Shown: positions 1-64,000 of the stretch, piece after piece | Layout of the letters: the number at the start of each line of letters is the position of its first letter | Numbering within the stretch: the first letter of the stretch is position 1 | Source: Acholeplasma sp. | GTDB taxonomy: Bacteria > Bacillota_I > Bacilli_A > Acholeplasmatales > UBA5453 | Reading direction: 5' to 3' | DNA: 64,000 nt | NCBI GenBank assembly: GCA_036677365.1 | Contig: JAVBWN010000012.1 | Coordinates: 96,001 to 160,000, forward strand | Program-made: the position numbers and the translations under genes | The notes under the pieces: generated by a model | What the model saw: the letters and a program-made list of their open reading frames with translations, nothing else | Told to the model about the DNA's origin: nothing | The model's database searches: none

Positions 1-135
1 ATCAAAGAACAGCAAAAGATAGAAAAAGAAAAACAAGCTTTAGAAATTTATGATTTTGATCATGTATTCAACCGATATTTGAATTTGTGGTGGCGGGATG
101 AAAAAAATACTCATTATAGCAGCGAAACTATATAA
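1..135 (+). CDS. 3' end of upstream CDS (partial), probably part of the sugar-transfer cluster
   Basis: Frame 1 is open from base 1 (IKEQQKIEKEKQALEIYDFDHVFNRYLNLWW...) to TAA at 133-135 and overlaps the next gene. Confidence 0.55.
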   Translation: MKEQQKIEKEKQALEIYDFDHVFNRYLNLWWRDEKNTHYSSETI

Positions 136-1219
136 CGATCCTACAGGTGGTGGTGGAACTGTACTTAAAACACTTATTGATACTTTAATCGACGACTATC
201 AATTGGACTTAATTTTATATAGAACACCTGTGAAAGATTATTATCAACATCCACAATTAAAAACATACTTTCATCCTATTAAATTTCGAAGTCTCAACAA
301 ATTCGAAAGACGCATTAAAAATATAGAATGGAATATGCAGTACTTGAATGATAATCATGATTTATATTCTTACGAAAAAATCATCATCGTTCACATCAGC
401 AAACTCTTTGGTTTTGAGATTTTATCCAAGGACATTTTAGCTAAAACGATCATTTTCCCCATGTATTTAACACCTTCATATAAACGTTCAAATGAAGTCG
501 TTAGCGATGCTTATTTTGATGCAGAAAAAAGAGTTTTAGGACTTGTGGGAAAGATTATAACACCAAGTTTAAGTGAAAAAGAAGATTTGTTACAATTCTA
601 TCAAGTTGATGAAAGTAAGATTAAAGTAATACCTAGGGGAATAGACAATGTTTTCTTAAATGAGCAGCGACTTGGGTTTCATTTCCCTATAAAATTAATC
701 ACAGTATCGTCAATCAAACCTCAAAAGAATGTACTCGAATCCATTAAGATTTTAAAGACATTGAGGTCGTTAGGACATAATGTAGTTTTATCGATCATAG
801 GCAAAGTTGAAGTTCAACATCTTTATGAAGAACTTATTTCATGTATTGATTCAACTGAAATGTCACCATATGTTGATGTTATTCAAGGCTTACCTTTAGA
901 TTTAGTAGCAGAAGAAATGCATAAAGCAGATCTATTGGTTTTACCCTCTCGATGGGAAACTTTTGGACGTGTTGTGTATGAAGGTTTAGCTTCAGGAATG
1001 CCAGCAGTTATCAAAGACAATATAGATTGTTTTAGTCACTTATATAAACAGCAGTTTATTGCTCCCTACGATACCGTCAATGAAGCGGTTAAAAAAATTG
1101 CTTATTGGATCGATCACTTGGATGAGTATAAGGAAGCATCAAAATTAGCTATCGATTTTTCTATACAGTTCTTGTCTGAATTAGAAAGAAAGCGTCTTTA
1201 TGAGGAAATAACATGTTAG
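98..1219 (+). CDS. Glycosyltransferase family 4 (GT-B)
   Basis: N-terminal GGG loop, KPQKNV and LVLPSRWETFGRVVYEGLASG (EX7E motif). Confidence 0.9.
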   Translation: MKKILIIAAKLYNDPTGGGGTVLKTLIDTLIDDYQLDLILYRTPVKDYYQHPQLKTYFHPIKFRSLNKFERRIKNIEWNMQYLNDNHDLYSYEKIIIVHISKLFGFEILSKDILAKTIIFPMYLTPSYKRSNEVVSDAYFDAEKRVLGLVGKIITPSLSEKEDLLQFYQVDESKIKVIPRGIDNVFLNEQRLGFHFPIKLITVSSIKPQKNVLESIKILKTLRSLGHNVVLSIIGKVEVQHLYEELISCIDSTEMSPYVDVIQGLPLDLVAEEMHKADLLVLPSRWETFGRVVYEGLASGMPAVIKDNIDCFSHLYKQQFIAPYDTVNEAVKKIAYWIDHLDEYKEASKLAIDFSIQFLSELERKRLYEEITC

Positions 1220-2271
1220 GACTTGTCGTCTTAGGTACTAGGCCTGAAGCAATCAAATTAATACCATTAATTCAAAAGTGCTTTAGTGAAGAAATTCCAC
1301 TAAAGATTCTTTCGACAGAACAACACTTTGATGCAGTTCAAACTTTATTTTCAGATAATCATATCAAAATCGATTATCGGTTAGTTCCAAAAAAATACCC
1401 AGACCTTGTATCTCAAACAACAGATTACTTATCGGCAATAAATTCACTCATTAACGATGAAAATTTCGACTTTATTATTAGCCAAGGTGATACAATTTCA
1501 GCTTATGTAGGTATGTTATATGCCTACTTGAGCAAAATAGATTATCTTTACATTGAATCGGGTTTAAGAACAAATGATTTTATGAATCCATTCCCCGAAG
1601 AAGGTCTAAGAACCATGATGAGTCACATTGCAAGAATGAATTTTGTACCTACAAAGCAAGAACAGACCAATCTCGAACTTGAAGGTATTGATAACAATAA
1701 AATAAAGATTGTCGGAAACACAGGTATAGATTATCTCATTAACCATATGAGTAATCAAAATGTTAACACAGTTCCGAAAAGTGTTTTGATTACAATCCAT
1801 AGAAGAGAGAACTGGCCACATTTACATGACTTTTTCTATAGGTTAGCTGAGTATGCAAAAAAACGCTCAGATGTTACATTCGTTTATCCTATACACTTTA
1901 ACCCTGAGATTCAAAGAAAAGCTTATCAATTATTATCTAATATACCTAATATTAGGATTGAAGAACCATTGGTTTCTGAGAAATTTTATACTGTATTATC
2001 ATCATCTGAAATGATTATTACGGACAGTGGAGGTGTACAGGAAGAGGCGACCTATTTAAATAAAAAAGTCGTCATCATACGTGATAAAATCGAAAGACTA
2101 TTTTTGAGTAAGTGTATCAAACAAGTCTCAATAACGGATAAACATTTATTTATTACGATTAATGATCTGCTAGAAATACCTCTAGTAGAAAAACCAAATA
2201 ATCTAGTGTATGGCGATGGATTTGCATCAGAAAGAATAGTTGAATGGATAAAAGAGGAGTATCGAAGATGA
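1213..2271 (+). CDS. wecB: UDP-N-acetylglucosamine 2-epimerase (non-hydrolysing)
   Basis: GTRPEAIKL, QGDT, ESGLRT, PFPEE, TIHRREN, TDSGGVQEEA and YGDG motifs. Confidence 0.92.
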   Translation: MLGLVVLGTRPEAIKLIPLIQKCFSEEIPLKILSTEQHFDAVQTLFSDNHIKIDYRLVPKKYPDLVSQTTDYLSAINSLINDENFDFIISQGDTISAYVGMLYAYLSKIDYLYIESGLRTNDFMNPFPEEGLRTMMSHIARMNFVPTKQEQTNLELEGIDNNKIKIVGNTGIDYLINHMSNQNVNTVPKSVLITIHRRENWPHLHDFFYRLAEYAKKRSDVTFVYPIHFNPEIQRKAYQLLSNIPNIRIEEPLVSEKFYTVLSSSEMIITDSGGVQEEATYLNKKVVIIRDKIERLFLSKCIKQVSITDKHLFITINDLLEIPLVEKPNNLVYGDGFASERIVEWIKEEYRR

Positions 2272-3434
2272 ATATAACAATCATAGGTTTGGGTTATATT
2301 GGGTTCCCAGTAGCGATAAAATTAGCGGAAGCTGGTTTTCACATTCATGGTTATGATATCGATAGTCAGAGAATACAGGATATAGAAACTGGTAATTTCA
2401 ACATACAAGAACCTGAACTATATGAAAGATATCATGCAGTAAAATCAAATTTATCCATATCGACTAAATTGGTTAAATCAAGTACATATATTGTTACAGT
2501 TCAGACACCAGTAGATCAAAATAATAAAGCCGATGTTAGTTATGTAAATAGAGCACTTCAAGACATTGGGAAGTTTTTGTCAAAAGGTGATTTGGTTATT
2601 TTAGAGTCCACTGTCCCACCATATTCAAATGAGGTTTTTCATGCGTATCTTTCTGAGATTTCTCAAATAAATATCAATGATTTCGATTATGCATACTGTC
2701 CTGAAACGATACAACCCGGCAATGTTTTTTATGAATTGTCAACCAATCCGAGAGTAATTGGAAGTATTAATGAGCGTGCCTTTAAGCGTACTGAGTTGAT
2801 ATATAGCAAACTCACCAAAGGTAAGATTACGCATACGAACTACATAACAGCTGAGCATGTCAAAATCATGCAAAATGCATATAGAGATTACGAGATTGCT
2901 TTTGCAAACGCATTATCGATTTATTGTGACCAACATCGAATGAATGTGTTTGAACTTATTGGTCTAATTAATCAACACCCAAGAGCGAAAGTGTTGAATC
3001 CTGGCGTTGGCGTTGGTGGTCATTGCTTACCCGTTGATACGTTATTCATTATTGAGAAATCGAGCTTCGAGCCAATCATATTTTCAAGAAACATGAACAA
3101 CCATAAAACAGACTATGTCGTTGAAAAAATAATGAGTCAAGCACCAAAAAAAGTTATCCTTTTTGGTGCTACTTATAAACCGAACTCTGATGATTTAAGA
3201 CATTCACCTAGCATTGAAATAGCAAATCAGTTGATAAGTATTAATATTGAGGTTCTCTTTTGTGAACCCAATATAAATCAAGAGTTTATCTATGGTATTA
3301 AGAACATAAAGTTTGATGAAGCAATTAAGATAAAATCTCTTAAAGTCATCACTCAAAAGCACGATGTTTTCATCAAGGGATATGACAATTTTGGAAAGAT
3401 TGATTTTATTGACTTTGTTGGACTAGATTCTTAA
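2268..3434 (+). CDS. wecC: UDP-N-acetyl-D-mannosamine dehydrogenase (nucleotide-sugar dehydrogenase)
   Basis: GLGYIG Rossmann motif, ESTVPP, YCPE, GVGGHCLPVD catalytic Cys, YKPNSDDLRHSP. Start moved to ATG 2268 (AGAGGAG RBS, ATGA overlap with wecB stop). Confidence 0.88.
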   Translation: MNITIIGLGYIGFPVAIKLAEAGFHIHGYDIDSQRIQDIETGNFNIQEPELYERYHAVKSNLSISTKLVKSSTYIVTVQTPVDQNNKADVSYVNRALQDIGKFLSKGDLVILESTVPPYSNEVFHAYLSEISQININDFDYAYCPETIQPGNVFYELSTNPRVIGSINERAFKRTELIYSKLTKGKITHTNYITAEHVKIMQNAYRDYEIAFANALSIYCDQHRMNVFELIGLINQHPRAKVLNPGVGVGGHCLPVDTLFIIEKSSFEPIIFSRNMNNHKTDYVVEKIMSQAPKKVILFGATYKPNSDDLRHSPSIEIANQLISINIEVLFCEPNINQEFIYGIKNIKFDEAIKIKSLKVITQKHDVFIKGYDNFGKIDFIDFVGLDS

Positions 3435-3602
3435 ATAGGTTGAAGATTAGCAGCCAAACATCTTTAAAAACTAGGATAATAGACACAAAGAACAATTTAA
3501 ATAGCAAGTCTATAAAAATTTAAATACAGCGATAAGATCAAATTTGGAATAAAAAATTTTTAATAAGTATAGGAGATATTATGTTATGAAAAATATATTA
3601 GC

Positions 3603-4076
3603 ATGTTCTTATTTATATTATTCTCAATGATATTGTTTGCATGCAACAGCTCGGAAACGAATAATGAAGTATTTGCAGTTGTTCATTACGATAATAGTAT
3701 GTGGAGTTCGACCAATGGTAAAATAATATTTGGTACATCTTCATTCTCTAGTTCTAAGCCTGTTTATTTTTATAACGAGAAAAAGAATGCGATTCAACTT
3801 CAGCCATCAAAAAATGGGAATATAATTAGCAATATTGATGCAGAATGGGAAAAGATTTTTTCAATTGAGTCGATAGGAATGCAACAAGTTTATTTTCTTA
3901 ATAATGTCACAAGTAAATATGAACTCATTAATGAAAATGAAATAGAGGTTTATAAAATTACAATACACACAGAAGCATCTTCAACGATTATTATTAATGA
4001 AATATTTGTTATAAGAGTCGAAGATATATCTGCATTTGAGTTTAATTATAAAGTTGAAGAATTAAAAGACAGATAA
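3603..4076 (+). CDS. Putative lipoprotein (start possibly frameshifted, see findings)
   Basis: Hydrophobic N-terminus ending in lipobox LFAC. Confidence 0.65.
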   Translation: MFLFILFSMILFACNSSETNNEVFAVVHYDNSMWSSTNGKIIFGTSSFSSSKPVYFYNEKKNAIQLQPSKNGNIISNIDAEWEKIFSIESIGMQQVYFLNNVTSKYELINENEIEVYKITIHTEASSTIIINEIFVIRVEDISAFEFNYKVEELKDR

Positions 4077-4228
4077 TTAAAATTAATCTTATTCTATCAA
4101 TATTCCAATAGCGAATAATACAATTGAGTAGCGTTCGTACTAACAGTTTATGAAAAGAGATCGAAAAAACATCGTAGTAAAATGTTACAAAATGTAATAC
4201 ATTTAACATAATAGGAAGAAGTGAGACA

Positions 4229-5317
4229 ATGGGTTATATAAACTACACATTAAAAGATAACGAAATTATTCAAAATAGATACGATTCCATGAAGCCTCTA
4301 AAAATAGGCATAAAGATAGTTGAACCAAAGTTGGATTGTGTATATTGTAAACTGGTATTCGACGATGCATTAAAACTTTATAATCATATTAAAAATGTGC
4401 ATAATGTGGTTAAACCTGTCACTATTGTTAATGGAAAAATACCCAGTCAATCTGGGGATTATTATATCGATCATGTCGATGAAGTTTTAGTTCTTATGTA
4501 TGGCAGTAAACAGATTGTGCTTATAGATAAACTAGTTCAAGAAACCTCAAGTGATACCTACAATCTAACAGAAATAATTAGAACTAGATTATCTCATAAT
4601 AGTGAAGTAATTTTATCGGTTGGAGATTTTTCGTTAAGAATCATTAAGTACAACATAGACTCGATTAAAAATCCAATCGTCCATGACACTATCAAACTGT
4701 GGAATCAAGCCACTTTTAACAATACACCGATTCGAATGATAAATACGGATGAACTTAATCATGCTGAAAAAAAATATATTGAAGCTTTTTATAACTATTT
4801 CATTGCATGTAATGCGAATGGTACAGATAAAGTGAATCGTTATATGGATGCGTATTCGAGACTTCAATCTTTCGAAACGATAAATACATTAGCGAAAACA
4901 ATTCTGAAAGTAATAGCGTTAAAGATGAATTGGATTGACCGTTTAGAACACTTGTCGTTTGAAGAGGATATCTTTAAGATACTTATTGATTTTTTTCACT
5001 TTAAGAATCCACAAATCAGGCTACAGGAATCAGGGCAAGAACAGTTATTTATCGAAAATGAATTAGAGATTCAAATTCGAACCATGCTTAACTTCATGCA
5101 AAGAAATAATGATGAAGTCAAAGCCTATGTCCATAACAAGGACTATTACTTAGATACTCAAGACATCAACGCTAAGGATCGAACATTATTCATACTATAT
5201 AGATATTTTCAATTGATTGAAAATTCTAAGAATGCATCTGGAATTATTGAAGCCTTTACAAGTGATACTCTACGTGAATTATGCAAAAATAACATGAATG
5301 AAATACAAGGAGGCTAA
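4229..5317 (+). CDS. Hypothetical protein with N-terminal C2H2 zinc-finger motif; gene 1 of Hsp70 operon
   Basis: CVYCKLVFDDALKLYNHIKNVH fits C-x2-C-x3-F-x5-L-x2-H-x4-H; overlaps the next gene. Confidence 0.75.
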   Translation: MGYINYTLKDNEIIQNRYDSMKPLKIGIKIVEPKLDCVYCKLVFDDALKLYNHIKNVHNVVKPVTIVNGKIPSQSGDYYIDHVDEVLVLMYGSKQIVLIDKLVQETSSDTYNLTEIIRTRLSHNSEVILSVGDFSLRIIKYNIDSIKNPIVHDTIKLWNQATFNNTPIRMINTDELNHAEKKYIEAFYNYFIACNANGTDKVNRYMDAYSRLQSFETINTLAKTILKVIALKMNWIDRLEHLSFEEDIFKILIDFFHFKNPQIRLQESGQEQLFIENELEIQIRTMLNFMQRNNDEVKAYVHNKDYYLDTQDINAKDRTLFILYRYFQLIENSKNASGIIEAFTSDTLRELCKNNMNEIQGG

Positions 5318-6428
5318 AGAAGTGAGTCAGAAAAAAAATAATAAAAAAGAAGTAGATGTATCCAATTTAATCGATGAAATTCAAGGGAAAGAATTAGCTC
5401 TAGCAATTTTAAATGATTCAAAAGCACCAACTAATATCGAAAAATTGATTGTGGACAACATCAAAAATAAGAGTCTTTCAATCCACGCTTTGAAAGCTGT
5501 TTTAGACGTGATTGATAATCGATTTAGATTGCATAAAATTAACATTCTATTAAAACTCTATACTGCTTTAAAAGATATTAAAACTAATGACATAACGGCA
5601 CATGACTTAATTCGAGCTTACATTTTAGATGCTGTAGTGACCATATTGGATGAGATTAAAAGTGAATACATTCATGAAGAGAATCAATCTTTTTTTACTA
5701 CTAACGGAGGGTTAAAATCTTTTTATGAGGATACCTTTAATAAAATGAGGTTTGCCAAAAATCTTGATTTTATTAGCCCTGCTAAGCAAAAAGATCAAAG
5801 TTTTAGATATAGTGCCATTATATGTTATATCTACAGCATGCTCTTTAATCACTTAGACACTATTACCAAGAAAAATGAACTTTATTGGCGAATTGACCGA
5901 ACTTTAGCTGAATTCTTTGCTGGTTTGACAGCCAATGATCAGTTTAAGTACATTGGAGATACTGTACTTAAAGCGTTAAATAGCAAAAATTTTAAGCAAG
6001 AACTTTCTAAACAAGTTCATTTATATGTAGCTGACCAAAATATCACTGAACTACTTATTAGTGATAAAGAAGAGTTGACAGAATCAGTTGTTAATCTTAA
6101 TAAGATGGTTACAACTTTAAAAATGAAAGTTATAGAATTAGAAACAACCAACCGCAGTTTGAATGCTGAAAATGCATTATGCAGGAAACAGAACGAATCA
6201 CTTAATGTAGAAATTAGTAAGGTGAACAATAGACTTGAATTTGAAATCAATAAGTTTGAGAAACAATACGAATCATTCAGGGAGAACGTATTATCTCAAA
6301 TTAAAAAAGATTTAGATTTAGAAATTTTAGGTGTTCGTGACATCATTGAACCTCTAAATGATGAAACGAAAGCTATGATTATTCGAAGACTTGGTCGAAT
6401 TGACAATATATTAAGTAAGAAAAACTAA
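5298..6428 (+). CDS. Hypothetical helical protein with C-terminal coiled coil; gene 2 of Hsp70 operon
   Basis: 376-aa ORF with heptad-rich C-terminal third. The true start may be the GTG a few codons downstream, behind AGGAGG. Confidence 0.75.
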   Translation: MKYKEAKEVSQKKNNKKEVDVSNLIDEIQGKELALAILNDSKAPTNIEKLIVDNIKNKSLSIHALKAVLDVIDNRFRLHKINILLKLYTALKDIKTNDITAHDLIRAYILDAVVTILDEIKSEYIHEENQSFFTTNGGLKSFYEDTFNKMRFAKNLDFISPAKQKDQSFRYSAIICYIYSMLFNHLDTITKKNELYWRIDRTLAEFFAGLTANDQFKYIGDTVLKALNSKNFKQELSKQVHLYVADQNITELLISDKEELTESVVNLNKMVTTLKMKVIELETTNRSLNAENALCRKQNESLNVEISKVNNRLEFEINKFEKQYESFRENVLSQIKKDLDLEILGVRDIIEPLNDETKAMIIRRLGRIDNILSKKN

Positions 6429-6439
6429 AGGAGCCCCTT

Positions 6440-7978
6440 ATGGCAAAGATAGGTATAGACTTTGGAACAACAAACTCGCTGCTTGTCGCATTTGATAAAG
6501 ACAAAAGAGAGTTTACTTATTTTAATTACATAGATAATACTCCCGTCCCAACATCCTCTACAGTATGGTATCACGATAATGATGTTGTTGTTGGTGATAT
6601 GGCTAGAGAAAAAATGTATCAATTATCAGGTGTAGATGGACATCACTTTGAACGATCGGTTAAGCTCAAGTTGGCCAATTCTGAATCGATTAATATCTTT
6701 GGTGAACGCGTTCAGCCACACAAGGTTGCAGGTCAAATTATTAATAAGCTTAAAGAAGATTCAATTCAAAAATATAAAGCAAATATTCTTGATATCGATT
6801 TAAATCGTGCTGTTTTTACCATACCAGTTAATTTTAGCGGCAAATCTCGAGAAGAGCTTAGACGTAGTGCCCATGAAGCTGGAATTGAAATTACAACTTT
6901 TATTCATGAACCGTTTGCCGCGATTGTTGCCTATTATTTTAATAAGTGTCATAAAAACCACACAAATGTTGTGCAAGAATTGGACCACTTAAACAGTCAG
7001 TACTTACTCACATTTGACTGGGGTGGAGGAACACTTGATATAACCGTTGTACAAATTGAAAATGGCAAAATATCAGAAAAAGGAACCTCAGAACTTACAA
7101 ACAGAGCAGGAGACAAATTTGATGAAGATTTAGCTCGTTATGTCTGGAGCAAATTTATCGATCAAAAAGGTAAAAAGTACAATCCTGAATACTTAGAAAA
7201 AATACGCATACAACGCTGGGGCCGATTGTTATCGATTGCTGAAAAATGTAAAATTCAGTTATCAACCGATATGCAGTCGGAGTTCATTTTGGAAAGAGTT
7301 ATGGAAAATGAAAATATTGATATCATCATTCATAGAGATGACTTCACCAAAATCATTGAAAGTACGGTGACAGATGCTCTAAACAAAATTGATGAAGCCT
7401 TAAAACAAGCTGGCATCAAAGACATAGATATTTCTAGTGTATTACTGATTGGTGGTACATGTAATATTCCAGCCATTCAAAAAGCCGTCACAAATAAATT
7501 TGGACACCGTGTTGTTACAGTAGAAAACCCTGAATTACTGATTGCACAAGGTGCAGCCATCATCTCTGAAATGGCATGGTTACCGGTCTTAACAAAAGAT
7601 ATCTTAGTTCAATTATCAGATGATTCTTATTACCCACTCTTTGAACGAAATCTGCCTATAGCCTCTAATATGAATGCAGTGAAGTCTGAAACATTTACGT
7701 GCGTTGACCATCGTGGAAAAAACGCAAAAGTAATCATTTGTGAAGGGTTAGATCAAGATGCACATAAAACTTTAGGTATTATTAATGTGCCATTATTGGG
7801 ACATGATTTGTTTGGCGACGATATTTTTGTAGAAGCTAAAATTAATCGAGATATTGTTTTGCATGTGAGTGGCTATAGCAAAATGTCGCAAGGACACAAA
7901 ACCCCAGAGCAACAGTATTCAGTTAGAAAATCTTGTGAAATCAACCAATTATGTTTTGGTTTAGACATTAAAAGGTGA
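6440..7978 (+). CDS. Atypical Hsp70-family ATPase (not housekeeping DnaK)
   Basis: IGIDFGTTNS, TIPVNF, HEPFAA, FDWGGGTLD, AEKCKIQLS, LIGGTCNIP. Short divergent C-terminus with no lid; no adjacent grpE/dnaJ. Confidence 0.9.
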   Translation: MAKIGIDFGTTNSLLVAFDKDKREFTYFNYIDNTPVPTSSTVWYHDNDVVVGDMAREKMYQLSGVDGHHFERSVKLKLANSESINIFGERVQPHKVAGQIINKLKEDSIQKYKANILDIDLNRAVFTIPVNFSGKSREELRRSAHEAGIEITTFIHEPFAAIVAYYFNKCHKNHTNVVQELDHLNSQYLLTFDWGGGTLDITVVQIENGKISEKGTSELTNRAGDKFDEDLARYVWSKFIDQKGKKYNPEYLEKIRIQRWGRLLSIAEKCKIQLSTDMQSEFILERVMENENIDIIIHRDDFTKIIESTVTDALNKIDEALKQAGIKDIDISSVLLIGGTCNIPAIQKAVTNKFGHRVVTVENPELLIAQGAAIISEMAWLPVLTKDILVQLSDDSYYPLFERNLPIASNMNAVKSETFTCVDHRGKNAKVIICEGLDQDAHKTLGIINVPLLGHDLFGDDIFVEAKINRDIVLHVSGYSKMSQGHKTPEQQYSVRKSCEINQLCFGLDIKR

Positions 7979-7983
7979 TTAGT

Positions 7984-8283
7984 ATGAAACAAAAATCCAA
8001 TATCAAAATCATATCGAACATTATGTTACAAGATAAATATAAAGTTTCACCATCCTCATTTGTTCCTTGGGAACTTTTAAGAAAAGAAGAAAGAGATGTT
8101 CGTTATCATCCAAACTTGACACCACACCAATTAAATCAATTAAAGAAGCACTTGTGGTATGCGAAGAGAATCGAAAATGATGACGGTACGGTGACAATAT
8201 TAAACGAAAATGCCGAAGTTATCAAAACAATAACCGAGGATGAATATTTGGTTCAATTGATTAATAAATCTGAACATATCTAA
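7984..8283 (+). CDS. Small hypothetical protein; gene 4 of Hsp70 operon
   Basis: ORF directly after the Hsp70 stop, with AAGGTG RBS; followed by a terminator. Confidence 0.65.
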   Translation: MKQKSNIKIISNIMLQDKYKVSPSSFVPWELLRKEERDVRYHPNLTPHQLNQLKKHLWYAKRIENDDGTVTILNENAEVIKTITEDEYLVQLINKSEHI

Positions 8284-8358
8284 TCAGTAGCAAAATGAGT
8301 CTAAATAGCAGCTTTCATGTGGTTTAGAGCTTGATTTCTGCTCCATATAAGAAGCATT

Positions 8359-8390
8359 AGTCTAATACAATTTGTATTAGGCTTTTTTCT
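8359..8390 (+). terminator. Rho-independent terminator of Hsp70 operon
   Basis: AGTCTAATACA-att-TGTATTAGGCT stem-loop plus T-run. Confidence 0.7.
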
Positions 8391-8646
8391 TATCAGAAAG
8401 GGGTAATTTTTCCTATCTGCCAATTTCCAGAACTCTAATTTGAATTGAAATCGGGGTTTTTAGAGGTCGAGTATTTTAGTGTTGCTTAACTATTTAACGA
8501 TTACCTAACAATCTACACGATTGTAAAAATATGAACATTAATTGATAAAAAATGATTACAACGTAGGATTGGATAAATTATAAACTATCTAATTTGATAA
8601 AATTGTGCTAAAATAGTGCATATGGTGTCCAAATCGAGGGAGTATT

Positions 8647-8838
8647 ATGAATTACGCATATTTAATAAAGAGATTACGAGAAAAACTTATATTATCACAA
8701 ACAGAGTTTGCTAAAATATTAGGTGTTTCTTTTACAACTGTATCAAGATGGGAAAAAGGAGTTCATGCCCCAACAATAAAGGTAAAAAGAAAAATAGTAG
8801 AGTTATGCAGAAATAATCAAATTGAGATGGAGGAATAG
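8647..8838 (+). CDS. XRE-family HTH regulator (controller-like) leading the type I R-M operon
   Basis: LSQTEFAKILGVSFTTVSRWEKG; 3 bp before hsdM. Confidence 0.88.
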   Translation: MNYAYLIKRLREKLILSQTEFAKILGVSFTTVSRWEKGVHAPTIKVKRKIVELCRNNQIEMEE

Positions 8839-8841
8839 ACT

Positions 8842-10479
8842 ATGGCAAAAGCAGTAAAAAAACAGAAAGAAGCAACTTTGGAGCAGGTACTATGGAATTG
8901 CCGAGTCGCTCTTCGTGGTTTTGGTAGTTTTGAGAAGAATAGAGATTCTATTATTGGACTTGCTTTTTTGAAGTTTGCAAGTGACAAGTTTGATAAAAGA
9001 AGACAAGAGATTATTGCAGAACACGGAAATATTCCTGTATTTTTAGAAAAGGTGTCCTTTTATAATTCGCAAAATGTGTATTATTTAGAAGAACATTGCA
9101 GATGGAGTCATATTGTTAAAAATGCAGGTGCGAATGATATAGCGGTTATCTTGGATAAGGCTATGAAAGATATTGAAGACAAAAATCCACCTTTAAAAGG
9201 AACACTTCCACAAAATGTATATACTTCACTTGGTGCTGATAAAAATGCTATGAAATCTTTAATTGATGAGATCAATAAAATTAATGAAAAAAGATTCCAT
9301 GAAGAAGATTTAATTGGTAGAGTATATGAATACTTTCTTCAGAACTTTGCTGCATCTGCTAGCAAAGAAGATGGAGAATTTTATACACCTGCATGTGTGG
9401 TCCAGTTAATTGCTGAACTTATAGAGCCTTTTGATGGAATTGTTTATGATCCATGTTGCGGCTCTGGTGGCATGTTTGTACAATCAATGAAGTTTGTAGA
9501 TAATCATAAAGGAAATAGGAAAAAAGTCTCAATCGTTGGTCAAGAGAAAACTCCAGAAACATGGAGACTGGCTAAAATGAACTTAGCTATTAGGGGTATT
9601 GCACATAACCTAGGACAAAAGAATGCTTCAACATTTACTGAAGATCAGCATCAGGATTTGATAGCTCAATACATTATGGCTAATCCACCATTTAACCTTA
9701 AAAATTGGAGAGGTGAAGATGAGCTTTTGGATGATGCAAGATTTTATCAATACAAACCAGCTATACCTCCGAAATCAAACGCAAATTATGCATGGATTTT
9801 ACATATGCTCTCAAAACTTGATGTAGAAAAAGGAATTGCAGGGTTCTTGCTTGCAAATGGAGCACTAAATGCAGGTTCAAGTGGAGATGAAGATGATGAT
9901 GACAGTGGACAGGATCAATATCTTATCCGTAAAAAAATACTTGATAATGATAAAATTGAGGCCATAATTGTCCTACCAAGAGATATGTTCTATACTACTG
10001 ATATATCAGTTACATTATGGATTTTAAACAATAACAAAAAAGCAAGGACATTGAATGGCAGACAATTACGTAATCGAACTAATGAAGTTTTATTTATTGA
10101 TCTAAGAACATGGAATGAAAACATTGAAGAATATACAATAGATAAAGGAAAGAAAAAGAAAAAGACAATTTTATCGACAAAGCAAATTCAAAATGTTGTT
10201 AGAATTTATCGAGACTGGCAATCTGTTGATTGTGCTAATCCAAAAAAATACAACGTACCAGAACTTTATAGTTCCGTTTATTTAAGTCAAATTCAAGAAA
10301 AAAATTACAGTTTAATACCAAGTGAATATATCGAATTCATAGACCATGATTTAGAGATTGATTTTGAGCAAGAGATGAAAAGAATTCAAAAAGAAATGAA
10401 AGAGATTCTAGAACAAGAAAAGAAATCTCAAAAATTGCTTGAGGATGCATTTGAAGGTATAGGATATGGCATTAAATAA
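8842..10479 (+). CDS. hsdM: Type I R-M N6-adenine methyltransferase subunit M
   Basis: GEFYTP, YDPCCGSGG (motif I) and ANPPF (motif IV). Confidence 0.95.
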   Translation: MAKAVKKQKEATLEQVLWNCRVALRGFGSFEKNRDSIIGLAFLKFASDKFDKRRQEIIAEHGNIPVFLEKVSFYNSQNVYYLEEHCRWSHIVKNAGANDIAVILDKAMKDIEDKNPPLKGTLPQNVYTSLGADKNAMKSLIDEINKINEKRFHEEDLIGRVYEYFLQNFAASASKEDGEFYTPACVVQLIAELIEPFDGIVYDPCCGSGGMFVQSMKFVDNHKGNRKKVSIVGQEKTPETWRLAKMNLAIRGIAHNLGQKNASTFTEDQHQDLIAQYIMANPPFNLKNWRGEDELLDDARFYQYKPAIPPKSNANYAWILHMLSKLDVEKGIAGFLLANGALNAGSSGDEDDDDSGQDQYLIRKKILDNDKIEAIIVLPRDMFYTTDISVTLWILNNNKKARTLNGRQLRNRTNEVLFIDLRTWNENIEEYTIDKGKKKKKTILSTKQIQNVVRIYRDWQSVDCANPKKYNVPELYSSVYLSQIQEKNYSLIPSEYIEFIDHDLEIDFEQEMKRIQKEMKEILEQEKKSQKLLEDAFEGIGYGIK

Positions 10480-11587
10480 GTATAAATTAGGTGAATTAGT
10501 AGAAAAAACAGATGAAAGGAACACGAATTTAAGTTTTGGCATTGTCGATGTTAAGGGTATGACTATATCTAAAGAAATTATCTCTACTAAAGCTAATGTT
10601 GATCAAATAGATCTAAGTAAGTTTAAGATTGTTCATCCAAATGAATTTATTTATAACCCTAGAACCCATGGAAAGAAGATTGGTTTAGGATATAATGATA
10701 CAAAAAAATCGTTTATAATTAGCTGGAATAATATTGCCTTTAGAATAAAGGATGAAGCATCAAACAAGGTGCTTCCTAGTTATCTTTACATGCACTTCAT
10801 TCGTTTAGAATGGGACAGAGAAGCCACCTATAGATCATGGGGAAGTTCAACTGAAGTATTTTCATGGGATGCTTTATGTTCGATGGAGTATGAATTCCCA
10901 GAAATAAGTGTTCAGCAAAAATATGTTGATATATATAATGCTTTACTCAAAAATCAAATGGCCTATGAAGCAGGATTGGAAGATCTCAAGCTTGTTTGTG
11001 ATGCATGCATAGAAGACTTAAGAAAAAATATACCTTTAAGAACAATCGAACCATTTGTACATAGGATTGATGTGAGAAATGGTAGAGAAGGATCAAAAAA
11101 TGTCATGGGAGTTAGTACGACAAAAGAATTTCGTGAGCCTACTTCAAAAGTCAATAAAGAAAATCTTAACAATTATAAAGTAGTGAAACCAAGACAAATT
11201 TCCTTCGTTCAAACAACACACAACGAAAAGGTGTTTTGTAATGCCTTAAATAATACAAATGAACCTATAGTAGTAACTTCTGTAAACGAAGTAATCGAAT
11301 GCGACGAGAGATATTTATTACCAGAGTTTTTGGTTATGTTTTTTAATCGAACTGAATTCGATAGATATGCAAGATTTCATTCATGGGGATCAGCAAGAGA
11401 AACCTTTACATGGAATGACTTAGTTAGAGTTAAGATACCTATTCCTAGAATTAGTATTCAAGAATCTATAGTAAATATTTTCACAGCATATAGACTACGC
11501 AAACAAACTAATGAAAAATTCAAATTTTTAATCAGAAATATTTCCCCAATTTTAATTAAGGGATCAATAGAAGAAGCAAGATTATAG
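10466..11587 (+). CDS. hsdS: Type I R-M specificity subunit S
   Basis: Two-repeat TRD architecture, each ending in P-x-I-S-x-Q; lies between hsdM and hsdR. Confidence 0.9.
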   Translation: MALNKYKLGELVEKTDERNTNLSFGIVDVKGMTISKEIISTKANVDQIDLSKFKIVHPNEFIYNPRTHGKKIGLGYNDTKKSFIISWNNIAFRIKDEASNKVLPSYLYMHFIRLEWDREATYRSWGSSTEVFSWDALCSMEYEFPEISVQQKYVDIYNALLKNQMAYEAGLEDLKLVCDACIEDLRKNIPLRTIEPFVHRIDVRNGREGSKNVMGVSTTKEFREPTSKVNKENLNNYKVVKPRQISFVQTTHNEKVFCNALNNTNEPIVVTSVNEVIECDERYLLPEFLVMFFNRTEFDRYARFHSWGSARETFTWNDLVRVKIPIPRISIQESIVNIFTAYRLRKQTNEKFKFLIRNISPILIKGSIEEARL

Positions 11588-11598
11588 GAGGTATCCAA

Positions 11599-14500
11599 AT
11601 GGATTCTGTGCTTGAAAAAGGTAAATTTTCTGAAGATGAGCTAGAATATGCTTTTATAGAATTATTCGAGCAATTAGGTTATGAATATCTTCTTGGTGAA
11701 TCAATCCATAGACATTTTAAGGATGTCCTACTTTATAATGATCTTAAGACTTATTTAAAATGCAGATATACTGATATTACTGACAATGAGATTGAAAGAG
11801 CAATCAGTCTATTTGAAAATATTTCATCCTTCCCTTTGTACGATGGTAATCGTGCTACTTATAAGATGATAACTGAGGGGTATGATTTAGTCAGAGATGA
11901 CGTATCTAAAACTGCACTTCATATCGATTACATCGATTTTGATAAAGATCATAACAATAATATTTACAAGATTATAAATCAGTACACTGTTGAAGATTTA
12001 CATAATCGTAGACCTGACTTACTGGTTTTTATCAATGGTATTCCTATTGTTATTTTTGAGTTCAAAACTGCTATTGAAGAGGACAAAACTATTCATGATG
12101 CATGGAAGCAAATACATGTAAGATATTCAAGAGATATCCCTAACTTATTGAAATATTGTACAATTTCAATCATTAGCGATGGTGCAAACACAAAACTTGG
12201 TACTATTTTTACACCTTATCAGTTTTACTATTCTTGGAACAAAATAAATGAAGAAGATAAGGTTTCAAATGGGATAAACTCTTTATATACTCTAATGCAT
12301 GGTGTTTTTGCTAAAGATCGATTATTATCGATTTTAAGAGATTTTATTTTCTTTCCTGATGACAGTAAAAAAGAAGAAGCGATTATTTGTAGATATCCTC
12401 AATATTTTGCATCCATGAAAATGCTTAAAAGCATAAAAATGCATAAAAAACCTGAAGGCGATGGCAAAGGTGGTATTTATTTTGGAGCAACAGGCAGTGG
12501 GAAAACTTATTCAATGTTATTTCTTACTCGTCAATTGATGCTGAGAGAAAAAAATGTCTTTCAAAACCCTACTATCATATTAATTACTGATAGAGAGGAT
12601 CTAGACTCACAAGCATCAAAATTATTTGTCACTGCAAAAAAATATTTTCATGATAATAATGTTAGAAGCATTGAAAGTCGACAGGATTTACAGGATACAT
12701 TAACCAGTCAAGAAAGTGGTGGTGTATATATAACAACAATTCAGAAATTCTGCGAGAGTACAGGGCTCCTTTCGAATAGAAGCAATATAATATGCATATC
12801 AGATGAAGTTCATAGATCAAATACAGGTGTAGGAGCTAAACTTAAGAAAACTGAGAACGGTATATACACTTCGTATGGATATGCGCATTATTTACGAGAA
12901 AGTCTTCCAAATGCCGTTTACTGTGGGTTTACAGGAACACCTATAGATGAAGCAATAACAGTATTTGGGAAAGTTGTTGATAGTTATACGATGAAAGAAT
13001 CTAGTGATGATGGTATTACAGTACGAATTGCATATGAGCCAAGACTTGCTAGAGTTCTTCTATCTGATAAAGATGCAAAAGATATTGAAAAATACTATAA
13101 AGAATGTGCAGAACAAGGGTCGAATCCTGAGCAAATTGAAGAAAGCAAGAGAGCCATGAGCAGGATGACGACAATTCTAGGACATCCTGATAGAATAAAG
13201 AAATTAGCAAAAGATATTGTTGTACATTATGAATCAATATGTAACGAAAAACCAGAAATTGTTCAAAAAGCAATGATTGTATGCTCTGATAGAACAATAG
13301 CTTTAAAGGTCTATAAAGAAATCACTTCAATTAGACATGATTGGCTTATTGCTAAAAAAACTGAAAATCCAAGTAGATATACGAGTGAAGAACTTGAAAT
13401 GCTAGTTGAAGTCCCTAAAATCAATCTCGTGGCTACACGTGGCGATAATGATGAAAAAGAATTATACGACTTGTGCGGCACCAAAGATTATCACAAGTTT
13501 CTTGATGATCAATTCAAAAATACTGATTCGAATTTCAAAATTGCAATTGTTGTAGATATGTGGATTACTGGTTTTGATGTACCTTCTTTAGCGGTGATGT
13601 ATATAGATAAGCCACTTCAAAAACATACATTGATTCAAACTATTTCACGTGTAAATCGTGTTTTTGAAGGAAAAGACAAAGGGTTAATTGTTGATTACAT
13701 TGGAATAAAAGATGAAATGATGGAAGCCATCAAAATATATGGTGGCCCACAAGAAAGCCCTATAGATGAGATTAATATATCAGTTGGTATTTTTAGAAAC
13801 CATCTTAAAATCATTGACGACATTATGATTAACTTCAATGCTACCGATTTTTATGCGGGCAGTCCATTAAAAAGGTTACATTGTCTTAATCGAGCAGCTG
13901 AATTTGTACAAACATCAAAAGAGATTGAAACAAGATTTATGGGGCTTACACGAAAACTTAAAGCGGCATATAACATAATATCCCCATCGGGAGAAGTAAC
14001 CGATCAAGAAATAACCAGAGCGCAGTTCTATTTAGCAATTAGATCAATAATTTATAAACAAACAATAGGAAATGCTCCAGATGCAGAAATCATGAACCAG
14101 ATTGTTGAAGAGATGGTTAAAAATGCTATTTCAGTGACTGGTATTGAAAATATTACTGATGAGAACAAGTCTATAGACTTATTTAGTGAGGTATTTTTAA
14201 AGCAGATAAATTCACTTAAGATGCCTATTACTAAGTTTAACGCTTTAATGAAGTTGTTAAAGCGAGCCATATCTAATTATGGGAAGGTAAACAAGGTAAA
14301 ATCTCTCGAATTTGATGAAAGATTGAGGAGAGTTGTTGAGGCGTATAACACTAGAGACAAATTAGTCTTTACTAGTGAAGTCGTCGCTGATTTTGTGAAT
14401 GATTTATCGAACGAACTTATCAAAATATTCCAAGATTTAAATGAAGATAAGACATCATTCGAGAAAATGGGTATAAGCTATGAAGAAAAAGCATTCTACG

Positions 14501-14760
14501 ATATATTGGTGAAAGTTAGAGATGTACATCAGTTTGTTTTTGAAGATGAAAAATGTATTAATCTTGCAAAGAAGATTAAAGAATTAGTTGATGATAAACT
14601 TCAATATGCTGACTTTTTTAATCGGGCTGACATTAAGAACCAACTCAATATGGATTTAACTATTATCTTGTATAAAAATGGATATCCACCTGAGTGGGAT
14701 GAAGAAGTTTTTGAAAAAGTTATGCAACAAGCAGAGAATTTTAAAAAGTATATAGTTTAA
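11599..14760 (+). CDS. hsdR: Type I restriction endonuclease subunit R
   Basis: RRPD...IFEFK nuclease motif, ATGSGKT, DEVH, GFTGTP, MWITGFD, QTISRVNR. Confidence 0.95.
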   Translation: MDSVLEKGKFSEDELEYAFIELFEQLGYEYLLGESIHRHFKDVLLYNDLKTYLKCRYTDITDNEIERAISLFENISSFPLYDGNRATYKMITEGYDLVRDDVSKTALHIDYIDFDKDHNNNIYKIINQYTVEDLHNRRPDLLVFINGIPIVIFEFKTAIEEDKTIHDAWKQIHVRYSRDIPNLLKYCTISIISDGANTKLGTIFTPYQFYYSWNKINEEDKVSNGINSLYTLMHGVFAKDRLLSILRDFIFFPDDSKKEEAIICRYPQYFASMKMLKSIKMHKKPEGDGKGGIYFGATGSGKTYSMLFLTRQLMLREKNVFQNPTIILITDREDLDSQASKLFVTAKKYFHDNNVRSIESRQDLQDTLTSQESGGVYITTIQKFCESTGLLSNRSNIICISDEVHRSNTGVGAKLKKTENGIYTSYGYAHYLRESLPNAVYCGFTGTPIDEAITVFGKVVDSYTMKESSDDGITVRIAYEPRLARVLLSDKDAKDIEKYYKECAEQGSNPEQIEESKRAMSRMTTILGHPDRIKKLAKDIVVHYESICNEKPEIVQKAMIVCSDRTIALKVYKEITSIRHDWLIAKKTENPSRYTSEELEMLVEVPKINLVATRGDNDEKELYDLCGTKDYHKFLDDQFKNTDSNFKIAIVVDMWITGFDVPSLAVMYIDKPLQKHTLIQTISRVNRVFEGKDKGLIVDYIGIKDEMMEAIKIYGGPQESPIDEINISVGIFRNHLKIIDDIMINFNATDFYAGSPLKRLHCLNRAAEFVQTSKEIETRFMGLTRKLKAAYNIISPSGEVTDQEITRAQFYLAIRSIIYKQTIGNAPDAEIMNQIVEEMVKNAISVTGIENITDENKSIDLFSEVFLKQINSLKMPITKFNALMKLLKRAISNYGKVNKVKSLEFDERLRRVVEAYNTRDKLVFTSEVVADFVNDLSNELIKIFQDLNEDKTSFEKMGISYEEKAFYDILVKVRDVHQFVFEDEKCINLAKKIKELVDDKLQYADFFNRADIKNQLNMDLTIILYKNGYPPEWDEEVFEKVMQQAENFKKYIV

Positions 14761-14769
14761 AAAGAATGC

Positions 14770-14800
14770 GCGACTGGACATTATGTTTAGTCGCTTTTTT
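14770..14800 (+). terminator. Rho-independent terminator after hsdR
   Basis: GCGACTGGACA-tta-TGTTTAGTCGC followed by T-run. Confidence 0.75.
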
Positions 14801-14963
14801 GTATAATTTTACTAAATACCCGAACTTTTACCCTTTTTTTGCGGACTTAGATTTGTAGGAGAATAAATTCTTTTCAATGCTACCGGCAAAACAAACTATA
14901 TCTTGCCATTTAAATATAGAAGGGAATGGAACAACTTACAAATTAAGGAAAGAGGTATTTACA

Positions 14964-16046
14964 ATGGATAAGAATAAAAAGAGTTCTATTGAGTGGGAAG
15001 ATGATGAAGACGATGGTCTACCAAGAATAGTTTCGGTTGCAGAATTTTTGGATAATCCATCTAAACTGCCTGAAGAAGTTATTGAAAGCGTTGTGCGTCA
15101 AGGACACAAAATGATGATCTCAGGTGCTTCAAAGTCTGGTAAAAGTTTTTTATTGATTGAATTGGCTATTGCACTAGCAGAGGGAACAAAGTGGCTTGGG
15201 TTTCAATGTAGAAAATCTAAGGTAATGTACATTAACTTGGAGATCGATCGCAATAGTCTTATTCATCGGTTTATTGACATCTATCAAGCGTTAGGTATCA
15301 AACCGAAGAACGCACATTGTATTTCCATTTGGAATTTAAGGGGATCCTCCAAACCACTCGATGACTTAATACCAGAACTTATCCAAAAAACAACTCTCAC
15401 AGGTGCTGATGTGGTTATTTTAGATCCTATCTTCAAAGTGATGATGGGTGATGAGAACAATGCAACCGATATGGCCAATTTAACCAATCTCTTTGACAAG
15501 ATTTGTTATGAGACTGGATGTACATTTGTCTATAGTCATCACCACTCCAAAGGAGCTCAAGGTTTCAAAAAATCAATGGATCGTGCATCTGGATCTGGTG
15601 TTTTTGCTAGAGATGCTGATGCCCAGGTGGATATGATTCAACTCAATCTTGTTGAAGTTTCATCACGTCATAACCCAGAAGAATCATCAGCGACTGCTTG
15701 GCGACTAGAAAGTAGTCTAAGAGAATTTCGAAGCTTTAACCCCGTTAACATATGGTTTGATTATCCAATACATAGAGTGGATGAAGCGGGAAAACTTAAG
15801 AAGAATTATGCTGATGGAGATCCGAGAGCTAACCTTACCAGAAGTTATAAACGAAATCAGACGACTGATTCGCGTAAAGAGGAATTTGATAAAGCATTTG
15901 ATACCAATAAGAGGAAAGATGGAACCTGTTTTGCCTTTGTACTTGCAGAGTATTTAGGGATTGCTGAAAGAACTTTTAGAGATCGAGTCATAGAATTCAG
16001 TGATGATTATGTCAATAAAAAAGGTATCGTATCACGTAAAAAGTGA
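14964..16046 (+). CDS. RepA-like / AAA_25 RecA-fold replicative helicase of mobile-element origin
   Basis: GASKSGKS Walker A, YINLE, ILDP Walker B, HHHSKG, RASGSGVFARD, likely C-terminal HTH. Start at ATG 14964 after AAGGAAAGAGG. Confidence 0.85.
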   Translation: MDKNKKSSIEWEDDEDDGLPRIVSVAEFLDNPSKLPEEVIESVVRQGHKMMISGASKSGKSFLLIELAIALAEGTKWLGFQCRKSKVMYINLEIDRNSLIHRFIDIYQALGIKPKNAHCISIWNLRGSSKPLDDLIPELIQKTTLTGADVVILDPIFKVMMGDENNATDMANLTNLFDKICYETGCTFVYSHHHSKGAQGFKKSMDRASGSGVFARDADAQVDMIQLNLVEVSSRHNPEESSATAWRLESSLREFRSFNPVNIWFDYPIHRVDEAGKLKKNYADGDPRANLTRSYKRNQTTDSRKEEFDKAFDTNKRKDGTCFAFVLAEYLGIAERTFRDRVIEFSDDYVNKKGIVSRKK

Positions 16047-16127
16047 AGTTGGAAGATAGGGAGAAATGAAATTTCGTCACGATTTCCTGAATTTGGCAGA
16101 AAGGATAAAAACACCTATCTTCCAACT
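16047..16127. repeat. 14-bp perfect inverted repeat AGTTGGAAGATAGG / CCTATCTTCCAACT
   Basis: Arms at 16047-16060 and 16114-16127, immediately after the helicase stop. Confidence 0.85.
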
Positions 16128-16176
16128 ACCAAAAAAACTGGCGGATAGGCCTTATATAGTTGGATGTAACCAACAC

Positions 16177-16320
16177 GCTAACGCATGTTTGTAGGATAGG
16201 GCTTGAAAGCCTGCCCTATCCCAAACAATGCATTATCGTTAGCACTCACCTTTCTTCCAAAGAAAAAACCAGAAAAAGTAAAAAACTGGTTAGCAATTAC
16301 AATTATTTCTGTGAGTTTCA
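16177..16320 (+). repeat. Structured intergenic element, copy A (long hairpin 16177-16243 plus conserved tail)
   Basis: GCTAACG..GTTTGTAGGATAGGGC / GCCCTATCCCAAAC..CGTTAGC; aligns by eye with about 17763-17903. Confidence 0.75.
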
Positions 16321-16422
16321 TTAAATAGAGTTATGATAATCATCCCAAGCTAATAAATCCAAAATAACCTAATTAAAGTAATCATTGTTTGATATAATGT
16401 TTATAAAAGTGGGTGGTAGAGT

Positions 16423-16953
16423 ATGATAAAATTTCTAGATTATGTTGGAGATAAGGAGCAATTTGAAACGAAACTTATAAACTCTTGTAAAGATGGACTA
16501 AAGGCGAAAACGAAATTGATATATATTAAAAAACCTATAATAGAAGACAATAAATATGTCCTAAATTGCGAACAAAGTGAAATTATTGTCAATGATGAAT
16601 GTTCAATCAGTGGTAAGAGTAATGGCTATGTTTATGCAATATTTGATAAAGATGAGAAATTTTTATATATTGGAAGTACTCAAAAATTAAAAGAACGACT
16701 AAAACAACATTTGATTGCAAATCCAAGCTTTCATGTTGATAAGGAAAAAGCTAAAACATCAAGTAAAACTCATTCAAAGATTAATAAAGTTTTCGAACAT
16801 TTAAAAAATCTCTCTCTCAAGGAAAACAGAGTTCTCATGTATGGATACTTTAAAGTTGAACCGTGGTATTATTACACAGCAATTGAAAGTCTCCTAATTG
16901 AGAAAGTTCCTACAGCCTGGAACGATAGGGGAACCCCCCCAACTGGAGAATAG
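16423..16953 (+). CDS. GIY-YIG nuclease family protein
   Basis: GYVY-x10-YIGST, ERLKQH, downstream E and WN. Confidence 0.8.
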   Translation: MIKFLDYVGDKEQFETKLINSCKDGLKAKTKLIYIKKPIIEDNKYVLNCEQSEIIVNDECSISGKSNGYVYAIFDKDEKFLYIGSTQKLKERLKQHLIANPSFHVDKEKAKTSSKTHSKINKVFEHLKNLSLKENRVLMYGYFKVEPWYYYTAIESLLIEKVPTAWNDRGTPPTGE

Positions 16954-17102
16954 TTATGTATGTGGGTACCGACCGACGTCTATTTCATTTATTAGATAAT
17001 TTTTTGAGAAAATCTGGATATTTGAACTGGTAACATAAAAGTAGACATCACCAGAATTATAAAAAGATATTAATGATTTGTAATGTATTCAAAGAGGTTG
17101 CT

Positions 17103-17404
17103 ATGAAATACGCTAATGTACAACGAATAGACCTGTAAAAAAAATCTATCCATGAGTGATCAATGTCGTAGAAACACCTGAGCAGTATGATATCAATAAT
17201 TTACCTTTGGTAAACGTCGATAGTGAAATACAAAATAGCAGTATTAAATCGAAGCATGCTACCCTAGATGAACTCGGGAGATTATCAAAACAACAGTTAA
17301 TCATGGAGGTCATTAAAGCAAGTATTGAGGCTGAAAGAGAAAAAAGGCATCGCAATAACAAAAACTTAGAAGTTAAAAATACGGGAGGATATAAATATGA
17401 TTAA
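17103..17404 (+). pseudogene. Degraded small HTH protein resembling IS3/IS150-type OrfA
   Basis: AGAGG RBS and ATG 17103 (MKYANVQRIDL), then a stop and frameshift in an A8 run, continuing as ...LSKQQLIMEVIKASIEAEREK. Resemblance is from memory. Confidence 0.35.
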
Positions 17405-17717
17405 AAACAATAAACCATTTACAAATGAAAATGGTTGGGAAGATAGCGAACTAATCAGTGACCTATCATTAGAAAAGCAAGAGATTGTTTTGAACTGGAT
17501 AAAAAGTGGATTTATTCCAAGAAAAACAGAGAATCGCTCTCACTCAAGTTATGGTTTGAAACATTATCTGCAAGATGAAACAGGTATTTATCTTACGAAC
17601 AATCAATTTAAAGATGCTATGATGATTTGTGGATTCTATACTAAAGATCCTAACAAACTCAATTGGCACTATGGTATCAGTGAGAAATCACCAGTTTTTT
17701 TGAGAAATAAAAATTAA
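17397..17717 (+). CDS. Hypothetical mobile-element protein (SYGLKH motif, possible winged helix)
   Basis: GGGAGG RBS; SSYGLKH...YLTNNQFKDAM...GF. Confidence 0.7.
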   Translation: MIKNNKPFTNENGWEDSELISDLSLEKQEIVLNWIKSGFIPRKTENRSHSSYGLKHYLQDETGIYLTNNQFKDAMMICGFYTKDPNKLNWHYGISEKSPVFLRNKN

Positions 17718-17762
17718 AAACACACTGTTATAAAAGCCGTATACATAATTGTTATCAGCAAA

Positions 17763-17903
17763 CACAGACGAATTATTGTAGATTTGGGCTGATAACCTTT
17801 CCTTATCACATACACATGCATCAACGTCAGCACTACCTTTCTTCACAAAAAATTCAAAAAAGTAAAAACCGGGTTGCAATTACCATTAATTTAGTTCGTT
17901 TCA
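17763..17903 (+). repeat. Structured intergenic element, degenerate copy B
   Basis: CATGCATCAACGTCAGCACTACCTTTCTTC...AAAAAGTAAAAACCGGGTTGCAATTACC matches copy A AATGCATTATCGTTAGCACTCACCTTTCTTC...AAAAAGTAAAAAACTGGTTAGCAATTACA. Confidence 0.75.
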
Positions 17904-17970
17904 AATTCTTAAACACCAATCATTAAGTATCGATCATTTGGTATAATTGAATCAAGTGAGGTGGCAAAAT

Positions 17971-18387
17971 GCACATTTGGTTAAAAGAAGAAAAAATCTA
18001 TTAGTACTGATGCATGACCTCTCTCAATTTACACTAGTTTTCTATGGAGTTAAGTAAAGCTACTTAAAAGAGTTTGATCAAATGATTAGTGTTGCAATGG
18101 CAAATAGTATGATGGATGTTGGATTCATACCTGAAAAAATCAGTGCATATCTTAATCATCAACTAGAAGCAATGACATTTAGTAAAACAAAAAGTAGAAC
18201 CTTGGTAACCAAATTAAATAAGGCTGTTTAAATGAAAGATCATGTATTAAGCACTGATGATTTTCATGAAGATGCTATTGAACAACGCCATGCAAGTTTA
18301 TTTAACAATCAGCTGCTCGTTTGCGAAGACAAGAATAAAATTTGTTATTATCCAAAAGAAAAACTGCGAGAATATATCGAAATTTAA
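17971..18387 (+). pseudogene. Pseudogene, DUF6933-like, 5'-deleted with two in-frame stops
   Basis: One frame reads AHLVKRRKNLLVLMHDLSQFTLVFYGVK*...TFSKTKSRTLVTKLNKAV*...YYPKEKLREYIEI*. Confidence 0.55.
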
Positions 18388-18534
18388 GATGTTGTAGACA
18401 CTAAAATGTCACCAACATCTTTTTTCCTCTTTCGAAAAGTTCAAATTCGTTTTAAGACTAGGTTTTTATTTAACGATTTTCATGTTACTATTAAAGTGGA
18501 TTAAACAATATAATAGGACTTGAGGACAATTCAA

Positions 18535-18630
18535 ATGAAAGAACTAACATCGCTTGCTGAAATATTTAATCAAAAGATTTTACGCATTCCAGATTATCAA
18601 AGGGGATATGCCTGGCAAGATGATCAGCTC
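18535..18630 (+). pseudogene. 5' fragment of a DUF262 (GmrSD-like) gene
   Basis: GAGG RBS; MKELTSLAEIFNQKILRIPDYQRGYAWQDDQL has the IPxYQRxYxW signature; similarity ends abruptly. Confidence 0.75.
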
Positions 18631-18827
18631 AAGTATTTGGAGATGCCGTTATCCATGGAAATGCTAGAATCAAAGGTACCATGAAAGCGAGTAAACCAGT
18701 CACTGTAATTGATAATAGCGATGTAATCATGACTATGGCTGATAACAAAATCCATATCTATCAGAGTACAGTATACACTGAAGAAGAACTTCCAGATAAA
18801 TATAGAGGTGTTTTGGGTTTTAAATAA
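18627..18827 (+). pseudogene. 3' fragment of a hexapeptide-repeat-like gene fused out of frame to the DUF262 stub
   Basis: AQVFGDAVIHGNARIKG...GVLGFK*. Confidence 0.45.
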
Positions 18828-18904
18828 ATCCTGTCATAATATACGATTGTAGACATAAATAATATATTAGATATATAACAATATTATGCTTTGTATAAAT
18901 CACT

Positions 18905-18948
18905 AACAGATAAGTAGATTCATTAGTCACTTCTTATCTGTTTTTTTT
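18905..18948 (+). terminator. Rho-independent terminator
   Basis: AACAGATAAG...CTTATCTGTT plus T-run. Confidence 0.6.
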
Positions 18949-19124
18949 GATCTCTAAAGTGATGTCTTATTTAAATAAATTCATTTAGTGTTATTAAAAA
19001 ACGCTTCCACATGGTAAAATTTAATTATAAGTGGGGACGAAATAAGATAAAAATCATTCATAGTTCTTGAGACTGTATTTTATGGCTTGGGATATGTGAT
19101 TTTTGATAAGGAGAGTACAATTGA

Positions 19125-22100
19125 ATGAGCATTATATTTATTGATTTTCAGAAAAACCTGACTGAAACGAAAACAAATAGATATTCCTTTTTTTGCTATT
19201 CATTAGAAGAACAGTATCAACACATCACATCGCGCATCCCAATAGAAAAAAACATAACAAATAGTTTACAAGAACTGATTGAAATCTGTTTCCCAACTAG
19301 GTTTGTTAAAAAATACTATTTTACATCATCCAATTTCAAGCGTGATAAGAGAGATGGTGTTAATGGAACAACCTTTTTAAACAATATCGTTATTAGACCA
19401 GAATTGACACCACAAATGAGGAGTTTCTTACCGGATAAAACCAACATCATCTTGATTGGTGATATTCAGGAAAACGATAAATACAAAACTTTCATTGTAA
19501 AAGGTATCGAACTCATTGATGAATTTATATCAACAACCAATGATATTCAAATCAATGATAGCTACTGTGCCCATTCATTTGGCATGGGACAATCCTATTA
19601 TGGTAAACCATATACGAAATGGACAATTGATAATCCGCCACATGAAAGCTCTTTATTCACACCAGATTTTGTTGCAAATCTGATAAAAAACTGTTATCCA
19701 ATGTCAACAACAAGTGTAGTTCAAGTACATAAAGCCATTGATCAATGGCAAACTTATATCACCTTTAGACAAAAGTATCTCGAATTACAAACACAACGTC
19801 AATTTCAACTAGCTCAAGTAGAATACATCACAGCGTATTCTATCAATCGTCAAACTTACAATAGAAATGCTTCACAATATGAAGAAGACATAATTGTCGC
19901 CCATGAAGACTTTAAAAAAGGGGAACAAATACTACTCAAAAATCCTGTACCAGAATCTGAAGAAATCAATTTGATTGCGACACACATTGACTACAACAAA
20001 AAAACCTTCATTGAAAATAGCAAGCTTGATAAGCGTGGTTTTTTAGTTAATCCTGAAGAAAAAACACTTAGAATCATGTCCAGAGAAAATGTCGCTATAA
20101 GTAAAGTTAAGCCAACAGTAAATAATTACGATCAAGTACTTAAAGATAGCTTTACACTTGACGACCGCTATAAACTAATCAAACAAGAAATCAAACCTGA
20201 CTGTAAGAAAATTGTGAAGGAATATGACGATCTAATCAAACAACAAACCAAAGCCATTCAAGACCGTTATCAAGCATTGATTCAACAAGAAACACAGTCC
20301 TTAAAGAAAATAGAACAACAACGATTGGATGATGAACTAGAATCTACCATCCAAACCATTCGAAGTGAGTATGTAAAAAAACTAGAAGAAATCATTCAAA
20401 AAAATGATGATATAGAAATTCAAAACGAAATCAATCGAATGACTGAAGCCAAAGATAAAGAACTCAACAAAGAACTCAATTCAAGAATCAATAACATTGA
20501 TAAAAAAGAAAAAGATAGAGAAAGCTTAGTCAAAACTTTAAAGGATGCGAAAGAAAATAAACTCAAAGCATTTACAATGTCTATCGATGTTAAAGGTCTT
20601 TATGATGCGAAATTCAATCGAATGTTAGAACAAGTGAGTAAAGATCAAAAAACCAAAAACGATCAATGGATTAAATCCTTTGAAACTTCTAAAAAACTAG
20701 AACTCAACACGAAGTATAGCAACCAAATCATTCAAGAAATTGATAAGAAAAAAGTTGAACTAGATGAGAAAAGGGATAAAGAAATCGAACTCAAAATTCA
20801 AAATGAAACGATTCTTCGATTTTCTATATACTATAAGTTTAATGCGGAAAATTTCAATATAAGTAATGTGCAGTTTGGCTCATACAAGTGGCTTATTTAC
20901 GACCATAGGGCAGAAAAGGCAAAAATTAACCGTCAGGAGAATGCCCTTAAAAATTTCTTTGAAGGCAATGTCAAAAATCCATATTTATCTACTTACTTAT
21001 TCGCACCTAAAGAACTAAAGAAGAACTACTATGATTTCACTGAGTGGAAGTGGTTTTTAGAAAGTCTTAATGATAACCAAAAACTCGCTGTACAACGTGC
21101 GGTAGCAAGTAAAGGTATTTTCCTTTTACAAGGACCTCCAGGTACAGGTAAAACCCAAGTAATAGCAGAAATTGTAGGGCATTTAGTTCAGGATGGGAAA
21201 AAGGTATTGGTCGCCTCTGAAACACATAAAGCAATTGATAATGTGTTTGAAAGATTACCACTGCTAGCGGATATACGTCCTTTACGTTTAATTGCAACAA
21301 GATCCAATAAATCATCCAACTTTGGACCAGAGAACTTGGTTGATAACTTCTACGAAAATATTTCTAAGAACATGAGAAATATCATCAGAACCTATGAAAA
21401 GTTTAGCGAATATCGTGAGAACTTTTTTGAGACTTATCAAAAACAAAAAGTATTAAGTGATCGTATCGCTGCCAATAAAGCACTCATTGACAAAATCGAC
21501 AAAGAGATTAGGAAACTTAATATAAACATCGATGAGTTGAGAGCAAGTAAGCAAAAAGAAACCGATAAAGTCGATGAATTGATGACCCGCAATGATGAAC
21601 AAATTCGTACTAGAAGACATTTAGAACGTGCCAACCTCAAATTGGATGATGATATTGACGGTAAACTAATCAGTGACTTCATCCAAGAGTCCATGAAGCT
21701 AATCAAGAAAGAAAAAATGTTCATTCTAGATGAAACAGGCTTAATCATACAAAAACTGTTGTTGGTTGATATAAAGACAATTACAGAAGAAATCAATGCA
21801 ATCCTCTCTTCATCTAATGAAATGAAAATCGCACAAGAAACAGATATTATTAGACAACAATTAAACCAATACAAAGATGACTTTGGCGATTGGAAAGAGA
21901 ACACAGAACAATTTTACAAGCCACTACAAGCCAAACTCAAGGCTTTGCTAGAGCATAAAACGAATGGGATTGATTTTTCAGAATTGAAAATTTCAAAAAT
22001 CATTCAACCACAATATTTAACCACCCCAATACCACTCAAAACTTTGATTGAAAAGTATCAAACAGAGCTGATTGATGTTCGAAACAAGTATTACATCATT

Positions 22101-23642
22101 ATTGATCAGACCATTGAATCCATCACCAATAAGATGAATGAAATGAATTCGAACATCACAGCCATTGAATCCAAGATGTTTAAGATTGGGGAAACTATTC
22201 GGACCCTACAAGACGATGATGGCTATAAGAGTATACAAGAAGATGAAGCGAGATTGAGACGAGAAATCGCGAAATTCATTGAGACCTTTAATGTCGCGAT
22301 TGAATATAAAAATTATAATGAGGCTTTAGAAAAGATATATCAGGAGTATGTCGATTTGGATCGAAACTTCAAACAAAAAGAAGAAGCGAACAAGAAGATT
22401 ATTCCTATATACAAGAAAATCAGTGATTATTTGTTAAAGGATGAAGTTAGAGAAGCTGACAGGAAGAAATACACTAAACCGCTATTCGATAAAGTAAACT
22501 TGTTTGGAATTACCAATACCTCCAGAGACAGTTTCGGTGAAGATTCGATGGTTGAACTCGAAAAATATAATCTCGGTAGAATTGATTTGAAAGAAGAAGG
22601 CATAGATGTGGTTATCATCGATGAAGTATCTAAGTCTAGTTTCCTCGATCTACTGATACCAATACTGTACGGTAAAACAGTTATCTTGGTTGGAGATCAC
22701 AGACAACTACCTCCTATGTATGAGTTTAGAAACTTTAGACAAGAAGATTATGACAATATCGATGAATCGATTTTAACCAAAGGGATGAATGAGAAATTCA
22801 AGCTTTTATATGAAGAAAGCTTCTTTAAGACACTCTTCGAACTTGTACCAGAGGACTATAAAGTAATGCTCAATCAACAGTATCGTAGCCATGAACATAT
22901 CATGCAAGTGTATAACTGTTTTTACAACCACAAACTTCAATTGGGCAAGAAAACTCAAAATAGCGAGAAGGAACATCACTTAAACATCATTTCGAATCAT
23001 CGTCAGATTATTGAACCGAAGAAACACGTTTATTTCGTGGATTGTAAAAAGTTTGAATCCAAAGAAACAGACTCGACTTCGATATATAACTCCAATGAAG
23101 CGGATGTCGTTGTTGAACTCATTAAGCAAATCAATGAATCCTATAAATCTCATCCAAACTTTAAACCGGAGATCTCAAAAGATAGAGACGAGCGTATGAG
23201 TCTAGGTGTCATTTGTACCTATGGTGACCAAGCACGTGTCATCAAACAAAAGATGAAGGCTGCTAAGATCAAATTAGGTATGTTTAATGATAAACCAGAT
23301 GCGAGAACCATCATTTCAACAGTAGATGACTTCCAAGGGGATGAACGAGATATCATTATTCTATCCATGGTTAGAAACCCACAAAATAGAGGTAAGAGTG
23401 ATCCTGGATTTGTTACTGCATATCAACGCATCAATGTAGCTTTATCTAGAGCAAGAAGACTACTCATCGTTGTTGGTAATAAGAGTTATCTTGAAGATAA
23501 AGGGGTCATTGATTTACCGGATGTCGATGGCAAGGGTAAAGATCAAAAGAACTTCTATGTGTATAAGGAAGTCATTGGTGCGATACACCAATATGGTACT
23601 GTCTTCGATGATGAGGATGTTCTTGGTGGAGGTAGAAAATAA
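19125..23642 (+). CDS. Giant SF1B (UPF1/DNA2/NAM7-like, AAA_11/AAA_12) helicase with long coiled coils
   Basis: QGPPGTGKT, SETHKAIDN, IIDEVSK, LVGDHRQLPP, QYRSH, TVDDFQGDERD, RINVALSRAR. Coiled coils upstream of the core and inserted between motifs Ia and II. Confidence 0.9.
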   Translation: MSIIFIDFQKNLTETKTNRYSFFCYSLEEQYQHITSRIPIEKNITNSLQELIEICFPTRFVKKYYFTSSNFKRDKRDGVNGTTFLNNIVIRPELTPQMRSFLPDKTNIILIGDIQENDKYKTFIVKGIELIDEFISTTNDIQINDSYCAHSFGMGQSYYGKPYTKWTIDNPPHESSLFTPDFVANLIKNCYPMSTTSVVQVHKAIDQWQTYITFRQKYLELQTQRQFQLAQVEYITAYSINRQTYNRNASQYEEDIIVAHEDFKKGEQILLKNPVPESEEINLIATHIDYNKKTFIENSKLDKRGFLVNPEEKTLRIMSRENVAISKVKPTVNNYDQVLKDSFTLDDRYKLIKQEIKPDCKKIVKEYDDLIKQQTKAIQDRYQALIQQETQSLKKIEQQRLDDELESTIQTIRSEYVKKLEEIIQKNDDIEIQNEINRMTEAKDKELNKELNSRINNIDKKEKDRESLVKTLKDAKENKLKAFTMSIDVKGLYDAKFNRMLEQVSKDQKTKNDQWIKSFETSKKLELNTKYSNQIIQEIDKKKVELDEKRDKEIELKIQNETILRFSIYYKFNAENFNISNVQFGSYKWLIYDHRAEKAKINRQENALKNFFEGNVKNPYLSTYLFAPKELKKNYYDFTEWKWFLESLNDNQKLAVQRAVASKGIFLLQGPPGTGKTQVIAEIVGHLVQDGKKVLVASETHKAIDNVFERLPLLADIRPLRLIATRSNKSSNFGPENLVDNFYENISKNMRNIIRTYEKFSEYRENFFETYQKQKVLSDRIAANKALIDKIDKEIRKLNINIDELRASKQKETDKVDELMTRNDEQIRTRRHLERANLKLDDDIDGKLISDFIQESMKLIKKEKMFILDETGLIIQKLLLVDIKTITEEINAILSSSNEMKIAQETDIIRQQLNQYKDDFGDWKENTEQFYKPLQAKLKALLEHKTNGIDFSELKISKIIQPQYLTTPIPLKTLIEKYQTELIDVRNKYYIIIDQTIESITNKMNEMNSNITAIESKMFKIGETIRTLQDDDGYKSIQEDEARLRREIAKFIETFNVAIEYKNYNEALEKIYQEYVDLDRNFKQKEEANKKIIPIYKKISDYLLKDEVREADRKKYTKPLFDKVNLFGITNTSRDSFGEDSMVELEKYNLGRIDLKEEGIDVVIIDEVSKSSFLDLLIPILYGKTVILVGDHRQLPPMYEFRNFRQEDYDNIDESILTKGMNEKFKLLYEESFFKTLFELVPEDYKVMLNQQYRSHEHIMQVYNCFYNHKLQLGKKTQNSEKEHHLNIISNHRQIIEPKKHVYFVDCKKFESKETDSTSIYNSNEADVVVELIKQINESYKSHPNFKPEISKDRDERMSLGVICTYGDQARVIKQKMKAAKIKLGMFNDKPDARTIISTVDDFQGDERDIIILSMVRNPQNRGKSDPGFVTAYQRINVALSRARRLLIVVGNKSYLEDKGVIDLPDVDGKGKDQKNFYVYKEVIGAIHQYGTVFDDEDVLGGGRK

Positions 23643-25795
23643 TGCAAAAGTTCGAAACCAGTTTTGCCTTTCCCCTCATCAAAATGAATACGTTAATTAC
23701 GTATACTGAAGTAGAAAAGCCTACAGGTATTAGCTACTTCCTTTTGGTGCTGATCAATGAGTATTCAGACAAGTCCGTCAAAATCAGTCATTTATTAAAA
23801 CAATTTGGTGTACCCAACGATTTACATGAATTATTCGCTGATGAAATTCATGCCTTATTAAAGGCTGAAATCATAACCACTGAATATGGATATAATAAGA
23901 GTTATTTCCAGGAGTATCCACTAGGAAAATTCCAATTTACCATGAAAGGTAAAAAAGTATTTTTAGATGAAGCGATACCTTCAAATATCAATAAAACGTT
24001 AAAACAAGCGGTATATTATAATCCTGCCTTGAATCAATTAACATTAACAGTAGATCGAGACTATGGAAACATCGACACTTCTGTCCTTGGTGAAGCCTTT
24101 TTCAAACAATTTTCATACCCAGATAATGACCTAATCGAAGAGTATTATGGCACTAAGAAGGGGAATGGTCTTTCGATTAAAAAAGAAGAAATTATCTTAT
24201 CTGCCATTTTGCAAAATATAGATTACAACTTCATCACGTACCCAGTTACCATTTTGATTGAAGAGAACGATCAAATTGGTTTTGAATTTGAAGACATGAA
24301 GATTAAAGCTTTCTTTGAAAAATATTACACCAAGGAAATGATTAAAGACTTGATTCAGGTTAAAAACAAGTTCACTTTCACAATACCAGAAACGATTCAA
24401 ACCAAACTATCCACGATAGCCCCTTATAACCATATCTATTTACCAGAAGCGATTAAACAAAAACAAAATGAAAAATCATTGATTGATGTCAATCTAGATC
24501 GTTATCCAACCAATAATGCAAAATTGTCATATACATCAAAACCGATTCTAGCCAAAATCAATTCTGCCTTTGCTTTTGTAAAAATCATTGATATGAATCA
24601 TGCTTATGGCTATATCCCTGCAGGTATTACTTTAAGCAGTCATATATTTGGTCCGATTCAACTCAAACTATTGATTGAAATGTCACTTGATAACCCTCAG
24701 GTAAAAGCGATATTAGGCGATTTGGTGGATCAGTATAAAGAATTTGTATACGATGACAATGAACCATGGAACTATAAGTCATTATTACTTTTATGCAAGT
24801 TGAGCAATAGTCTACCGATGATTCAGGGGAAAATAGATCATTGGATGATTGATTTATCAAATGATGACCAAATTTCTATTTTAGGCAAAATTAAAGACAA
24901 ATCTGTCAATGAACCATTGGTATATGACTTTATTAAGAAAAAAGGATTAAGTCTATCTGATGCTTACTTTAGTGATATAAACTTAGACAACCTCGAAGTC
25001 AAATTAAACAATTCAGGGTGGATTTATAAAGCGAATAAACTATCGGATATTCAAGTACTACAAACCATATTTAGTAAGATGGATGTTTCAAAGTTGAACA
25101 AAATCAAATTGTACAATGCATTGGAGTCGTTAGGTTATCAATCCGAAGACATCCTTACATTCATGAAAGATTTCGTTCTTGATATCATCAATGACAATAA
25201 ATCATCTAATGGGCTTAGTAAATTGAAGTTGACACTCGATAACGCTTTAAAGACGCTCCAATCTATTACAGGTATCAAAGATCCCCATAATTACGCAATG
25301 AAAGATATTTTCCAAAAAACAGATTTTATTGACCATTATAGGGTCTATAGTGAATCCTTAAAATCATTATCTTTTATTGAAAAATACAACAAAGAGTTAC
25401 TCTCTGTATATAAAGATTTCGATCGATTGTTTTCGAACTTAAACGATCTCTTTGTCTTAGAGAGAAATGCACTTGGAAATCCGAAAGCAATCAATGAAAA
25501 ACTGATTGATTCAAAAATCAATTCAGGTGATCTTTTAAGTGCCGTAACCAACCTCTACGTTAAGTTATCATATATATGTAAAACTAAACTCAATATCAAT
25601 GAAGATTTTGTTCAAATGATTCAGACTTTGGAAAAGAAAGATTACATCGATAAGGACGAAACTGCAGTTCTTCATCAGTTCAGACAATACCGTAATGATT
25701 TAGAACATGCGAATGAAGTAAAGAAAGCATTAGATAAAAAGGATTTACAAGCGGTAAAAAGCATTGTCTTCAAATTGGAGGGTATGAAACTATGA
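23642..25795 (+). CDS. Helicase-partner protein with C-terminal HEPN-like domain
   Basis: TAATG overlap with the helicase; C-terminal LHQFRQYRNDLEH (RxxxxH) in helical context. Confidence 0.7.
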   Translation: MQKFETSFAFPLIKMNTLITYTEVEKPTGISYFLLVLINEYSDKSVKISHLLKQFGVPNDLHELFADEIHALLKAEIITTEYGYNKSYFQEYPLGKFQFTMKGKKVFLDEAIPSNINKTLKQAVYYNPALNQLTLTVDRDYGNIDTSVLGEAFFKQFSYPDNDLIEEYYGTKKGNGLSIKKEEIILSAILQNIDYNFITYPVTILIEENDQIGFEFEDMKIKAFFEKYYTKEMIKDLIQVKNKFTFTIPETIQTKLSTIAPYNHIYLPEAIKQKQNEKSLIDVNLDRYPTNNAKLSYTSKPILAKINSAFAFVKIIDMNHAYGYIPAGITLSSHIFGPIQLKLLIEMSLDNPQVKAILGDLVDQYKEFVYDDNEPWNYKSLLLLCKLSNSLPMIQGKIDHWMIDLSNDDQISILGKIKDKSVNEPLVYDFIKKKGLSLSDAYFSDINLDNLEVKLNNSGWIYKANKLSDIQVLQTIFSKMDVSKLNKIKLYNALESLGYQSEDILTFMKDFVLDIINDNKSSNGLSKLKLTLDNALKTLQSITGIKDPHNYAMKDIFQKTDFIDHYRVYSESLKSLSFIEKYNKELLSVYKDFDRLFSNLNDLFVLERNALGNPKAINEKLIDSKINSGDLLSAVTNLYVKLSYICKTKLNINEDFVQMIQTLEKKDYIDKDETAVLHQFRQYRNDLEHANEVKKALDKKDLQAVKSIVFKLEGMKL

Positions 25796-26907
25796 GTTAC
25801 TCAGAAATGATCAATTATGAAGCATTATCTCTTAAAGCAAAAGCCAAATGTAGTGTTGCACAACAAGCAATCGCACACATTGAACGTTTACTAGAATCGA
25901 TTAAAGCAAATGCTCAAACGATTCCATCCAAAAAGCTGATAGAGTACGAAAAATCACTATTAAAAGAAAAAGAAGACATTTTAAAACGAATTAAATCTAT
26001 AGAACAAAAGGCTGAAGAACAAGCAAAAATTGGCGTTAAAAGGATGAAGATCGGCACATCAGAAATGTTGATATATGAACATCGTAATGATCTCATCTAT
26101 GAAAGCGATAAACTCATAACGTTAGCTAATGAATTGATGACTACAAAACTTGAAGTGATGAATAGTTACATCAATGAAGAGCTAATCAATATCGCTAACA
26201 ATTCACAACAACAGTTAATGAATGCTGCTCGAGGTGTCATTAGCTTGCAACAACAGTTACTCAAACAACTGGATACCATCGAAGACATCACGTTAAGAGA
26301 ATCGGTTTATCGTGTAGCGATTGAACTCGAAAATCAGGAGAAATCATTTGAAGAATTGGTAGAATTAGGTCGAGAAAAACTCAAAGGACTCACTGAAAAC
26401 CTGTTAGAAAAGCACAGACAAACCATTCTTGAAGGCATTAGACGTGATATGGAGGCTTCTCGAGTGGATGCGTCTACGATTAACCAAACACTGAACTCAA
26501 ATAGTTCAGTTCAAGAAATCCGTGCTCAAGCAACCCATGAAATTGTAGGCGAAGAAGTCAGAAAAGAGTCGTTAAAAATCATTCTTAAAGCTATTGAGAC
26601 CAGAGGGTTCATTGTGGATAGAAAGAACAGCATTAAAATCAATAAGGATAAAAATGAAGTCCTTGTTATTGGTAAGAAAGCCAGTGGTCAAACAGCAGAA
26701 TTTAAAATATATCTAGATGGTCGTTTTTCATATAAATTTGATGGATTTGAAGGTCAAGCATGTCAAAAGGATATCGAGCCATTCATGAATGACTTAGAAG
26801 ATATCTATGGTGTGAAGATTACAGGTAGAGTAGAACTTTGGAAAAATCCAGATAAACTCTCTTCACAAAAATATCAAACTTATAATACCAATAAAGGTAA
26901 AAACTGA
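25792..26907 (+). CDS. Coiled-coil protein with DUF2997-like C-terminus
   Basis: ATGA overlap; C-terminal FKIYLDG...FDGFEGQACQKDIEPFMNDLE. Confidence 0.65.
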   Translation: MSYSEMINYEALSLKAKAKCSVAQQAIAHIERLLESIKANAQTIPSKKLIEYEKSLLKEKEDILKRIKSIEQKAEEQAKIGVKRMKIGTSEMLIYEHRNDLIYESDKLITLANELMTTKLEVMNSYINEELINIANNSQQQLMNAARGVISLQQQLLKQLDTIEDITLRESVYRVAIELENQEKSFEELVELGREKLKGLTENLLEKHRQTILEGIRRDMEASRVDASTINQTLNSNSSVQEIRAQATHEIVGEEVRKESLKIILKAIETRGFIVDRKNSIKINKDKNEVLVIGKKASGQTAEFKIYLDGRFSYKFDGFEGQACQKDIEPFMNDLEDIYGVKITGRVELWKNPDKLSSQKYQTYNTNKGKN

Positions 26908-26918
26908 GGAGGATTCAT

Positions 26919-28745
26919 ATGTCAATCAATACCAGTTTTGCAAAAATCAAACGAGAAATTGGCATCAAGAAATGCATCATCATCGATGGGAATGTTGGCG
27001 ATGTCTATTTGAATGATAAAGGTAAAATACAAAATATCAAAGAATCGTTGGATAGCATCCTCAAAGACTTAAAATACGATGACATCATATTTTGGGACAG
27101 AATTGATGGTGCAGTAGGGAATTTACAAAACTTACAGATCATCGATGAAACCAAGGTTGAAGGTGACAACTATCTAGATGAAGCTGATGAAGTTACACCT
27201 GAACCGAAAACAGGATTATTTAAACAGCCAGCGGAAATCTTTAATATTGTTTTGAAGAACTTGACCAACCCAAAAAAGAAAATTGCTTTTGTCTTAAACT
27301 GGGCGGAATACTTATTTGATGGTGGTGGCCAACAAATCGCAGGGGAAGGGTTAGATAATATTACCATCTTAGGCAAAGCACTCAAAGACAAAAAGATTGA
27401 TTACTACAATCCCGATGTGAATGAAAGTACCATCATATTCATCACCAACAAAATTTCGTTGTTTCCAATCTCGTTTTATCAAGGTAATCCAGAAGTAAGT
27501 TCAATAACATTGACTAAACCAGATCGTCTTGAACGTGAAAGAATGATGGAAAAAATCGAAGATTCATTCAATGTAAGAGTACCAGGAAATGTAGCACTGA
27601 TGTCCAGTGAAAAGAAAGCCGAATATGTAGATATGCTTGATGATTTTACAAATCGAGAAATCATTCAGATTTCCAAATTGTCACGAAAAGAAGACAAAAT
27701 GACTTTTGATAAATTGTTCTATCTGTTCAAATACGGTGAAAAAGAAAACCCATGGGAAAAACTCGATTACAATGAAGTCAAAAACATCAAGAAGCGTCTT
27801 TCTGAAAGAGTAGTTGGACAAGAAGAAGCCATTGAGAAAATCGAAAAGACCATCGTTAAAGCCTATATGGGTTTAACCGGAATTCATAAAACATCCTCTC
27901 GAAGTATGCCTAAAGGAATATTCTTTTTTGTCGGACCAACGGGGGTTGGAAAAACAGAATTATCCAAAGCTTTGGCTAAATTTCTATTTGGTGATGAACA
28001 AGCATGTATTCGCTTTGATATGAGTGAATACGCAACCGAAAACAGTGATCAAAAACTGATTGGTGCAGCTCCTGGTTATGTCGGTTATGAAGAAGGCGGA
28101 CAGCTTACCAACGCAGTTAAAGAGAAACCTTTCAGTGTTATCTTATTCGATGAAATTGAAAAAGCAGCCAAACCTAACCCACGTATATTAGATATATTCC
28201 TACAAATATTAGAAGATGGTAGATTAACCGATTCAAAAGGCGAAACCGTCTATTTTAGCGATACCATCATCATTTTTACCTCTAACTTAGGGGCTTCACA
28301 AGTTCAGATATCAGCAGATCACGAAGACGTTTCTAAACAATTCATCAAGATTGTGAAAGAGTATTTTGATACTGAAATTAGAAGACCAGAAATACTCGGT
28401 AGAATTGGTTATAGCAACATCGTACCGTTTAATTTTATCGTCGATAAAGAATTCGTCATGAAGATTGCGAAATCCAAACTTAAACCGATAAAAGCTGGTA
28501 TATTCGAGAAGTATCGCATCGATTTAGAGTTTGAAGATGAAATGAAGTTTGTTAACTACATCTCCACCAAAGTCGATATTGCTAAAGGTGGTAGAGACAT
28601 TTTAAATGCCATTAATGATCATTTATTAGAACCTCTAGCCATGTTCATGTTTAGCAATAAGAATGATTTATCCAGTTTTAAAGGCGGAAAGATTGTGGTT
28701 AAACTCACAGGAAGCGGGTTAAATTTTGGATTCGATATTAACTAA
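26919..28745 (+). CDS. ClpB/ClpA D2-like AAA+ ATPase with degenerate N-terminal module
   Basis: VVGQEEA, GPTGVGKTE, RFDMSEY, LIGAAPGYVGYEEGGQLT, LFDEIEKA, GGRDI. No Walker A in the N-terminal half. Confidence 0.9.
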   Translation: MSINTSFAKIKREIGIKKCIIIDGNVGDVYLNDKGKIQNIKESLDSILKDLKYDDIIFWDRIDGAVGNLQNLQIIDETKVEGDNYLDEADEVTPEPKTGLFKQPAEIFNIVLKNLTNPKKKIAFVLNWAEYLFDGGGQQIAGEGLDNITILGKALKDKKIDYYNPDVNESTIIFITNKISLFPISFYQGNPEVSSITLTKPDRLERERMMEKIEDSFNVRVPGNVALMSSEKKAEYVDMLDDFTNREIIQISKLSRKEDKMTFDKLFYLFKYGEKENPWEKLDYNEVKNIKKRLSERVVGQEEAIEKIEKTIVKAYMGLTGIHKTSSRSMPKGIFFFVGPTGVGKTELSKALAKFLFGDEQACIRFDMSEYATENSDQKLIGAAPGYVGYEEGGQLTNAVKEKPFSVILFDEIEKAAKPNPRILDIFLQILEDGRLTDSKGETVYFSDTIIIFTSNLGASQVQISADHEDVSKQFIKIVKEYFDTEIRRPEILGRIGYSNIVPFNFIVDKEFVMKIAKSKLKPIKAGIFEKYRIDLEFEDEMKFVNYISTKVDIAKGGRDILNAINDHLLEPLAMFMFSNKNDLSSFKGGKIVVKLTGSGLNFGFDIN

Positions 28746-29319
28746 TCAAGTCAAATTTAATGTAGCCAGAATCATCACAGTTTCTGAAGTAGAAGGACCA
28801 TTTAAACGCATGGCCATTTGGTTTCAAGGGTGTGATATCAACTGTTTTGGTTGTTGTAATCCAGAGTTACAACTTTTTAAAGTTGCTAATATCATGACAT
28901 TTGAACAGATTCTTCAATTAATCATTGAGACTAAGGATAAACACGGCATTGAAGGTGTGACTTTTTGTGGTGGGGAACCCTCTCTTCAACAAAACCTACA
29001 TGTATTGGGTTTAAAACTTAGAGAGCTAAACATTGGAACCATTATGTTTAGCGGAAAGTACATAGAGCAACTACCCAAAGCACTGGTAGAATCGATGGAT
29101 ATGATTTTGGATGGCCCGTTTATTCTAAGTAAATTAGAAAAAGAAAGAAGATTACTCGGTTCAACAAATCAAAGAATCATAAATATAACCGATCGCTATA
29201 AAAAACATACGAATTGGTTTTATGATAAGAAAGAAATGATTCAAGAAATAAACATGTCTGAGGCACTCTATTTTAATGGGGATGCATTGGTTGATAATGA
29301 CCATAAATCAGAAAGGTAA
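28726..29319 (+). CDS. NrdG-like radical SAM [4Fe-4S] protein
   Basis: EGP..R..IWFQGCDINCFGCCNP (CxxxCxxC), GGEP, DGPF, GSTNQRI. TTG start overlaps the AAA gene. Confidence 0.88.
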   Translation: MDSILTNQVKFNVARIITVSEVEGPFKRMAIWFQGCDINCFGCCNPELQLFKVANIMTFEQILQLIIETKDKHGIEGVTFCGGEPSLQQNLHVLGLKLRELNIGTIMFSGKYIEQLPKALVESMDMILDGPFILSKLEKERRLLGSTNQRIINITDRYKKHTNWFYDKKEMIQEINMSEALYFNGDALVDNDHKSER

Positions 29320-29325
29320 TGAAAA

Positions 29326-31089
29326 ATGGCTAAGTTAATCCCCGATTTACAAAAAATAAAAACAAGTATGAGACCTAAACCAGAAATTGGTGAAATGTTT
29401 TTACTCGAATTATTAGCTAAGGAACTTAGTGATGAATGGCATGTTTATTTTCAAGTTAGCATAGATGGAAGCCACCCTGATATTGTTTTGGTGTGCCAAA
29501 ATTTTGGTGTAATAATAATTGAAGTAAAGGATTGGAATTATAATAATTATCACATTTTAAGTGAAGATAATAGGGACAAATGGATATTAAAATCAAAAAA
29601 TCAAAGAATTAAATCACCAATAGATCAAGTAGATGAGTATCGCTGGTTAGTGAAAGAAAAATTAGTCAGTATTATTAATGAAGATGAGTATAGTAATGTG
29701 ATCAGAAATATTGTCGGTATGGTGTATTTTCATAACTTTACGAAAACCGAGATTAATCATGTAGCATCTGTAAGTTATAAATGCGAGAATTACATTAAAC
29801 TATTAAACCGTGAAATATGTTTGGAGTCGAAATTTATGTCAATTCTTAACAAATTCATTTTACATAAAAACAGAAAATGTTTTAGTGAACAAGTTATAGA
29901 AGGGTTTATAAATGTATTTAAACCTTCCCTGAATTGGTTGGACACTATGTTTCCCAATGAATTATTTCATTTTAATAAAAAGCAATTAGAACTATCTATA
30001 TCCAAACCAGAGCATATCAAATTTCGAGGTGTAGCAGGTAGTGGGAAAACATTTGTTTTAGCAAAAAGAGCGATAGACGCATATAAAAAGAAGGGACAAA
30101 AAGTTTTAATTCTATTTTTCAATATTACGATTACTAACTATTTCCACGATAAAATATCTGTTTTTAGAGAAGATGTAAGCTGGAAAGCTTTTGAAATTAT
30201 GCATTTTCACAAGTTAATATATAACAAAATAAATTTAGATATTGGCTATTTCGAAGATATAAATACCCGCATACAAGAAATTATTAAAATGATTAATTCA
30301 GGATATCAAATTGAACAGTATTCAACAATTTTGATTGATGAAGGGCAAGATTTTGAATTACTATGGTTCGAGTTTATAAAAAACTATTTGTTAGCACCAA
30401 ATGGTGAATATGTTATTTGTGCTGATGAAAAACAAAATGTATACAACAAAGTGCTCGAAGATAATAAAATAAAAACAAATATACCAGGTAGGTGGAATGA
30501 ACTCAATGAGTCATATAGATTGGCAGGAAATATAAAAATGGTCGTGCAAAATTTCCAAAATAAATATTTTTTTGATGAAGACTCTATAATCGAAAGCAAC
30601 ATTAAAATGTCGTTATTTGATCCCCAGATTTTTTATTATCGCACATTAGAACATAACATAAATGATGATGTGATAGAAGTAATTCATAAAATGAGAAGTG
30701 AAGGAATTAAGGATAGCGACATATGTATTATCACTGTTCAACATAGTACTTTGAAGTCTATTTCTAACACGTTGGAAAATCAAAACATTAAACATTATTA
30801 TGTATCAGAACAAAAAAGGAGTAAGCAAGGTCTACATTTGAACAATGATTTAATCAAACTCGTTTCGATATATAGTTTCAAAGGTTGGGAATCTAGTTCT
30901 ATCATCTTAATAATTGAGGACAATATGAAACCCGAGTTGTTATACACAGGTATGACAAGAGCTTTTACTAATCTATACATTATTAATTCAATCTATGAAT
31001 ACGAAGAATTCTTCGATGAACAAGAACAGATTGGTTTATTGACAGTAATAAAAAAGTCACGACCTTTATATGAAGAGTTGCCATTTTAA
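29326..31089 (+). CDS. NERD nuclease fused to UvrD-like SF1A helicase
   Basis: HPDIVL...IIEVKDW and SPIDQ (NERD); GVAGSGKT, IDEGQD, SFKGWE, YTGMTRA. Confidence 0.88.
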   Translation: MAKLIPDLQKIKTSMRPKPEIGEMFLLELLAKELSDEWHVYFQVSIDGSHPDIVLVCQNFGVIIIEVKDWNYNNYHILSEDNRDKWILKSKNQRIKSPIDQVDEYRWLVKEKLVSIINEDEYSNVIRNIVGMVYFHNFTKTEINHVASVSYKCENYIKLLNREICLESKFMSILNKFILHKNRKCFSEQVIEGFINVFKPSLNWLDTMFPNELFHFNKKQLELSISKPEHIKFRGVAGSGKTFVLAKRAIDAYKKKGQKVLILFFNITITNYFHDKISVFREDVSWKAFEIMHFHKLIYNKINLDIGYFEDINTRIQEIIKMINSGYQIEQYSTILIDEGQDFELLWFEFIKNYLLAPNGEYVICADEKQNVYNKVLEDNKIKTNIPGRWNELNESYRLAGNIKMVVQNFQNKYFFDEDSIIESNIKMSLFDPQIFYYRTLEHNINDDVIEVIHKMRSEGIKDSDICIITVQHSTLKSISNTLENQNIKHYYVSEQKRSKQGLHLNNDLIKLVSIYSFKGWESSSIILIIEDNMKPELLYTGMTRAFTNLYIINSIYEYEEFFDEQEQIGLLTVIKKSRPLYEELPF

Positions 31090-31129
31090 TATTTGAGTTT
31101 TTTCTATTATAAAACAGTATAGAAAGTAA

Positions 31130-33238
31130 GTGATGAAATTGATTAGATTAGACAATGATTTAAAAAAAGACTTTATACAATTCTTAGAGAATAGAGCAAA
31201 ACCTTCTCCAGGTCCTGATAAATACATTGACCAGACATCTGAAAAAATTAATATTTATGTGGAAGAGAGCGATTTTTTCAAGTATTTAACATATTCACTT
31301 CTAGACATTGAAAAATACTACTTTATTAACCAAAAAGTGGATTTGAATCAATTCGCTAAAGACTATATAGATTTTCTAGATACAGATGTCGATGATTTGT
31401 TTATAGAACATGCGGATGAGCTGTCTGACTATGATTATTATAATCCAAAGCTAATTATTGATGTGTATAAAAACAGTGTTCCAGTCATATTTAATCAAAA
31501 GGATAAAACTAGAGTTGAATTTAACGAAATCGTCTTAAGAAGAATTGTTGGGGATTTCAGTTTTGATTCATCATCTATAACCAAACTAGAAAAATCAATA
31601 ACTGACTTGTACAAAAATATTGCAAGCATGTATTTGAATAATGTTATCTATAGGCTTTTAAAATTAGATCACTTTGCTTTTTTATTCTGCTATGATGTGA
31701 TAAAAAAAAGCCAAAAGAATTCTCATAAGTGCATTTCATTTTTAGGGAAAATACATTTCATATCATTTGATTGTAATAGTATTGACCCCTTTAGTTATTG
31801 TTTTGAGGAGGATTTTCCAAAATACCTCGAAGCACTTGAACTTATTAATTTAGAGGATTTTCGAGAACAAAGTCGTTTAGAGGATATGTATGTGAATTTA
31901 TTCAATATTTCAGAATATTATGAAAGATACAATACAACTTATACAAGATTTCCACTTGCAATTAATCCATACATTAAGTCAAATGACAAAAATACCTATA
32001 TCAGATTTTATCATCTAATGTGTAATTTTGCTGATAAAAACTTTGATTTTTTTATTAATTCATATAGAAGTTTCGGAGTCAAAATGAATTATTATTTTGA
32101 ATTATTGTTACTCAAAAAACTGATTCAGAATAAAATGTCTACTAAGAATGAAGATAAGCAGTTCAAAGAGTATTATAATAAATTAAAAGCTAGGTTTGAC
32201 TGGATTAAATACGACATTATTAATGATTCTGTTAATGAAATTCTAGAATATATTTCTGATACTTTCATAAATTCGAATGAGATTACTTTAACTGATAATG
32301 ATTTAAATGACATTAAAAAAATTGTACTTGTACTTGGTCTAATAATTGACAACTTAAACTTATTAGATAGTGATAATATGGAGATTTATAGTAGACTACA
32401 AGATTACGGGTATCAATTAGATTTATTACTTAAAAATATACCTAATGGTGATAATTATTTTGGAATATTCGATTATTCAAGTATACTACAAGATTATTTA
32501 AATAACATTTATGTAAGCAATTTTAGTTTTGAATATTCAAATGCCTTAATTCAACTTTATAATCAAGTTGAAGAAGAAGACAGAGCCGAACAGGCAAAAC
32601 AGGATATAAATGAGTTTAGAAGATCATTTACTGAAAGAGACTATGCTACCTTAGTAAGAACAAAAATCCTAGGTGTGTTCAACCTGACATTCAACGGAAG
32701 AGTAGATAACAAAATAATGTTGAAATACTTAACAGCACTAGAGGGAACATCGGAATTTATTAAATTATATAGCACTTCTGAATTTAATTATAATTTACTC
32801 ATGAATGGTGAATTTGATTTGAAAGATTTTGAGCTGACACCAATTATAACTGGGTTACTTAAAGGAACAGAGCAAATGTTGAGTTCTTTCGTAGAGTGGT
32901 ACTATAATACATTAGAAAAAGACACAACAACAAGTATTCGTAGTTTCAATATTGAACTTTCAATAAGGGATAGTGAATGGAAGCAAAACATTACATTCGG
33001 TAGCTTAGTAAAACACATTGATGCACATATAATGGACAAAATTTTTAAGAATTGTTTTGAACCTAATAAACGATATCAAGTCATAAATGAGTTAAATGTT
33101 TGGAATACAAAAATACGAAACTCGAAATTCCACTCTTCAAACATTTATAATAAATCATTAATTGACCCGATAATTAATGATTGCTATCATGTTGCGAATA
33201 CAATAATACAATTGATGAGAATTGCAGATAGTAATTGA
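31130..33238 (+). CDS. Hypothetical protein with putative C-terminal HEPN domain
   Basis: LLKGTEQML...ITFG...IRNSKFH near the C-terminus; very AT-rich. Confidence 0.6.
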   Translation: MMKLIRLDNDLKKDFIQFLENRAKPSPGPDKYIDQTSEKINIYVEESDFFKYLTYSLLDIEKYYFINQKVDLNQFAKDYIDFLDTDVDDLFIEHADELSDYDYYNPKLIIDVYKNSVPVIFNQKDKTRVEFNEIVLRRIVGDFSFDSSSITKLEKSITDLYKNIASMYLNNVIYRLLKLDHFAFLFCYDVIKKSQKNSHKCISFLGKIHFISFDCNSIDPFSYCFEEDFPKYLEALELINLEDFREQSRLEDMYVNLFNISEYYERYNTTYTRFPLAINPYIKSNDKNTYIRFYHLMCNFADKNFDFFINSYRSFGVKMNYYFELLLLKKLIQNKMSTKNEDKQFKEYYNKLKARFDWIKYDIINDSVNEILEYISDTFINSNEITLTDNDLNDIKKIVLVLGLIIDNLNLLDSDNMEIYSRLQDYGYQLDLLLKNIPNGDNYFGIFDYSSILQDYLNNIYVSNFSFEYSNALIQLYNQVEEEDRAEQAKQDINEFRRSFTERDYATLVRTKILGVFNLTFNGRVDNKIMLKYLTALEGTSEFIKLYSTSEFNYNLLMNGEFDLKDFELTPIITGLLKGTEQMLSSFVEWYYNTLEKDTTTSIRSFNIELSIRDSEWKQNITFGSLVKHIDAHIMDKIFKNCFEPNKRYQVINELNVWNTKIRNSKFHSSNIYNKSLIDPIINDCYHVANTIIQLMRIADSN

Positions 33239-33577
33239 TTTATTCTCTAATTAATTGTCAAATTCGTTCATATTATACTAAACGGATAGTTGTACATGTT
33301 TTTAATAATTGATACGAATATATTTCTTTCAATTACTATTATATTAAAGTCTTTCTACAGAAATAGTCACAAATAAGATAATTAGAATTAAATCAATATT
33401 TGTACGTCATTTAATCTTGTTATATAATGTGTAGGTTTAAGTTTTTGCTCCATTTATAATGGCATTTCAGTAGCTTATATGTTCAATTTTAAAATTTACT
33501 TTTTAAATATTTAAGGCTCAATGTTTTATTGTAGAGTATAGTAACTAAACAGGTTTAATTGATGAAGGAGGAAAACA

Positions 33578-34558
33578 ATGAAAAAAAATTATGTACTCAG
33601 CATTTTTCTGGTTTTACTAATCCTAGCTGGTTGTGTAGATAAAACATACGACGAACAAATATCGATAATCGGTCAAGTGAAATCGGAAATCATTGTCGGT
33701 TCACCTTATATTGAACTAGGTTTGATTATTCCAGATAATCATGTTTATGTCGTTGAAGGAGAAGTAAACACTTCCGTCGTAGGAAGTTATGTTTTGACCT
33801 ATACAGTCTTATCAACTAAGGGTGAACTTGTCAAAAAATTATATCGTTATGTGGATGTTATTGACAATATAAATCCATCTTTAACGCTATTCGAAGATAT
33901 AACATTTTATGTTGGATTCTCCTATAGTATTAATGATGTTATATATGATTATTCAGATAACTATGATTCTCAGAATAATTTGGTTATCGACTATAACCCT
34001 TCTATTTTTACAAAGAATACCCCAGGTGTTTATGCTCTGGAAATATCAATTACCGATTCATCAGGTAATAAAGTCACAGTTAACTCGACTTTTCAAGTGA
34101 TTTTAGATATGTTTAAACTCATTGAGCATGTTTACGAGTATCAGACTTATAAGATTAGCAAAGGTACAACCGGCATTGGAAGCTCTTATATTAGAGTCCA
34201 AATCGACAATAACACATCTTTCACTTATTATGATTCGGGGTCTATACATTATATAAAGAGCTTTACAACTTCATTAGGGACCAGGGCTTCAATCCAAATT
34301 TCTGGTAATTATGGAAACATGTATAATGCGAGGATCAATTATCATATAACAGGTATTGGTACTTACTCGGTTGGTTTTATTGATTTTGATGCAACCCAAG
34401 ACTATGAATCGTTGACATTTATTCAATTTGACCACATGATTAATAATTTGTATCTAAGGGAACAAGACATGATCAATGAATTTAACCCTAGAGCACTTCC
34501 TACCCTAAAAGAATTAAAGAATTATATGGAAAACACTCTGAATTTAATCCTAGAATAG
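33578..34558 (+). CDS. Lipoprotein with DUF5011/Ig-like domains
   Basis: AAGGAGG RBS, MKK + hydrophobic + LAGC lipobox, VNTSVVGSYVLTY, DNYD, DSSGN. Confidence 0.8.
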   Translation: MKKNYVLSIFLVLLILAGCVDKTYDEQISIIGQVKSEIIVGSPYIELGLIIPDNHVYVVEGEVNTSVVGSYVLTYTVLSTKGELVKKLYRYVDVIDNINPSLTLFEDITFYVGFSYSINDVIYDYSDNYDSQNNLVIDYNPSIFTKNTPGVYALEISITDSSGNKVTVNSTFQVILDMFKLIEHVYEYQTYKISKGTTGIGSSYIRVQIDNNTSFTYYDSGSIHYIKSFTTSLGTRASIQISGNYGNMYNARINYHITGIGTYSVGFIDFDATQDYESLTFIQFDHMINNLYLREQDMINEFNPRALPTLKELKNYMENTLNLILE

Positions 34559-34665
34559 TTTTATTAAGTATTGATTAATAGAAATTGGACTGTTACTAGT
34601 GTCGTTAAAAGAATATTATTGTAACTAATAATGACTTACACTTTCATAAAGGAGAAAATGTAACA

Positions 34666-36114
34666 ATGAACATATATGACTATTACGCACAACTTCGTGG
34701 ATTTGGAGATAGAAGAATACTACACGAATTATTTCTCTTTATGATGAAATTTGATAAGCAGGAAAAAAATGAAGATTATTATATCGCTTTGTATACAGCG
34801 AGCAGTATAGTTATTAATTTCCCATTTAAGACTGATGTAGATATTTTTGTACTTAAAAAAACCCTAAATGAGAGAGGTGATTTTTTTAAGAATAGAAACC
34901 GTATTAACAATAAACTTAAAGAGCAAAATCTTCCCACAATTAGATTAGACTCTAATTATTATTTTTTATATACAACAAATGGAAATAGCAAATATGATCA
35001 TTTTAAAATAATCACAGATGAGGTATTAAAATATTACTTTTACAACAGAAGATATTCAGATGCATACACTATTTTGATGGAAGCGTCGCTGTATCATCAC
35101 ATCAATGTATATAATGAAATCTCTTCAGAAACTACTTACGGAAGTAACCCAAACTTATTCAATCATTTATGTGCCAATTTAGCTAGCGATTTGGATTTAA
35201 TATTGGGGGATGGTGGCTATTGGGAACTAGAATACGATCAATTAATCAAAATGATAGAATCAATAAAAAATTATGAGTACTCACCATATGATGAATACTA
35301 TTTGCCATTTAAACATTTTATGGTAATGGCACTTGAGATTCTTTATGAAAATAATGACGATAATTTATTTGACTTAACCGGTTCGTTATTTGAGAAATGG
35401 TTTAATAACGATGACGAATACTCACGAAGTGCCAAGAGCTTAATTAGAAAGAAAAATAACGATCGTATTATAAAAAACATATCACAAAAGTTAAAAATTA
35501 GTCCTAGTGTATTTATGTCAAGTGATGATTTCCTTGTTATCGAAAAGAAATTCGATGAATATTTGGGGCAATTGTATTTTGATAAGACAAAATACCAATT
35601 AAGATTAACTAACAGTTATAATATTGATATTTCCAAACTAGATGAAAAAACAATATTATTTCTAACCACAGGTGATTATATATTCGAAATACTATCAAAA
35701 CAGGATGATGTAGATTTTGCAGGTGCCGCAATTTCATGGTGTAGAGCGGTAGAAAATGAGCTAAAAGTTATTGTGTATGACGCATTCATTAAGAGTATGA
35801 GCAAAAATGAGATTAAAGAAAAGTTTAAACTCACTTCAGTACAGGGATATTTTTCGCTAAACTACTTTCCATATATTATAGATAATGATAATTCTGTTAA
35901 ATTGCATAATCATCTAAAAGGATTAAATCTATTTAAATCATTTTCAACTAAAGCTTTTGAAGAATTTTTTACTAATATAAGAAATCTGGCTAATACTTAT
36001 AGAAACGCAGTTTCTCATACTGATAGCATTTCTGTTGTAGATGCTAAAATTTGTCATGATATTATTCTGATTACAAATAAAATAATGCAAAAATGTATAA
36101 TGATTTCAAATTGA
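34666..36114 (+). CDS. Hypothetical protein with putative C-terminal HEPN domain
   Basis: DFAGAAISWCRAVENELK...YRNAVSH. Confidence 0.65.
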   Translation: MNIYDYYAQLRGFGDRRILHELFLFMMKFDKQEKNEDYYIALYTASSIVINFPFKTDVDIFVLKKTLNERGDFFKNRNRINNKLKEQNLPTIRLDSNYYFLYTTNGNSKYDHFKIITDEVLKYYFYNRRYSDAYTILMEASLYHHINVYNEISSETTYGSNPNLFNHLCANLASDLDLILGDGGYWELEYDQLIKMIESIKNYEYSPYDEYYLPFKHFMVMALEILYENNDDNLFDLTGSLFEKWFNNDDEYSRSAKSLIRKKNNDRIIKNISQKLKISPSVFMSSDDFLVIEKKFDEYLGQLYFDKTKYQLRLTNSYNIDISKLDEKTILFLTTGDYIFEILSKQDDVDFAGAAISWCRAVENELKVIVYDAFIKSMSKNEIKEKFKLTSVQGYFSLNYFPYIIDNDNSVKLHNHLKGLNLFKSFSTKAFEEFFTNIRNLANTYRNAVSHTDSISVVDAKICHDIILITNKIMQKCIMISN

Positions 36115-36163
36115 TGTATGGAAAGTAATGATTTAATATAGACGATGAGGTTTACCAAGAAAT

Positions 36164-37141
36164 ATGAACATTAAAGACATTGATTTCAAAAAATATCGAA
36201 TGTGGTTTATACCTATAGTGGGTTTTTTATTGTTTTGGACAATCTTTGGAGCAATCACCATCGATTATCGTTGGTGGTGGTTATCATTTCTATCCATTAC
36301 ACTCTCTAGCTTTACATTAGAATTATATAAGGATCAAATCATTAAAAGCCCACTATTTCATCAACGTGTTCGATATATATTGGGTTGGATTAGTTTTATC
36401 TCTGTCATTTTTATTATATTGGCTTGCTTCATATCGTTGTGGTGGTTGTTTGGTGGATTAATCATCACTTTTATCATTATTGGGACTTGGGGTAGTTTCA
36501 TTAATGAAAGTGATGAGAATCTACTACCGACAAGAGAAAAGAAAATCATATCTTATTCAGGTTTAGGATTTCTATTATTACTGATTGGATTGTTCTTTAT
36601 ACCATCCTATGTTGCTAATAATCACAAAAATCCAAAAGATCGATTTGGTACTGATCCAAGTGCCGTGTTGTCATATGTCCTATATGAAGAGGGGCTTCCG
36701 ACTAATAAAGAACATGTCGTTCCTAAAAGCTGGTTTAGTAATGGAGACAACACGAATTACTTTAATGACTATGTCAATATGATGAATGCGAACGAAGCAG
36801 CAAACTCAGCGAGAGCGAATTTACGATTAGGTAATGTCAGAAAAACAGAAGCAAATAAGGTTTGGGATGGCAATGTACTCGTTGGGTATAAAAATGATAA
36901 ATACTTTATGCCATTAGATAAATACAAAGGTGATGTAGCTAGGATTGTCATTTATATGTATGTAACCTATAAGAATGATGGACTGGATGTAAGATACATC
37001 AATCTCAGTTTGATGAAAAAATGGTCAAGACAAGACCCGGTAGATCAAAAAGAAAAAAAACGTAACAACGATATACTAAATCAAAAAGGTCATAACAATA
37101 AGTTTGTCTCAAATCCATGGCTTATTGGATTTGTAGTATAA
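36164..37141 (+). CDS. Multi-TM membrane protein fused to endonuclease I (His-Me finger) domain
   Basis: About five N-terminal hydrophobic segments; NKEHVVPKSW, NSARANL, KGDVARIVIYMYVTY, W...DPVD..E..RN. Confidence 0.8.
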   Translation: MNIKDIDFKKYRMWFIPIVGFLLFWTIFGAITIDYRWWWLSFLSITLSSFTLELYKDQIIKSPLFHQRVRYILGWISFISVIFIILACFISLWWLFGGLIITFIIIGTWGSFINESDENLLPTREKKIISYSGLGFLLLLIGLFFIPSYVANNHKNPKDRFGTDPSAVLSYVLYEEGLPTNKEHVVPKSWFSNGDNTNYFNDYVNMMNANEAANSARANLRLGNVRKTEANKVWDGNVLVGYKNDKYFMPLDKYKGDVARIVIYMYVTYKNDGLDVRYINLSLMKKWSRQDPVDQKEKKRNNDILNQKGHNNKFVSNPWLIGFVV

Positions 37142-37152
37142 AGGAGAAAAAT

Positions 37153-37434
37153 ATGAAATGGCAACCGAATGAAGATAGAATTTGTTCTGCAATTTTCATC
37201 ATAAATCATGTACTTCGAGAGTTTAGCGTAGACACATCTGTCAAAGAAGCCATTAAGAATGGCGTCAACAAAACCGAAGGAAGTATAAAAATGAAGTTCA
37301 GCAATATCGCTTCAATTTGTGATGATTTAGGAATAAAGGTACTAACGAAAATGGGTCGATTGGCAAATTATTCTAAACAAAATAGAGATGAGTTTGAAAA
37401 TGTTTTAAGAAATTCACCATTTTTAAAGAAATAA
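37153..37434 (+). CDS. Small hypothetical protein (KTEGSIKMKFSN, HTH-like)
   Basis: AAGGAG RBS before ATG 37153; motif recalls the N-terminal domain of some HNH restriction nucleases. Confidence 0.6.
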   Translation: MKWQPNEDRICSAIFIINHVLREFSVDTSVKEAIKNGVNKTEGSIKMKFSNIASICDDLGIKVLTKMGRLANYSKQNRDEFENVLRNSPFLKK

Positions 37435-37476
37435 TACATTCTCTAGCAATCATTATTTAAAAAGGAGATTTCATAA

Positions 37477-38619
37477 ATGTTAGGTGCGATTATTGGCGAC
37501 ATCATTGGTTCAATATATGAATTTGATCCAATCAAGACAAAAGACTTTCCACTCTTTGGGAAAAACAATGAAATCACAGATGACAGCTATTTAACCATGG
37601 CTGTCTTTTCAGCACTTGAAAAATGTCATGGAGATTACACCCATTTAAGTGAAGTCGTAACCAAAAAACTGATTGAATGGTATGCGAATTATCCTACACC
37701 TATGGGTGGATACGGACATAGATTTGAACATTGGGCAATATCCTCTTTACAAAACTATAAAGTTTTACCACCATACAATAGTTTCGGCAACGGTGCTGCC
37801 ATGAGAATTAGCCCCGTGGCATATTTTGCGAACAGCATAGATGAATGTATTGAACTCTCAAAAAAAGTCACTCAAGTCACACACAATCATCCGGAAGGCA
37901 TCAAAGGGGCAGAAGCCGTCGCTGTAACCATCTATATGGCTTTACATGGTAGTAATCGTAAAGAAATTACAGACTTTATCAAAGCACATTATTACCCTCT
38001 CAAAGCAAACTGTAATGAGATTAGAAAGCATTATGGTTTTGAACCATCTTGTCAAGAAACCGTCCCTCAAAGCATCCAAGCTTTCTTGGATTCTACGTGT
38101 TATGAGGATGCGGTTAGGATGACCATTTCATTGGGTGGCGATGCAGATACCATGGGTGCGATTACTGGGGCGATTGCTGAGGCGTATTATGGCATTCCAA
38201 AAGACATTGAATCTAAAATGAATGATTATTTAGATGATAGATGTAAAAAGCTAGCCAAACGAATGATTGATAAACGTCAACAAGTTGTCAGAAGGTATTT
38301 GGAAAAAGATACAAAACAACAGGGGTTTACACACTCAAGAGTCAATGGCAGTGATATGGACGGACTTCCTGATAATCATCAAACCAATGCAGCTTTTAAG
38401 CATAATGGTGTATTATATCAGTCCAAACAAGCCAAACAGTTTGTGATAATCGATGAATCCAATGTTGAAACACCCATGAATGCCGATGATTTTCAGTTTT
38501 TTATCGATGAACTCAGGTTATTTCTACACCATAAATTTAAAGATAATATTTCTAGTGTTGAAGATTTTTACAGTGAGTTATTCATTAAAATGTCTACAAA
38601 CTTTTGGAGTGAGGATTAA
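37477..38619 (+). CDS. ADP-ribosylglycohydrolase (DraG/ARH) with C-terminal extension
   Basis: GAIIGDIIG, ITDDS, SFGNGAAMR, THNHPEG, GGDADT. Confidence 0.92.
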   Translation: MLGAIIGDIIGSIYEFDPIKTKDFPLFGKNNEITDDSYLTMAVFSALEKCHGDYTHLSEVVTKKLIEWYANYPTPMGGYGHRFEHWAISSLQNYKVLPPYNSFGNGAAMRISPVAYFANSIDECIELSKKVTQVTHNHPEGIKGAEAVAVTIYMALHGSNRKEITDFIKAHYYPLKANCNEIRKHYGFEPSCQETVPQSIQAFLDSTCYEDAVRMTISLGGDADTMGAITGAIAEAYYGIPKDIESKMNDYLDDRCKKLAKRMIDKRQQVVRRYLEKDTKQQGFTHSRVNGSDMDGLPDNHQTNAAFKHNGVLYQSKQAKQFVIIDESNVETPMNADDFQFFIDELRLFLHHKFKDNISSVEDFYSELFIKMSTNFWSED

Positions 38620-39704
38620 TGATGAAAAAGAAAAAACCTATAATCAACAAGTATATCATGTTTTTTATAATCCTAATTGCTATAGTCACCGCTATCTTTA
38701 CAGATTTTGGACCCATCGACTTGGTGTATGTTTTATTACTAGTCCCAATGATGATACTTACACTTCAAGTCGTAATCATCATCCATGAACTCGGTCACTT
38801 GGTTTTAGGGTTAATGACGGGTTATCGATTCTTGAGCTATCGATACTTTTCTTGGATTATTGTTAAGGATAAAGTCGGCAAATTCCACTTAAAGCGTTAC
38901 TCTATTTTGGGTACAGGTGGCCAATGCTTAATGATACCACCAGATCAAGAAGAAATACCCATCTTTTGGTACAACATAGGTGGTGTACTCTTTAATGCCT
39001 TATCCATTATTCCTGCGATATTCATCATTTATAGGCAGCCTAATGAATGGATAGTCTATGGCGTTATAGTCTTTATATTCATGAGTATATTTTTGATTGC
39101 TACCAACTGGTTACCCATCAAAGGGATTACCAATGATGGTAATAGCTACCGTGAAGCTAAAAAATACCCAGAAACCAGACAGGCTTTTAACGATATCATA
39201 AGGATGAGCATGTATTACACTTACGGCTATCGTTCTAATGAAATCTTGCTTAAATCCAATCTTGAAAGTCTATCTTATGAACATACCTTGCAGGCAATCA
39301 TTTTGTTGTTCATGCATACAAGAAAGCTATACGCACTCGATATCGAAGGTTTTAAACAAGGCATATTCGATATGGAAAATGCGTTTGAATCCAAACAAAT
39401 CAAAATGCTTCCAGCAATGAAATTATATATATACTTCATTCGATTATTAGAAAGAAAACTGGATGACCCAATACTCACCGATAAAACACTACAGACGATA
39501 TTGAAAAGATCCAAATACGAACCATTCTTCTATATCATTCGTTATGTAGAATCCACCTTACGTGGTCAAGAAGACTCAAATAAAATCAAAGAAGCCTTTT
39601 TTCAATTAGCACAAAAAAGCCACCTTAAAGGGGAAGTATTGGATTGTATCGACTTGATGGATTATTTAGATCAACACGTGTTATTTCCATCCTTCATGGA
39701 CTAA
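38619..39704 (+). CDS. M50 site-2-protease family membrane metallopeptidase
   Basis: HELGH in a TM segment, GGVLFN, NWLP...NDG. Confidence 0.85.
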   Translation: MMKKKKPIINKYIMFFIILIAIVTAIFTDFGPIDLVYVLLLVPMMILTLQVVIIIHELGHLVLGLMTGYRFLSYRYFSWIIVKDKVGKFHLKRYSILGTGGQCLMIPPDQEEIPIFWYNIGGVLFNALSIIPAIFIIYRQPNEWIVYGVIVFIFMSIFLIATNWLPIKGITNDGNSYREAKKYPETRQAFNDIIRMSMYYTYGYRSNEILLKSNLESLSYEHTLQAIILLFMHTRKLYALDIEGFKQGIFDMENAFESKQIKMLPAMKLYIYFIRLLERKLDDPILTDKTLQTILKRSKYEPFFYIIRYVESTLRGQEDSNKIKEAFFQLAQKSHLKGEVLDCIDLMDYLDQHVLFPSFMD

Positions 39705-39720
39705 TAACCTCAATGAATAT

Positions 39721-39750
39721 CACCTCAAATTGTTGAGGTGTTTATTTTTT
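39721..39750. terminator. Hairpin between convergent genes
   Basis: CACCTCAA-attg-TTGAGGTG followed by T-rich tract. Confidence 0.65.
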
Positions 39751-40095
39751 AATTATGGCTACTGTAATGATATTTTCTAAGATTCGTATCAAATCGTATC
39801 TTATGACATGGACATACATTGATATTCGAAAAGGGAATCTTTTAATACGAACAGATCTTAAATCAAAATACAAATCAGTTAAATCTACGGTTTTAACAAT
39901 ATTCTCCGTTAATTGCCACGTTGTTTTCAACGATTTTGGTAAGTAACTAAAAACAAGGACAACGTGGCCATCTTTAAGTATGTTGTAATCATTGCTTTTT
40001 GAGGGAATCTTATGGATGACACACCCTTGTTTTTCGATTACTTCTGTTATAATGGTTAGAAAATCTCTTTCGAATCCATACTTCATCAAAATCAC
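39742..40095 (-). CDS. Hypothetical protein
   Basis: Occupies an otherwise empty interval; AAGGGTG RBS-like sequence at the 5' end. Confidence 0.55.
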   Translation of the reverse strand: MILMKYGFERDFLTIITEVIEKQGCVIHKIPSKSNDYNILKDGHVVLVFSYLPKSLKTTWQLTENIVKTVDLTDLYFDLRSVRIKRFPFRISMYVHVIRYDLIRILENIITVAIIKK

Positions 40096-40250
40096 CCTTT
40101 CATCATCTTTATTTTATCACTTTGAACTTAAACATAAATGATTAATTTTGAGTTTTTATTACATGTTTATCTAAAAAACATTCTTTTACAATATGAAATC
40201 ATATATAATGAAATTGATAAATCATTATAAAAAGAGAATAGGTTTCGTAT

Positions 40251-42467
40251 ATGATTGAACTACGCAATATTTCTAAAGTCTTCCATGACTCAAAGAAAAG
40301 AAAAGTGAATGCACTGAATAACATCAACCTTACATTTTCAAATCAAGGTTTTTACTCCATTGTCGGTAAGTCAGGCAGCGGAAAATCTACTTTACTAAAT
40401 ATTCTATCTGGGTTAATAAAACCCAGTGAAGGTGATTATTCGATTTTTGGTGTGAATACCAATACATTTAATGAACAGAATTGGGCTGATATTAGAAGAA
40501 CAACCCTATCCTATGTATTCCAAGAGCATAACCTTATTGATCATTTAACCGTTGTGGAAAACTTATCGATTCCATTAATGAATAAAAAAGCGAATCATGA
40601 TGAAATCCAACATAAGATTATTGAAACCCTAACTCAATTTGATCTCGACTCATTAAAAGATCAAATGTGTATGAATTTATCTGGTGGCGAGAAACAACGT
40701 ATCGCAATTATACGCTCATTATTATCCGAAAGCCTCATATTGATAGCTGATGAACCCACAAGTGCTTTGGATGAAATCAATACAACACTTGTTTATGACT
40801 TGTTAAAAGAAGTTTCTAAAACGCGTTTGGTTATTGTCGTGACACATGATATGGAAATGACGAATCGCTATTCAGATGTCATCATTCAATTAAATTATGG
40901 CAATGTCGTATCTAATAACCCACCTATTACAATACCATTACAAAATCAAAGAAGTGTATCCAATCCAAAACTTCACTTTAACAAAATTTATGTGCTATCT
41001 CGCTTTTTTAATCGAGGACAATGGGTTATGAATGTATTTATGATTCTATTTATAAGCATTGGAATGACTTTACTCTCATCTACTTTCGCAATTACTCAAT
41101 TTAATGAGAATAATTTTGATTATCATATTATCAAGGATAAAGTGGACCTGAATTTCATTTCAACTTCAAACATTCATTTTTATACGAATGACTTAACTTC
41201 GGATATGAATTTAAATGACATTTTACCCGATTTGATGACGTATAAAGCCTATAACAAAGTTTCTGCGTTTCATTCTGGCTTGTTTCATGATAACCTATCC
41301 AACACTCGTCTGTTTACTACCATTGTTATAAAACCTTTAGAGGACGATTATATCGAAATAACAGACTATCAAGCAAACATACTAAAAGAAGCAGGCATTG
41401 TTACTTATAATCGTGTTGATGAGTTGAATGGAACGACACTCTCTATATATGGGATTACTTTGACCATTTTGGATGTGATACATACTCAATATGATTTAAA
41501 TAATATTATTCCCTATGATATTGAAGTGAAGTACGATGTTCTAAGTATCAATGAAAACACATTGAACAAACTCATTTACTACACTTATCCCAAACTTATT
41601 AATGACGCTGAGGATACTATACAAGCACTACATCCATACACACTAGAAAGGATGACATATGGTGCATATATTGGATCCAATCAACTCAGTAACTTAGATA
41701 TCGTTGTTGACATAACCACATTACAGCGATGGTTGAATATCACATTTGATAGTCCAGAAGATGCGATACCTTATTTCGATTCGTATATTACGATTGATTT
41801 GATGATTGATAACCAAGTAATCAGTCAAACTTATCAATTGAAAGGTGTAGTTTTCACGGATATGCCAAGCGTCTACTTTAGCGAAACAACCTATCATGAT
41901 TATTTTTATGAGTCATCCAATTTTGATCAAATGACGTCGACACAAGCGTTTAAAGTCAATAATTATGATGATTTTATTAATATCAAATCTCATTTAGAAA
42001 ACAATCAAATGTATATTCTTAATGCCTATTCAAGGGATGCTTATTATGCAAAATCATTCATCATGTCTATCATCCAAATATTTACAGCACTAGTCATTTT
42101 TTCATTTGTGATGGTTTCACTATTAATCTATTTTTTCACCTATGTATACTTTAAACAAAATCGATTTAATTATGGCATCCTTTTATCTATGGGATATGAA
42201 AGGAAGACGACACTGTACATTGGAATTGTCCAAATAATCCGAAACATTGTTATTTCATTCATAATCAGTACGCTAAGTGCATCTATAATTATTTATATTT
42301 TTAATCAAGGTTATCAATCGGATTTAAATATCCAAATGAACATTATCACATTTAGTTTATACCCATATCTAGTGACTATTCTTTTTTCTATCATTGTTTC
42401 TGTATTTGGAATTCTAACGGTATATCAATTCATTAGAAAAATAGACATTATCCAACTTTTAAAATAG
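40251..42467 (+). CDS. ABC transporter, fused ATP-binding and FtsX-type permease
   Basis: GKSGSGKST, LSGGEKQR, ADEPT, VTHD; C-terminal TM bundle. Confidence 0.92.
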   Translation: MIELRNISKVFHDSKKRKVNALNNINLTFSNQGFYSIVGKSGSGKSTLLNILSGLIKPSEGDYSIFGVNTNTFNEQNWADIRRTTLSYVFQEHNLIDHLTVVENLSIPLMNKKANHDEIQHKIIETLTQFDLDSLKDQMCMNLSGGEKQRIAIIRSLLSESLILIADEPTSALDEINTTLVYDLLKEVSKTRLVIVVTHDMEMTNRYSDVIIQLNYGNVVSNNPPITIPLQNQRSVSNPKLHFNKIYVLSRFFNRGQWVMNVFMILFISIGMTLLSSTFAITQFNENNFDYHIIKDKVDLNFISTSNIHFYTNDLTSDMNLNDILPDLMTYKAYNKVSAFHSGLFHDNLSNTRLFTTIVIKPLEDDYIEITDYQANILKEAGIVTYNRVDELNGTTLSIYGITLTILDVIHTQYDLNNIIPYDIEVKYDVLSINENTLNKLIYYTYPKLINDAEDTIQALHPYTLERMTYGAYIGSNQLSNLDIVVDITTLQRWLNITFDSPEDAIPYFDSYITIDLMIDNQVISQTYQLKGVVFTDMPSVYFSETTYHDYFYESSNFDQMTSTQAFKVNNYDDFINIKSHLENNQMYILNAYSRDAYYAKSFIMSIIQIFTALVIFSFVMVSLLIYFFTYVYFKQNRFNYGILLSMGYERKTTLYIGIVQIIRNIVISFIISTLSASIIIYIFNQGYQSDLNIQMNIITFSLYPYLVTILFSIIVSVFGILTVYQFIRKIDIIQLLK

Positions 42468-42592
42468 ATAGATGGGATTTAAATCAACATATACCCTTTA
42501 AATAATATTCGAATGTTTTTCGTAATAAAGAGTTTTAGATAGATGCTAAATCTATCTTTTTCTTTTATACTAATAGTAGGAGATGATGCATC

Positions 42593-43540
42593 ATGCCATT
42601 TGAAATTCTAAGAAATGATCTATTAACCATGAACGTAGACGCGATTGTCAATTCTACCAGTTCAGAACCCTTCATATTTGGCGGATTGGATGCGAAAATC
42701 CACCAAATGGCTGGACCTGAACTTTTAAAAGAACGTACCAAATACGGTTCTTTGAAACTGTCTTACCCCATCATTACCCTAGGCTACAAGCTTTTAGCTA
42801 AACACGTCATCCATGTGGTGGGTCCGATTTATAAGAATGGTAAATTGGGTGAAAAACAACAACTCAAAGATACTTACCAACATGTATTAGAACTCGCAGC
42901 AGAACACAAACTCGAAAGCATCGCCTTTCCCTTAATATCCTCAAGGATATTCAAATACCCAAGGAAAGAAGCCTTAGAAGTGGCTTTAAGTGTGATTAAG
43001 CAGTTCTCAGAAGCTTCGGATATGATGATTTATTTGGTCGTCTACGATGAAGCGTCTTTTGAAGCATCCAAACCTTATATCGATGAATTGAGATACTCCA
43101 AATCCAATGAAATCGAATTCTTTGAAAATCGAATGGTTTCGCCTAAAATGCTTCGAAGAAAACCAAGGACCATCGATGAACTCATTGATGAAATTGACTT
43201 TACCTTTCAAGAGATGCTCTTTAAGTTCATCGATCAAAAAGGGTTGAATGATGTCGATGTATATAAAAAAGCGAATGTGGACAGAAAACTATTCTCAAAA
43301 ATAAAATCCAATCGGTTCTATCAACCAAGCAAATCCACGGCTTTAGCTTTCGCAATCGCTTTAGAACTCAATCTGGATGAAACCTTGGATTTATTAAAGA
43401 AAGCTGGATACACCTTATCCGATGCGATACCACTCGATATCATCGTAGCTTATCATATTGAAAAAGCGATCTATGATATCTATGAAATCAATATGGTGTT
43501 ATTTGAAAATAGAGAAAACTCAATTGGTTCAATGAACTAA
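42593..43540 (+). CDS. Macro domain protein fused to C-terminal HTH-like domain
   Basis: VDAIVN, VIHVVGP, SIAFPLIS; C-terminal VYKKANVDRKLFSKI...ALELNLDET..LL.KAGY. Confidence 0.88.
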   Translation: MPFEILRNDLLTMNVDAIVNSTSSEPFIFGGLDAKIHQMAGPELLKERTKYGSLKLSYPIITLGYKLLAKHVIHVVGPIYKNGKLGEKQQLKDTYQHVLELAAEHKLESIAFPLISSRIFKYPRKEALEVALSVIKQFSEASDMMIYLVVYDEASFEASKPYIDELRYSKSNEIEFFENRMVSPKMLRRKPRTIDELIDEIDFTFQEMLFKFIDQKGLNDVDVYKKANVDRKLFSKIKSNRFYQPSKSTALAFAIALELNLDETLDLLKKAGYTLSDAIPLDIIVAYHIEKAIYDIYEINMVLFENRENSIGSMN

Positions 43541-43568
43541 TCAAGTTTGAGTGAATAGTCTTTTCAAA

Positions 43569-43588
43569 TGTCGCTTTAGAAACGACCA
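43569..43588. promoter_or_regulatory. Candidate operator TGTCGCTTTAGAAACGACCA upstream of vWA gene
   Basis: GTCG..CGAC dyad conserved in both copies while flanking DNA diverged. Confidence 0.6.
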
Positions 43589-43638
43589 ATTCCATCTTAC
43601 AGATGTGTAAAATGAACTCAGAAAGGGTGAAAATACAC

Positions 43639-44283
43639 ATGAAAAAAGATTTAGTGGAATTGGTTTTTATTTTAGATAGAAGTGGTTCAATGGCAGGACT
43701 TGAGAAAGAGACCATTACGGGATTCAATCGTTTGATTCAACAACAAAAAGAAGTTGTTGGTGAAGCGATTGTTTCAACGGTATTGTTTGATAACGGGTTT
43801 GAGGTATTACATAATAGAGTTAACCTGAAACAAATTGAACCAATGAAAGAAAAACAGTATTATGTCAGAGGTTCAACTGCCTTATTGGATGCGATAGGTC
43901 GCAGTATTATCAAAATAAGACAAGTTCATAAGCAGTTAAATGAATCAGAAATCCCTGAAAAGACAGTATTCTTTATAACAACGGATGGGATGGAAAATGC
44001 TTCTAAAGAATATGATTACACACGCATCAAAGACTATATTGAACTGCAAAAAGAAAAGTATGGTTGGGAGTTCATCTTTATGGGAGCGAATATCGATGCG
44101 ATTAAAACTGCAAGCCGATTTGGTATTCATGAGGATCGTGCAGTTCAATATCATTCTGATGAACAAGGCACAAACCTAAACTACCGAGTCATGAGTGAAA
44201 CCATCCGTGACCTACGTGTCAATAAAACGATTAAAGAGGATTGGAAATCCGATATAGACAAAGACTATTTAAAAAGAAATTAA
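43639..44283 (+). CDS. vWA domain protein
   Basis: FILDRSGSM MIDAS, GSTALLDAIG, ITTDGMENAS, WEFIFMGAN. Confidence 0.9.
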   Translation: MKKDLVELVFILDRSGSMAGLEKETITGFNRLIQQQKEVVGEAIVSTVLFDNGFEVLHNRVNLKQIEPMKEKQYYVRGSTALLDAIGRSIIKIRQVHKQLNESEIPEKTVFFITTDGMENASKEYDYTRIKDYIELQKEKYGWEFIFMGANIDAIKTASRFGIHEDRAVQYHSDEQGTNLNYRVMSETIRDLRVNKTIKEDWKSDIDKDYLKRN

Positions 44284-44295
44284 GAGGAATATAAC

Positions 44296-45126
44296 ATGTT
44301 AGGTGCGATTATTGGTGATCTAGTTGGATCACGATTTGAATTCAACAACCATAAAACTAAAGACTTTGATTTTCTCACCAGAGATTGTTTCTTCACCGAC
44401 GATTCATTGATGACCATTGCGATTGGAGAAGCCTTAATGACCTCTCAAAAAGATTACAGTGATTTAAAACAACAAACCATCAAACTCATGCAAAAACATG
44501 GTCGTAACTATGATGATTGTGGGTTTGGAGGACGCTTTTATAACTGGATATTCGTAGATAATCCAAAACCTTATCAAAGCTATGGTAATGGCGCACCGAT
44601 GCGAGTGTCTTGTTGTGGGATTGTGGGATCTACCATCGATGAAGTCAAACAATTATCGAAAATGGTGACTGAAATTTCTCATGACCACCCTGAATCACTA
44701 AAAGCCGCAGAAGCGGTCGCGGTTTGCGTGTTTATGGCTCGAAAACAAACCCCTAAACAAGACATATATCAGTATGTTAAAGATCATTACTACCCACTAG
44801 ACTTTGCACTAGATGACATCCGTCCAACCTATAGATTTAATGAATCCTCACAGGGCACAACCCCCTATGCCTTAAAAGCTTTCTTTGAAGCCAAAGGATT
44901 TACAGACGCGATTCGTCTAGCAGTCTCCATAGGCGGCGATACCGATACCATCGCCGCCATTACTGGAAGTATTGCCGGAGAGTATTATGGAATTACCAAT
45001 AAACTCAAAAACTATGCATTAACCTTCTTGCCCTATGAGATTAAAGAGATTGTTGAAACTTTTGATCATAAGTATCCCATAAAAAAAGTACCCTTCAATA
45101 AAAATATCGACAACCCCATTCTCTAG
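44296..45126 (+). CDS. ADP-ribosylglycohydrolase
   Basis: GAIIGDLVG, FTDDS, SYGNGAPMR, GGDTDT. Confidence 0.92.
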   Translation: MLGAIIGDLVGSRFEFNNHKTKDFDFLTRDCFFTDDSLMTIAIGEALMTSQKDYSDLKQQTIKLMQKHGRNYDDCGFGGRFYNWIFVDNPKPYQSYGNGAPMRVSCCGIVGSTIDEVKQLSKMVTEISHDHPESLKAAEAVAVCVFMARKQTPKQDIYQYVKDHYYPLDFALDDIRPTYRFNESSQGTTPYALKAFFEAKGFTDAIRLAVSIGGDTDTIAAITGSIAGEYYGITNKLKNYALTFLPYEIKEIVETFDHKYPIKKVPFNKNIDNPIL

Positions 45127-45164
45127 AGGAAGATCATCTCGATTTTCCTTTTTTCTTACAAAAA

Positions 45165-45207
45165 CTTGATTTAGGTCAAGGTTTTTAATTGAAATACTCT
45201 CTATACT
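45165..45207 (+). promoter_or_regulatory. Fnr/Flp box CTTGA-N6-TCAAG with downstream -10 TATACT (class II geometry)
   Basis: CTTGATTTAGGTCAAG at 45165-45180 and TATACT at 45202-45207; the operon encodes a Crp/Fnr protein. Confidence 0.8.
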
Positions 45208-45233
45208 GGAATCATCCAGAGGAGGAATGAAAC

Positions 45234-45446
45234 ATGGAAAAGACCGTATTACAATTAGAAACACTCACTTGTCCGTCTTGTGTAAGACGCATTGAAGGTA
45301 GTTTATCGAAAGCCAAAGGTGTAGAATCAGCCGTTGTGAAATTCAACGCATCCAAAGTGGAAGTAGAACATGACGTTACCCTATCCAAAGAAGCCATTCA
45401 AACGATTGTCTCTAATTTAGGATACAAAGTGTTATCTACCAAATGA
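45234..45446 (+). CDS. Heavy-metal-associated (CopZ-like) chaperone
   Basis: LTCPSC; AGGAGG RBS. Confidence 0.9.
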   Translation: MEKTVLQLETLTCPSCVRRIEGSLSKAKGVESAVVKFNASKVEVEHDVTLSKEAIQTIVSNLGYKVLSTK

Positions 45447-47302
45447 CACATATCAAGAAACACGTATATACCTATGGCATAAGTATTCTATTCTTAGGAT
45501 CGCTCATATTGAATGAAGTGGCTAAAACCCACTTCATTTCAATCCTAGTGATGTCACTACTCACTCTACTTGCAGGGTTCCATATATTTAAACAAGCTTT
45601 CATGGACTTAAGATACCGCATTATCGGGATAGATTTATTGGTATCCATCGCGGTGATTTCTGCCGTCATCATTGGGGATTACTTTGAAGCCGCTGCGGTG
45701 ACTTATCTATTTACAATTGGGCACATTCTAGAAAAACAATCGTTAGAAAAAACCAGAAGTGCTTTAAAAGCTTTGATGGATTTAAAACCATTAACGGGTC
45801 GGAAAATCGTTAACGATCAAGAAACCATCATCCCTTTAGAAGACATTCAAGTGGGCGATATTCTCCTAGTAAAACCAGGGGAAAAAATCCCTACCGATGG
45901 GATCATCATCGAAGGTCAAGTTTATATTGATGAACAAATGATGACAGGGGAATCGATGCCTGTAGAAAAAACACTTGATGATTTGGTATTTGGCTCTACC
46001 ATCCTAAAATCAGGTTATATCAAAATGAGAACTACCCATGTTGGTGAGGATACTACGCTATCAAGAATCATCCATATGGTGGAAGAAGCTCAAGACCAAA
46101 AAGCTTCTACTGAAAAGTTTATGGAAAAGTTCTCTAAATACTATACCCCACTCATTGTTTTAATCGCAATTACCATCTTCATAATTACGAGAGATATTCG
46201 ATTAGCAGTGACGATGCTTGTAATCGCATGTCCGGGTGCGTTGGTCATCGCGACACCGGTCTCATTTGTCGCTGGGATTGGAAACGCTGCGAAGAAAGGC
46301 ATTTTATTTAAGGGTGGCGATTCAATCGAAAGACTCAGTCAATCGACTGTTGTGTTCTTTGATAAAACAGGGACTCTAACTTTAGGAAAACCCTCATTAA
46401 CCCATATTAAAACATATGGTATTACTGAAGACGAAGTTCTTAAAATAGCTGCGATTGGAGAATCTTATAGTGAACACCCACTCGCATTAGCCATCATCGA
46501 AAGAGCGAAATCCATGAAGATTGAGTATTCAGATAAACCAGAAGAAACAACCCTCGTCATTGGAAAAGGGGTCACTTTTAGGTATAATAAAGTTAAGTAT
46601 TCGATTGGTAATGAAAAGTTAGAGAATGGTATTTCTAGTGAAGTACAAACCGATTTAAATGCCTTCATGGATTTAGGTTTAACCACTTTAATCCTTTCTG
46701 ATGAATCTAGCGTATTAGCCCTATTTGGCATCCAAGATACGATTAGACCGAATACACCGAAGATGATTCAAGAATTAAAAGCGCTTGGTATCAAACAAAC
46801 CATTATGCTTACAGGGGATCAAGATAGAGTCGGAAGAAGTGTCAAAGAAACCTTAGGGTTAGATGCTTATTATGCTAGTCTACTCCCTGAAGATAAAGCG
46901 AATATATTAAAAACACATCAACATCAAAAGACCCTTTTTGTTGGGGATGGTATCAATGATGCCTTAGCCCTTACTTACGCGGATGCGTCAGTCGCGGTGG
47001 GTGGTTTAGGTAAAGACTTAGCCATGGAAACCGCGGATGTGGTTTTGATGTCAGAAGATATTTCTAAACTCACACAAGCGATTAAGATAAGTCGTAAAGT
47101 TAAAGCCAATATGATTCAAAATATTGTATTTGCTTTAGTGGTAGTATTCATACTCATGTTAGGCGTTATATTTAACCAAGTCACGATGTCAATTGGGATG
47201 CTTGTCCATGAAGCATCCGTACTACTCGTCTTAATCAACACCATGAGATTACTCAGATATGACTTAGGAGGTCACCATGCACAAGGATCCAAAAGCATCT
47301 AG
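45443..47302 (+). CDS. P1B-type heavy-metal ATPase (CPG variant)
   Basis: TGES, ACPGAL, DKTGT, SEHP, GDGIND, HEAS. Confidence 0.93.
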   Translation: MTHIKKHVYTYGISILFLGSLILNEVAKTHFISILVMSLLTLLAGFHIFKQAFMDLRYRIIGIDLLVSIAVISAVIIGDYFEAAAVTYLFTIGHILEKQSLEKTRSALKALMDLKPLTGRKIVNDQETIIPLEDIQVGDILLVKPGEKIPTDGIIIEGQVYIDEQMMTGESMPVEKTLDDLVFGSTILKSGYIKMRTTHVGEDTTLSRIIHMVEEAQDQKASTEKFMEKFSKYYTPLIVLIAITIFIITRDIRLAVTMLVIACPGALVIATPVSFVAGIGNAAKKGILFKGGDSIERLSQSTVVFFDKTGTLTLGKPSLTHIKTYGITEDEVLKIAAIGESYSEHPLALAIIERAKSMKIEYSDKPEETTLVIGKGVTFRYNKVKYSIGNEKLENGISSEVQTDLNAFMDLGLTTLILSDESSVLALFGIQDTIRPNTPKMIQELKALGIKQTIMLTGDQDRVGRSVKETLGLDAYYASLLPEDKANILKTHQHQKTLFVGDGINDALALTYADASVAVGGLGKDLAMETADVVLMSEDISKLTQAIKISRKVKANMIQNIVFALVVVFILMLGVIFNQVTMSIGMLVHEASVLLVLINTMRLLRYDLGGHHAQGSKSI

Positions 47303-47957
47303 CTGTATCGAAACGGTACCGATTTTTAAAAACTTAAGTCCTGAAGAACTCGATCAAGTCATTATGATATCTAAACACAAACGACTTGATAAGGGAGAAT
47401 TCATCTTTACCGCAGGTGACCATATCAGTAGTTTGTATGTTGTCCATCGCGGTAAAATCAAAATCACCCGCTATTCAGAAGATGGTAAAGAACAAGTCAT
47501 TCGTATTTTATCCCATGGGGACTTCTTAGGTGAATTAGCATTATTCATGAACTCAACCGTGAATACTTACGCCGAAGCGATTGAACCCTCTGTCATCTGT
47601 TTAGTTGAACATGATGGATTAAAAGACTTGATGTCTAAAAGCCCAGTGCTATCTTTTAAGATGATGAGTGAACTATCTAATCGGTTAGAAAAAGCAGAAG
47701 CTCTGATTGAGCATAGCAATCTCTATAGCGCTATCGCGAAAGTAGCCCGTTTATTACTGGATTTAGAAAAAGAATCCTTTGTGCGGTTTCAAACCACTAA
47801 AGTCAATTTAGCCTCGAGTATTGGGATATCACCAGAAACATTCAGCCGTAAGCTTTCAGAATTAGTAGAACATAAACTCATTGATATTATTAATAACAAA
47901 ACCATTCGAATCATCGATAAAAAAGGCTTACTAGCCCTCATCAGTCCTGACTTATAA
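47277..47957 (+). CDS. Crp/Fnr family regulator (Flp-like)
   Basis: N-terminal Cys, GDFLGE, HTH GISPETFSRKL. Confidence 0.9.
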   Translation: MHKDPKASSCIETVPIFKNLSPEELDQVIMISKHKRLDKGEFIFTAGDHISSLYVVHRGKIKITRYSEDGKEQVIRILSHGDFLGELALFMNSTVNTYAEAIEPSVICLVEHDGLKDLMSKSPVLSFKMMSELSNRLEKAEALIEHSNLYSAIAKVARLLLDLEKESFVRFQTTKVNLASSIGISPETFSRKLSELVEHKLIDIINNKTIRIIDKKGLLALISPDL

Positions 47958-47982
47958 ACCGACAATTGTCGGTTTATTTTTT
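47954..47982 (+). terminator. Rho-independent terminator
   Basis: ATAAACCGAC-aatt-GTCGGTTTAT plus T-run. Confidence 0.75.
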
Positions 47983-48046
47983 CTCGTGTGTTGTTTTTCG
48001 TATACTAATCTTTTTACAATAAAAATGTTTCAATTTTTTGCATATT

Positions 48047-48156
48047 CACTCGATATCATCGTAGCTTATCATATTGAAAAAGCCATCTATGATATCTATG
48101 AAATCAATATGGTACTCTTTGATAAAGGCGAACATTCCATTGGTTCTATGAATTAA
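48047..48156 (+). pseudogene. Orphan 3' fragment of the macro-HTH gene (start of duplication copy 2)
   Basis: Encodes LDIIVAYHIEKAIYDIYEINMVLFDKGEHSIGSMN*, paralogous to the end of 42593-43540. Confidence 0.88.
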
Positions 48157-48205
48157 GGAATTAGTTCAATGACGATTGACTAAATCATAAATAAGTAAAA
48201 ATAAT

Positions 48206-48225
48206 TGTCGCTTTTGAAACGACCA
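48206..48225. promoter_or_regulatory. Candidate operator TGTCGCTTTTGAAACGACCA, second copy
   Basis: One mismatch from 43569-43588. Confidence 0.6.
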
Positions 48226-48272
48226 ATCCTACCTTCAATTTTTGTAAACTAAGCTCAGAAGAGGTGAAACAC

Positions 48273-48917
48273 ATGAAAAAAGATTTGGTGGAATTGGTTT
48301 TTATTTTAGATAGAAGTGGTTCAATGGCAGGACTTGAGAAAGAGACCATTGCGGGATTCAATCGTTTGATTCAACAACAAAAAGAAGTCCATGGAGAAGC
48401 TTTGGTATCGACTGTATTGTTTGATGATCGATTTGAAGTGTTACACAACAGGGTCTCTATTCAAAAGATTGAACACATGACGTCCAAAGATTATTATGTC
48501 AGAGGTTCAACAGCCTTGTTAGATGCTATTGGTCGTAGTATCTTAAAGATCAGAAATGTCCATAAAGCACTAGAAGAAGAAAACAAACCTGAAAAGACCC
48601 TATTTTTCATCACCACCGATGGGATGGAAAATGCATCGGTGGAATTCAATTATGAACGTGTGAATGAATACATTCAACTTCAAAAAGAAAAGTATGGTTG
48701 GGAATTCATTTTCATTGGTGCGAATATCGACGCGATTGGTACGGCTAAGAAATTTGGTATTGATGCTGACAGGGCTGTGAATTATCGCGCCGATAAACGA
48801 GGTACGAACCTTAATTATAAAGTGATGAATGAAACAATCACAGAACTCAGGGTTAATAAAGCCATTAGAGCGGACTGGAAAGAAGACATTGACACTGATT
48901 TCAAAGAACGTAAGTAA
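48273..48917 (+). CDS. vWA domain protein (paralog of 43639-44283)
   Basis: Same MIDAS and downstream motifs; near-identical N-terminus. Confidence 0.9.
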   Translation: MKKDLVELVFILDRSGSMAGLEKETIAGFNRLIQQQKEVHGEALVSTVLFDDRFEVLHNRVSIQKIEHMTSKDYYVRGSTALLDAIGRSILKIRNVHKALEEENKPEKTLFFITTDGMENASVEFNYERVNEYIQLQKEKYGWEFIFIGANIDAIGTAKKFGIDADRAVNYRADKRGTNLNYKVMNETITELRVNKAIRADWKEDIDTDFKERK

Positions 48918-49000
48918 ATCATAAAAGGGTAAATCCATTTGATTATTGTACAAAAATAATCATTTTGTAGTACAATGAAATCAAAAGAGGAGGATTTACC

Positions 49001-49246
49001 ATGTACAAAACAATTGTGATCGATCGTATTAAAAAGGCACATGAACGTGCAGTTAAATTAGAAGAAGTCATCAACCAACAGGAAGCAGACGGTTGGGATT
49101 ATATCAATGCCATTGGTACAGCGAAACAAGAAACCATCCTTGTATTCCAACAAAATCCAACCGCTAAACTCAACAAAGATATCAATAAAGGTATCCAAGA
49201 AGTGAAGGGCAAACTCAATCAAATCGTGGATGTTATTAAAAAATAA
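49001..49246 (+). CDS. Small hypothetical protein (DUF4177-like)
   Basis: AGGAGG RBS; LEEVINQQEADGWDY...LVF. Confidence 0.65.
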   Translation: MYKTIVIDRIKKAHERAVKLEEVINQQEADGWDYINAIGTAKQETILVFQQNPTAKLNKDINKGIQEVKGKLNQIVDVIKK

Positions 49247-49258
49247 CACATCAAACCC

Positions 49259-49289
49259 AAATGAAAAGCACCAGCAATTTTGCCGGTGC
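49259..49289. repeat. 31-bp direct repeat / terminator hairpin, copy 1
   Basis: AAATGAAAAGCACCAGCAATTTTGCCGGTGC, identical to 52114-52144. Confidence 0.9.
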
Positions 49290-49331
49290 ATTTTTTTTGA
49301 ACTGATACAATTTTGAATAAACTGGTGTTTG

Positions 49332-51917
49332 TTATTTTAAAAGGGAAACAATCGATTTACGCATAAACCGTTGAATTGGAAGGATTGTGTAGATAACAAC
49401 AATGATGAATAAGCTAATGATTTGAAGAAATATGCTTACGATAGAAGGTTGTAGATAATCAAAGTAGATGCCAAAGGCGTTTCTCATGAATAGGTTAAAG
49501 CCATGGGTGGAAAGCTGAATAAGTATTATGGATAATACTGAAACCATCCCAGTAATAACGAGGTTTTCTGCCATAAAAATATGGATGATATTTTGAGTAG
49601 AGAAACCGAGGGATCTAAAAATACCTATATGACGACGGTTCTTATCGATGTGGCTTTGAACAAATAAGTAAATCAAAACAATTGAAGTAATCGTAAAAGT
49701 AATCGAGAATACAAATGAGATAAGCGCGGTTAACTGCGTTGTGAGTTTCATTTGACTAACCAAATAAATGGCTGGTGAAGTATATTCATACGTAGGATTC
49801 TCATCCATAAAATCGATGAGCTTAGAAACGTCATCACAAACGATATAAACTTGCTCAATATAATTGAAGTGCTTCAAGATCAAATCTTCATATAGTGTAT
49901 TTGAAATAATGGTATCATGTGTTGTGAAACCGACAATCTCTATCTGATCTAAATAAGTATCACCATCAGTCGATGGCACAATTTTTAAGTTTGAAAAAAC
50001 ATCAACATCGAGTGTATTCAAATAGTTCTTTTTTGTGGATAAATCGAAATAAGCAAAATTATGTTCCAAATCATATAGATTTGTTTCATGGTTCAAAATA
50101 TAACTGACATAATCCATAACCGTAGAAGATGGACCATAATCCAATTTAAACTGTGTTTCTATGGATGGAAAATACGATTGTGCATACGCTTGAATCATTT
50201 CATTTAAAAGATTTGCTGTGGTGAAATAAAACTCGTCTATCGTAATGTTATTAGCAATCAAATAGGTATTTAATCTAATGACCATTTGACGATCAGATAA
50301 TGTATCTAAAGGTTCATTCAACCAAATCACATCATCATTGATTGAATCTAATATTTTGACACTTGGCATCCAATTGCTCAAGTTTTGTGTGACATGGTTT
50401 GATTGTATATCATATTCGATATAATAGTAGTCATTTAAGTTCGCACTATAGCGTTGTGTTATACGGGAAAAACTAAAACTAGTTTCGATGGAATCGACAC
50501 CAGAAAAAGCATCCTTAACAAACACAAAACGCTCAAGTCCACTCGCTTTAAAATCACCAAATTCTGGATTCATTTTTGTGGAATCATCTAACCAATAACG
50601 TTCATTATAGTTTGTATCAAGTACACCTGTGATTACATAGTCTGTATCATCTATAGTGAAGTACTTGCCAATCATGTCATCATAGTTTTGTGGGAAAAAA
50701 GAAGTGTTTTGATGTTGATAACCCAAGGTATGAAAGAATTGAAAGGTATATGAAGTGATCATAACCTCGTTCGAGTTCAAAGGTAAGTTGCCGGTGATCG
50801 AATAACCACTTAATTCAAGAAAAGATGGGTCAATCGACATAAAACCTTCAATGGTTGCATTATTATATATGTCGGTATCAATGAGTGATTCATGAAATCG
50901 AAAAACATGTGGGAAATAAGTATAAAAACCAATCTCTGGATAGTTCATTTTTAGTGTATTCATTTCAGAAACAGTGACATATTGTTTTTGATGGCGATTG
51001 TAACCGACAGATTGATGGTTTATACCCATACTTCTTAGGTTTAATGATTCAAGTGTTTCATGAATCGCTTTGGATTCATTAAACCGAATCCCGGAAAGAC
51101 TGAGTGAGAGGCTCACCATCGATAAAGTCAATGTTAATACGAGAATGATTGATCTCACCCAAAACTGTCTAAATGACTTTAGACCAATCACTACTGAATC
51201 TTTTATGGATAATAAAGAGGATTGAATGTGTGTATCCTCTTGCCCATGAATAAGGTCTGTAGAAACAGGGATGGCACCCTCTTGAAGTCTTAACACATAG
51301 TCACCAAATTGATATGCACTGTCTTCGTTGTGTGTAGCGACAATAACCAAAGTATCCTTTGACAACTTTTGAAGCAGTGTGAAAATTTGTAAGCTTGTGG
51401 CTTCATCCACAGAACCTGTAGGTTCATCAGCAATAATCACTTTAGGTTTTTTAATCAACGCTCTAGCGATGGCTAGACGTTGTTTTTGTCCACCGGACAA
51501 CTGATGAGGTAATTTGGATAAGTCTTCATCAAGTTCTATGTTAGAAAGAATGGTATCTATATCTTGTTGATGATATGTACCATGACTTGCGATACTGGTA
51601 TATTTCATGATATCTAAGATTGTCATCGTTTCAATCATATGATACTCTTGAAAAACAAAGCCAATATGGGTATTTCTAAAAGCATCCATTTCTTTTTGAT
51701 TAAATGTATGAATGGGTAGGTTATCAAAATAGTATTCACCCTGATCTACCACATCCAATCCACCCATGATGTTTAACAAAGTGGATTTACCACTCCCCGA
51801 TTTACCAAGAATACAATATAACCCGGTGTTAGGAAATGATATGTTGACGTCTACAATAACATCTTGTTTATGTCCATTTAGAAAGTAGGATTTATGGATG
51901 TGTTTTAAAGTAATCAT
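49332..51917 (-). CDS. ABC transporter, fused ATP-binding and FtsX-type permease
   Basis: GKSGSGKST, LSGGQKQR, ADEPTG, ATHN; IGIFRSLG in the C-terminal TM region. Confidence 0.92.
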   Translation of the reverse strand: MITLKHIHKSYFLNGHKQDVIVDVNISFPNTGLYCILGKSGSGKSTLLNIMGGLDVVDQGEYYFDNLPIHTFNQKEMDAFRNTHIGFVFQEYHMIETMTILDIMKYTSIASHGTYHQQDIDTILSNIELDEDLSKLPHQLSGGQKQRLAIARALIKKPKVIIADEPTGSVDEATSLQIFTLLQKLSKDTLVIVATHNEDSAYQFGDYVLRLQEGAIPVSTDLIHGQEDTHIQSSLLSIKDSVVIGLKSFRQFWVRSIILVLTLTLSMVSLSLSLSGIRFNESKAIHETLESLNLRSMGINHQSVGYNRHQKQYVTVSEMNTLKMNYPEIGFYTYFPHVFRFHESLIDTDIYNNATIEGFMSIDPSFLELSGYSITGNLPLNSNEVMITSYTFQFFHTLGYQHQNTSFFPQNYDDMIGKYFTIDDTDYVITGVLDTNYNERYWLDDSTKMNPEFGDFKASGLERFVFVKDAFSGVDSIETSFSFSRITQRYSANLNDYYYIEYDIQSNHVTQNLSNWMPSVKILDSINDDVIWLNEPLDTLSDRQMVIRLNTYLIANNITIDEFYFTTANLLNEMIQAYAQSYFPSIETQFKLDYGPSSTVMDYVSYILNHETNLYDLEHNFAYFDLSTKKNYLNTLDVDVFSNLKIVPSTDGDTYLDQIEIVGFTTHDTIISNTLYEDLILKHFNYIEQVYIVCDDVSKLIDFMDENPTYEYTSPAIYLVSQMKLTTQLTALISFVFSITFTITSIVLIYLFVQSHIDKNRRHIGIFRSLGFSTQNIIHIFMAENLVITGMVSVLSIILIQLSTHGFNLFMRNAFGIYFDYLQPSIVSIFLQIISLFIIVVIYTILPIQRFMRKSIVSLLK

Positions 51918-52113
51918 AATTTAAAGTCCTTTGCAGTAGGTATCATAGATTTGTAAAATATTAGAATTGGTTCATTTATAACCATTATACCATTACTTGA
52001 TTAAGAGTAAACAAACAACATGAAATCATTCATGAATCCTAAATAGTTCATCAAAAAATCCTGTCAAAATGATTGAATTATTATTCTAGAAGCATAATTA
52101 CACAGTACAGTCT

Positions 52114-52144
52114 AAATGAAAAGCACCAGCAATTTTGCCGGTGC
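52114..52144 (-). terminator. guaA terminator; 31-bp direct repeat copy 2
   Basis: Minus strand GCACCGGCA-aaat-TGCTGGTGC-TTTT, 6 bp after the guaA stop. Confidence 0.85.
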
Positions 52145-52150
52145 TTGTTT

Positions 52151-53680
52151 TTATTCCCACTCAATCGTGCCAGGTGGCTTAGAGGTGATGTCATAAACCA
52201 CACGTCCAACGCCTTTGACCTCATTGGTAATTCTTGAGGATACTTTGGATAATACATCGTAAGGGATGTGGGCGAAATCCGCGGTCATCCCGTCTATGGA
52301 TGTCACTGCACGAATTGCCAACACATATTCATAACTGCGGTTATCGCCTTTGACACCCACCGTTTTAATGGGTGTTAATACCGTGAAGTATTGCCACACG
52401 GATTGGTTCAAACCGTGGGCTAAGAACTCATCTCTTAAGATTTGATCGCTGTCAGCGACGATCTTCAATTTTTCTTCTGTGACGTCCCCTATGATTCTAA
52501 TGGATAACCCAGGACCCGGGAATGGTTGTCTTTGAACCAAAGCTTCTGGTAATCCTAGCGCTTGACCAAGCTTTCTAACTTCATCTTTAAACAAGGTATT
52601 TAAAGGTTCAATCAGCTTTAGATTCATCTCTTTGGGTAACCCACCCACATTGTGGTGAGACTTAATCGTTTTCGCATGCTTGGTCCCAGATTCAATCAAA
52701 TCGGTATATAATGTGCCTTGTGCAAGAAAAGTTGCGTTCTTTAATTTCTTGGTTTCAGCTTCAAAGACTTCAATGAAAGTCTTACCAATGATTTTTCGCT
52801 TATCTTCGGGATTTTCTACCCCTTTGAGTTTTTCTAAGAATAGTCCTTTCGCATCCACAACCACCAAATTCAAATCGAAGTTGTGGGTAAAATAGTCAGA
52901 CACTTCACGGCCTTCGTTTTTTCTGAGTAAACCATGGTCTACAAAGATACAAGTGAGTTGTTTACCGATGGCTTTATCGAGTAAGGCAGCAGCCACACTC
53001 GAGTCCACGCCACCGGATAAACCAAGGATGACTTGTTGGTCTAAAACAGTATTTCTAATCTTTTGAACTTGTTCATCGATGAAGGTATCCATTGTCGAGT
53101 TACGATGGGCTTTTGTCAATTTTACAAAGTTTTCTAACATCCACATCCCGTGTTCGGTATGGGTCACTTCCGGGTGAAATTGAATCCCAAACAACGGTTT
53201 GAACATGTGTTTCATCATGACATGAGGTGTCGATGTGCTTTGTGCGGTGGATTCAAAAAATGCGGGTAATACTTTGACTTGATCCCCATGGCTCATCCAT
53301 ACCGATGTGGTTTGTCCTAACCCTTCGATTAAAGGGTTTTTAGCGGTGAGTTCAATCGTGGTTTTACCAAATTCATGATGCTTACTACCTTCGACATACC
53401 CACCCAAACGGTGTGCCATCAGTTGCATCCCATAACAAATCCCTAAGATAGGGATATTTAAATCAAACAGCCCTTTTGGTACTGAAAAACTATCAGCGTC
53501 ATACACCGAGTGTGGACCACCCGATAAGATGATGCCTTTAAGATGAGTATCTTGTTTGAGTATTTCTAAATCGATGTCGTGTGGGACGAGTTCGCTGTAT
53601 ACGCCAAGTTCGCGAATGCGTCTGACAATCAGTTGATTGTATTGACTACCAAAGTCTAAAACAATGATTTTATCAGTCAT
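52151..53680 (-). CDS. guaA: GMP synthase (glutamine-hydrolysing)
   Basis: [47 protein letters not shown]. Confidence 0.98.
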
Positions 53681-54800
53681 GGTAGTTTGGGGATGCTTTC
53701 ATGTGTTTTACATCGTGGGGATGGGATTCTTTCAATCCAGCATGGGTAATTTTCATAAATCTGGCGTATAGTTTCATGTCTTCAATGGTTTTACACCCAC
53801 AATAACCCATCCCTGAACGTAAGCCACCCATCATTTGATAAATCACATCATGGATAGGACCTTTATAAGGGACACAAGCTTCAATGCCTTCAGGCACCAA
53901 CTTGTTGAGTTCTTTGACCCCACCTTGGAAGTAGCGGTCAGAAGACCCTCGTTGCATGGCGGTTAAAGACCCCATGCCAATGTAGGTTTTGTATTTTAAA
54001 CCATCTTTTTCAAATACCTCACCAGGGGATTCACTACAGCCAGCGAGTAAACTGCCCATCATCACACAGTCAGCACCTGCAGCGAGTGCTTTCGGGATGT
54101 CACCAGAAAGCTTAATCCCACCATCAGCGATGATCCCAACTTTATATTGTTTCGCAACCGAATACACATCGTTGATAGCGGATAGTTGTGGGACACCTAC
54201 TCCGGCAACCACACGGGTGGTACAAATCGACCCTGGACCAACCCCCACTTTTAAACAGGTTGCGCCAGCATAGATGAGGTCGATGGCTGCTTGTGCAGTG
54301 ACTATGTTCCCACCAATGATGTCTAAATCTGGGTATTTGTGACGTATCGATTTGATGGTTTCAATCACGCCTTTAGAATGACCGTGGGCTGAATCTACCG
54401 CGATGATATCGACCCCTGCAGATACCAACGCATCGATGCGTTCTAAGGTATTCTTAGATACACCCACCGCTGCCCCAACACGTAAACGACCCAATTCATC
54501 TTTGGTTGCGTCGGTTTCATTAAATGTGGCTGATTTAACCAGTTGTATTTCTTTGACTTGGTCTTCAATCGACATATTTTTATGTATGATGCCTAAGCCA
54601 CCCAGTTTCGCTAAAGCGATGGCCATCGTAGACTCTGTCACGGTGTCCATCGCTGCCGATAACACTGGGATGGCTAACGAGATCTTTTTAGTCAATTTCG
54701 TATCGAGTTTGACTTGAATCGGTACGACCTCAGAATATGATGGAACCAACAATAAATCATCAAATGTATAACCCTCAGCGGTTATTTTTTCTTTTAACAT
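53673..54800 (-). CDS. guaB: IMP dehydrogenase lacking the CBS subdomain
   Basis: [44 protein letters not shown]; only 375 aa. Confidence 0.96.
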
Positions 54801-54971
54801 GAACCCTATCCCCCTTATTTATCAGCCATTTTATCATAGATAAGGGTAAAATAACCCAGTAAAATTGTAAAATAAGGGCTTAAGCGGTTTCACTGGGATT
54901 GATGATTTCATGATTCGGTGTTACAATCAAAAAAGAAGTTCATCGATACTAAATAAAGAAGGTAATGAAAA

Positions 54972-55751
54972 ATGAATAGAAAAAATGTGTTATGGTTTTT
55001 GGGTTTACTATTGGCTTGGCTTTCTTACATCCCACTGGGGTTTCTGATTGTAGAAACCAACGCCTTTGGACAATTGTATGAAAGTTTAAATTTATCACAA
55101 TCCAGTTTACGTTATTACATCACAGAGAATGCGTTTGATATGGCATTTATGGGCATCTTAACGATTGGTTTATTCATCCTATTGATCAATCGTTTTAAAT
55201 ACACCCAGGCAGTTCACTTTAAAATAACAACCATCACTAAAGTGGTTGTTTTGAGTGCTGTGATGATTTCAATCTTAGGTATGGTCATTCAAGTGTTATT
55301 CGCAGGGTCTAACCATCCCTTACATGCCTATATTGGCGAATACATCAAACAATTGTTGTGGGTTGGGATGGTTGAAGAATTGATCTTTAGAGGGTATATA
55401 TTCATTGAACTATTGAAATTGAAATCCTCTAAGTTTAAGTTAATATATATCGTTTTAATATCGGCTTTTATGTTTTCTATCATTCATTTACCAGCCTATT
55501 TCTTATACAACAGCCAATATGATTTATTATCCATTGTTTGGAATTTGATTTTCCCATTTTCCATTGGGGTCTTATATGCGTATCTTTTATATATGAATAA
55601 TGACATCATTTCGCTCATCTTCATTCACACAACCTCAAACATGATTTCATATTACACTGGTATCATGGGTACGGTGTGGCTAGTATTATTTTGGGTGGGA
55701 TTGGGTTATTACACCTATCATTCATATAAAACATATCTTCAAAACAAATAA
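54972..55751 (+). CDS. CPBP (CAAX/Rce1-like) intramembrane glutamic protease
   Basis: EELIFRG, FSIIH, HTTSN; multi-TM. Confidence 0.88.
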   Translation: MNRKNVLWFLGLLLAWLSYIPLGFLIVETNAFGQLYESLNLSQSSLRYYITENAFDMAFMGILTIGLFILLINRFKYTQAVHFKITTITKVVVLSAVMISILGMVIQVLFAGSNHPLHAYIGEYIKQLLWVGMVEELIFRGYIFIELLKLKSSKFKLIYIVLISAFMFSIIHLPAYFLYNSQYDLLSIVWNLIFPFSIGVLYAYLLYMNNDIISLIFIHTTSNMISYYTGIMGTVWLVLFWVGLGYYTYHSYKTYLQNK

Positions 55752-55800
55752 AGAAGTGCTACTACAGAACAGCATAAGTCAACGATTAGGATATAAAAAT

Positions 55801-55863
55801 AAAAAAACAGAAGCAGTAATCTGGCCTTCTGTTTTTTGAAACTCGATATGAGTTTTCAGGACA
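55801..55863 (-). ncRNA. Putative small structured RNA, downstream copy (candidate Abi antitoxin RNA)
   Basis: Own promoter TTGCAT-17-TATAAT (55897-55869); hairpin TGAAAACTC-atatc-GAGTTTCA, then terminator hairpin and U-run. Confidence 0.7.
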
Positions 55864-55903
55864 TGATTATTATATCACGAGGAATTTTTGTATGCAAAAC
55901 AAA

Positions 55904-56845
55904 TTACTTGAAAGTTGACTGAACAGTTTTACAATCAGATGATAAACCTAAGCTTAGCAACAGTGAGTTAACATTCACTGATCCTTTCTTATTGTAATGA
56001 GCAATCTCTAGTATATTTCGCATTATCGACTTAAAAAAAGTTATATTATCTTGCAACAAGTACGAACAATGGGCAATAGTAGCGAATAATGAAACTTTAT
56101 TTTTATTGAGAATAAAGTGCGGATTGTAAATGTATGGATGAAATTTTGAATTGGAGATTTTTTTCCCCTTTAAAGTATCAAAATCAAGAATAAACTCACC
56201 ATGTGCACAGGCATTTCTCAAGTAGTTTAGCTTCTCTACCACATTATTGAATTCAGAGATTTTTAAATCAAAACTGTTTACAATGCGCTCTTTAATGTCT
56301 TTATTTAGTAACTTGAAAAAGGTCCTAATTTGTCCGAATGTTAAATAGTGAGCAATTACGAATGGTGGCACAGATTCAATGGTAGAAAAATGATATTTAG
56401 CATCTAAATTTTTTTTCTTTTTCGCATAGACTGTCCAGCATTCATCAATAAAAGCAGTTTTTACCGCATTACGATCTTCATCAGTGCCTGTATTAGGGTA
56501 GTCAAAGACATCTACAATAAATGAGTTTATTGTAAAATATGCATAACCATTATCTTTACAATAATATGAATACTCATCTGCAATTTTGTTTCTGATAATT
56601 CTCTCACATCTAAGCACTAACAATAAGACTTCTTTAGAAATTTTTTCATTGGTTTCCTCTAGCCACTTGTAATCTTGAACGGTAAAGAAGGCTAATTTAC
56701 CATCGTGAAAAAGATATTTCTCATAGTTATGGTTAATTAGGTAATAGCTGGTTGTTTTCAAATAAGCTTCAATTTCTTTCTTAGTTGAAATACAACCTTT
56801 TTCAATTTGTCGATTTACTTGTCCTTCTAAAGTTAATGGCTCCAT
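55904..56845 (-). CDS. Abi family (AbiD/AbiF, Abi_2) HEPN protein
   Basis: LTLEGQV, SYY, CERIIR, PPFVIAHYLTFGQ, LRNACAHG. Confidence 0.85.
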   Translation of the reverse strand: MEPLTLEGQVNRQIEKGCISTKKEIEAYLKTTSYYLINHNYEKYLFHDGKLAFFTVQDYKWLEETNEKISKEVLLLVLRCERIIRNKIADEYSYYCKDNGYAYFTINSFIVDVFDYPNTGTDEDRNAVKTAFIDECWTVYAKKKKNLDAKYHFSTIESVPPFVIAHYLTFGQIRTFFKLLNKDIKERIVNSFDLKISEFNNVVEKLNYLRNACAHGEFILDFDTLKGKKISNSKFHPYIYNPHFILNKNKVSLFATIAHCSYLLQDNITFFKSIMRNILEIAHYNKKGSVNVNSLLLSLGLSSDCKTVQSTFK

Positions 56846-56892
56846 ATGTTCACACCTCTAAAGTTTATATATTAGGTATATTATAACATAAT

Positions 56893-56956
56893 AAAAAAAA
56901 CAGAAGCAGTAATCTGGCCTTCTGTTTTTTGAAACCATCAATCGGTTTCAGGACAT
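56893..56956 (-). ncRNA. Putative small structured RNA, upstream copy (candidate Abi antitoxin RNA)
   Basis: Own promoter TTGACT-17-TATTAT (56990-56962); hairpin TGAAACC-gattgat-GGTTTCA; 42 nt identical to the downstream copy. Confidence 0.7.
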
Positions 56957-57114
56957 AATCAATAATACCATAACGTGATTTTGTAGTCAATCCATTTTAG
57001 AACAAACTAAAAAAAATGCAAAATTGTAGAATAAGTATAATCTATATTCTATGAAAAGCGTATAAGATAGAATAATACAATGATTATTCGTTTATTTTCT
57101 AGTATAATGATATA

Positions 57115-58278
57115 GTGAAGGTGAAAGAAATGGATAAATTTGTAAGTTACGAAAAACGATTCTATAACCCTGAATTTACGGATACAAAGTTAGCGAAAAG
57201 AAAAAGAATGATGACAGATAAGCCTTATCTAAGTGCTACTATTAAGGATTTATCCCAAATAAAGATAGAAATCAGTCAAGAAACACAAGATTTGTTACTA
57301 GACTCGGTAGAAGGTTTAGCAAGACTTGATGGATATGTTCATCATTATCGAGATTTAATTTCTATGGTCATGCTAAGAGCTGAAGCTTTATCTAGTTCAC
57401 AAATAGAACATTATAGTGCCTCTAATCGAAGCGTGGCATTGGCACAAATTCACAAAAAGCAATCCACAGAAGCCATGATCATCAAATCCAACTTAGAGTC
57501 TTTGATTTTAGGTATTTCATCAAAAGAACCACTAGATACAAGTAAAATCATCCAATTGAATCAAACACTTTTAAAAAATCCAACCATGGACGTGCGTACC
57601 CGAATCAATTGGATTGGGACACCCAATTCTATACCCCATGAAGCAACCTATGTGCCACCACACCCTGAGCATCTTAATTTGTTTATGAGTCAGTTCATAG
57701 CTTTTTGTAATAGAAATGACATGCACCCATTGATTCAGTCAGCTATAGCTCATGCCTATTTTGAACTCATTCATCCATTCGAAGATGGAAATGGTCGTGT
57801 TGGCAGAATACTCATTCAGTGTTTATTAAGAGAAAAGCAGTTTTTAGAATTTCTTTCAATGCCATTTTCTGTAGGGATTGTTCATGATCAAGTCAGGTAC
57901 ATTCAAGCACTAAATGATTTTAAAGAAGGCAATTATGAGACCATCATTATTGTGCTATTAGAAAACACATTATACCTCGTACCCAAAGTGTATGATACAC
58001 TAGAAAAACTCATAAAACTCAAACAAAACTGGAAAGCCAAATTGAACATTCGACAAGATGCCCTAGCATGGAAAATACTGGATGATTTGATTGCACAACC
58101 CGTCATTGATGTAAAATATATTAGAGAAAAACACCAAGCCAATGATCAAGCTGTCAGAAATAACATACAAACGCTTGTGAATGTAGGTATCTTAAACATC
58201 ATAGGTAACGATAGTCGTGATGTTGCTTATGAATCCATTGAGGTATTGGATTTATTAGACCAATTCTCTAAAAAATAA
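57115..58278 (+). CDS. Fic family protein
   Basis: HPFEDGNGRVGR active-site motif; EALSSSQIE inhibitory-helix-like motif. Confidence 0.93.
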   Translation: MKVKEMDKFVSYEKRFYNPEFTDTKLAKRKRMMTDKPYLSATIKDLSQIKIEISQETQDLLLDSVEGLARLDGYVHHYRDLISMVMLRAEALSSSQIEHYSASNRSVALAQIHKKQSTEAMIIKSNLESLILGISSKEPLDTSKIIQLNQTLLKNPTMDVRTRINWIGTPNSIPHEATYVPPHPEHLNLFMSQFIAFCNRNDMHPLIQSAIAHAYFELIHPFEDGNGRVGRILIQCLLREKQFLEFLSMPFSVGIVHDQVRYIQALNDFKEGNYETIIIVLLENTLYLVPKVYDTLEKLIKLKQNWKAKLNIRQDALAWKILDDLIAQPVIDVKYIREKHQANDQAVRNNIQTLVNVGILNIIGNDSRDVAYESIEVLDLLDQFSKK

Positions 58279-58362
58279 ATCAGAACCTGTCATTTAGCGA
58301 AGTATTCTCACCAATAAATAAAAGCATTTTATCGTATATTATATGTAAGAAAGGATGACATC

Positions 58363-60621
58363 ATGAAAAGAGTATGGATTTTCTTTATCCTAATGATGAG
58401 CATAGTGAGCATGTATGGTCACTTTTTTAGTCATGAAGCTCATGATGTGAACACCTTCACCTTGTTATATGAGACCACGGATTTATCAGAACTCGATGGG
58501 TATATTCAAACCCATGATATGGTTATCCAAGATTATGATGGTAGAATCGCTGAAATTATGTATACAGGGACTGCTATAGATAAACTCATTGAAGATGGTT
58601 TCGTGTATGAGGGAATTTATTCAACTCAAAACCCACCATGGGTTAAACCCATCGTCAATGACCCTTATTTTCCAAATCAATATGCTTTAAAACTAACCAA
58701 TACCGACGATGCTTGGGGTATTACTACGGGTTCAAGTGCGGTTACTGTCGCCATCATCGATACAGGCATTGATGTCGATCACCCGGAATTTACAGGTAGA
58801 GTATCTGAATTATCGTATAACGCTGTTACCCAAATGGTTGGCTTAGAAGCGGTAGAAGATGATCAAGGCCACGGAACCATGGTGGCAGGTGTCATCGGTG
58901 CGAATTCAAACAACAGCACAGGGGTTGCTGGGGTAACCAATGCTGTACAGTTGATGGTTATCAAAGCCAATGAAGCGGGTGAGGATACGTTTAAAGATTC
59001 TGACATCATTCGAGGGATCTATTATGCCGTGGACAATGGTGCAGACATCATCAACTTATCCATAGGTAGCACTTATGCGAACCCACTCACCAAAAAAGCA
59101 TTAGATTACGCACTAGAAAAGAATGTCCTAGTTGTCGCTTCATCCGGTAATGATGGTGAAAACATCAAGATATACCCAGCCTCCTTTGACACAGTCATTT
59201 CAGTGGGGTCTGTCGATCAATATTCAAATCTATCCTCATTTTCCAATTATAACGATAAAGTCGATGTGGTCGCCCCAGGTAGCGGGATTGTAACGACCAA
59301 CCGTGCGAATACATATTCAACCGTTAACGGAACATCCTTTTCAAGTCCTTATGTGGCGGGGATCGCTGCTTTATACAAGAGTTTACACCCAGAAGCAACC
59401 GTAGCTCATTTAACCGATGTCATCACATCCACGGCCAAAGATTTGGGTACCACCGGGTATGATATCCAATATGGTCATGGCTTAATTGATGCTTTAGCGA
59501 TGGTCTCACTTTCTTATATCCAAGTGACTGTGGATTACCCACTCGATATTCCTAGCAGTTATTATTACGTGACCTCAGGTGGTACCATCAGTATTGAAAG
59601 ACCACCGGTCATCGATTACTATGAGTTTGTTGGTTGGTACTTAGATGAAGCTTATCAAATCCCATATGAATCTACCTATGCTTTTACAACGAATACCACG
59701 ATCTATGCGTATTATCGTAAAACCCATGGGGTCATCACTTGGGTGATTGATGAACAAATCGTATCCACAGAAACCCTTTCGTTAGGGTCACTACCAACAC
59801 CACCCGATACCAATTTACCAGGTGTCACATTCTATGGCTGGTATTTGGATGAAGCCTATACCCAGCCCGTCACAGACTTCATGGTAACGGATGATCAAAC
59901 CTATTATGGGTATTATCAAGTTCAATATTTTGAACTACAATACCTCGCAGAAGACCATACCACCCTATTGTCCATCATTCAGTATTCTAGTATTGAACCC
60001 ATCGAATGGATGGCGGGTCCTGAAAAACCTTCGGATTTATATTATAATTACACATTCATCGGTTGGACAGAAGCGGTTCTATATGAATCCGAAATTGTGT
60101 ATGTCTATCCTATCTATAAAAAAGTCTTGAAGCCCGATTTGTCAGGGTTAAACCCTGGGGTAGATACCATCATTGAAGGACAAACTTATATCGATACAGG
60201 GATCTTTGTTTTAGTTGAGGGTTTAACCGTTCAAACGGTGGGTTCGATTGATTCGACTGAAGTTGGGGTTCAAACCTTGACTTATGAGATATACGACGGT
60301 GAAACCCTGGTGTATACCTTAATCCGAAAGATTCGAGTATTGACCGATAATCGATTGGTGGTTACCCTCAATAAAGCGATCACGACTTTATATGTCGGTG
60401 ATGATTATGTGGACCGAGGGGTCACCTATAATAAAGGTATCTTGGTCAAAACAGGTGAAGTCGACATCTCTAAAACAGGCATATATAAAATCACCTACAC
60501 CGTCACGTATCGTGACCAAGTGGTGGTAAAATCAAGGTATGTCATCGTGCTCGCTAGAGAAATCGAAACCCCTGTAGGCTATATACCGAGTAGAAAAGAG
60601 GATGACATCAATGAAAGCTAA
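58363..60621 (+). CDS. Secreted S8 subtilisin-like protease with InlB B-repeats and DUF5011 domains
   Basis: IIDTG, HGTMVAG, NGTSFSSP triad; two F.GWYLDEAY repeats; C-terminal Ig-like repeats. Confidence 0.92.
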   Translation: MKRVWIFFILMMSIVSMYGHFFSHEAHDVNTFTLLYETTDLSELDGYIQTHDMVIQDYDGRIAEIMYTGTAIDKLIEDGFVYEGIYSTQNPPWVKPIVNDPYFPNQYALKLTNTDDAWGITTGSSAVTVAIIDTGIDVDHPEFTGRVSELSYNAVTQMVGLEAVEDDQGHGTMVAGVIGANSNNSTGVAGVTNAVQLMVIKANEAGEDTFKDSDIIRGIYYAVDNGADIINLSIGSTYANPLTKKALDYALEKNVLVVASSGNDGENIKIYPASFDTVISVGSVDQYSNLSSFSNYNDKVDVVAPGSGIVTTNRANTYSTVNGTSFSSPYVAGIAALYKSLHPEATVAHLTDVITSTAKDLGTTGYDIQYGHGLIDALAMVSLSYIQVTVDYPLDIPSSYYYVTSGGTISIERPPVIDYYEFVGWYLDEAYQIPYESTYAFTTNTTIYAYYRKTHGVITWVIDEQIVSTETLSLGSLPTPPDTNLPGVTFYGWYLDEAYTQPVTDFMVTDDQTYYGYYQVQYFELQYLAEDHTTLLSIIQYSSIEPIEWMAGPEKPSDLYYNYTFIGWTEAVLYESEIVYVYPIYKKVLKPDLSGLNPGVDTIIEGQTYIDTGIFVLVEGLTVQTVGSIDSTEVGVQTLTYEIYDGETLVYTLIRKIRVLTDNRLVVTLNKAITTLYVGDDYVDRGVTYNKGILVKTGEVDISKTGIYKITYTVTYRDQVVVKSRYVIVLAREIETPVGYIPSRKEDDINES

Positions 60622-61144
60622 ACTTCTGTTAATCCTCCTTGCTTTATTGTTTGTTTTGACTGCCTGTGGGGAAGTAGACCCAGATCAAATCCGGTTTGAA
60701 CTCACTCCAGGGGTAGACACGGTTGAAATCAATTCAACTTTTGAAGATGCTGGTGTGAGGGCTTCTTACTTTGGGTTACCAATCCAAGTGGAAATCATCG
60801 AAAACACCGTGGATATGAGTGCCATCGGTCAATATCAAATTACGTATCAAATCGATTATCGTGGAATCATTAAAACTTTAACCAGAGTCGTGTTTGTGGT
60901 CGATGAAACCGCACCAATAGGGATACTCAACCCAGGCATCGATACCGTGGTTGTTGGTAATACTTGGACAGACGCCTTTATATCTGCCAGCGACAATTCA
61001 AACGAGGTAGTTTTAATCACAGTAACGGGTTTTGTCAACACAAACTTCGTGGGGAGTTACATGATCACATACACCTTAGAAGATACCTCGGGTAACCAGT
61101 CCATTTATTATCGCTGGGTCTATGTGATGGAAAATATCAACTAA
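60611..61144 (+). CDS. Lipoprotein with two DUF5011 domains
   Basis: MKAK + hydrophobic + LTAC lipobox; PGVDTV/PGIDTV repeats; DTSGN. Confidence 0.85.
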   Translation: MKAKLLLILLALLFVLTACGEVDPDQIRFELTPGVDTVEINSTFEDAGVRASYFGLPIQVEIIENTVDMSAIGQYQITYQIDYRGIIKTLTRVVFVVDETAPIGILNPGIDTVVVGNTWTDAFISASDNSNEVVLITVTGFVNTNFVGSYMITYTLEDTSGNQSIYYRWVYVMENIN

Positions 61145-61201
61145 AGGCACTGAAAAGTGCTTTTTTCTTGATTAATAGCACTATGGGTGTTATTATATGA
61201 A

Positions 61202-61223
61202 TATATGAACAGACATTCATATA
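61202..61223. promoter_or_regulatory. SmtB/ArsR operator
   Basis: TATATGAA-cagaca-TTCATATA inverted repeat just upstream of the arsR RBS. Confidence 0.85.
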
Positions 61224-61237
61224 ATAGGAGGTAACCC

Positions 61238-61582
61238 ATGGAACATCAAAATTGTGGACACGATGTCATCATCAAAGACATCCAACAAAACATCATTCAA
61301 GATACCGACCTCTATTTAATGGTCGATTTATTCAAAGTATTATCCGACCCCACCAGAATCAAGATATTATACGCCATATCGAAACATGAGATTTGTGTGA
61401 ATGACATCGCACAAATTTTAAACATGACTCAAAGCGCAGTATCACACCAACTCAAAAACCTCAAACAAGCCGCGTTGATCAAAAGCAGAAGAGAAGGTCA
61501 AACCATTTATTACCGGTTGAGTGATGACCATGTGCATTTGATCTTCAATCAAGCTTTAGATCACATCCAGGAGTTCAAATGA
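61238..61582 (+). CDS. ArsR/SmtB metal-sensing repressor (alpha-5 site type)
   Basis: LSDPTRIKI, SAVSHQL, DDHV...DHIQE. Confidence 0.93.
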   Translation: MEHQNCGHDVIIKDIQQNIIQDTDLYLMVDLFKVLSDPTRIKILYAISKHEICVNDIAQILNMTQSAVSHQLKNLKQAALIKSRREGQTIYYRLSDDHVHLIFNQALDHIQEFK

Positions 61583-63480
61583 GTACATGTACACATGAAC
61601 ATGACCATCACGATTCTTGTCATGAACATGAACACCATGGGTACTTAAATCTGATTTTGTTTGGGGTAGGTTTATTGTTTTATACCATCGCCTGGTTCAT
61701 TCCATTGGATTGGCTTAAAACCAGTCTATTTTTACTCACCGTTTTACTTTCAGGATACCACGTGATTTTTGAAGGTTTCATCGATACATTTAAGCGTTCA
61801 ATCCATCAAAAACGCTTCATACCCAACATCCACTTACTCATGAGTTTAGGTGCTTTGGGTGCCATCCTCATTGGTGAATACAGTGAAGCGGCACTGCTGA
61901 TATTGATTTTCGCAGGGGCACATTTTTTAGAAGATTTCGCTGAATCTAAAAGCAAAAAAGAAATCACAAGCTTACTGAAGTTAAAACCCAAACAAGCGCG
62001 TAAAATCGATACGAACGGTGAAGTGATTTTGGTCGATGTGGATACACTTAAGTTGGGGGATTCCTTACAGGTTTTACATGGGGATTTAATTCCAGTCGAT
62101 GGCAAAATCACCCAAGGGTATACAACCGTTGATCAATCCGCCATCACTGGGGAGAGTATCCCTGTGGATAAAGGTCCTGAGGATGTCGTTTATGGCAGTA
62201 CACTCAATGTCACACAATCCTTCACGATGGTCGTGACTAAGAATATCGAAGAAACATTGTTTTCTGGTATTTTAAAGATGGTCAGTCAAGCTCAAAAAGA
62301 TTTATCCAAAACCGCCAAATGGATTCAAAAGATAGAACCGATATACGTCACGATTGTACTCATCTTCGCCCCGATATTTTATGTACTTGGGTTATATCTA
62401 TTAGGGTATACAAATGAAGTCGCTTTTTATAAGACCATGGTGTTTTTGATTGGGGCTTCCCCTTGTGCCTTAGCAGCAACAGATATCCCTGCCACTTTAT
62501 CCGCTTTGTCACACTTAGCGAAACGTGGGGTTTTATTTAAGGGTGGGTCTTACTTATCAAACTTCAATGATATTAAAGCCATCGCTTTTGATAAAACAGG
62601 TACGTTAACCCTGGGTAAACCTGAAGTGACCGATGTCATTTGGTTATTTAACGAAGATAAAAAAGAAATCTTGGTATCGATGGAAAAGACATCAAATCAC
62701 CCATTGGCTTTAGCCATTCAAAACCATTTTAAAGGAATTTCAACCATCACACTGGATGTATTACATAAGATCGGTTCAGGGGTAGAAACCACCATCGATG
62801 GTATGACTTATTTTGTAGGCAACAAAACCCACTTCATCGATCCCTCTATGGTGGCCGATGAGATTCAAACCCGACTCGAATTTGAAGGTAAAACCGTTGT
62901 TTTCTTTGGACAGCAAGATCAAATATACTGTGTGATTGGTTTGAAAGACCAACCCAAACCATCCGCAAACCCGACGATTGCATATTTTAGGAAAGCAAAC
63001 ATCAAAACAATCCTCTTGTCTGGGGATACCACAAATACAGCAGTAGCCATTGGACAATCCTTGGGAATGGATGTTATGATTGGTGAGGTGCTCCCGGAAG
63101 ATAAGGCGAATGAAATCATCTCCCTGAAAAAAACCTATGGTAGCGTCGCGATGGTGGGGGATGGGGTCAACGACGCCATCGCTTTGGTCAAAGCTGATAT
63201 TGGTTTTTCTATGAAACAAGGCACCGATGTCGCGATGGCAGTGAGTGACGCGGTATTGATGGATGATGACTTATCCAAATTGGTTTTGACACACAAGATT
63301 AGTCGAAAATTGAGACGTATTGTCATTCAAAACATGATGTTCGCTTTACTCGTGGTTCTGTTTTTAATCACAACCAATCTGGTTTTTTCGATCCAATTAT
63401 CCCTAACCGTATTCATCCATGAAGGCAGTACATTGTTGGTCATCCTCAATGGGCTCAGAATGCTCAAAAATTTGAAATGA
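61579..63480 (+). CDS. P1B-4-type Zn/Cd/Co-transporting ATPase with His-rich N-terminus
   Basis: HEHDHH N-terminus, TGES, SPC, DKTGT, GDGVND, HEGST. Confidence 0.93.
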   Translation: MSTCTHEHDHHDSCHEHEHHGYLNLILFGVGLLFYTIAWFIPLDWLKTSLFLLTVLLSGYHVIFEGFIDTFKRSIHQKRFIPNIHLLMSLGALGAILIGEYSEAALLILIFAGAHFLEDFAESKSKKEITSLLKLKPKQARKIDTNGEVILVDVDTLKLGDSLQVLHGDLIPVDGKITQGYTTVDQSAITGESIPVDKGPEDVVYGSTLNVTQSFTMVVTKNIEETLFSGILKMVSQAQKDLSKTAKWIQKIEPIYVTIVLIFAPIFYVLGLYLLGYTNEVAFYKTMVFLIGASPCALAATDIPATLSALSHLAKRGVLFKGGSYLSNFNDIKAIAFDKTGTLTLGKPEVTDVIWLFNEDKKEILVSMEKTSNHPLALAIQNHFKGISTITLDVLHKIGSGVETTIDGMTYFVGNKTHFIDPSMVADEIQTRLEFEGKTVVFFGQQDQIYCVIGLKDQPKPSANPTIAYFRKANIKTILLSGDTTNTAVAIGQSLGMDVMIGEVLPEDKANEIISLKKTYGSVAMVGDGVNDAIALVKADIGFSMKQGTDVAMAVSDAVLMDDDLSKLVLTHKISRKLRRIVIQNMMFALLVVLFLITTNLVFSIQLSLTVFIHEGSTLLVILNGLRMLKNLK

Positions 63481-63488
63481 AATTGAAT

Positions 63489-63525
63489 ACGAGTTCATCT
63501 CTAAAAAAGGTGAACTCGTTTTCTT
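63489..63525 (+). terminator. Rho-independent terminator
   Basis: ACGAGTTCATCT...AGGTGAACTCGT plus T-rich tail. Confidence 0.7.
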
Positions 63526-63698
63526 TTTACACTATGTGTAGTCAAAAATTGAAACAATTCAAAAATTACCGTGAAGTTTCAATTTTTTCAATAATCATTT
63601 AAATAGAAATCGCTTACATAATTATTTTGACAAACCCCTTTTTATCGACTATACTTTAAATTAGATAGTACTTTTCACGCTATCACTTTAATTTTTAA

Positions 63699-63718
63699 TA
63701 ATCGAAACGTTTCGATTA
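63699..63718. promoter_or_regulatory. Perfect 20-bp palindrome, LacI-family-like operator
   Basis: TAATCGAAACGTTTCGATTA (AAACGTTT core), 30 bp upstream of the next start codon. Confidence 0.75.
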
Positions 63719-63748
63719 CTTGAAATCAATCATGAGGGAGGAAAAGAA

Positions 63749-64000
63749 ATGAAAAAATTGATGTACATTTTGGTTGGCTTACTTCTAGTAACAAGCTTGG
63801 CAGCTTGTGTTCCGGCCGAAGAAACTGTGAAGTACACAGTCACCTTTATGTCTGAGGGTGGGTCTGTCGTATCACCAGTCGAAGTCAACGAAAATGGTTT
63901 AGTTACCAAACCTGCCGACCCAACCAAATCGGGTTATACCTTTGGTGGTTGGTACAAAGAAGAAGCACTTACAAACCCATGGGTTTTCGCAACCGATAAA
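63749..64000 (+). CDS. Lipoprotein with InlB B-repeat (partial; runs off window)
   Basis: GGGAGG RBS; MKKLMYILVGLLLVTSLAAC lipobox; YTVTF...PADPTKSGYTFGGWY. Confidence 0.85.
   Translation, partial: MKKLMYILVGLLLVTSLAACVPAEETVKYTVTFMSEGGSVVSPVEVNENGLVTKPADPTKSGYTFGGWYKEEALTNPWVFATDK

Follow-up and report, generated by a model that had tools for sequence, protein, structure and literature searches.

Hsp70 paralogs with dedicated clients exist, HscA and HscC among them, and E. coli HscC is a specialised Hsp70 paralog with the J-proteins DjlB and DjlC. Hsp70-like proteins have also been placed in predicted conflict systems. In the passages of Bell et al. drawn on here (eLife 2024, PMC11090510), CnuD/CnuCD are Hsp70-like proteins (a domain that binds nucleotide and one that binds substrate, NBD/SBD) of the CoCoNuT type III McrBC-related systems, which are reported in superoperons with type I restriction-modification (R-M) and BREX; CnuD, which carries HEAT-like repeats and degenerate Walker A-like motifs, is partnered there by a GTPase of the McrB-like NxD type and an McrC homolog with DUF2357. 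The GTPase-centric conflict systems with an Hsp70 (DO-GTPase/tubulin/Hsp70, and GAP1-N2 with Hsp70 and GrpE) are defined, in the sections consulted, by TRAFAC GTPases, homologs of tubulin, GrpE and FNIII proteins with a DnaJ or TPR fusion (Kaur et al., eLife 2020, PMC7159879). According to excerpts of the respective reports, in TAC systems a classical antitoxin with a chaperone-addiction peptide is guarded by a SecB-like chaperone (10.1101/2024.02.24.581848), while an EACC1-linked DnaK-like domain is described as lacking a lid, being ~50% identical to DnaK and being fused to a protease-effector (PMC12642450).

The locus described here lies in a window (i.e. the whole stretch of DNA analysed) of 64,000 nt from Acholeplasma sp. 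(assembly GCA_036677365.1, contig JAVBWN010000012.1, forward strand, positions 96,001-160,000), and consists of four genes, O1 to O4, of which O3 encodes an Hsp70. Like CoCoNuT, as presented in the passages cited, it has an Hsp70-family NBD/SBD unit recruited to a predicted defence system, but no McrB, McrC, HEPN or HEAT component was found in it and its ATPase motifs are invariant. With the GTPase-centric systems it shares an Hsp70 paralog within a predicted multi-gene conflict system, whereas the TRAFAC GTPases, tubulin, GrpE and DnaJ- or TPR-fused FNIII proteins named in those sections are absent from the cassette. At a Streptomyces control locus (L064) an Hsp70-like gene adjoins LeoA/LeoBC-type GTPases; this gene falls in a different tree clade from the cassette Hsp70s. 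The likeness to TAC is a works-like analogy only, in which the short peptide of a partner is bound by its own dedicated chaperone, which could read the flood of foreign or unfolded protein at infection, and the EACC1-linked domain resembles O3 in its missing lid; relative to the excerpts on both, the cassette differs in its lack of SecB and of any toxin, antitoxin, protease or effector domain. HscC is, like O3, a non-canonical and specialised Hsp70 paralog encoded alongside its own cofactors, but it has J-domain partners, whereas a J domain was not found in the cassette.

The four genes move together and usually adjoin or enter anti-virus gene clusters, which makes the cassette a strong candidate for a new kind of bacterial immunity. 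On balance it is probably a discrete, horizontally mobile module, i.e. a self-contained Hsp70 machine without J-protein or GrpE, most likely serving defence against phages or other mobile DNA, a role that we infer from gene context.

Table 1. Features of the cassette and the adjoining type I R-M locus, in window positions.
Feature	Position	Strand	Remarks
Left edge of mobile unit and probable promoter region of O1	4179-4228	+	contig break point; hexamers
O1	4229-5317	+	362 aa
O2	5298-6428	+	376 aa; 20-nt overlap with O1
O3	6440-7978	+	512 aa; 11-nt gap after O2
O4	7984-8283, or 7975-8283 from GTG	+	99 aa, or 102 aa
Intrinsic terminator, operon end and right edge of mobile unit	8359-8393 (hairpin 8359-8383)	+	11-bp stem, 3-nt loop, T run
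HTH	8647-8838		type I R-M locus
HsdM	8842-10479		type I R-M locus
HsdS	10466-11587		type I R-M locus
HsdR	11599-14760		type I R-M locus

The original prediction had described window positions 4229-8283 as four overlapping or abutting genes closed by a single terminator, the last of ~100 aa, and the ORF listing and hairpin scan agree with this (Table 1), the terminator hairpin being one of four terminator-like sites in the 5.5 kb scanned. For O4 the ATG at 7984 is more likely the start than the GTG at 7975, because a Shine-Dalgarno sequence (AAGGTG) lies 7-8 nt 5' of it and the N-termini of homologs agree. Promoter-like hexamers occur upstream of O1 (4184-4212 and 4203-4230), although the number of such sites in this AT-rich region (34) does not exceed that expected by chance (30.1 +/- 6.1 in shuffles). 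The predicted lack of dnaJ, grpE and CIRCE was also found: the Pfam scan of 28 window ORFs reported neither a DnaJ nor a GrpE domain, and a CIRCE element is missing from the whole window even when up to 3 mismatches are allowed. The canonical dnaK of this genome sits on a different contig from the cassette.

The co-inheritance of the four genes in a fixed order is evident from 29 non-redundant metagenome loci with an Hsp70 of the family (E<1e-170). O1 lies upstream in all 13 loci with at least 2400 bp of upstream sequence. Where that sequence reaches 1200 bp or more, all 17 loci have O2 (12 recognised by HMM, 5 by position only), always between O1 and the Hsp70, and wherever 300 bp or more follow the Hsp70, O4 is found there (22 of 22). 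The order is kept across Hsp70 identities down to ~30%. Among named genomes, O1 was found upstream in 11 of 80 fetched Hsp70-like loci from several phyla, namely one MAG each of Elusimicrobia, a 'delta proteobacterium' and Verrucomicrobia, plus eight Pseudomonadota records (including Ruegeria, Roseovarius, two Pseudomonas, Parasalinivibrio and Endozoicomonas); it was found at none of 32 weaker-scoring Hsp70-like loci with room for it. The module is rare and patchy: among 401 genomes sampled from the phylum the Hsp70 C-terminal domain occurs in one, the window's own, and O1 is present in none of nine genomes of the same genus.

The module also has sharp ends. Contigs at least 90% identical to the window, from three other studies, cover ~4042/4179-8400 and not 8641-9174. 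In a 1173-nt contig of run X9 the match starts at 4179, the preceding 938 nt being unlike the window, and contigs of other runs break on the right at 8370, 8402 and 8427. Near-identical copies thus end ~50 bp upstream of O1 and just past the terminator.

The cassette stands beside or inside defence operons. In the window it is followed by the type I R-M system of the original prediction, which is confirmed, a MkoA-like helicase and NERD+UvrD. PADLOC (E<=1e-10) matched 31 of 71 flank proteins at cassette loci (10 of 11 loci), versus 9 of 125 at control Hsp70-like loci without the cassette, taken from the same scan and treated alike (4 of 11 loci, IscS-type housekeeping cross-hits included), a comparison that is not a statistical test since the controls are related loci from few independent lineages; the proposed enrichment near defence genes was observed. 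Of ~23 metagenome groups with one or more flank ORFs scanned, R-M, BREX, type IV, TA or PDC genes are seen in nine, and mobile-element genes alone in three. Flanks further include BrxABC near the cassette (L008), GmrSD (L089), a KAP NTPase with a Schlafen-type helicase (L123) and ToxN with HEPN/NTase pairs (L100), and the cassette follows JetC and JetD of Wadjet in L011 and a ZorD/DpdE-like helicase in L013. No defence gene is present in the available flanks of L085 (ligase, SRAP, ImuB/DnaE2), L093 (AraC-type regulator, M23 peptidase, GDSL lipase), L114 (rpsB, tsf, glycogen synthase) and L116, L117, L128 and L129 (unknowns). No model of PADLOC v2.0.0 (systems named up to 2023) was matched by O1-O4, and a full-text literature search returned no description of such a four-gene cassette, in line with the earlier failure to match a named system. 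The original prediction is therefore supported overall, none of the three outcomes named against it (genes not co-conserved, homologs not enriched near defence genes, a match to a named system) having occurred.

Rather than an autonomous system, the cassette could be an accessory to, or a guard of, DNA-modification-based restriction (type I, type IIG R-M, BREX, Hma), assembling or regulating those large complexes or sensing and neutralising phage anti-restriction proteins, in the way that PrrC sits within a type I R-M operon. It lies between PglX and PglZ inside a BREX operon (L010, BrxC-PglX-cassette-PglZ-BrxL), between HsdS and HsdR inside a type I R-M operon (L012, HsdM-HsdS-cassette-PDC-M72A/B-PDC-S11-HsdR), directly after BrxL (L112, BrxL-cassette-PDC-S06; L132, PglZ-BrxL-cassette), after HmaB and HmaC (L005, L009), upstream of type I R-M (the window, L091, L119), downstream of type IIG R-M (L103) or beside a type IIG enzyme (L004), and a methyltransferase-based system is the nearest neighbour in at least 12 of ~30 annotated loci. 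However, no defence systems are commoner than R-M and BREX operons, which are also hot spots for the insertion of unrelated ones, so that such adjacency is expected of any defence-island gene. Moreover, the partner varies (type I, IIG, BREX, Hma, Wadjet, a Zorya/Dpd-like helicase, or none), the near-identical cassettes of other metagenomes are without the window's R-M flank, and no adjacent methyltransferase system is seen in the flanks of L011, L013, L123, L100 and L114, which leaves an accessory or guard role rather unlikely.

The sharp edges and changing context, as well as copies adjoining a MobL relaxase (L115), a Mu-type transposase (L088/L107) or an IS200 transposase (L122), would suit cargo that serves a mobile element, either as a stability or addiction module (with a logic like that of toxin-antitoxin-chaperone systems) or as an anti-defence device; the chaperone with the short conserved peptide of its small partner recalls the TAC chaperone-addiction peptide, as outlined in the excerpt cited above. 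This is improbable, because neither a toxin nor an antitoxin fold can be recognised, O4 is fused to the chaperone in many lineages, which is at odds with a labile antitoxin, and most copies are chromosomal, among host defence genes; a motif-pattern search of a viral contig collection gave 0 matches, and 50,697 phage and 72,556 plasmid records contain no relative above ~30% identity. That the cassette is a chaperone set specialised in housekeeping or stress for certain client proteins, without a role in conflict, has precedent in the dedicated-client paralogs HscA and HscC and would agree with the housekeeping-only neighbours at L114 and L093, but is very improbable given the very patchy occurrence, the context dominated by defence islands, the canonical DnaK already in the genome and the fast divergence of O1 and O2 (14-31% and 8-21% identity to the window protein, many rows lying in the low teens) versus the 48-64% of the Hsp70 among its close homologs.

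In the four proteins themselves no effector (nuclease, toxin, pore or NADase) was detected by Pfam, NCBIfam, PHROGs, PADLOC or PDB profiles. O3 is, as predicted, a 512-aa Hsp70 with its ATPase motifs kept: it matches Pfam HSP70 (E 2.6e-51, residues 4-442), and 33 family members all share the residues of its phosphate-binding and catalytic motifs without variation. Its C-terminus, which had been taken to be short and divergent, is actually a beta substrate-binding domain that is missing the alpha-helical lid. The protein thus has the two-domain core of the DnaK of the canonical DnaK-DnaJ-GrpE system (NBD and beta substrate-binding domain) joined by a hydrophobic linker, and the family profile aligns to residues 5-481 of G. 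kaustophilus DnaK (2v7y). Unlike DnaK, it is lidless, an accessory gene rather than a universal one, only 24-26% identical to DnaK (tblastn), and partnered by a C2H2/TPR-like, a coiled-coil and a small tail protein in an operon without J-domain or GrpE gene. It scores far under the NCBIfam cut-offs for DnaK (TIGR02350, 156.5 bits versus 822.55), HscA and PRK11678 (the nearest 'molecular chaperone' model, 49.3 bits versus 331). More than 100 homologs of 500-533 aa share 48-64% identity with it, and in a tree of 112 rows all 38 cassette-labelled Hsp70s fall within one group of 41.

The reading of O1 as a C2H2-finger protein holds. Behind an N-terminal motif comes the finger (C-x2-C-x12-H-x4-H, residues 37-58), then a domain rich in beta structure (~60-141) and finally one of TPR-like helical repeats (~146-362). 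C37, C40, H53 and H58 do not vary in an alignment of 16 homologs that are 14-31% identical, and among PDB entries the profile finds classical C2H2 fingers (Aart 2i13, E 1.4e-9). Pfam matched a minority of 16 members (zf-Di19 in 3, zf-C2H2 in 2, TPR_8 in 2), and the family comprises 203 clusters at E<=1e-30. The AF2 model (pLDDT 80.1, pTM 0.71) resembles TPR proteins over 146-362 (Z 6-7.4) and Ig-like sandwiches over 58-141 (Z ~6.5), both values within the stated noise range of the tool. We propose O1 as a sensor or adaptor, whose finger and TPR-like solenoid may recognise foreign nucleic acid or protein and deliver it to the Hsp70.

O2 was correctly taken for a coiled-coil protein: its N-terminal part is helical, the coiled coil spans ~100 residues, and a helical motif is conserved at the C-terminus. 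Its matches in Pfam and PDB profile searches are to coiled coils only and none of 24 members matched GrpE, so that the suggestion of an exchange factor found no support. Its homologs are 8-21% identical to the window protein, and hhalign relates it to the middle genes of proteobacterial cassettes over the C-terminal 121 columns (probability 97.9%, E 4.5e-13). The proposed role is that of a dimeric scaffold or cofactor, and it may be the nucleotide cycle that such a cofactor serves.

In the alignment of 17 O4 homologs an N-terminal S-N-rich strand-like motif, a PGD-like motif and a T-x-x-Q helix are conserved and the C-terminus is variable; many homologs have four C-terminal cysteines, the window copy none. 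In seven proteobacterial loci (L006-L010, L012, L013) O4 is fused to the C-terminus of the Hsp70. The O4 HMM matches the tails of these 590-647-aa proteins (E 7e-7 to 0.01 in a 10-sequence search), and the common motifs are visible in the alignment. Such natural fusions tie O4 and the Hsp70 together and lend support, for O4 alone, to the predicted action of the Hsp70 on co-encoded partners. The conserved N-terminal strand of O4, attached to the substrate-binding domain through a flexible linker where O4 and the Hsp70 are fused, might be a built-in pseudo-substrate or regulator of the lidless cleft (the docking being putative). Infection would shift the equilibrium between O4 and the cleft, after which ATP-driven clamping or remodelling could block an essential phage or host factor, or activate a neighbouring system. 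In the AF2 model of a natural fusion the linker (512-540) has a pLDDT <50 and the tail 45-71, and Foldseek pairs a fused homolog's model with DnaK chains (E 1e-36).

The ORF listing and a terminator-like hairpin bear out the predicted + strand operon of four overlapping or abutting genes closed by a single terminator. These genes (O1, a C2H2 zinc-finger protein; O2, a coiled-coil protein; O3, an Hsp70 lacking its lid; and O4, a protein of about 100 aa) are treated here as one cassette. For O4 the ATG is more probably the true start than the GTG, because an AAGGTG ribosome site lies upstream and the resulting protein agrees with the N-termini of its homologs. Promoter-like hexamers near the operon are as frequent as in shuffled sequence (34 versus 30.1 ± 6.1) and therefore no promoter was assigned; an Rfam search of positions 3000-9500 gave no match. 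Contigs of a public metatranscriptome (run X13) lie on all four genes (4125-4363, 5072-5429, 6503-6657, 7686-7932 and 8100-8370) and end at the cassette terminator, although DNA carry-over is possible in this run, so that they are not evidence of transcription.

Features of the cassette and its surroundings (positions in the window)
Feature	Position	Strand	Remarks
O1	4229-5317	+	ORF listing, 362 aa
O2	5298-6428	+	ORF listing, 376 aa; 20-nt overlap with O1
O3	6440-7978	+	ORF listing, 512 aa; 11-nt gap after O2
O4	7975-8283	+	ORF listing; GTG start; alternative ATG at 7984 gives 99 aa
Terminator-like hairpin	8359-8383	+	11-bp stem, then T run; closes the operon
157-aa ORF	3603-4076		5' of the cassette; lipoprotein-like N-terminus
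AAA_25 protein, 389 aa	within 14877-31089		C-terminal half of phage primase/helicase family phrog_2597, E 1.5e-128
GIY-YIG protein	within 14877-31089
MkoA-like helicase, 1505 aa	within 14877-31089		PADLOC E 2.7e-90
Unknown 717-aa and 371-aa proteins	within 14877-31089		After the MkoA-like helicase
ClpB-like AAA protein (AAA_2)	within 14877-31089		After the 717-aa and 371-aa proteins; matches PDC-M37B
Small radical-SAM protein	within 14877-31089		After the 717-aa and 371-aa proteins
NERD+UvrD protein	within 14877-31089		After the 717-aa and 371-aa proteins

Polysaccharide genes (GT4 glycosyltransferase, UDP-GlcNAc 2-epimerase, UDP-glucose dehydrogenase) are found 5' of the cassette. On the 3' side a small HTH protein is followed by a complete type I restriction-modification (R-M) system (HsdM, HsdS, HsdR), in line with the original prediction, and beyond it the defence island continues. 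The 157-aa ORF, which has no Pfam, PADLOC or PHROG match, was ruled out as a fifth cassette gene, with 0 HMM matches in 50 metagenome loci; one sequencing run from another study (X4) holds a 90%-identical copy of it at a depth above that of the cassette.

O3 is a member of the Hsp70 superfamily (PF00012, E 2.6e-51; 175 bits, the cut-off being 20.6), and it keeps the ATPase motifs that had been attributed to it. In its actin-like nucleotide-binding domain the phosphate-binding and catalytic residues D7, K75, E157, D193, G195-G197, T198, D200 and G338-G339, which we take to be equivalent to the catalytic residues of DnaK, are invariant in a 33-member alignment; the last 130 residues likewise have invariant positions specific to the family. 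The C-terminus that had been described as short and divergent aligns as the beta domain of DnaK, without the helical lid. The family profile aligns to residues 5-481 of G. kaustophilus DnaK (2v7y), i.e. the nucleotide-binding domain, linker and beta substrate-binding domain, and in O3 the beta-sandwich likewise follows a hydrophobic linker. The alpha-helical lid (SBD-alpha) and C-terminal tail are absent, since the protein ends at residue 512 right after the beta domain (its Pfam match reaches no further than position 444 of the 599 in the profile). The model of a proteobacterial homolog with a fused tail matches DnaK chains (Foldseek E 1e-36) and 5obu, a DnaK construct without SBD-alpha (E 1e-35).

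Relatives of O3 form more than 100 clusters among the matches listed, with 48-64% identity over the full length and, for most full-length ones, 500-533 aa. O3 remains far below the NCBIfam equivalog cut-offs for DnaK (TIGR02350, 156.5 versus 822.55), HscA (TIGR01991, 156 versus 708.55) and the PRK11678 chaperone (49.3 versus 331). In a FastTree phylogeny of 112 Hsp70-like proteins, a single group of 41 (SH-like support 90) contains all 38 rows labelled as cassette members; its other three rows are contigs too short to reveal their neighbours. The predicted lack of dnaJ, grpE and CIRCE was confirmed for the window, in that Pfam found no DnaJ or GrpE domain among the 28 ORFs scanned and the CIRCE operator consensus had no match at ≤3 mismatches across its whole length; nor was there any Pfam match to a J-domain or GrpE partner in O1, O2, O4, 24 O2 homologs or 16 O1 homologs.

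In the homologs of O4, S-N and hydrophobic residues alternate in a conserved N-terminal motif, a PGD-like motif has an invariant proline and a T-x-x-Q helix is conserved. The C-terminus varies, and many homologs, but not the window copy, carry four cysteines there; a PDB profile search for O4 gave no match. In seven proteobacterial loci (L006-L010, L012 and L013) the Hsp70 is 590-647 aa long, and its extra C-terminal part, which comes after a low-complexity linker, matches the O4 HMM (E between 7e-7 and 0.01, with 10 sequences searched and filters off), with its motifs aligned in register with those of free O4 proteins. Because the two are separate genes in some lineages and fused in others, there is good evidence, at the level of sequence, that the Hsp70 and O4 products would act together. 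In the fused forms the conserved strand of O4 is flexibly tethered beside the lidless substrate-binding domain; in the AF2 model of the fused protein of L007 the Hsp70 part is confident, while the linker has a pLDDT below 50 and the tail one of 45-71.

Two closely related Pseudomonas cassettes have unlike Hsp70 ends: the protein of L010 (6992-8782) has 596 aa and a fused O4-like tail, whereas that of L011 (6992-8533) ends at 513 aa without it, no separate O4 being detected at this locus. The L011 Hsp70 may be a truncation.

O1 belongs to a fast-evolving family, for which a word-based homolog search returned only a 98% twin; the family was revealed by HMMs from genes adjoining Hsp70 homologs and by an exhaustive profile search (203 clusters at E≤1e-30, 682 at E≤1e-10). 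The count of 8167 at E≤1e-3 was set aside, because eukaryote zinc-finger arrays inflate it. Sixteen sequences of only 14-31% identity all keep residues C37, C40, H53 and H58 (C-x2-C-x12-H-x4-H), the profile of this region matches classical C2H2 fingers in the PDB (Aart, ZBTB7A, CTCF, Zif268), and residues 34-60 are modelled with a beta-beta-alpha fold (two short strands, then a helix at 47-58), i.e. a classical C2H2 zinc finger. In the AF2 model (pLDDT 80.1, pTM 0.71) a beta-rich domain (~60-141) comes after the finger, and residues 146-362 form an entirely helical repeat domain. For the latter, the VIA structural list is headed by TPR proteins at Z 6-7.4, which the tool rates as within chance for helical models, and Pfam TPR_8 matches 2 of the 16 family members; for the beta-rich domain Ig-like sandwiches were found at Z ~6.5, a value that falls under the same rating. 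A Foldseek search of the PDB with the O1 model returned nothing at E≤1e-3, and O1 has no conserved catalytic motif.

O2 has diverged strongly, its homologs sharing 8-21% identity with the window protein. Its N-terminal part is helical and is followed by a coiled coil of ~100 residues, and a helical motif at the C-terminus is conserved. The middle genes of 11 genome loci are related to O2: hhalign gave 97.9% probability (E 4.5e-13) over the C-terminal 121 columns, a score that coiled-coil composition may inflate. The proposal that O2 could be an exchange factor finds no support in the sequence: matches in Pfam and PDB profile searches are to coiled coils only, and GrpE was matched by 0 of 24 members in Pfam. 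Atlas look-ups gave weak C2H2 and coiled-coil leads only, all below 0.9.

Scanning metagenome contigs with a pattern for a 12-residue family-specific motif yielded 50 loci, in which ORFs were called and from which iterative HMMs were built; the 29 non-redundant loci with a family Hsp70 at E<1e-170 served for counting. All 13 of these that have 2400 bp or more upstream carry O1, all 17 that have 1200 bp or more carry a gene in the O2 position (12 by HMM, 5 by position and size only) and all 22 that have 300 bp or more downstream carry O4; order and strand do not vary. In a scan of species-representative genomes, where Hsp70-like relatives have 24-34% identity among the matches listed, O1 lies upstream of the Hsp70 in 11 of the 80 loci listed, with a 340-450-aa gene between; it was found in none of the 32 weaker-scoring Hsp70-like loci with room for it. 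Judged by record title, eight of the carriers are Pseudomonadota (a Burkholderiaceae MAG, an unclassified MAG, Roseovarius salincola, Ruegeria lacuscaerulensis, Pseudomonas iridis, another Pseudomonas, Parasalinivibrio latis and an Endozoicomonas MAG), and the others are an Elusimicrobia MAG, a 'delta proteobacterium' MAG and a Verrucomicrobia MAG. The Elusimicrobia cassette (L003:1515-4453) has two tandem Hsp70 paralogs of 487 and 490 aa, with a short O1-like ORF and a 338-aa middle gene upstream.

Among close relatives the cassette is rare. An O1 query found nothing in nine genomes of the same genus and one marginal match only (E 3.7e-4) among 60 relatives searched, and of 401 genomes sampled across the phylum only the window's own has the C-terminal domain of O3. 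Public runs from three other studies (X4, X7 and X9) contain the cassette at 90-99% identity, from ~4042/4179 to ~8400. Their contigs do not cover 8641-9174, which was not taken as absence, the edges resting on contigs that run on into unlike sequence: a 1173-nt contig of X9 has 938 nt of unlike sequence and matches the window from 4179 only, and on the other side contigs depart from it at 8370, 8402 and 8427. From these break points it follows that the mobile unit is O1-O4 with 50 bp upstream and the terminator, without the R-M system.

Mobility of this kind raises the alternative that the cassette is cargo serving a mobile element, which we consider distinctly improbable. A Mu-type transposase (L088), a MobL relaxase (L115) and an IS200 element (L122) do flank individual loci; the motif pattern had 0 matches in a viral contig collection, and tblastn searches of phage and plasmid collections gave nothing above ~30% identity, i.e. 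DnaK-level similarity only. A specialised housekeeping chaperone is the least probable of the alternatives and very hard to credit for a cassette of such scattered occurrence; the canonical dnaK of the same genome (818 bits to PF00012) lies on another contig.

What surrounds the cassette elsewhere, as annotated by PADLOC and Pfam, is largely defence. It lies within or beside BREX genes (BrxC-PglX-cassette-PglZ-BrxL in L010; PglZ-BrxL-cassette-MkoA-like helicase in L132; BrxL-cassette-PDC-S06 in L112; BrxABC close by, with a phospholipase effector, in L008) and R-M genes (HsdM-HsdS-cassette-PDC-M72A/B-PDC-S11-HsdR in L012; type I R-M 3' of the cassette, like in the window, in L119 and L091; a type IIG enzyme 5' of it in L004 and L103; a type II restriction enzyme 3' of it in L006). 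Neighbours of these kinds, along with Hma genes, speak for a guard or accessory of methylation-based restriction, a reading that we regard as unlikely. Other loci have different company: HmaB-HmaC-cassette (L009), HmaB-x-HmaC-cassette-PDC-S39 (L005), JetC-JetD-cassette-PDC-M16A/B (L011), a ZorD/DpdE-like helicase 5' of the cassette (L013), GmrSD (L089), a KAP NTPase and Schlafen-type helicase (L123), ToxN, PBECR3 and HEPN/NTase pairs (L100) or an MqsA-like antitoxin (L090). No defence or mobile-element neighbours were present in the flank available for L085, L093, L114, L116, L117, L128 and L129. With the same procedure (E≤1e-10), PADLOC matched 31 of 71 flank proteins in 10 of 11 cassette loci, versus 9 of 125 in 4 of 11 non-cassette Hsp70-like loci of the same genome scan, which is an indication rather than a statistical test because the loci are few and partly related; five of the nine control matches (SspA/DndA models) are read as IscS-type cysteine desulfurases.

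The cassette of L085 (1-6320) adjoins an ATP-dependent ligase/WGR protein, an SRAP peptidase and an ImuB-like/DnaE2-like pair, which is a mutagenesis-repair gene set and not a classical defence system.

None of the four proteins matches a family in PADLOC-DB v2.0.0 (2023) at E≤0.01, and the main texts of a 2026 BREX survey (PMC12839542) and of the DefensePredictor paper (PMC13092281) mention neither Hsp70 nor DnaK. In the literature searched, Hsp70-family proteins are predicted as components of a few conflict systems, namely CnuD/CnuCD in the McrBC-type CoCoNuT systems (PMC11090510), Hsp70 combined either with DO-GTPases and tubulin or with GAP1-N2 GTPases and GrpE (Kaur et al. 2020, PMC7159879), and a lidless DnaK-like domain fused to EACC1-protease modules (PMC12642450); no experimental test of an Hsp70-centred system was found there. 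CoCoNuT type III (CnuD) is marked by an McrB-like NxD GTPase, a DUF2357 McrC homolog and HEAT-like repeats on the Hsp70 protein; McrB, DUF2357 and HEAT had no match in the window ORFs or cassette-locus flanks, so that the cassette is not of this type. The GTPase-centric systems are built on one or more TRAFAC GTPases with or without tubulin, GrpE and a DnaJ-fused FNIII protein, none of which the cassette contains. Conversely, the C2H2/TPR-like protein, the O2-type coiled-coil protein and the O4 tail do not appear in the CoCoNuT, GTPase-centric or EACC1 systems as described, and the cassette is without the defining partners of all three. No description of the O1-O4 gene set was found in searches of the literature on Hsp70/DnaK-like proteins in defence or conflict systems either. 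The cassette is real, widespread and unnamed in PADLOC-DB v2.0.0 and the literature searched, with a core from a known protein family.

A non-cassette control locus of Streptomyces lucensis (L064:9075-13743) has a different Hsp70-like gene beside two LeoA/LeoBC-type dynamin-like GTPases, an arrangement that fits the GTPase-centric systems of Kaur et al. 2020.

The cassette is thus a co-inherited mobile module with an ATPase-competent lidless Hsp70, to which O4 is physically linked in some lineages. Its zinc-finger and coiled-coil proteins both lack catalytic motifs, and defence genes dominate its surroundings. A role in defence is inferred from its context (defence-island location, patchy distribution and modular mobility), and the original prediction of a candidate new defence or conflict system holds as far as sequence analysis reaches; it seems fairly probable that the cassette is an autonomous module of that general kind. 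No recognisable killing domain is present in it. As to mechanism, the finger and helical repeats of O1 could sense or recruit a target, O2 could dimerise and scaffold or else tune the nucleotide cycle, and the tethered O4 strand could regulate the open Hsp70 cleft; infection would then alter cleft occupancy, upon which ATP hydrolysis would clamp or remodel a factor needed by the invader, or signal to neighbours. Any particular one of these steps is doubtful. In its most far-reaching form, which is a long shot, a J-protein-independent lidless Hsp70 would be both immune sensor and effector: with the cleft filled by the tethered O4 strand, O1 would catch an early protein of the phage, e.g. one with anti-restriction activity, or a complex of phage nucleic acid and protein, and the ATPase would clamp or unfold the catch, so that infection is stopped and neighbouring R-M, BREX or Hma systems are shielded without a toxin or nuclease. 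If true, this would be chaperone-based, non-suicidal immunity.

The cassette is compact (~4.2 kb), self-contained and set within textbook defence operons, and its carriers include culturable strains of Pseudomonas, Ruegeria, Roseovarius and Parasalinivibrio. Should it protect against phages, it would show an ATP-driven chaperone as immune sensor or effector, supply a model missing from defence-finder tools and offer a directly testable system, with natural fused and split Hsp70-O4 forms, invariant zinc-finger ligands and ATPase residues.

In other metagenomes the stretch 8107-8640 of the window, where O4 ends and the terminator and spacer follow, has a summed contig depth far above that of the cassette (482 and 187 versus ~30 in X4; 114 and 157 versus ~20 in X7). 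A contig of X9 links it, at 8343, to what looks like the 3' end of a tRNA. Given this depth and junction, part of the stretch may be an element that is shared or repeated; the window's own genome has a single copy of it.

A sister clade in the Hsp70 phylogeny (L015-L028, L086, L087 and L125) comprises 13 proteins of 470-780 aa without O1 and O4. Several of their genes have a conserved gene of their own (>300 aa) directly upstream, and the clade is possibly another undescribed Hsp70 cassette.

Follow-up and report, generated by a model that had tools for sequence, protein, structure and literature searches.

Several described defence systems share a part with the locus reported here. Mokosh type I, encoded in defence islands, pairs MkoA, a large SF1 helicase of the UPF1/MOV10-like kind, with a second protein, MkoB, that bears a PLD nuclease. 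Dodola and PDC-M37 use a stand-alone ClpB-D2-like AAA+ ATPase as a defence component, and prokaryotic viperins are the one radical SAM family known to have an established role in defence. In CoCoNuT systems, according to PMC11090510, the helicase CnuH is UPF1-like, and its Walker A is followed by a large insertion that is helical and coiled-coil. RNA targeting is predicted for types II and III, in which CnuB is a McrB-type GTPase and CnuC a McrC-type nuclease, and AAA+ ATPases with an inactive N-terminal ATPase half are an addition in some variants (PMC11090510).

The window, i.e., the whole 64,000-nt stretch that was analysed, belongs to Acholeplasma sp. (GCA_036677365.1 JAVBWN010000012.1:96001-160000), and its positions 19125-29319 hold a cassette of five genes on the + strand. 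These are g1 (19125-23642; 1505 aa), a predicted UPF1-like SF1B helicase; g2 (23642-25795; 717 aa), a putative effector-bearing partner with a HEPN-like C-terminus; g3 (25792-26907; 371 aa), a predicted helical bundle followed by a conserved alpha/beta C-terminal domain; g4 (26919-28745; 608 aa), a predicted AAA+ ATPase of the ClpB-D2 type; and g5 (28726-29319; 197 aa, with a TTG start), an NrdG/PflA-like radical SAM enzyme. Read off the sequence, the junctions are TAATG with a 1-base overlap (g1/g2), ATGA with a 4-base overlap (g2/g3), an 11-base gap with GGAGG inside (g3/g4), and a 20-base overlap (g4/g5). All of the ORFs, junctions and motifs named in the preliminary description were recovered, and its five domain assignments hold when the proteins are compared with profiles and with the PDB. 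No terminator-like site was found on the + strand within the cassette, promoter-like sites are no commoner than in shuffled sequence, and no RNA family was found in the window with Rfam. The following gene, g6 (29326-31089), encodes a NERD+UvrD protein and starts only 6 bases after the end of g5, so the transcription unit here probably continues beyond g5. Homologues of g6 or of another flanking gene, g7, adjoin the cassette in none of 64 loci, and both are without linkage to it.

The five tightly packed genes form one conserved, mobile unit in many bacterial phyla. All five are present in identical order in 36 of the 37 public loci with adequate flank, and the same order was found in all five plasmid species inspected (5/5). 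The pairwise distances of the five proteins correlate with r between 0.86 and 0.98, values that were reached by none of 500 permutations, and the correlations across the g1-g2 and g3-g5 halves (r 0.86-0.96) are as strong as those within each half. By mean pairwise distance, g4 is the most conserved of the five (0.25) and g2 the fastest-diverging (0.70). Every plasmid record that matches g3 also matches the N-terminal domain of g4 (10/10), and the sole g3 locus without g1 and g2 (L056) is a decayed remnant. An apparent g4 fusion in one locus (L009) was rejected as a Rosetta-stone fusion: g4 is truncated there by the insertion of a serine recombinase. The claim that the genes are one unit thus stands on conserved order, tight coupling and co-divergence, and the outcome by which the preliminary description would have been refuted, a helicase/HEPN half and an AAA/radical SAM half never found together elsewhere, is clearly contradicted. 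According to the sequence records, the cassette occurs in Bacillota, Bacteroidota, Campylobacterota, Spirochaetota, Planctomycetota and Pseudomonadota. Gut Clostridia and Bacteroidales are among the hosts, as are plasmids of Acinetobacter, Moraxella and Moellerella; strict aerobes such as Acinetobacter, Moraxella and Polaromonas are thus also represented. Conjugative plasmids carry it, and serine recombinases lie nearby in nine loci.

The diagnostic motifs of g1, g2, g4 and g5 are retained in all full-length homologues examined. For g1, Pfam yields AAA_11 (2.3e-22) and AAA_12 (1.2e-44), and its relatives in the PDB are IGHMBP2, Sen1 and Upf1. Walker A (GPPGTGKT, residues 670-677) is kept in 43/43 full-length homologues, and the helicase motifs, including Walker A and motif II (DEVSK, residues 1166-1170), are invariant among 44 sequences. 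By its core and these two motifs, g1 is classed as a UPF1-like SF1B helicase. Between Walker A and motif II lies a long insertion, which the preliminary description read as helical or coiled-coil and which we treat as putatively so. The N-terminal region (residues ~1-640) is uncharacterised, and its profile found no match in the PDB. The NCBIfam models 'PLuB system' and 'ProA' were set aside as names for g1, since they cover the helicase core only and score far below their cutoffs; proteobacterial g1 copies match them in the same manner, and no mention of a PLuB system was found in the literature.

The g2 protein is predicted to have a beta-rich N-terminal region (residues ~1-350), of which residues ~29-74 read as a winged-helix-like segment, then a helical middle and, at the C-terminus, a HEPN-like four-helix domain (AlphaFold model, pLDDT 90). 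This last domain carries the motif RNDLEH (residues R684-H689; 25691..25708, + strand). Residues R681, R684, N685 and H689 are invariant among 22 sequences, and Rx4H is present in 41/41 full-length homologues. On the motif and the modelled helical bundle, the C-terminus is assigned to the HEPN superfamily. Its match to the Pfam family DUF4145 (3.4e-4, 21.1 bits) lies under the cutoff of 23.1. Among 62 representatives of the proteins at this position, 20 end in DUF4145 (12 that reach the Pfam cutoff and 8 more that match below it), one in HEPN_MAE and 13 in PIN_4, while 28 have no match. The N-terminal ~280 residues of g2 are homologous to those of the PIN-bearing proteobacterial proteins (hhalign 97.7%, E 1.5e-12), and the family of this N-terminal domain comprises 412 representatives at 50% clustering. 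Hence, profile comparison describes g2 as a conserved N-terminal domain joined to an interchangeable C-terminal predicted RNase, which is HEPN here and PIN in Proteobacteria. Sequence profiles of g2, that of its C-terminus included, found nothing meaningful in the PDB, and no PADLOC or NCBIfam model covers it.

In the g3 protein, the helical bundle spans residues 1-270 and the conserved alpha/beta C-terminal domain residues ~245-345 (model pLDDT 79). Its homologues number 433. In g3, G321-Q-x-C324 is invariant, and the tail, which is modelled at low confidence, holds a conserved W-x-NPD motif. Shorter g3 matches lie on contigs of 681-2586 bases and are probably cut at contig ends, and no fused or longer form was found in what was a weak search. 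The likeness of g3 to DUF2997 (PF11211) is statistically weak: the match of 5e-3 (17.1 bits) is under the Pfam cutoff of 24.1, 9 of 24 family members match at E<=1, and hhalign against four DUF2997 proteins, annotated or Pfam-matched, gives E 1.2e-3 and a probability of 19% over their full length. For g3 residues ~245-300, likeness to DUF1257 (Ycf35) was found neither by hhalign nor in Pfam. A common gene neighbourhood was observed for g3 and DUF2997 proteins. The g3 profile found nothing meaningful in the PDB, the ESM Atlas returned unnamed clusters only for the C-terminal domain, and no PADLOC or NCBIfam model covers the protein. In the fold searches proposed for genes 2 and 3, no known fold was matched at E<=0.001, for g2 in the PDB and for g3 in the PDB and BFVD. 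The only local lead for g3, to the N-domain of spermine synthase (probability 0.99, E 0.12), was not built on; it is echoed by matches to Pfam SpmSyn_N, below threshold, in 3 of 24 g3 members.

The g4 protein joins a family-specific N-terminal domain (residues 1-285) to a module of the ClpB-D2 type, whose Walker A (GPTGVGKT), Walker B (DEIEK) and pore loop (GYVG, 386-389) are present in 56/56 full-length homologues. Pfam finds AAA_2 (2e-52) and ClpB_D2-small, and the match to ClpB D2 structures reaches 5e-57. Profile and motifs thus place this module, with its Walker A and B and aromatic pore loop, in the ClpB/Hsp100 type. Residues 288-602 align to ClpB 557-851, which is the D2 part only (score 256.9 against a cutoff of 1232), and g4 is not a full ClpB/Hsp100 disaggregase with two AAA+ rings (D1 and D2) and a middle domain. 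The N-terminal 285 residues found no match in the PDB. Two unrelated loci encode AAA proteins with the same domain, and in the ESM Atlas it falls in unnamed clusters, the nearest named ones carrying AAA or AAA_2; these neighbours hint at a possible degenerate ATPase domain.

For g5, Pfam finds Fer4_12 (2.5e-23), and the cluster motif CDINCFGC (residues 36-43) and GGEP belong to a CxxxCxxC-plus-GGEP pattern present in 53/53 full-length homologues. The best NCBIfam model is NrdG (1.4e-20; 73.8 bits, cutoff 126.1), and the top five, NrdG, NrdG3, YjjW, PflA and NrdG2, stand ahead of MoaA (1e-6) and QueE (7.5e-5). The Acinetobacter orthologue scores higher against NrdG (1e-28; 100.3 bits, same cutoff of 126.1), and g5 is ~30% identical to a phage NrdG. 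On its motif and best profiles, g5 is assigned to the radical SAM enzymes of the glycyl-radical-enzyme activase type, at scores below the curated cutoff of every activase model. Neither a glycyl-radical/NrdD domain (Pfam) nor an RVxG-type motif (by eye) was found in g1-g4. Against the PADLOC viperin model pVip, g5 scores 5.6e-4 over only about 75 residues, far weaker than against the activase models, which falls short of a viperin assignment; at 197 aa, it is also much shorter than the two pVip profiles (257 and 262 positions), of which about 75-95 residues are matched. An AAA+ ATPase with an intact pore loop accompanies g5 in every case.

The preliminary description called g5 an orphan, which does not agree with its distribution. 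Profile comparisons identify the g3 C-terminal domain, g4 and g5 as a version of a recurrent AAA+/DUF2997-like/NrdG-like radical SAM module, relatives of which also occur beside other conflict systems or alone on plasmids, without helicase and RNase. In Paenibacillus, the module consists of AAA, DUF1257, DUF2997 and radical SAM proteins, and in Bacillus cereus, Arthrobacter and Rhodococcus of AAA, DUF2997, HhH and radical SAM proteins in varying order. In Aristaeella, a g4-like AAA and a radical SAM protein stand beside a DUF4011 helicase, kinases, a phosphatase and an FHA protein; a 430-aa protein tried there as the g3 counterpart has no detectable likeness to g3. Geminocystis combines a radical SAM protein, DO-GTPases, a protein like the g3 C-terminal domain (hhalign E 4.7e-5) and a g4-like AAA. 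As these relatives of g4 and g5 have quite different partners, the module may act independently of g1 and g2. In the cyanobacterial DUF2997-ycf35-fed7 cluster, DUF2997 is accompanied by an iron-sulfur protein (PMC4284462).

The window also carries type I R-M, GIY-YIG, NERD-UvrD, Abi_2 and Fic genes. Of the flanking genes listed in the preliminary description, those for R-M, GIY-YIG and NERD were confirmed; the supposed DUF262 gene is a remnant of only ~49 codons, read by eye, and the supposed HEPN gene, g7, has an RNSKFH motif only and matched no Pfam family. Among 36 loci, 24 have flanking PADLOC matches at E<=1e-10 (33 of 123 flanking ORFs), a raw count without background control in which several matches are generic (ABC-type ATPase, WYL, HTH, DEDDh). 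A phage collection yielded no copy of the cassette and therefore provides no direct phage link.

We read the locus as a complete copy of a cassette that is conserved and moves horizontally. In the likeliest reading, to which we give a probability of about one half, the cassette is an as yet unnamed immune or abortive-infection system that targets RNA and is built of two modules. The comparisons show the unit with its conservation and co-divergence, the catalytic motifs, the effector swap and the recurrence of the second module; what we infer is that the cassette serves immunity, that RNA is its target, what g5 acts on and which part controls which. The first module would be the UPF1-like helicase g1 with g2 and its interchangeable RNase: g1 would load on invader-derived RNA or single-stranded nucleic acid, and g2 would cleave RNA. 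The second would be the g3 C-terminal domain, the substrate-threading AAA+ protein g4 and the NrdG/PflA-type radical SAM enzyme g5. Here, g4 would unfold or remodel a component with ATP, and g5 would abstract hydrogen from a partner protein, most likely at the invariant Gly-Gln-x-Cys loop of g3 or on a chain presented by g4. Together, the parts of the second module would license or restrain the RNase. In a tentative and rather improbable elaboration, the cassette would be a protein-radical immune switch in which an NrdG-type activase, fed by the AAA+ protein, installs or exploits a radical on a dedicated small domain, at the Gly-Gln-x-Cys loop of the DUF2997-like part of g3, and so licenses an antiviral helicase-RNase, the triad being a portable controller.

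Two independent systems may instead lie side by side, a Mokosh-like g1-g2 pair and a self-contained g3-g5 set, co-inherited without mutual control. Relatives of g4 and g5 without g1-g2, alone on plasmids or with other NTPases, fit such an arrangement, as do the strong match of g1 to the Mokosh helicase model and the tight packing of unrelated systems in defence islands, of which g6, 6 bases off g5 and outside the cassette, is an example. We nevertheless consider it unlikely, given the single order of both halves in 36/37 loci, the 10/10 g3-matching plasmid records that also match the g4 N-terminal domain, the co-divergence across the halves (r 0.86-0.96), and the restriction of g3 loci without g1-g2 to the decayed L056. 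A function outside immunity seems about as improbable: the cassette could serve mobile-element maintenance, competition or quality control, such as plasmid addiction or exclusion or the surveillance of RNA or protein, with the RNase acting on RNA of the host or of a rival element. Known or candidate defence genes flank the cassette in 24/36 loci and in the window, the exchange of effectors and the fast evolution of g2 are typical of conflict systems, and no conserved antitoxin-like small partner is present, all of which argue against this; for it speak the frequency of the cassette on conjugative plasmids and beside serine recombinases, the simpler AAA-DUF2997-HhH-radical SAM modules on actinobacterial and Bacillus plasmids without an obvious effector, and the likeness to UPF1 acting with a PIN endonuclease, which is the logic of eukaryotic nonsense-mediated decay.

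The rivals that concern single components appear weaker. It is distinctly unlikely that g5 acts on a nucleotide or nucleic acid, producing a chain terminator or a viperin-like signal or modifying RNA or DNA, while the AAA+ ATPase merely assembles or recycles the complex. Viperins provide a precedent, g5 has a weak pVip match (5.6e-4), HhH DNA-binding proteins accompany the simpler modules, and the aerobic hosts speak against a stable protein radical, as a stable glycyl radical would not survive in strict aerobes. The best matches of g5, however, are all protein-directed activases (NrdG 1.4e-20; 1e-28 in Acinetobacter), the pVip match covers ~75-95 residues of a profile of 257 or 262 positions against 197 aa in g5, and the coupling to a protein-threading ATPase with an intact pore loop is constant. 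We regard it as highly improbable that the cassette is one of the described systems Mokosh, Dodola, PDC-M37 and CoCoNuT, enlarged by further genes. The PADLOC matches to MkoA (2.7e-90), PDC-M37B (4.4e-34) and DolB (1.9e-21) point that way, and CnuH is also UPF1-like with a coiled-coil insertion (PMC11090510); yet the defining partners (MkoB, DolA, PDC-M37A and the McrB/McrC types) are missing, and none of the five proteins reaches an NCBIfam cutoff, whether taken from the window or from either of two copies in Proteobacteria.

If the two-module cassette is immune, a further widespread system of several genes is gained. In joining a UPF1-like helicase to a PIN or HEPN RNase, the cassette recalls RNA surveillance in eukaryotes, and the HEPN/PIN swap offers a built-in comparison for effector studies. 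The AAA+/DUF2997/radical SAM triad is a concrete hypothesis for the function of DUF2997 and related families. Should the protein-radical switch be true, a portable triad would be plugged into several unrelated conflict systems based on NTPases (UPF1-like helicases, DUF4011 helicases and DO-GTPases), and glycyl-radical-activase chemistry would have its first role outside metabolism, working even in aerobes.

In comparison with known systems, no named system tested with the 2023 PADLOC library unites the five genes, and g2 and g3 have no match in it even at E<=10. No description of the five-gene system was found in the open-access literature, nor one for the function of the plasmid AAA+/DUF1257/DUF2997/radical SAM clusters. 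In these clusters, too, the radical SAM protein belongs to the NrdG-like family, and an AAA+ ATPase and a DUF2997-type protein are its constant companions. The annotation of their AAA+ protein says no more than 'AAA family ATPase', and the one scanned, from Arthrobacter, is of the classical PF00004 type; unlike the cassette, the clusters have a gene of its own for each small protein and include neither a helicase nor an RNase. Like NrdG and PflA, g5 is a small single domain with an N-terminal CxxxCxxC and GGEP, but it scores below the curated cutoffs, lacks a glycyl-radical enzyme in its cassette, occurs in strict aerobes and is always linked to an AAA+ ATPase. Coupling of an activase-type radical SAM enzyme to an unfoldase is used by none of the defence systems searched or tested.

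Profile-based membership tests place the cassette in none of Mokosh, Dodola, PDC-M37, viperin and CoCoNuT. It shares with CoCoNuT a UPF1-like helicase with an insertion after Walker A, only putatively coiled-coil here. Its AAA+ protein is of the ClpB-D2 type rather than the CDC48 type, and the term 'radical SAM' does not occur in PMC11090510. Pfam and NCBIfam find no McrB-type GTPase or McrC nuclease in the cassette, the McrB model reaching 5.9e-3 on the g4 AAA+ core. The matches of g4 to DolB and PDC-M37B reflect a shared ClpB-D2-like ATPase; the DolA and PDC-M37A models match no cassette protein, and g4, unlike those ATPases, has its own conserved N-terminal domain. The match of g1 to MkoA consists of two stretches in the helicase core only (the best at 1160-1488), and MkoB models match none of g1-g7 at E<=0.01. 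The cassette resembles Mokosh type I in pairing a large UPF1-like helicase with a separate nuclease-bearing protein, and differs from it in that g2 carries HEPN or PIN and that g3-g5, obligatory here, are without a Mokosh counterpart.

The five cassette genes lie on the plus strand at 19125-29319 and encode a helicase (g1), a HEPN-bearing protein (g2), a DUF2997-like protein (g3), a ClpB-D2-type AAA+ protein (g4) and a radical SAM enzyme (g5). ORF calls and reading of the sequence recovered all five coupled ORFs where the preliminary description had placed them, with the junctions it had claimed: a 1-base overlap at TAATG, a 4-base overlap at ATGA, a gap of 11 bases that holds GGAGG, and an overlap of 20 bases, inside which g5 starts at a TTG codon. 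No terminator-like site was detected on the plus strand between 19125 and 33238, and Rfam returned no RNA family in the window. The next gene, g6 (29326-31089), starts 6 bases past g5, encodes a NERD+UvrD protein (PADLOC C3a187 match, 1.3e-58), and is probably co-transcribed with the cassette in the Acholeplasma genome. Together with the following gene, g7, which encodes a 702-aa protein, it looks like a separate two-gene system (29326-33238) sharing a transcript with the cassette.

A search with g3 yielded 433 homologues. Public genomes were then subjected to a pattern scan with the g3 alignment as query, keeping one genome per species, which gave 61 loci; ORFs were called in these and in three plasmid loci (64 in total) and scored against g1-g7 of the window. 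The flank was long enough for the whole cassette in 37 of the 61 loci, and 36 of these 37 preserve both the order and the strand of the full five-gene set, with a HEPN-type gene 2 in 32 and a PIN-type gene 2 in four. The lone exception, L056, is a decayed remnant, and the remaining 24 loci are clipped at contig ends, their surviving parts keeping the cassette gene order. Matches to g3 also occur in ten plasmid records. The five plasmid species opened (Acinetobacter, Photobacterium, Polaromonas, Leisingera and Moellerella) all present the same arrangement, their copies reading helicase, PIN-domain protein, hypothetical protein, AAA ATPase and 4Fe-4S single-cluster protein. The grouping of the five families, first proposed from this one locus, is therefore borne out across genomes. 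No homologue of g6 or g7 was found in any of the 64 loci; these genes are neighbours, not cassette members.

Co-divergence was assessed on the window and on 35 loci whose ORFs are single and intact. The pairwise distance matrices correlate for all gene pairs with r of 0.86-0.98, the observed value being reached by 0 of 500 label permutations, bearing in mind that such correlations among related sequences can arise by descent alone. This co-divergence shows that the five genes share a history as one co-inherited unit. The mean pairwise distance is lowest for g4 (0.25, the most conserved) and highest for g2 (0.70). According to record titles, in which MAG labels may be imperfect, the hosts are Bacillota (Clostridia, Erysipelotrichaceae, Acholeplasmataceae and relatives), Bacteroidota, Campylobacterota, Spirochaetota, Planctomycetota and Pseudomonadota. 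The cassette is a real, intact and widely distributed five-gene unit.

Some genomes hold more than one copy. Two complete cassettes are located on different contigs of one Acholeplasmataceae bin (L005, JBFWMH010000019.1, and L006, JBFWMH010000006.1). At locus L009 (CAVGEJ010000094.1, 1072-3831), where a mobile element has inserted into the cassette, g4 is cut at about residue 505 and its reading frame carries on into the C-terminal portion of a serine recombinase; a second, partial copy (L051) occurs in that bin. A serine recombinase lies near the cassette in nine loci, and the phage collection searched does not contain the cassette.

The g1 protein is a UPF1-like SF1B helicase (Pfam AAA_11 and AAA_12; PDB relatives IGHMBP2, Sen1, Upf1 and DNA2). 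Its AAA_11 match covers residues 648-1198, which indicates a long insertion within the first RecA domain, and its first ~640 residues gave no match, including in a PDB profile search. The effector-bearing partner, g2, matches no curated family. In its confident model (pLDDT 90), the N-terminal third is rich in beta structure, the middle is helical, and the C-terminus forms four helices and carries the motif RNDLEH; residues R681, R684, N685 and H689 show no variation across 22 homologues. The model of g3 (pLDDT 79) is a helical bundle with a small alpha/beta domain, and its invariant residues are concentrated at 254-354, including G321-Q322-x-C324 and NPD352-354. A conserved W-x-N-P-D motif (N352, P353 and D354 invariant; window 26836-26904, residues 349-371) opens the g3 tail, where model pLDDT is below 50 from residue 353, and looks like a candidate short docking motif. 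The g4 protein is a ClpB-D2-type AAA+ ATPase (ClpB D2 structures match at 5e-57) in which both Walker motifs (A and B) and the GYVG pore loop are intact, preceded by a private 285-residue N-domain. The best five curated models for g5, a small radical SAM enzyme, are NrdG, NrdG3, YjjW, PflA and NrdG2, all of them glycyl-radical-enzyme activases and every score below cutoff. Catalytic motifs are kept in every full-length homologue of the cassette proteins; the helicase, the threading ATPase and the activase-type radical SAM enzyme are intact.

In proteobacterial copies, the position-2 protein has 700-820 aa and a C-terminal PIN_4 domain (1.5e-19 to 7e-24). When the profile of the HEPN-type proteins (22) was compared with that of the PIN-type proteins (7), the first ~280 residues aligned with a probability of 97.7% and an E-value of 1.5e-12. 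A profile search with the g2 N-domain gave 412 representatives at 50% clustering, of which 62 of at least 650 aa were domain-scanned (58 from P0183 onward and four ranked higher). Their C-termini match DUF4145 in 20 cases (12 above the Pfam cutoff), PIN_4 in 13 and HEPN_MAE_28990 in one, with no match in 28; all domain matches in these proteins are C-terminal. Because two unrelated RNase folds occupy the same position on a common scaffold, the C-terminal RNase domain of g2 is marked as the effector, exchangeable between HEPN and PIN.

The preliminary description had regarded g5 as an orphan radical SAM enzyme; the enzyme itself stands, but not its orphan status, since g3-g5 belong to a recurrent module. 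On plasmids, proteins related to the g4 N-domain or to g5 are also found outside the cassette. The arrangement is AAA ATPase, DUF1257, DUF2997 and radical SAM in Paenibacillus polymyxa; radical SAM, hypothetical, HhH protein, AAA and DUF2997 in Bacillus cereus; and AAA, a 141-aa protein, DUF2997, HhH and radical SAM in Arthrobacter and Rhodococcus. On an Aristaeella lactis plasmid, radical SAM and a g4-like AAA share an operon with a giant helicase (DUF4011), two kinases, a phosphatase and an FHA protein, and a Geminocystis plasmid has radical SAM, three DO-GTPases, a 427-aa protein and a g4-like AAA. The C-terminus of this 427-aa protein resembles that of g3 (hhalign E-value 4.7e-5, probability 68%).

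The likeness of the g3 C-domain to DUF2997 is weak (Pfam 5e-3 for the window protein), with matches at E<=1 in 9 of 24 family members and an hhalign E-value of 1.2e-3 (probability 19%) against four DUF2997 proteins, across their full length. Profile comparison detected no likeness of g3 to DUF1257-type proteins. The gene-neighbourhood evidence for the DUF2997 link is stronger than the sequence evidence: the threading ATPase and the radical SAM enzyme are recurrently linked, genetically, to a DUF2997-like domain. Cyanobacterial DUF2997 and DUF1257 genes adjoin the ferredoxin gene fed7 (PMC4284462), which is another DUF2997 link to an iron-sulfur protein. Separately, a Calothrix plasmid has an Hsp70 family gene in one cluster with a g5-like radical SAM, an AAA ATPase and a TPR protein, and a Treponema succinifaciens plasmid (L072, NC_015386.1, 61913-64068) has a g5-like radical SAM and an AAA ATPase between the VgrG-type and baseplate genes of a contractile-injection-system locus.

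Upstream of the cassette in the window lie a type I R-M system and the genes for AAA_25 and GIY-YIG proteins; downstream, past the NERD-UvrD gene, are Abi_2 (minus strand, 55904-56845) and the adjoining Fic/DOC gene (57115-58278). Of the flanks listed initially, the R-M, GIY-YIG and NERD genes were thus recovered, whereas the DUF262 gene corresponds to a ~49-codon ORF from 18535 with a DUF262-type-like N-terminus read by eye, and the HEPN gene to g7, whose C-terminal RNSKFH (Rx4H) motif comes with no family match. The ~1.4 kb preceding g1 (17717-19124) has no ORF of at least 80 aa, its short ORFs resembling gene remnants, and near 18907-18955 a T-run follows a hairpin. An Hsp70-like gene (6440-7978; HSP70 2.6e-51) lies just upstream of the R-M system, with two unannotatable ORFs (4229-5317 and 5298-6428) before it and a 102-aa ORF after it (group 4229-8283). 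ADP-ribosylglycohydrolase genes (37477-38619 and 44296-45126) close to a macro-domain gene (42593-43540) suggest ADP-ribosylation reversal functions within the same island.

Across the 36 loci, 33 of 123 flanking ORFs (at least 200 aa, within 5 kb) have PADLOC matches at E<=1e-10, in 24 loci, a raw count, without background control, that includes some generic matches. Among the matched models are HEC-05, HEC-06, PDC-S01, S13, S22, S57, CARF, AbiTii, AbiEi and HerA, as well as DrmD-like helicases and restriction enzymes of types I, IIG and IV. In 13 loci, g1 is preceded at a distance of 1-2 bases by the gene for a ~175-aa protein with sub-threshold HTH matches, and the gene directly after g5 encodes a DEDDh (RNase_T) exonuclease in six loci and an RNase III-domain protein in five (examples of such extra genes are L011:13468-13980 and L023:10972-12093). 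Acinetobacter copies have a second, larger radical SAM gene just downstream (L001, 12460-14442; L063, 13951-14937), with a PADLOC pVip match of 2.9e-12 in L063; in L001, the annotation shows it preceded by a small AAA ATPase and followed by a hypothetical gene.

We give a probability of about 0.5 to the cassette being one immune unit with an RNase effector. In this unit, g1 and g2 would act together as a helicase-RNase pair that senses nucleic acid, along the lines proposed for Mokosh and CoCoNuT, and g5, like its closest relatives, would take hydrogen from a protein. Its candidate substrate is the invariant Gly-Gln-x-Cys loop of g3 or a chain threaded by g4, and the radical step might switch the RNase on or off; we consider this specific protein-radical switch unlikely. 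The product of g5 could be a classical stable glycyl radical, yet the cassette has no glycyl-radical domain and several hosts are strict aerobes, and a single-turnover modification is as likely.

In comparison with named systems, the cassette shares the helicase-plus-nuclease design of Mokosh and CoCoNuT, but membership tests found no MkoB, the defining Mokosh partner, and no McrB or McrC. A ClpB-like ATPase is likewise common to the cassette, Dodola and PDC-M37, yet the cassette has neither DolA nor PDC-M37A. A viperin system was rejected, as g5 scores poorly on viperin models (5.6e-4 at best) and best on activase models. The CoCoNuT definition was taken from PMC11090510. NCBIfam (release of June 2026) has no model at cutoff for any of the five proteins, in the window or in two proteobacterial copies. 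Hence, the initial statement that no named system unites these parts holds for all the systems compared.

The full texts searched contain no description of a 'PLuB system', and PDC-M37 appears in one survey among them. Main texts outside subscription journals returned nothing on Mokosh, radical SAM and ClpB together and, in the excerpts retrieved, no description of the helicase/RNase/AAA+/radical SAM combination. Largely at abstract level, Mokosh with radical SAM gave only seemingly unrelated literature, UPF1-like with radical SAM gave Tiamat work judged unrelated, and the DUF2997/DUF1257 literature held nothing appearing to treat an AAA+/DUF2997/radical SAM module. The cassette belongs to the helicase-nuclease class of candidate immune systems as a new form with a putative immune function, set apart from the known systems by its obligatory unfoldase/radical SAM/DUF2997-like module, which is itself portable.

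Follow-up and report, generated by a model that had tools for sequence, protein, structure and literature searches.

The Abi_2 gene and its flanking RNA copies

On the minus strand of the window, the whole 64,000-nt stretch of DNA that was analysed, a predicted promoter, a first copy of a small structured RNA, an extended -10 element, a Shine-Dalgarno sequence, a 313-aa ORF, a second predicted promoter and a second RNA copy follow one another in this order. The abi gene and both RNA copies share the same strand, and the RNA repeats lie 1093 nt apart with the gene between them and form no tandem array. The individual features are listed below.

56962..56990, minus strand: predicted promoter of the upstream RNA (-35 TTGACT, 17-nt spacer, extended -10 TGgTATTAT)
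56893..56956, minus strand: upstream RNA copy, about 64 nt (hairpin 1 at 56950-56930, bulged hairpin 2 at 56924-56901, U8 tail)
56880..56888, minus strand: predicted promoter of the abi gene, extended -10 TGtTATAAT
56853..56858, minus strand: Shine-Dalgarno sequence GAGGTG, read directly in the sequence
55904..56845, minus strand: Abi_2 / AbiD-F family HEPN protein, 313 aa, predicted homodimeric RNase toxin (Pfam, PADLOC, Foldseek)
56201..56218, minus strand: HEPN motif R210-NACA-H215, with residues invariant across aligned relatives
55869..55897, minus strand: predicted promoter of the downstream RNA (-35 TTGCAT, 17-nt spacer, extended -10 TGaTATAAT)
55801..55864, minus strand: downstream RNA copy, about 64 nt (hairpin 1 at 55858-55837, bulged hairpin 2 at 55831-55808, U7 tail)
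55703..57008, no strand assigned: insert holding RNA-abi-RNA with all three promoters, approximate limits from the alignment with genome G009

The gene encodes an intact Abi_2 (AbiD/F) HEPN protein. An earlier inspection of the letters alone (the sequence-only reading) had proposed an AbiF/AbiD-like HEPN gene at this place, and Pfam, PADLOC, profile and fold matches bear it out. The ORF matched PF07751 (Abi_2) with an E-value of 3.4e-18 and 67 bits, the curated cut-off being 25.6, and PADLOC AbiD with an E-value of 7e-23. The AlphaFold model of the protein has a pLDDT of 92, and the sole PDB match found by Foldseek at E ≤ 0.001 was the PbAbiF-ncRNA complex 8VZ6 (E 2e-6, TM 0.66, 14% identity), the same chain being matched by the protein profile at E 1.4e-4. 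R210, N211 and H215 are invariant in all 15 aligned sequences. The protein is a plain 313-aa polypeptide with a single HEPN domain and no extra domains, and no ToxN-type Pfam domain was matched in it. A homodimer was predicted with a score of 0.74 against 0.00 for the best control, a value that may reflect likeness to 8VZ6; the runs agreed in at least 90% of contacts with a pLDDT of at least 88 and placed residues 214-216 in the interface. The mark applied to such predictions is reached by 20 of 30 solved homodimers and by 1 of 23 monomers. Sixteen close relatives were found, most of them at 54-78% identity. In a library clustered at 50% identity the window's clade formed one cluster and the next proteins scored E 2e-14 or weaker, so that it constitutes an isolated Abi_2 subfamily; plasmid and phage collections yielded distant Abi_2 proteins only.

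Both RNA copies fold as two hairpins (z -4.70 and -3.67), and none of 200 shuffles equalled them. They share a block of 42 identical nucleotides (56894-56935 and 55801-55842), preceded by a hairpin 1 whose stems differ between the copies and still pair, with differing loops; these features had all been described in the sequence-only reading, as had TGtTATAAT at 56888-56880 and one extended -10 promoter with 17-bp spacing for each RNA copy, which we could read directly. The terminator hairpin that it had described is likewise present, with the refinement that the 12-nt loop GCCAGATTACTG is predicted to resolve into a GC bulge, a CAG/CUG stem of 3 bp and a loop of 4 nt. A terminator scan, in which only loops of 3-8 nt were allowed, listed neither RNA hairpin. 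In the upstream copy the 5' AUGUCC is single-stranded, the A of ATGTCC being position 56956 and the U-run ending at 56893. All RNA copies keep the unpaired 5' CCUG and the GC bulge, and each has a different hairpin-1 loop.

A promoter scanner gave 10 of 12 matches for both RNA promoters and read the downstream one as TTTGCA-18; its -35 element TTGCAT begins 6 nt past the abi stop codon. Taken by themselves, promoter-like sites show no enrichment in this region, where 18 were counted as compared with 14.6 ± 3.8 in shuffles. In all six complete RNA copies known to us, those of the window and of the related loci described below, the first A is preceded, at a distance of 4-5 nt, by an extended -10 with a -35, a configuration that we formulated after the copies had been seen and that occurs in 769 of 568,370 AT-rich 45-mers of the genome (0.14%). 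The true RNA start may be this A or the invariant G two bases further on. The TGtTATAAT of the abi gene has no good -35; by eye, a TGnTAnnAT-like element precedes the gene in the related loci L007, L008 and L009, and a weaker one in L010. Two RNA runs gave contigs only, without start, end or strand: a single 455-nt contig inside the ORF in run X1, and a single 151-nt contig of depth 2 extending past the downstream terminator in run X2; no small RNA was delimited by either.

The 1.97-Mb genome holds only these two RNA copies (blastn and covariance model; next non-overlapping match E 4.3), which rules out the widespread terminator that the sequence-only reading had named as a possible refutation. 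An Rfam scan of the window matched the repeats to no family. The comparison with the Rfam abiF motif suggested in that reading gave no match: RF03085 gave nothing at E ≤ 10 in 1601 nt around the locus, and a search of the same size detected it at the phiC2 locus with 37.6 bits. An Rfam scan of 32 further loci (Abi_2 loci and the orphan copy L019, see below) returned no abiF match either. A run of RF03085 over 151 genomes returned nothing, controls included, and is uninformative; searches of genome and viral contigs for related loci and exact-pattern scans also returned nothing. Judged from these comparisons, the RNA is an uncatalogued family distinct from Rfam abiF, and as it has no abiF match the analogy to AbiF rests on the protein and the layout.

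The gene is accessory. It is absent from all 21 same-family genomes, and no close homologue was found among 306 other genomes of the order. Genome G009, of the same genus and with a 97% identical GuaB, has about 40 nt where the window has about 1300: it aligns up to window position 55702, resumes at 57009 and carries no RNA copy at this empty site. In another genome, G006, the whole CAAX-abi-Fic block is missing. Because all of them lie inside the insert and the empty site has no RNA copy, both RNA copies and the three promoters travel with the gene. The cassette is flanked by a CAAX/Rce1-like protease gene (54972-55751, plus strand) and a Fic gene (57115-58278, plus strand; PADLOC SoFic, E 6e-60), and the three make up a small variable island bounded by guaB and an S8 peptidase gene. 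At the insert edge (57009-57075) there are imperfect palindromic repeats (TAGAATAA..TATTCTA), also found at the empty site in G009 and in G006, which could be a regulatory site or a hot spot for insertions.

RNA copies in homologous loci and in other Abi_2 clades

A metagenome scan recovered six loci, two from the same species and four independent ones (L007-L010) at 58-69% identity. The RNA element was found beside the abi gene in all four independent loci. L007 and L009 have it downstream only; L008 has it on both sides, with an upstream copy truncated at the start of its contig; and L010, which lacks a downstream flank, has it upstream. With the window counted in, all 4 independent loci whose downstream flank is visible have a downstream copy and 3 of 5 have an upstream one, so that the downstream copy is the more constant one in this clade. 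The presence of the RNA beside homologous genes, its two copies only in the genome and their common location inside the insert tie the repeats to the abi gene.

In an alignment of seven RNA rows all cells of the 22 pairs are paired, 5 of the 22 pairs change on both sides, and at one position A-U, C-G and U-A are all represented. None of 500 shuffles reached this level of covariation and neither did slid controls; with seven rows, few and related, one of them a same-species variant, the covariation of the stems is supportive, not conclusive. Together with the homologous loci and the promoter offset, it upholds the earlier view that the repeats are structured, conserved RNA genes, each with a promoter of its own. 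Hairpin 1 sorts by position, with an ACC/GGU stem in both upstream copies (window and L010) and an ACUC-type stem in all four downstream copies. The hairpin-2 loop sorts by locus, being identical between the window's two copies and between the two copies of L008. The covariance model (R1) retrieved from 151 order-level genomes only the window's copies, a decayed copy (L019) and L020, which we rejected as a generic terminator; in 30 distant Abi_2 loci it had no match at E ≤ 0.1. L019 (G048:C1:1514257-1514322, E 0.001) is preceded by a TG-TATAAC element, and no abi gene or remnant was found within 1.5 kb of it.

A survey of the two-sided layout covered 98 distinct Abi_2 ORFs, taken from the homologous loci and from class- and order-wide Pfam searches, and aligned the upstream to the downstream flank of each; 91 ORFs had both flanks, and seven without a 150-nt flank, L008 among them, were left out. 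A flank score of at least 49, a cut-off set after the scores were known, was reached by nine loci, namely the window and 8 of 88 loci outside its clade, as compared to 4 of 1037 other ORFs of its own genome; the corresponding Fisher p of 5e-7 is overstated, kin being non-independent and the cut-off post hoc. Twelve rows scored at least 40, of which three (40-44) were dropped: L078 and L096 as AT-rich low complexity, and L092 as a 20-nt repeat containing a ribosome-binding site. The window segment 49332-51917 (minus strand) and four other ORFs of the genome also have similar flanks (scores 41-83), and two of these look like repeated terminators.

The layout recurs in four further Abi_2 clades with unrelated RNAs. 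The five bracketed clades (the window's, L029/L031/L059, L072/L120, L068 and L042/L056) have 19-32% mutual protein identity. On a quick tree the two-sided label needs six changes, at least four of them forced by well-supported branches, which may represent repeated gains or losses. As in the window, up and down copies in the other clades differ by changes that preserve the structure, and most of these RNA copies have, by eye, a promoter-like motif in front of them. In L042 and L056 the two copies keep position-specific compensatory pairs, and in L029 the hairpins are identical on both sides.

The uncatalogued hairpin RNA of L029, L031 and L059, the stem of which changes in a compensatory way and encloses a conserved AAACUUUYGAAGC core, also occurs, downstream only, in L003, L013, L014 and L098; it accompanies two Abi_2 clades in all. 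Three further RNA-like elements lie beside Abi_2 genes, mostly on both sides, in L072/L120/L077, L068 and L042/L056. Rfam abiF had no match in L029, L031, L042, L003, L013 or L014; several of these clades' RNAs and the abiF consensus nevertheless appear to resemble each other in a lower stem, an asymmetric bulge and a short upper stem. When their upstream and downstream flanks were compared, phiC2, Javan324, IPP38 and pNCDO700D scored 18-30, below threshold. On the plasmid of Lactococcus cremoris NZ_CP069184.2 (L134), a consensus promoter, a structured stretch and a terminator lie downstream of the Abi gene, and the region upstream of it is cut by an IS3 element.

Many Abi_2 genes, for instance those of a clade of about 20 members (family f11), have no obvious flanking RNA by eye, and an RNA partner is thus not universal in the family. 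The f11 genes (rows L033-L055) encode RNLCAH, occur in 20 of 20 sampled genomes of one family and often run into a similar downstream membrane-anchored gene; this clade is possibly domesticated. The window's own genome carries a second, unrelated Abi_2 gene (G000:C16:104958-105854, minus strand; 298 aa, RNAVAH), with a promoter-like element and a two-hairpin RNA-like element downstream, the first hairpin of which (AAACUC-loop-GAGUUU) resembles hairpin 1 of the window's downstream copy.

A candidate RNA antitoxin with two predicted transcription units

We favour, with a probability of about three in four, the reading that the locus encodes a toxin-antitoxin system similar to type III, with two separate transcription units supplying its RNA antitoxin. 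Three units would then exist: the upstream RNA, the toxin mRNA from its extended -10 promoter, and the downstream RNA. Directly bound by the ~64-nt RNA, likely through the invariant 5' CCUG and the GC-bulged hairpin 2, the predicted HEPN RNase dimer would stay inactive. Two strong promoters of short terminated RNAs would yield an excess of antitoxin over toxin without read-through attenuation, and this presumed excess would replace the read-through ratio control of RCd22 and of classical type III systems. Hairpin 2 would double as a terminator, and the downstream copy would also end the abi mRNA. Phage infection or loss of the cassette would stop the supply of RNA; the RNase, no longer inhibited, would then cleave RNA of the cell and halt its growth.

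Characterised AbiF proteins are described as toxic HEPN RNases that a cis-encoded RNA neutralises by binding them directly, and from these systems we infer the trigger, the toxicity, the RNase activity and the RNA-protein binding of the present one. RCd22 is reported to neutralise C. difficile AbiF in trans via RNA-protein binding and to co-purify with it, and R202/H207 mutants of this AbiF to lose toxicity (Saunier et al., bioRxiv 10.1101/2025.04.15.648962); PbAbiF is described as binding one ncRNA per monomer, through a bulge (PMC12737573). Since the RNA of L007 and L009 lies downstream only, it cannot be a leader or attenuator there. The longest perfect antisense match of the RNA to the abi mRNA is 7-8 nt, which disfavours a type I (antisense) mechanism. 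Given the downstream-only copies and this lack of antisense complementarity, protein binding in trans would be the most likely role of the RNA. Several points speak against the toxin-antitoxin reading: the decayed orphan L019 exists without an abi gene, many Abi_2 genes have no obvious flanking RNA, the RNA does not match Rfam abiF, the independent homologous loci number only four, and covariation of hairpin 2 is also expected of a plain terminator.

The sorting of hairpin 1 by position and of the hairpin-2 loop by locus would fit two copies that are not redundant. Hairpin 2 might bind the toxin, and the hairpin-1 variants might differ in stability or in sensitivity to different phage triggers, the RNA then being a sensor or a required cofactor as well as an inhibitor. 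The position-specific compensatory pairs in the unrelated L042/L056 clade point in this direction, as does the report that the antiphage activity of lactococcal AbiF depended on its upstream element (PMC11381338). The numbers are tiny (2 versus 4 copies; 2 loci), a single copy suffices in L007 and L009, the L029 hairpins do not differ between sides, and an old duplication followed by neutral drift also yields position-specific stems; we consider such a division of labour rather unlikely and, the numbers being too small, do not prefer it to drift after an old duplication.

That the elements act in cis only, as strong terminators that shield a toxic gene from read-through and end its mRNA, we regard as improbable. 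The identical 42 nt are mostly a terminator-like hairpin and U-run, and RCd22 is reported also to repress in cis through its terminator (bioRxiv 10.1101/2025.04.15.648962). A terminator needs no promoter, however, and yet one stands at a fixed offset before each of the six complete copies; hairpin 1, like the GC bulge and the unpaired 5' CCUG, is invariant, and the element occurs nowhere else in the genome.

It is more improbable still that the repeats are a by-product of mobility, whether as a target-site duplication, as the ends at which a cassette recombined or as what is left of a tandem duplication. The insert is indeed accessory, and the neighbours of the abi unit differ in every homologous locus. 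Against this, the empty site of G009 holds no solo copy, and both copies lie with their promoters within the insert, which also disposes of the insertion duplication that the sequence-only reading had listed as a refutation. The copies moreover differ by structure-keeping changes, their promoter spacers are unrelated with the consensus kept in both, and the layout recurs in five clades. The second RNA copy may still have first arisen by a past tandem duplication.

We give almost no credence to the RNA being a primitive guide with a variable targeting loop on the way to a Cas13 crRNA: AbiF is a proposed ancestor of Cas13 (PMC12165695, PMC12737573), and the variable loop in a constant scaffold pointed out in the sequence-only reading is real, with a different hairpin-1 loop in every copy, but this loop is not guide-like, being only about 5-8 nt long, AU-rich and of varying length, there is no array beside the plain single-HEPN protein, and characterised AbiF ncRNAs are described as antitoxins and not as guides (bioRxiv 10.1101/2025.04.15.648962, PMC12737573).

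The Abi_2/AbiF protein family and the principle of its RNA antitoxin are already known. In the papers covered, the antitoxin is described as an upstream leader with the toxin expressed by read-through; the present locus and its relatives suggest that the RNA can stand as a gene of its own, placed after the toxin gene or on both its flanks, and that several unrelated RNA families, all absent from Rfam, are used by AbiF clades. No description of downstream or two-sided AbiF RNAs was found in the parts covered of Saunier et al., PMC13064643, PMC11381338, PMC12165695, PMC12737573 and the main text of PMC5737381, and the separately promoted downstream or two-sided arrangement is provisionally new. 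Antitoxins would be missed if abiF is cloned or annotated with its upstream region only. Duplicated, partly diverged ncRNA copies offer a direct test of which RNA elements neutralise the HEPN site and of whether duplication frees one copy to diverge. A wider proposal, that two separately promoted bracketing RNAs are a recurrent AbiF design (five clades, five RNAs) with functionally distinct copies combining a common toxin-binding hairpin and position-specific trigger modules, we hold to be unlikely; if true, these loci would represent natural duplication and diversification of an AbiF ncRNA, a proposed step toward Cas13 crRNA arrays.

Comparison with known systems

Type I toxin-antitoxin systems rely on an extended complementarity to the toxin mRNA that the window's RNA does not have. 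In type VI CRISPR-Cas13 or Cas13e a repeat-spacer array accompanies a two-HEPN effector, whereas the window has no array and a single HEPN domain. With the classical type III systems (ToxIN/AbiQ, CptIN, TenpIN) the common logic would be an RNase toxin neutralised by direct RNA binding. Their antitoxins are described as tandem repeats co-transcribed upstream of a non-HEPN toxin; the window, in contrast, has no tandem array, separate predicted units and a toxin of HEPN fold.

The lactococcal AbiD/AbiD1/AbiF proteins belong to the same family as the window's protein (PADLOC AbiD), the best plasmid-borne lactococcal Abi match to it having about 24% identity; they too have a short promoter-terminator element beside the gene, described as upstream only. 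The pair AbiF_Cd-RCd22 of the Clostridioides difficile prophage phi027 (RF03085) resembles the window in an Abi_2 protein with RNxCAH, in two RNA motif copies per locus and in a terminator at the RNA 3' end, the protein similarity being limited to 26% over 61 aa. In RCd22, as described, both motifs reside in one upstream transcript and no promoter lies between this transcript and abiF, which is co-transcribed by read-through, whereas in the window a separate promoter is predicted for the gene and for each of the RNA copies, one of which lies downstream. As judged from its sequence motifs, the window would thus depart from the RCd22/lactococcal model of an upstream, co-transcribed RNA and a read-through toxin.

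PbAbiF-AbiFr of Prevotellaceae (8VZ6; Zilberzwige-Tal et al., Cell 2025) is like the window in fold and in the RNxxxH motif, as well as in a small cis-encoded structured RNA with a bulged stem, a likeness drawn from the description of AbiFr; the homodimer predicted for the window would be a further likeness. Its ncRNA is described as lying upstream of the gene (PMC13064643), whereas the RNA of the window stands on both sides of its gene, and that of some relatives downstream only.
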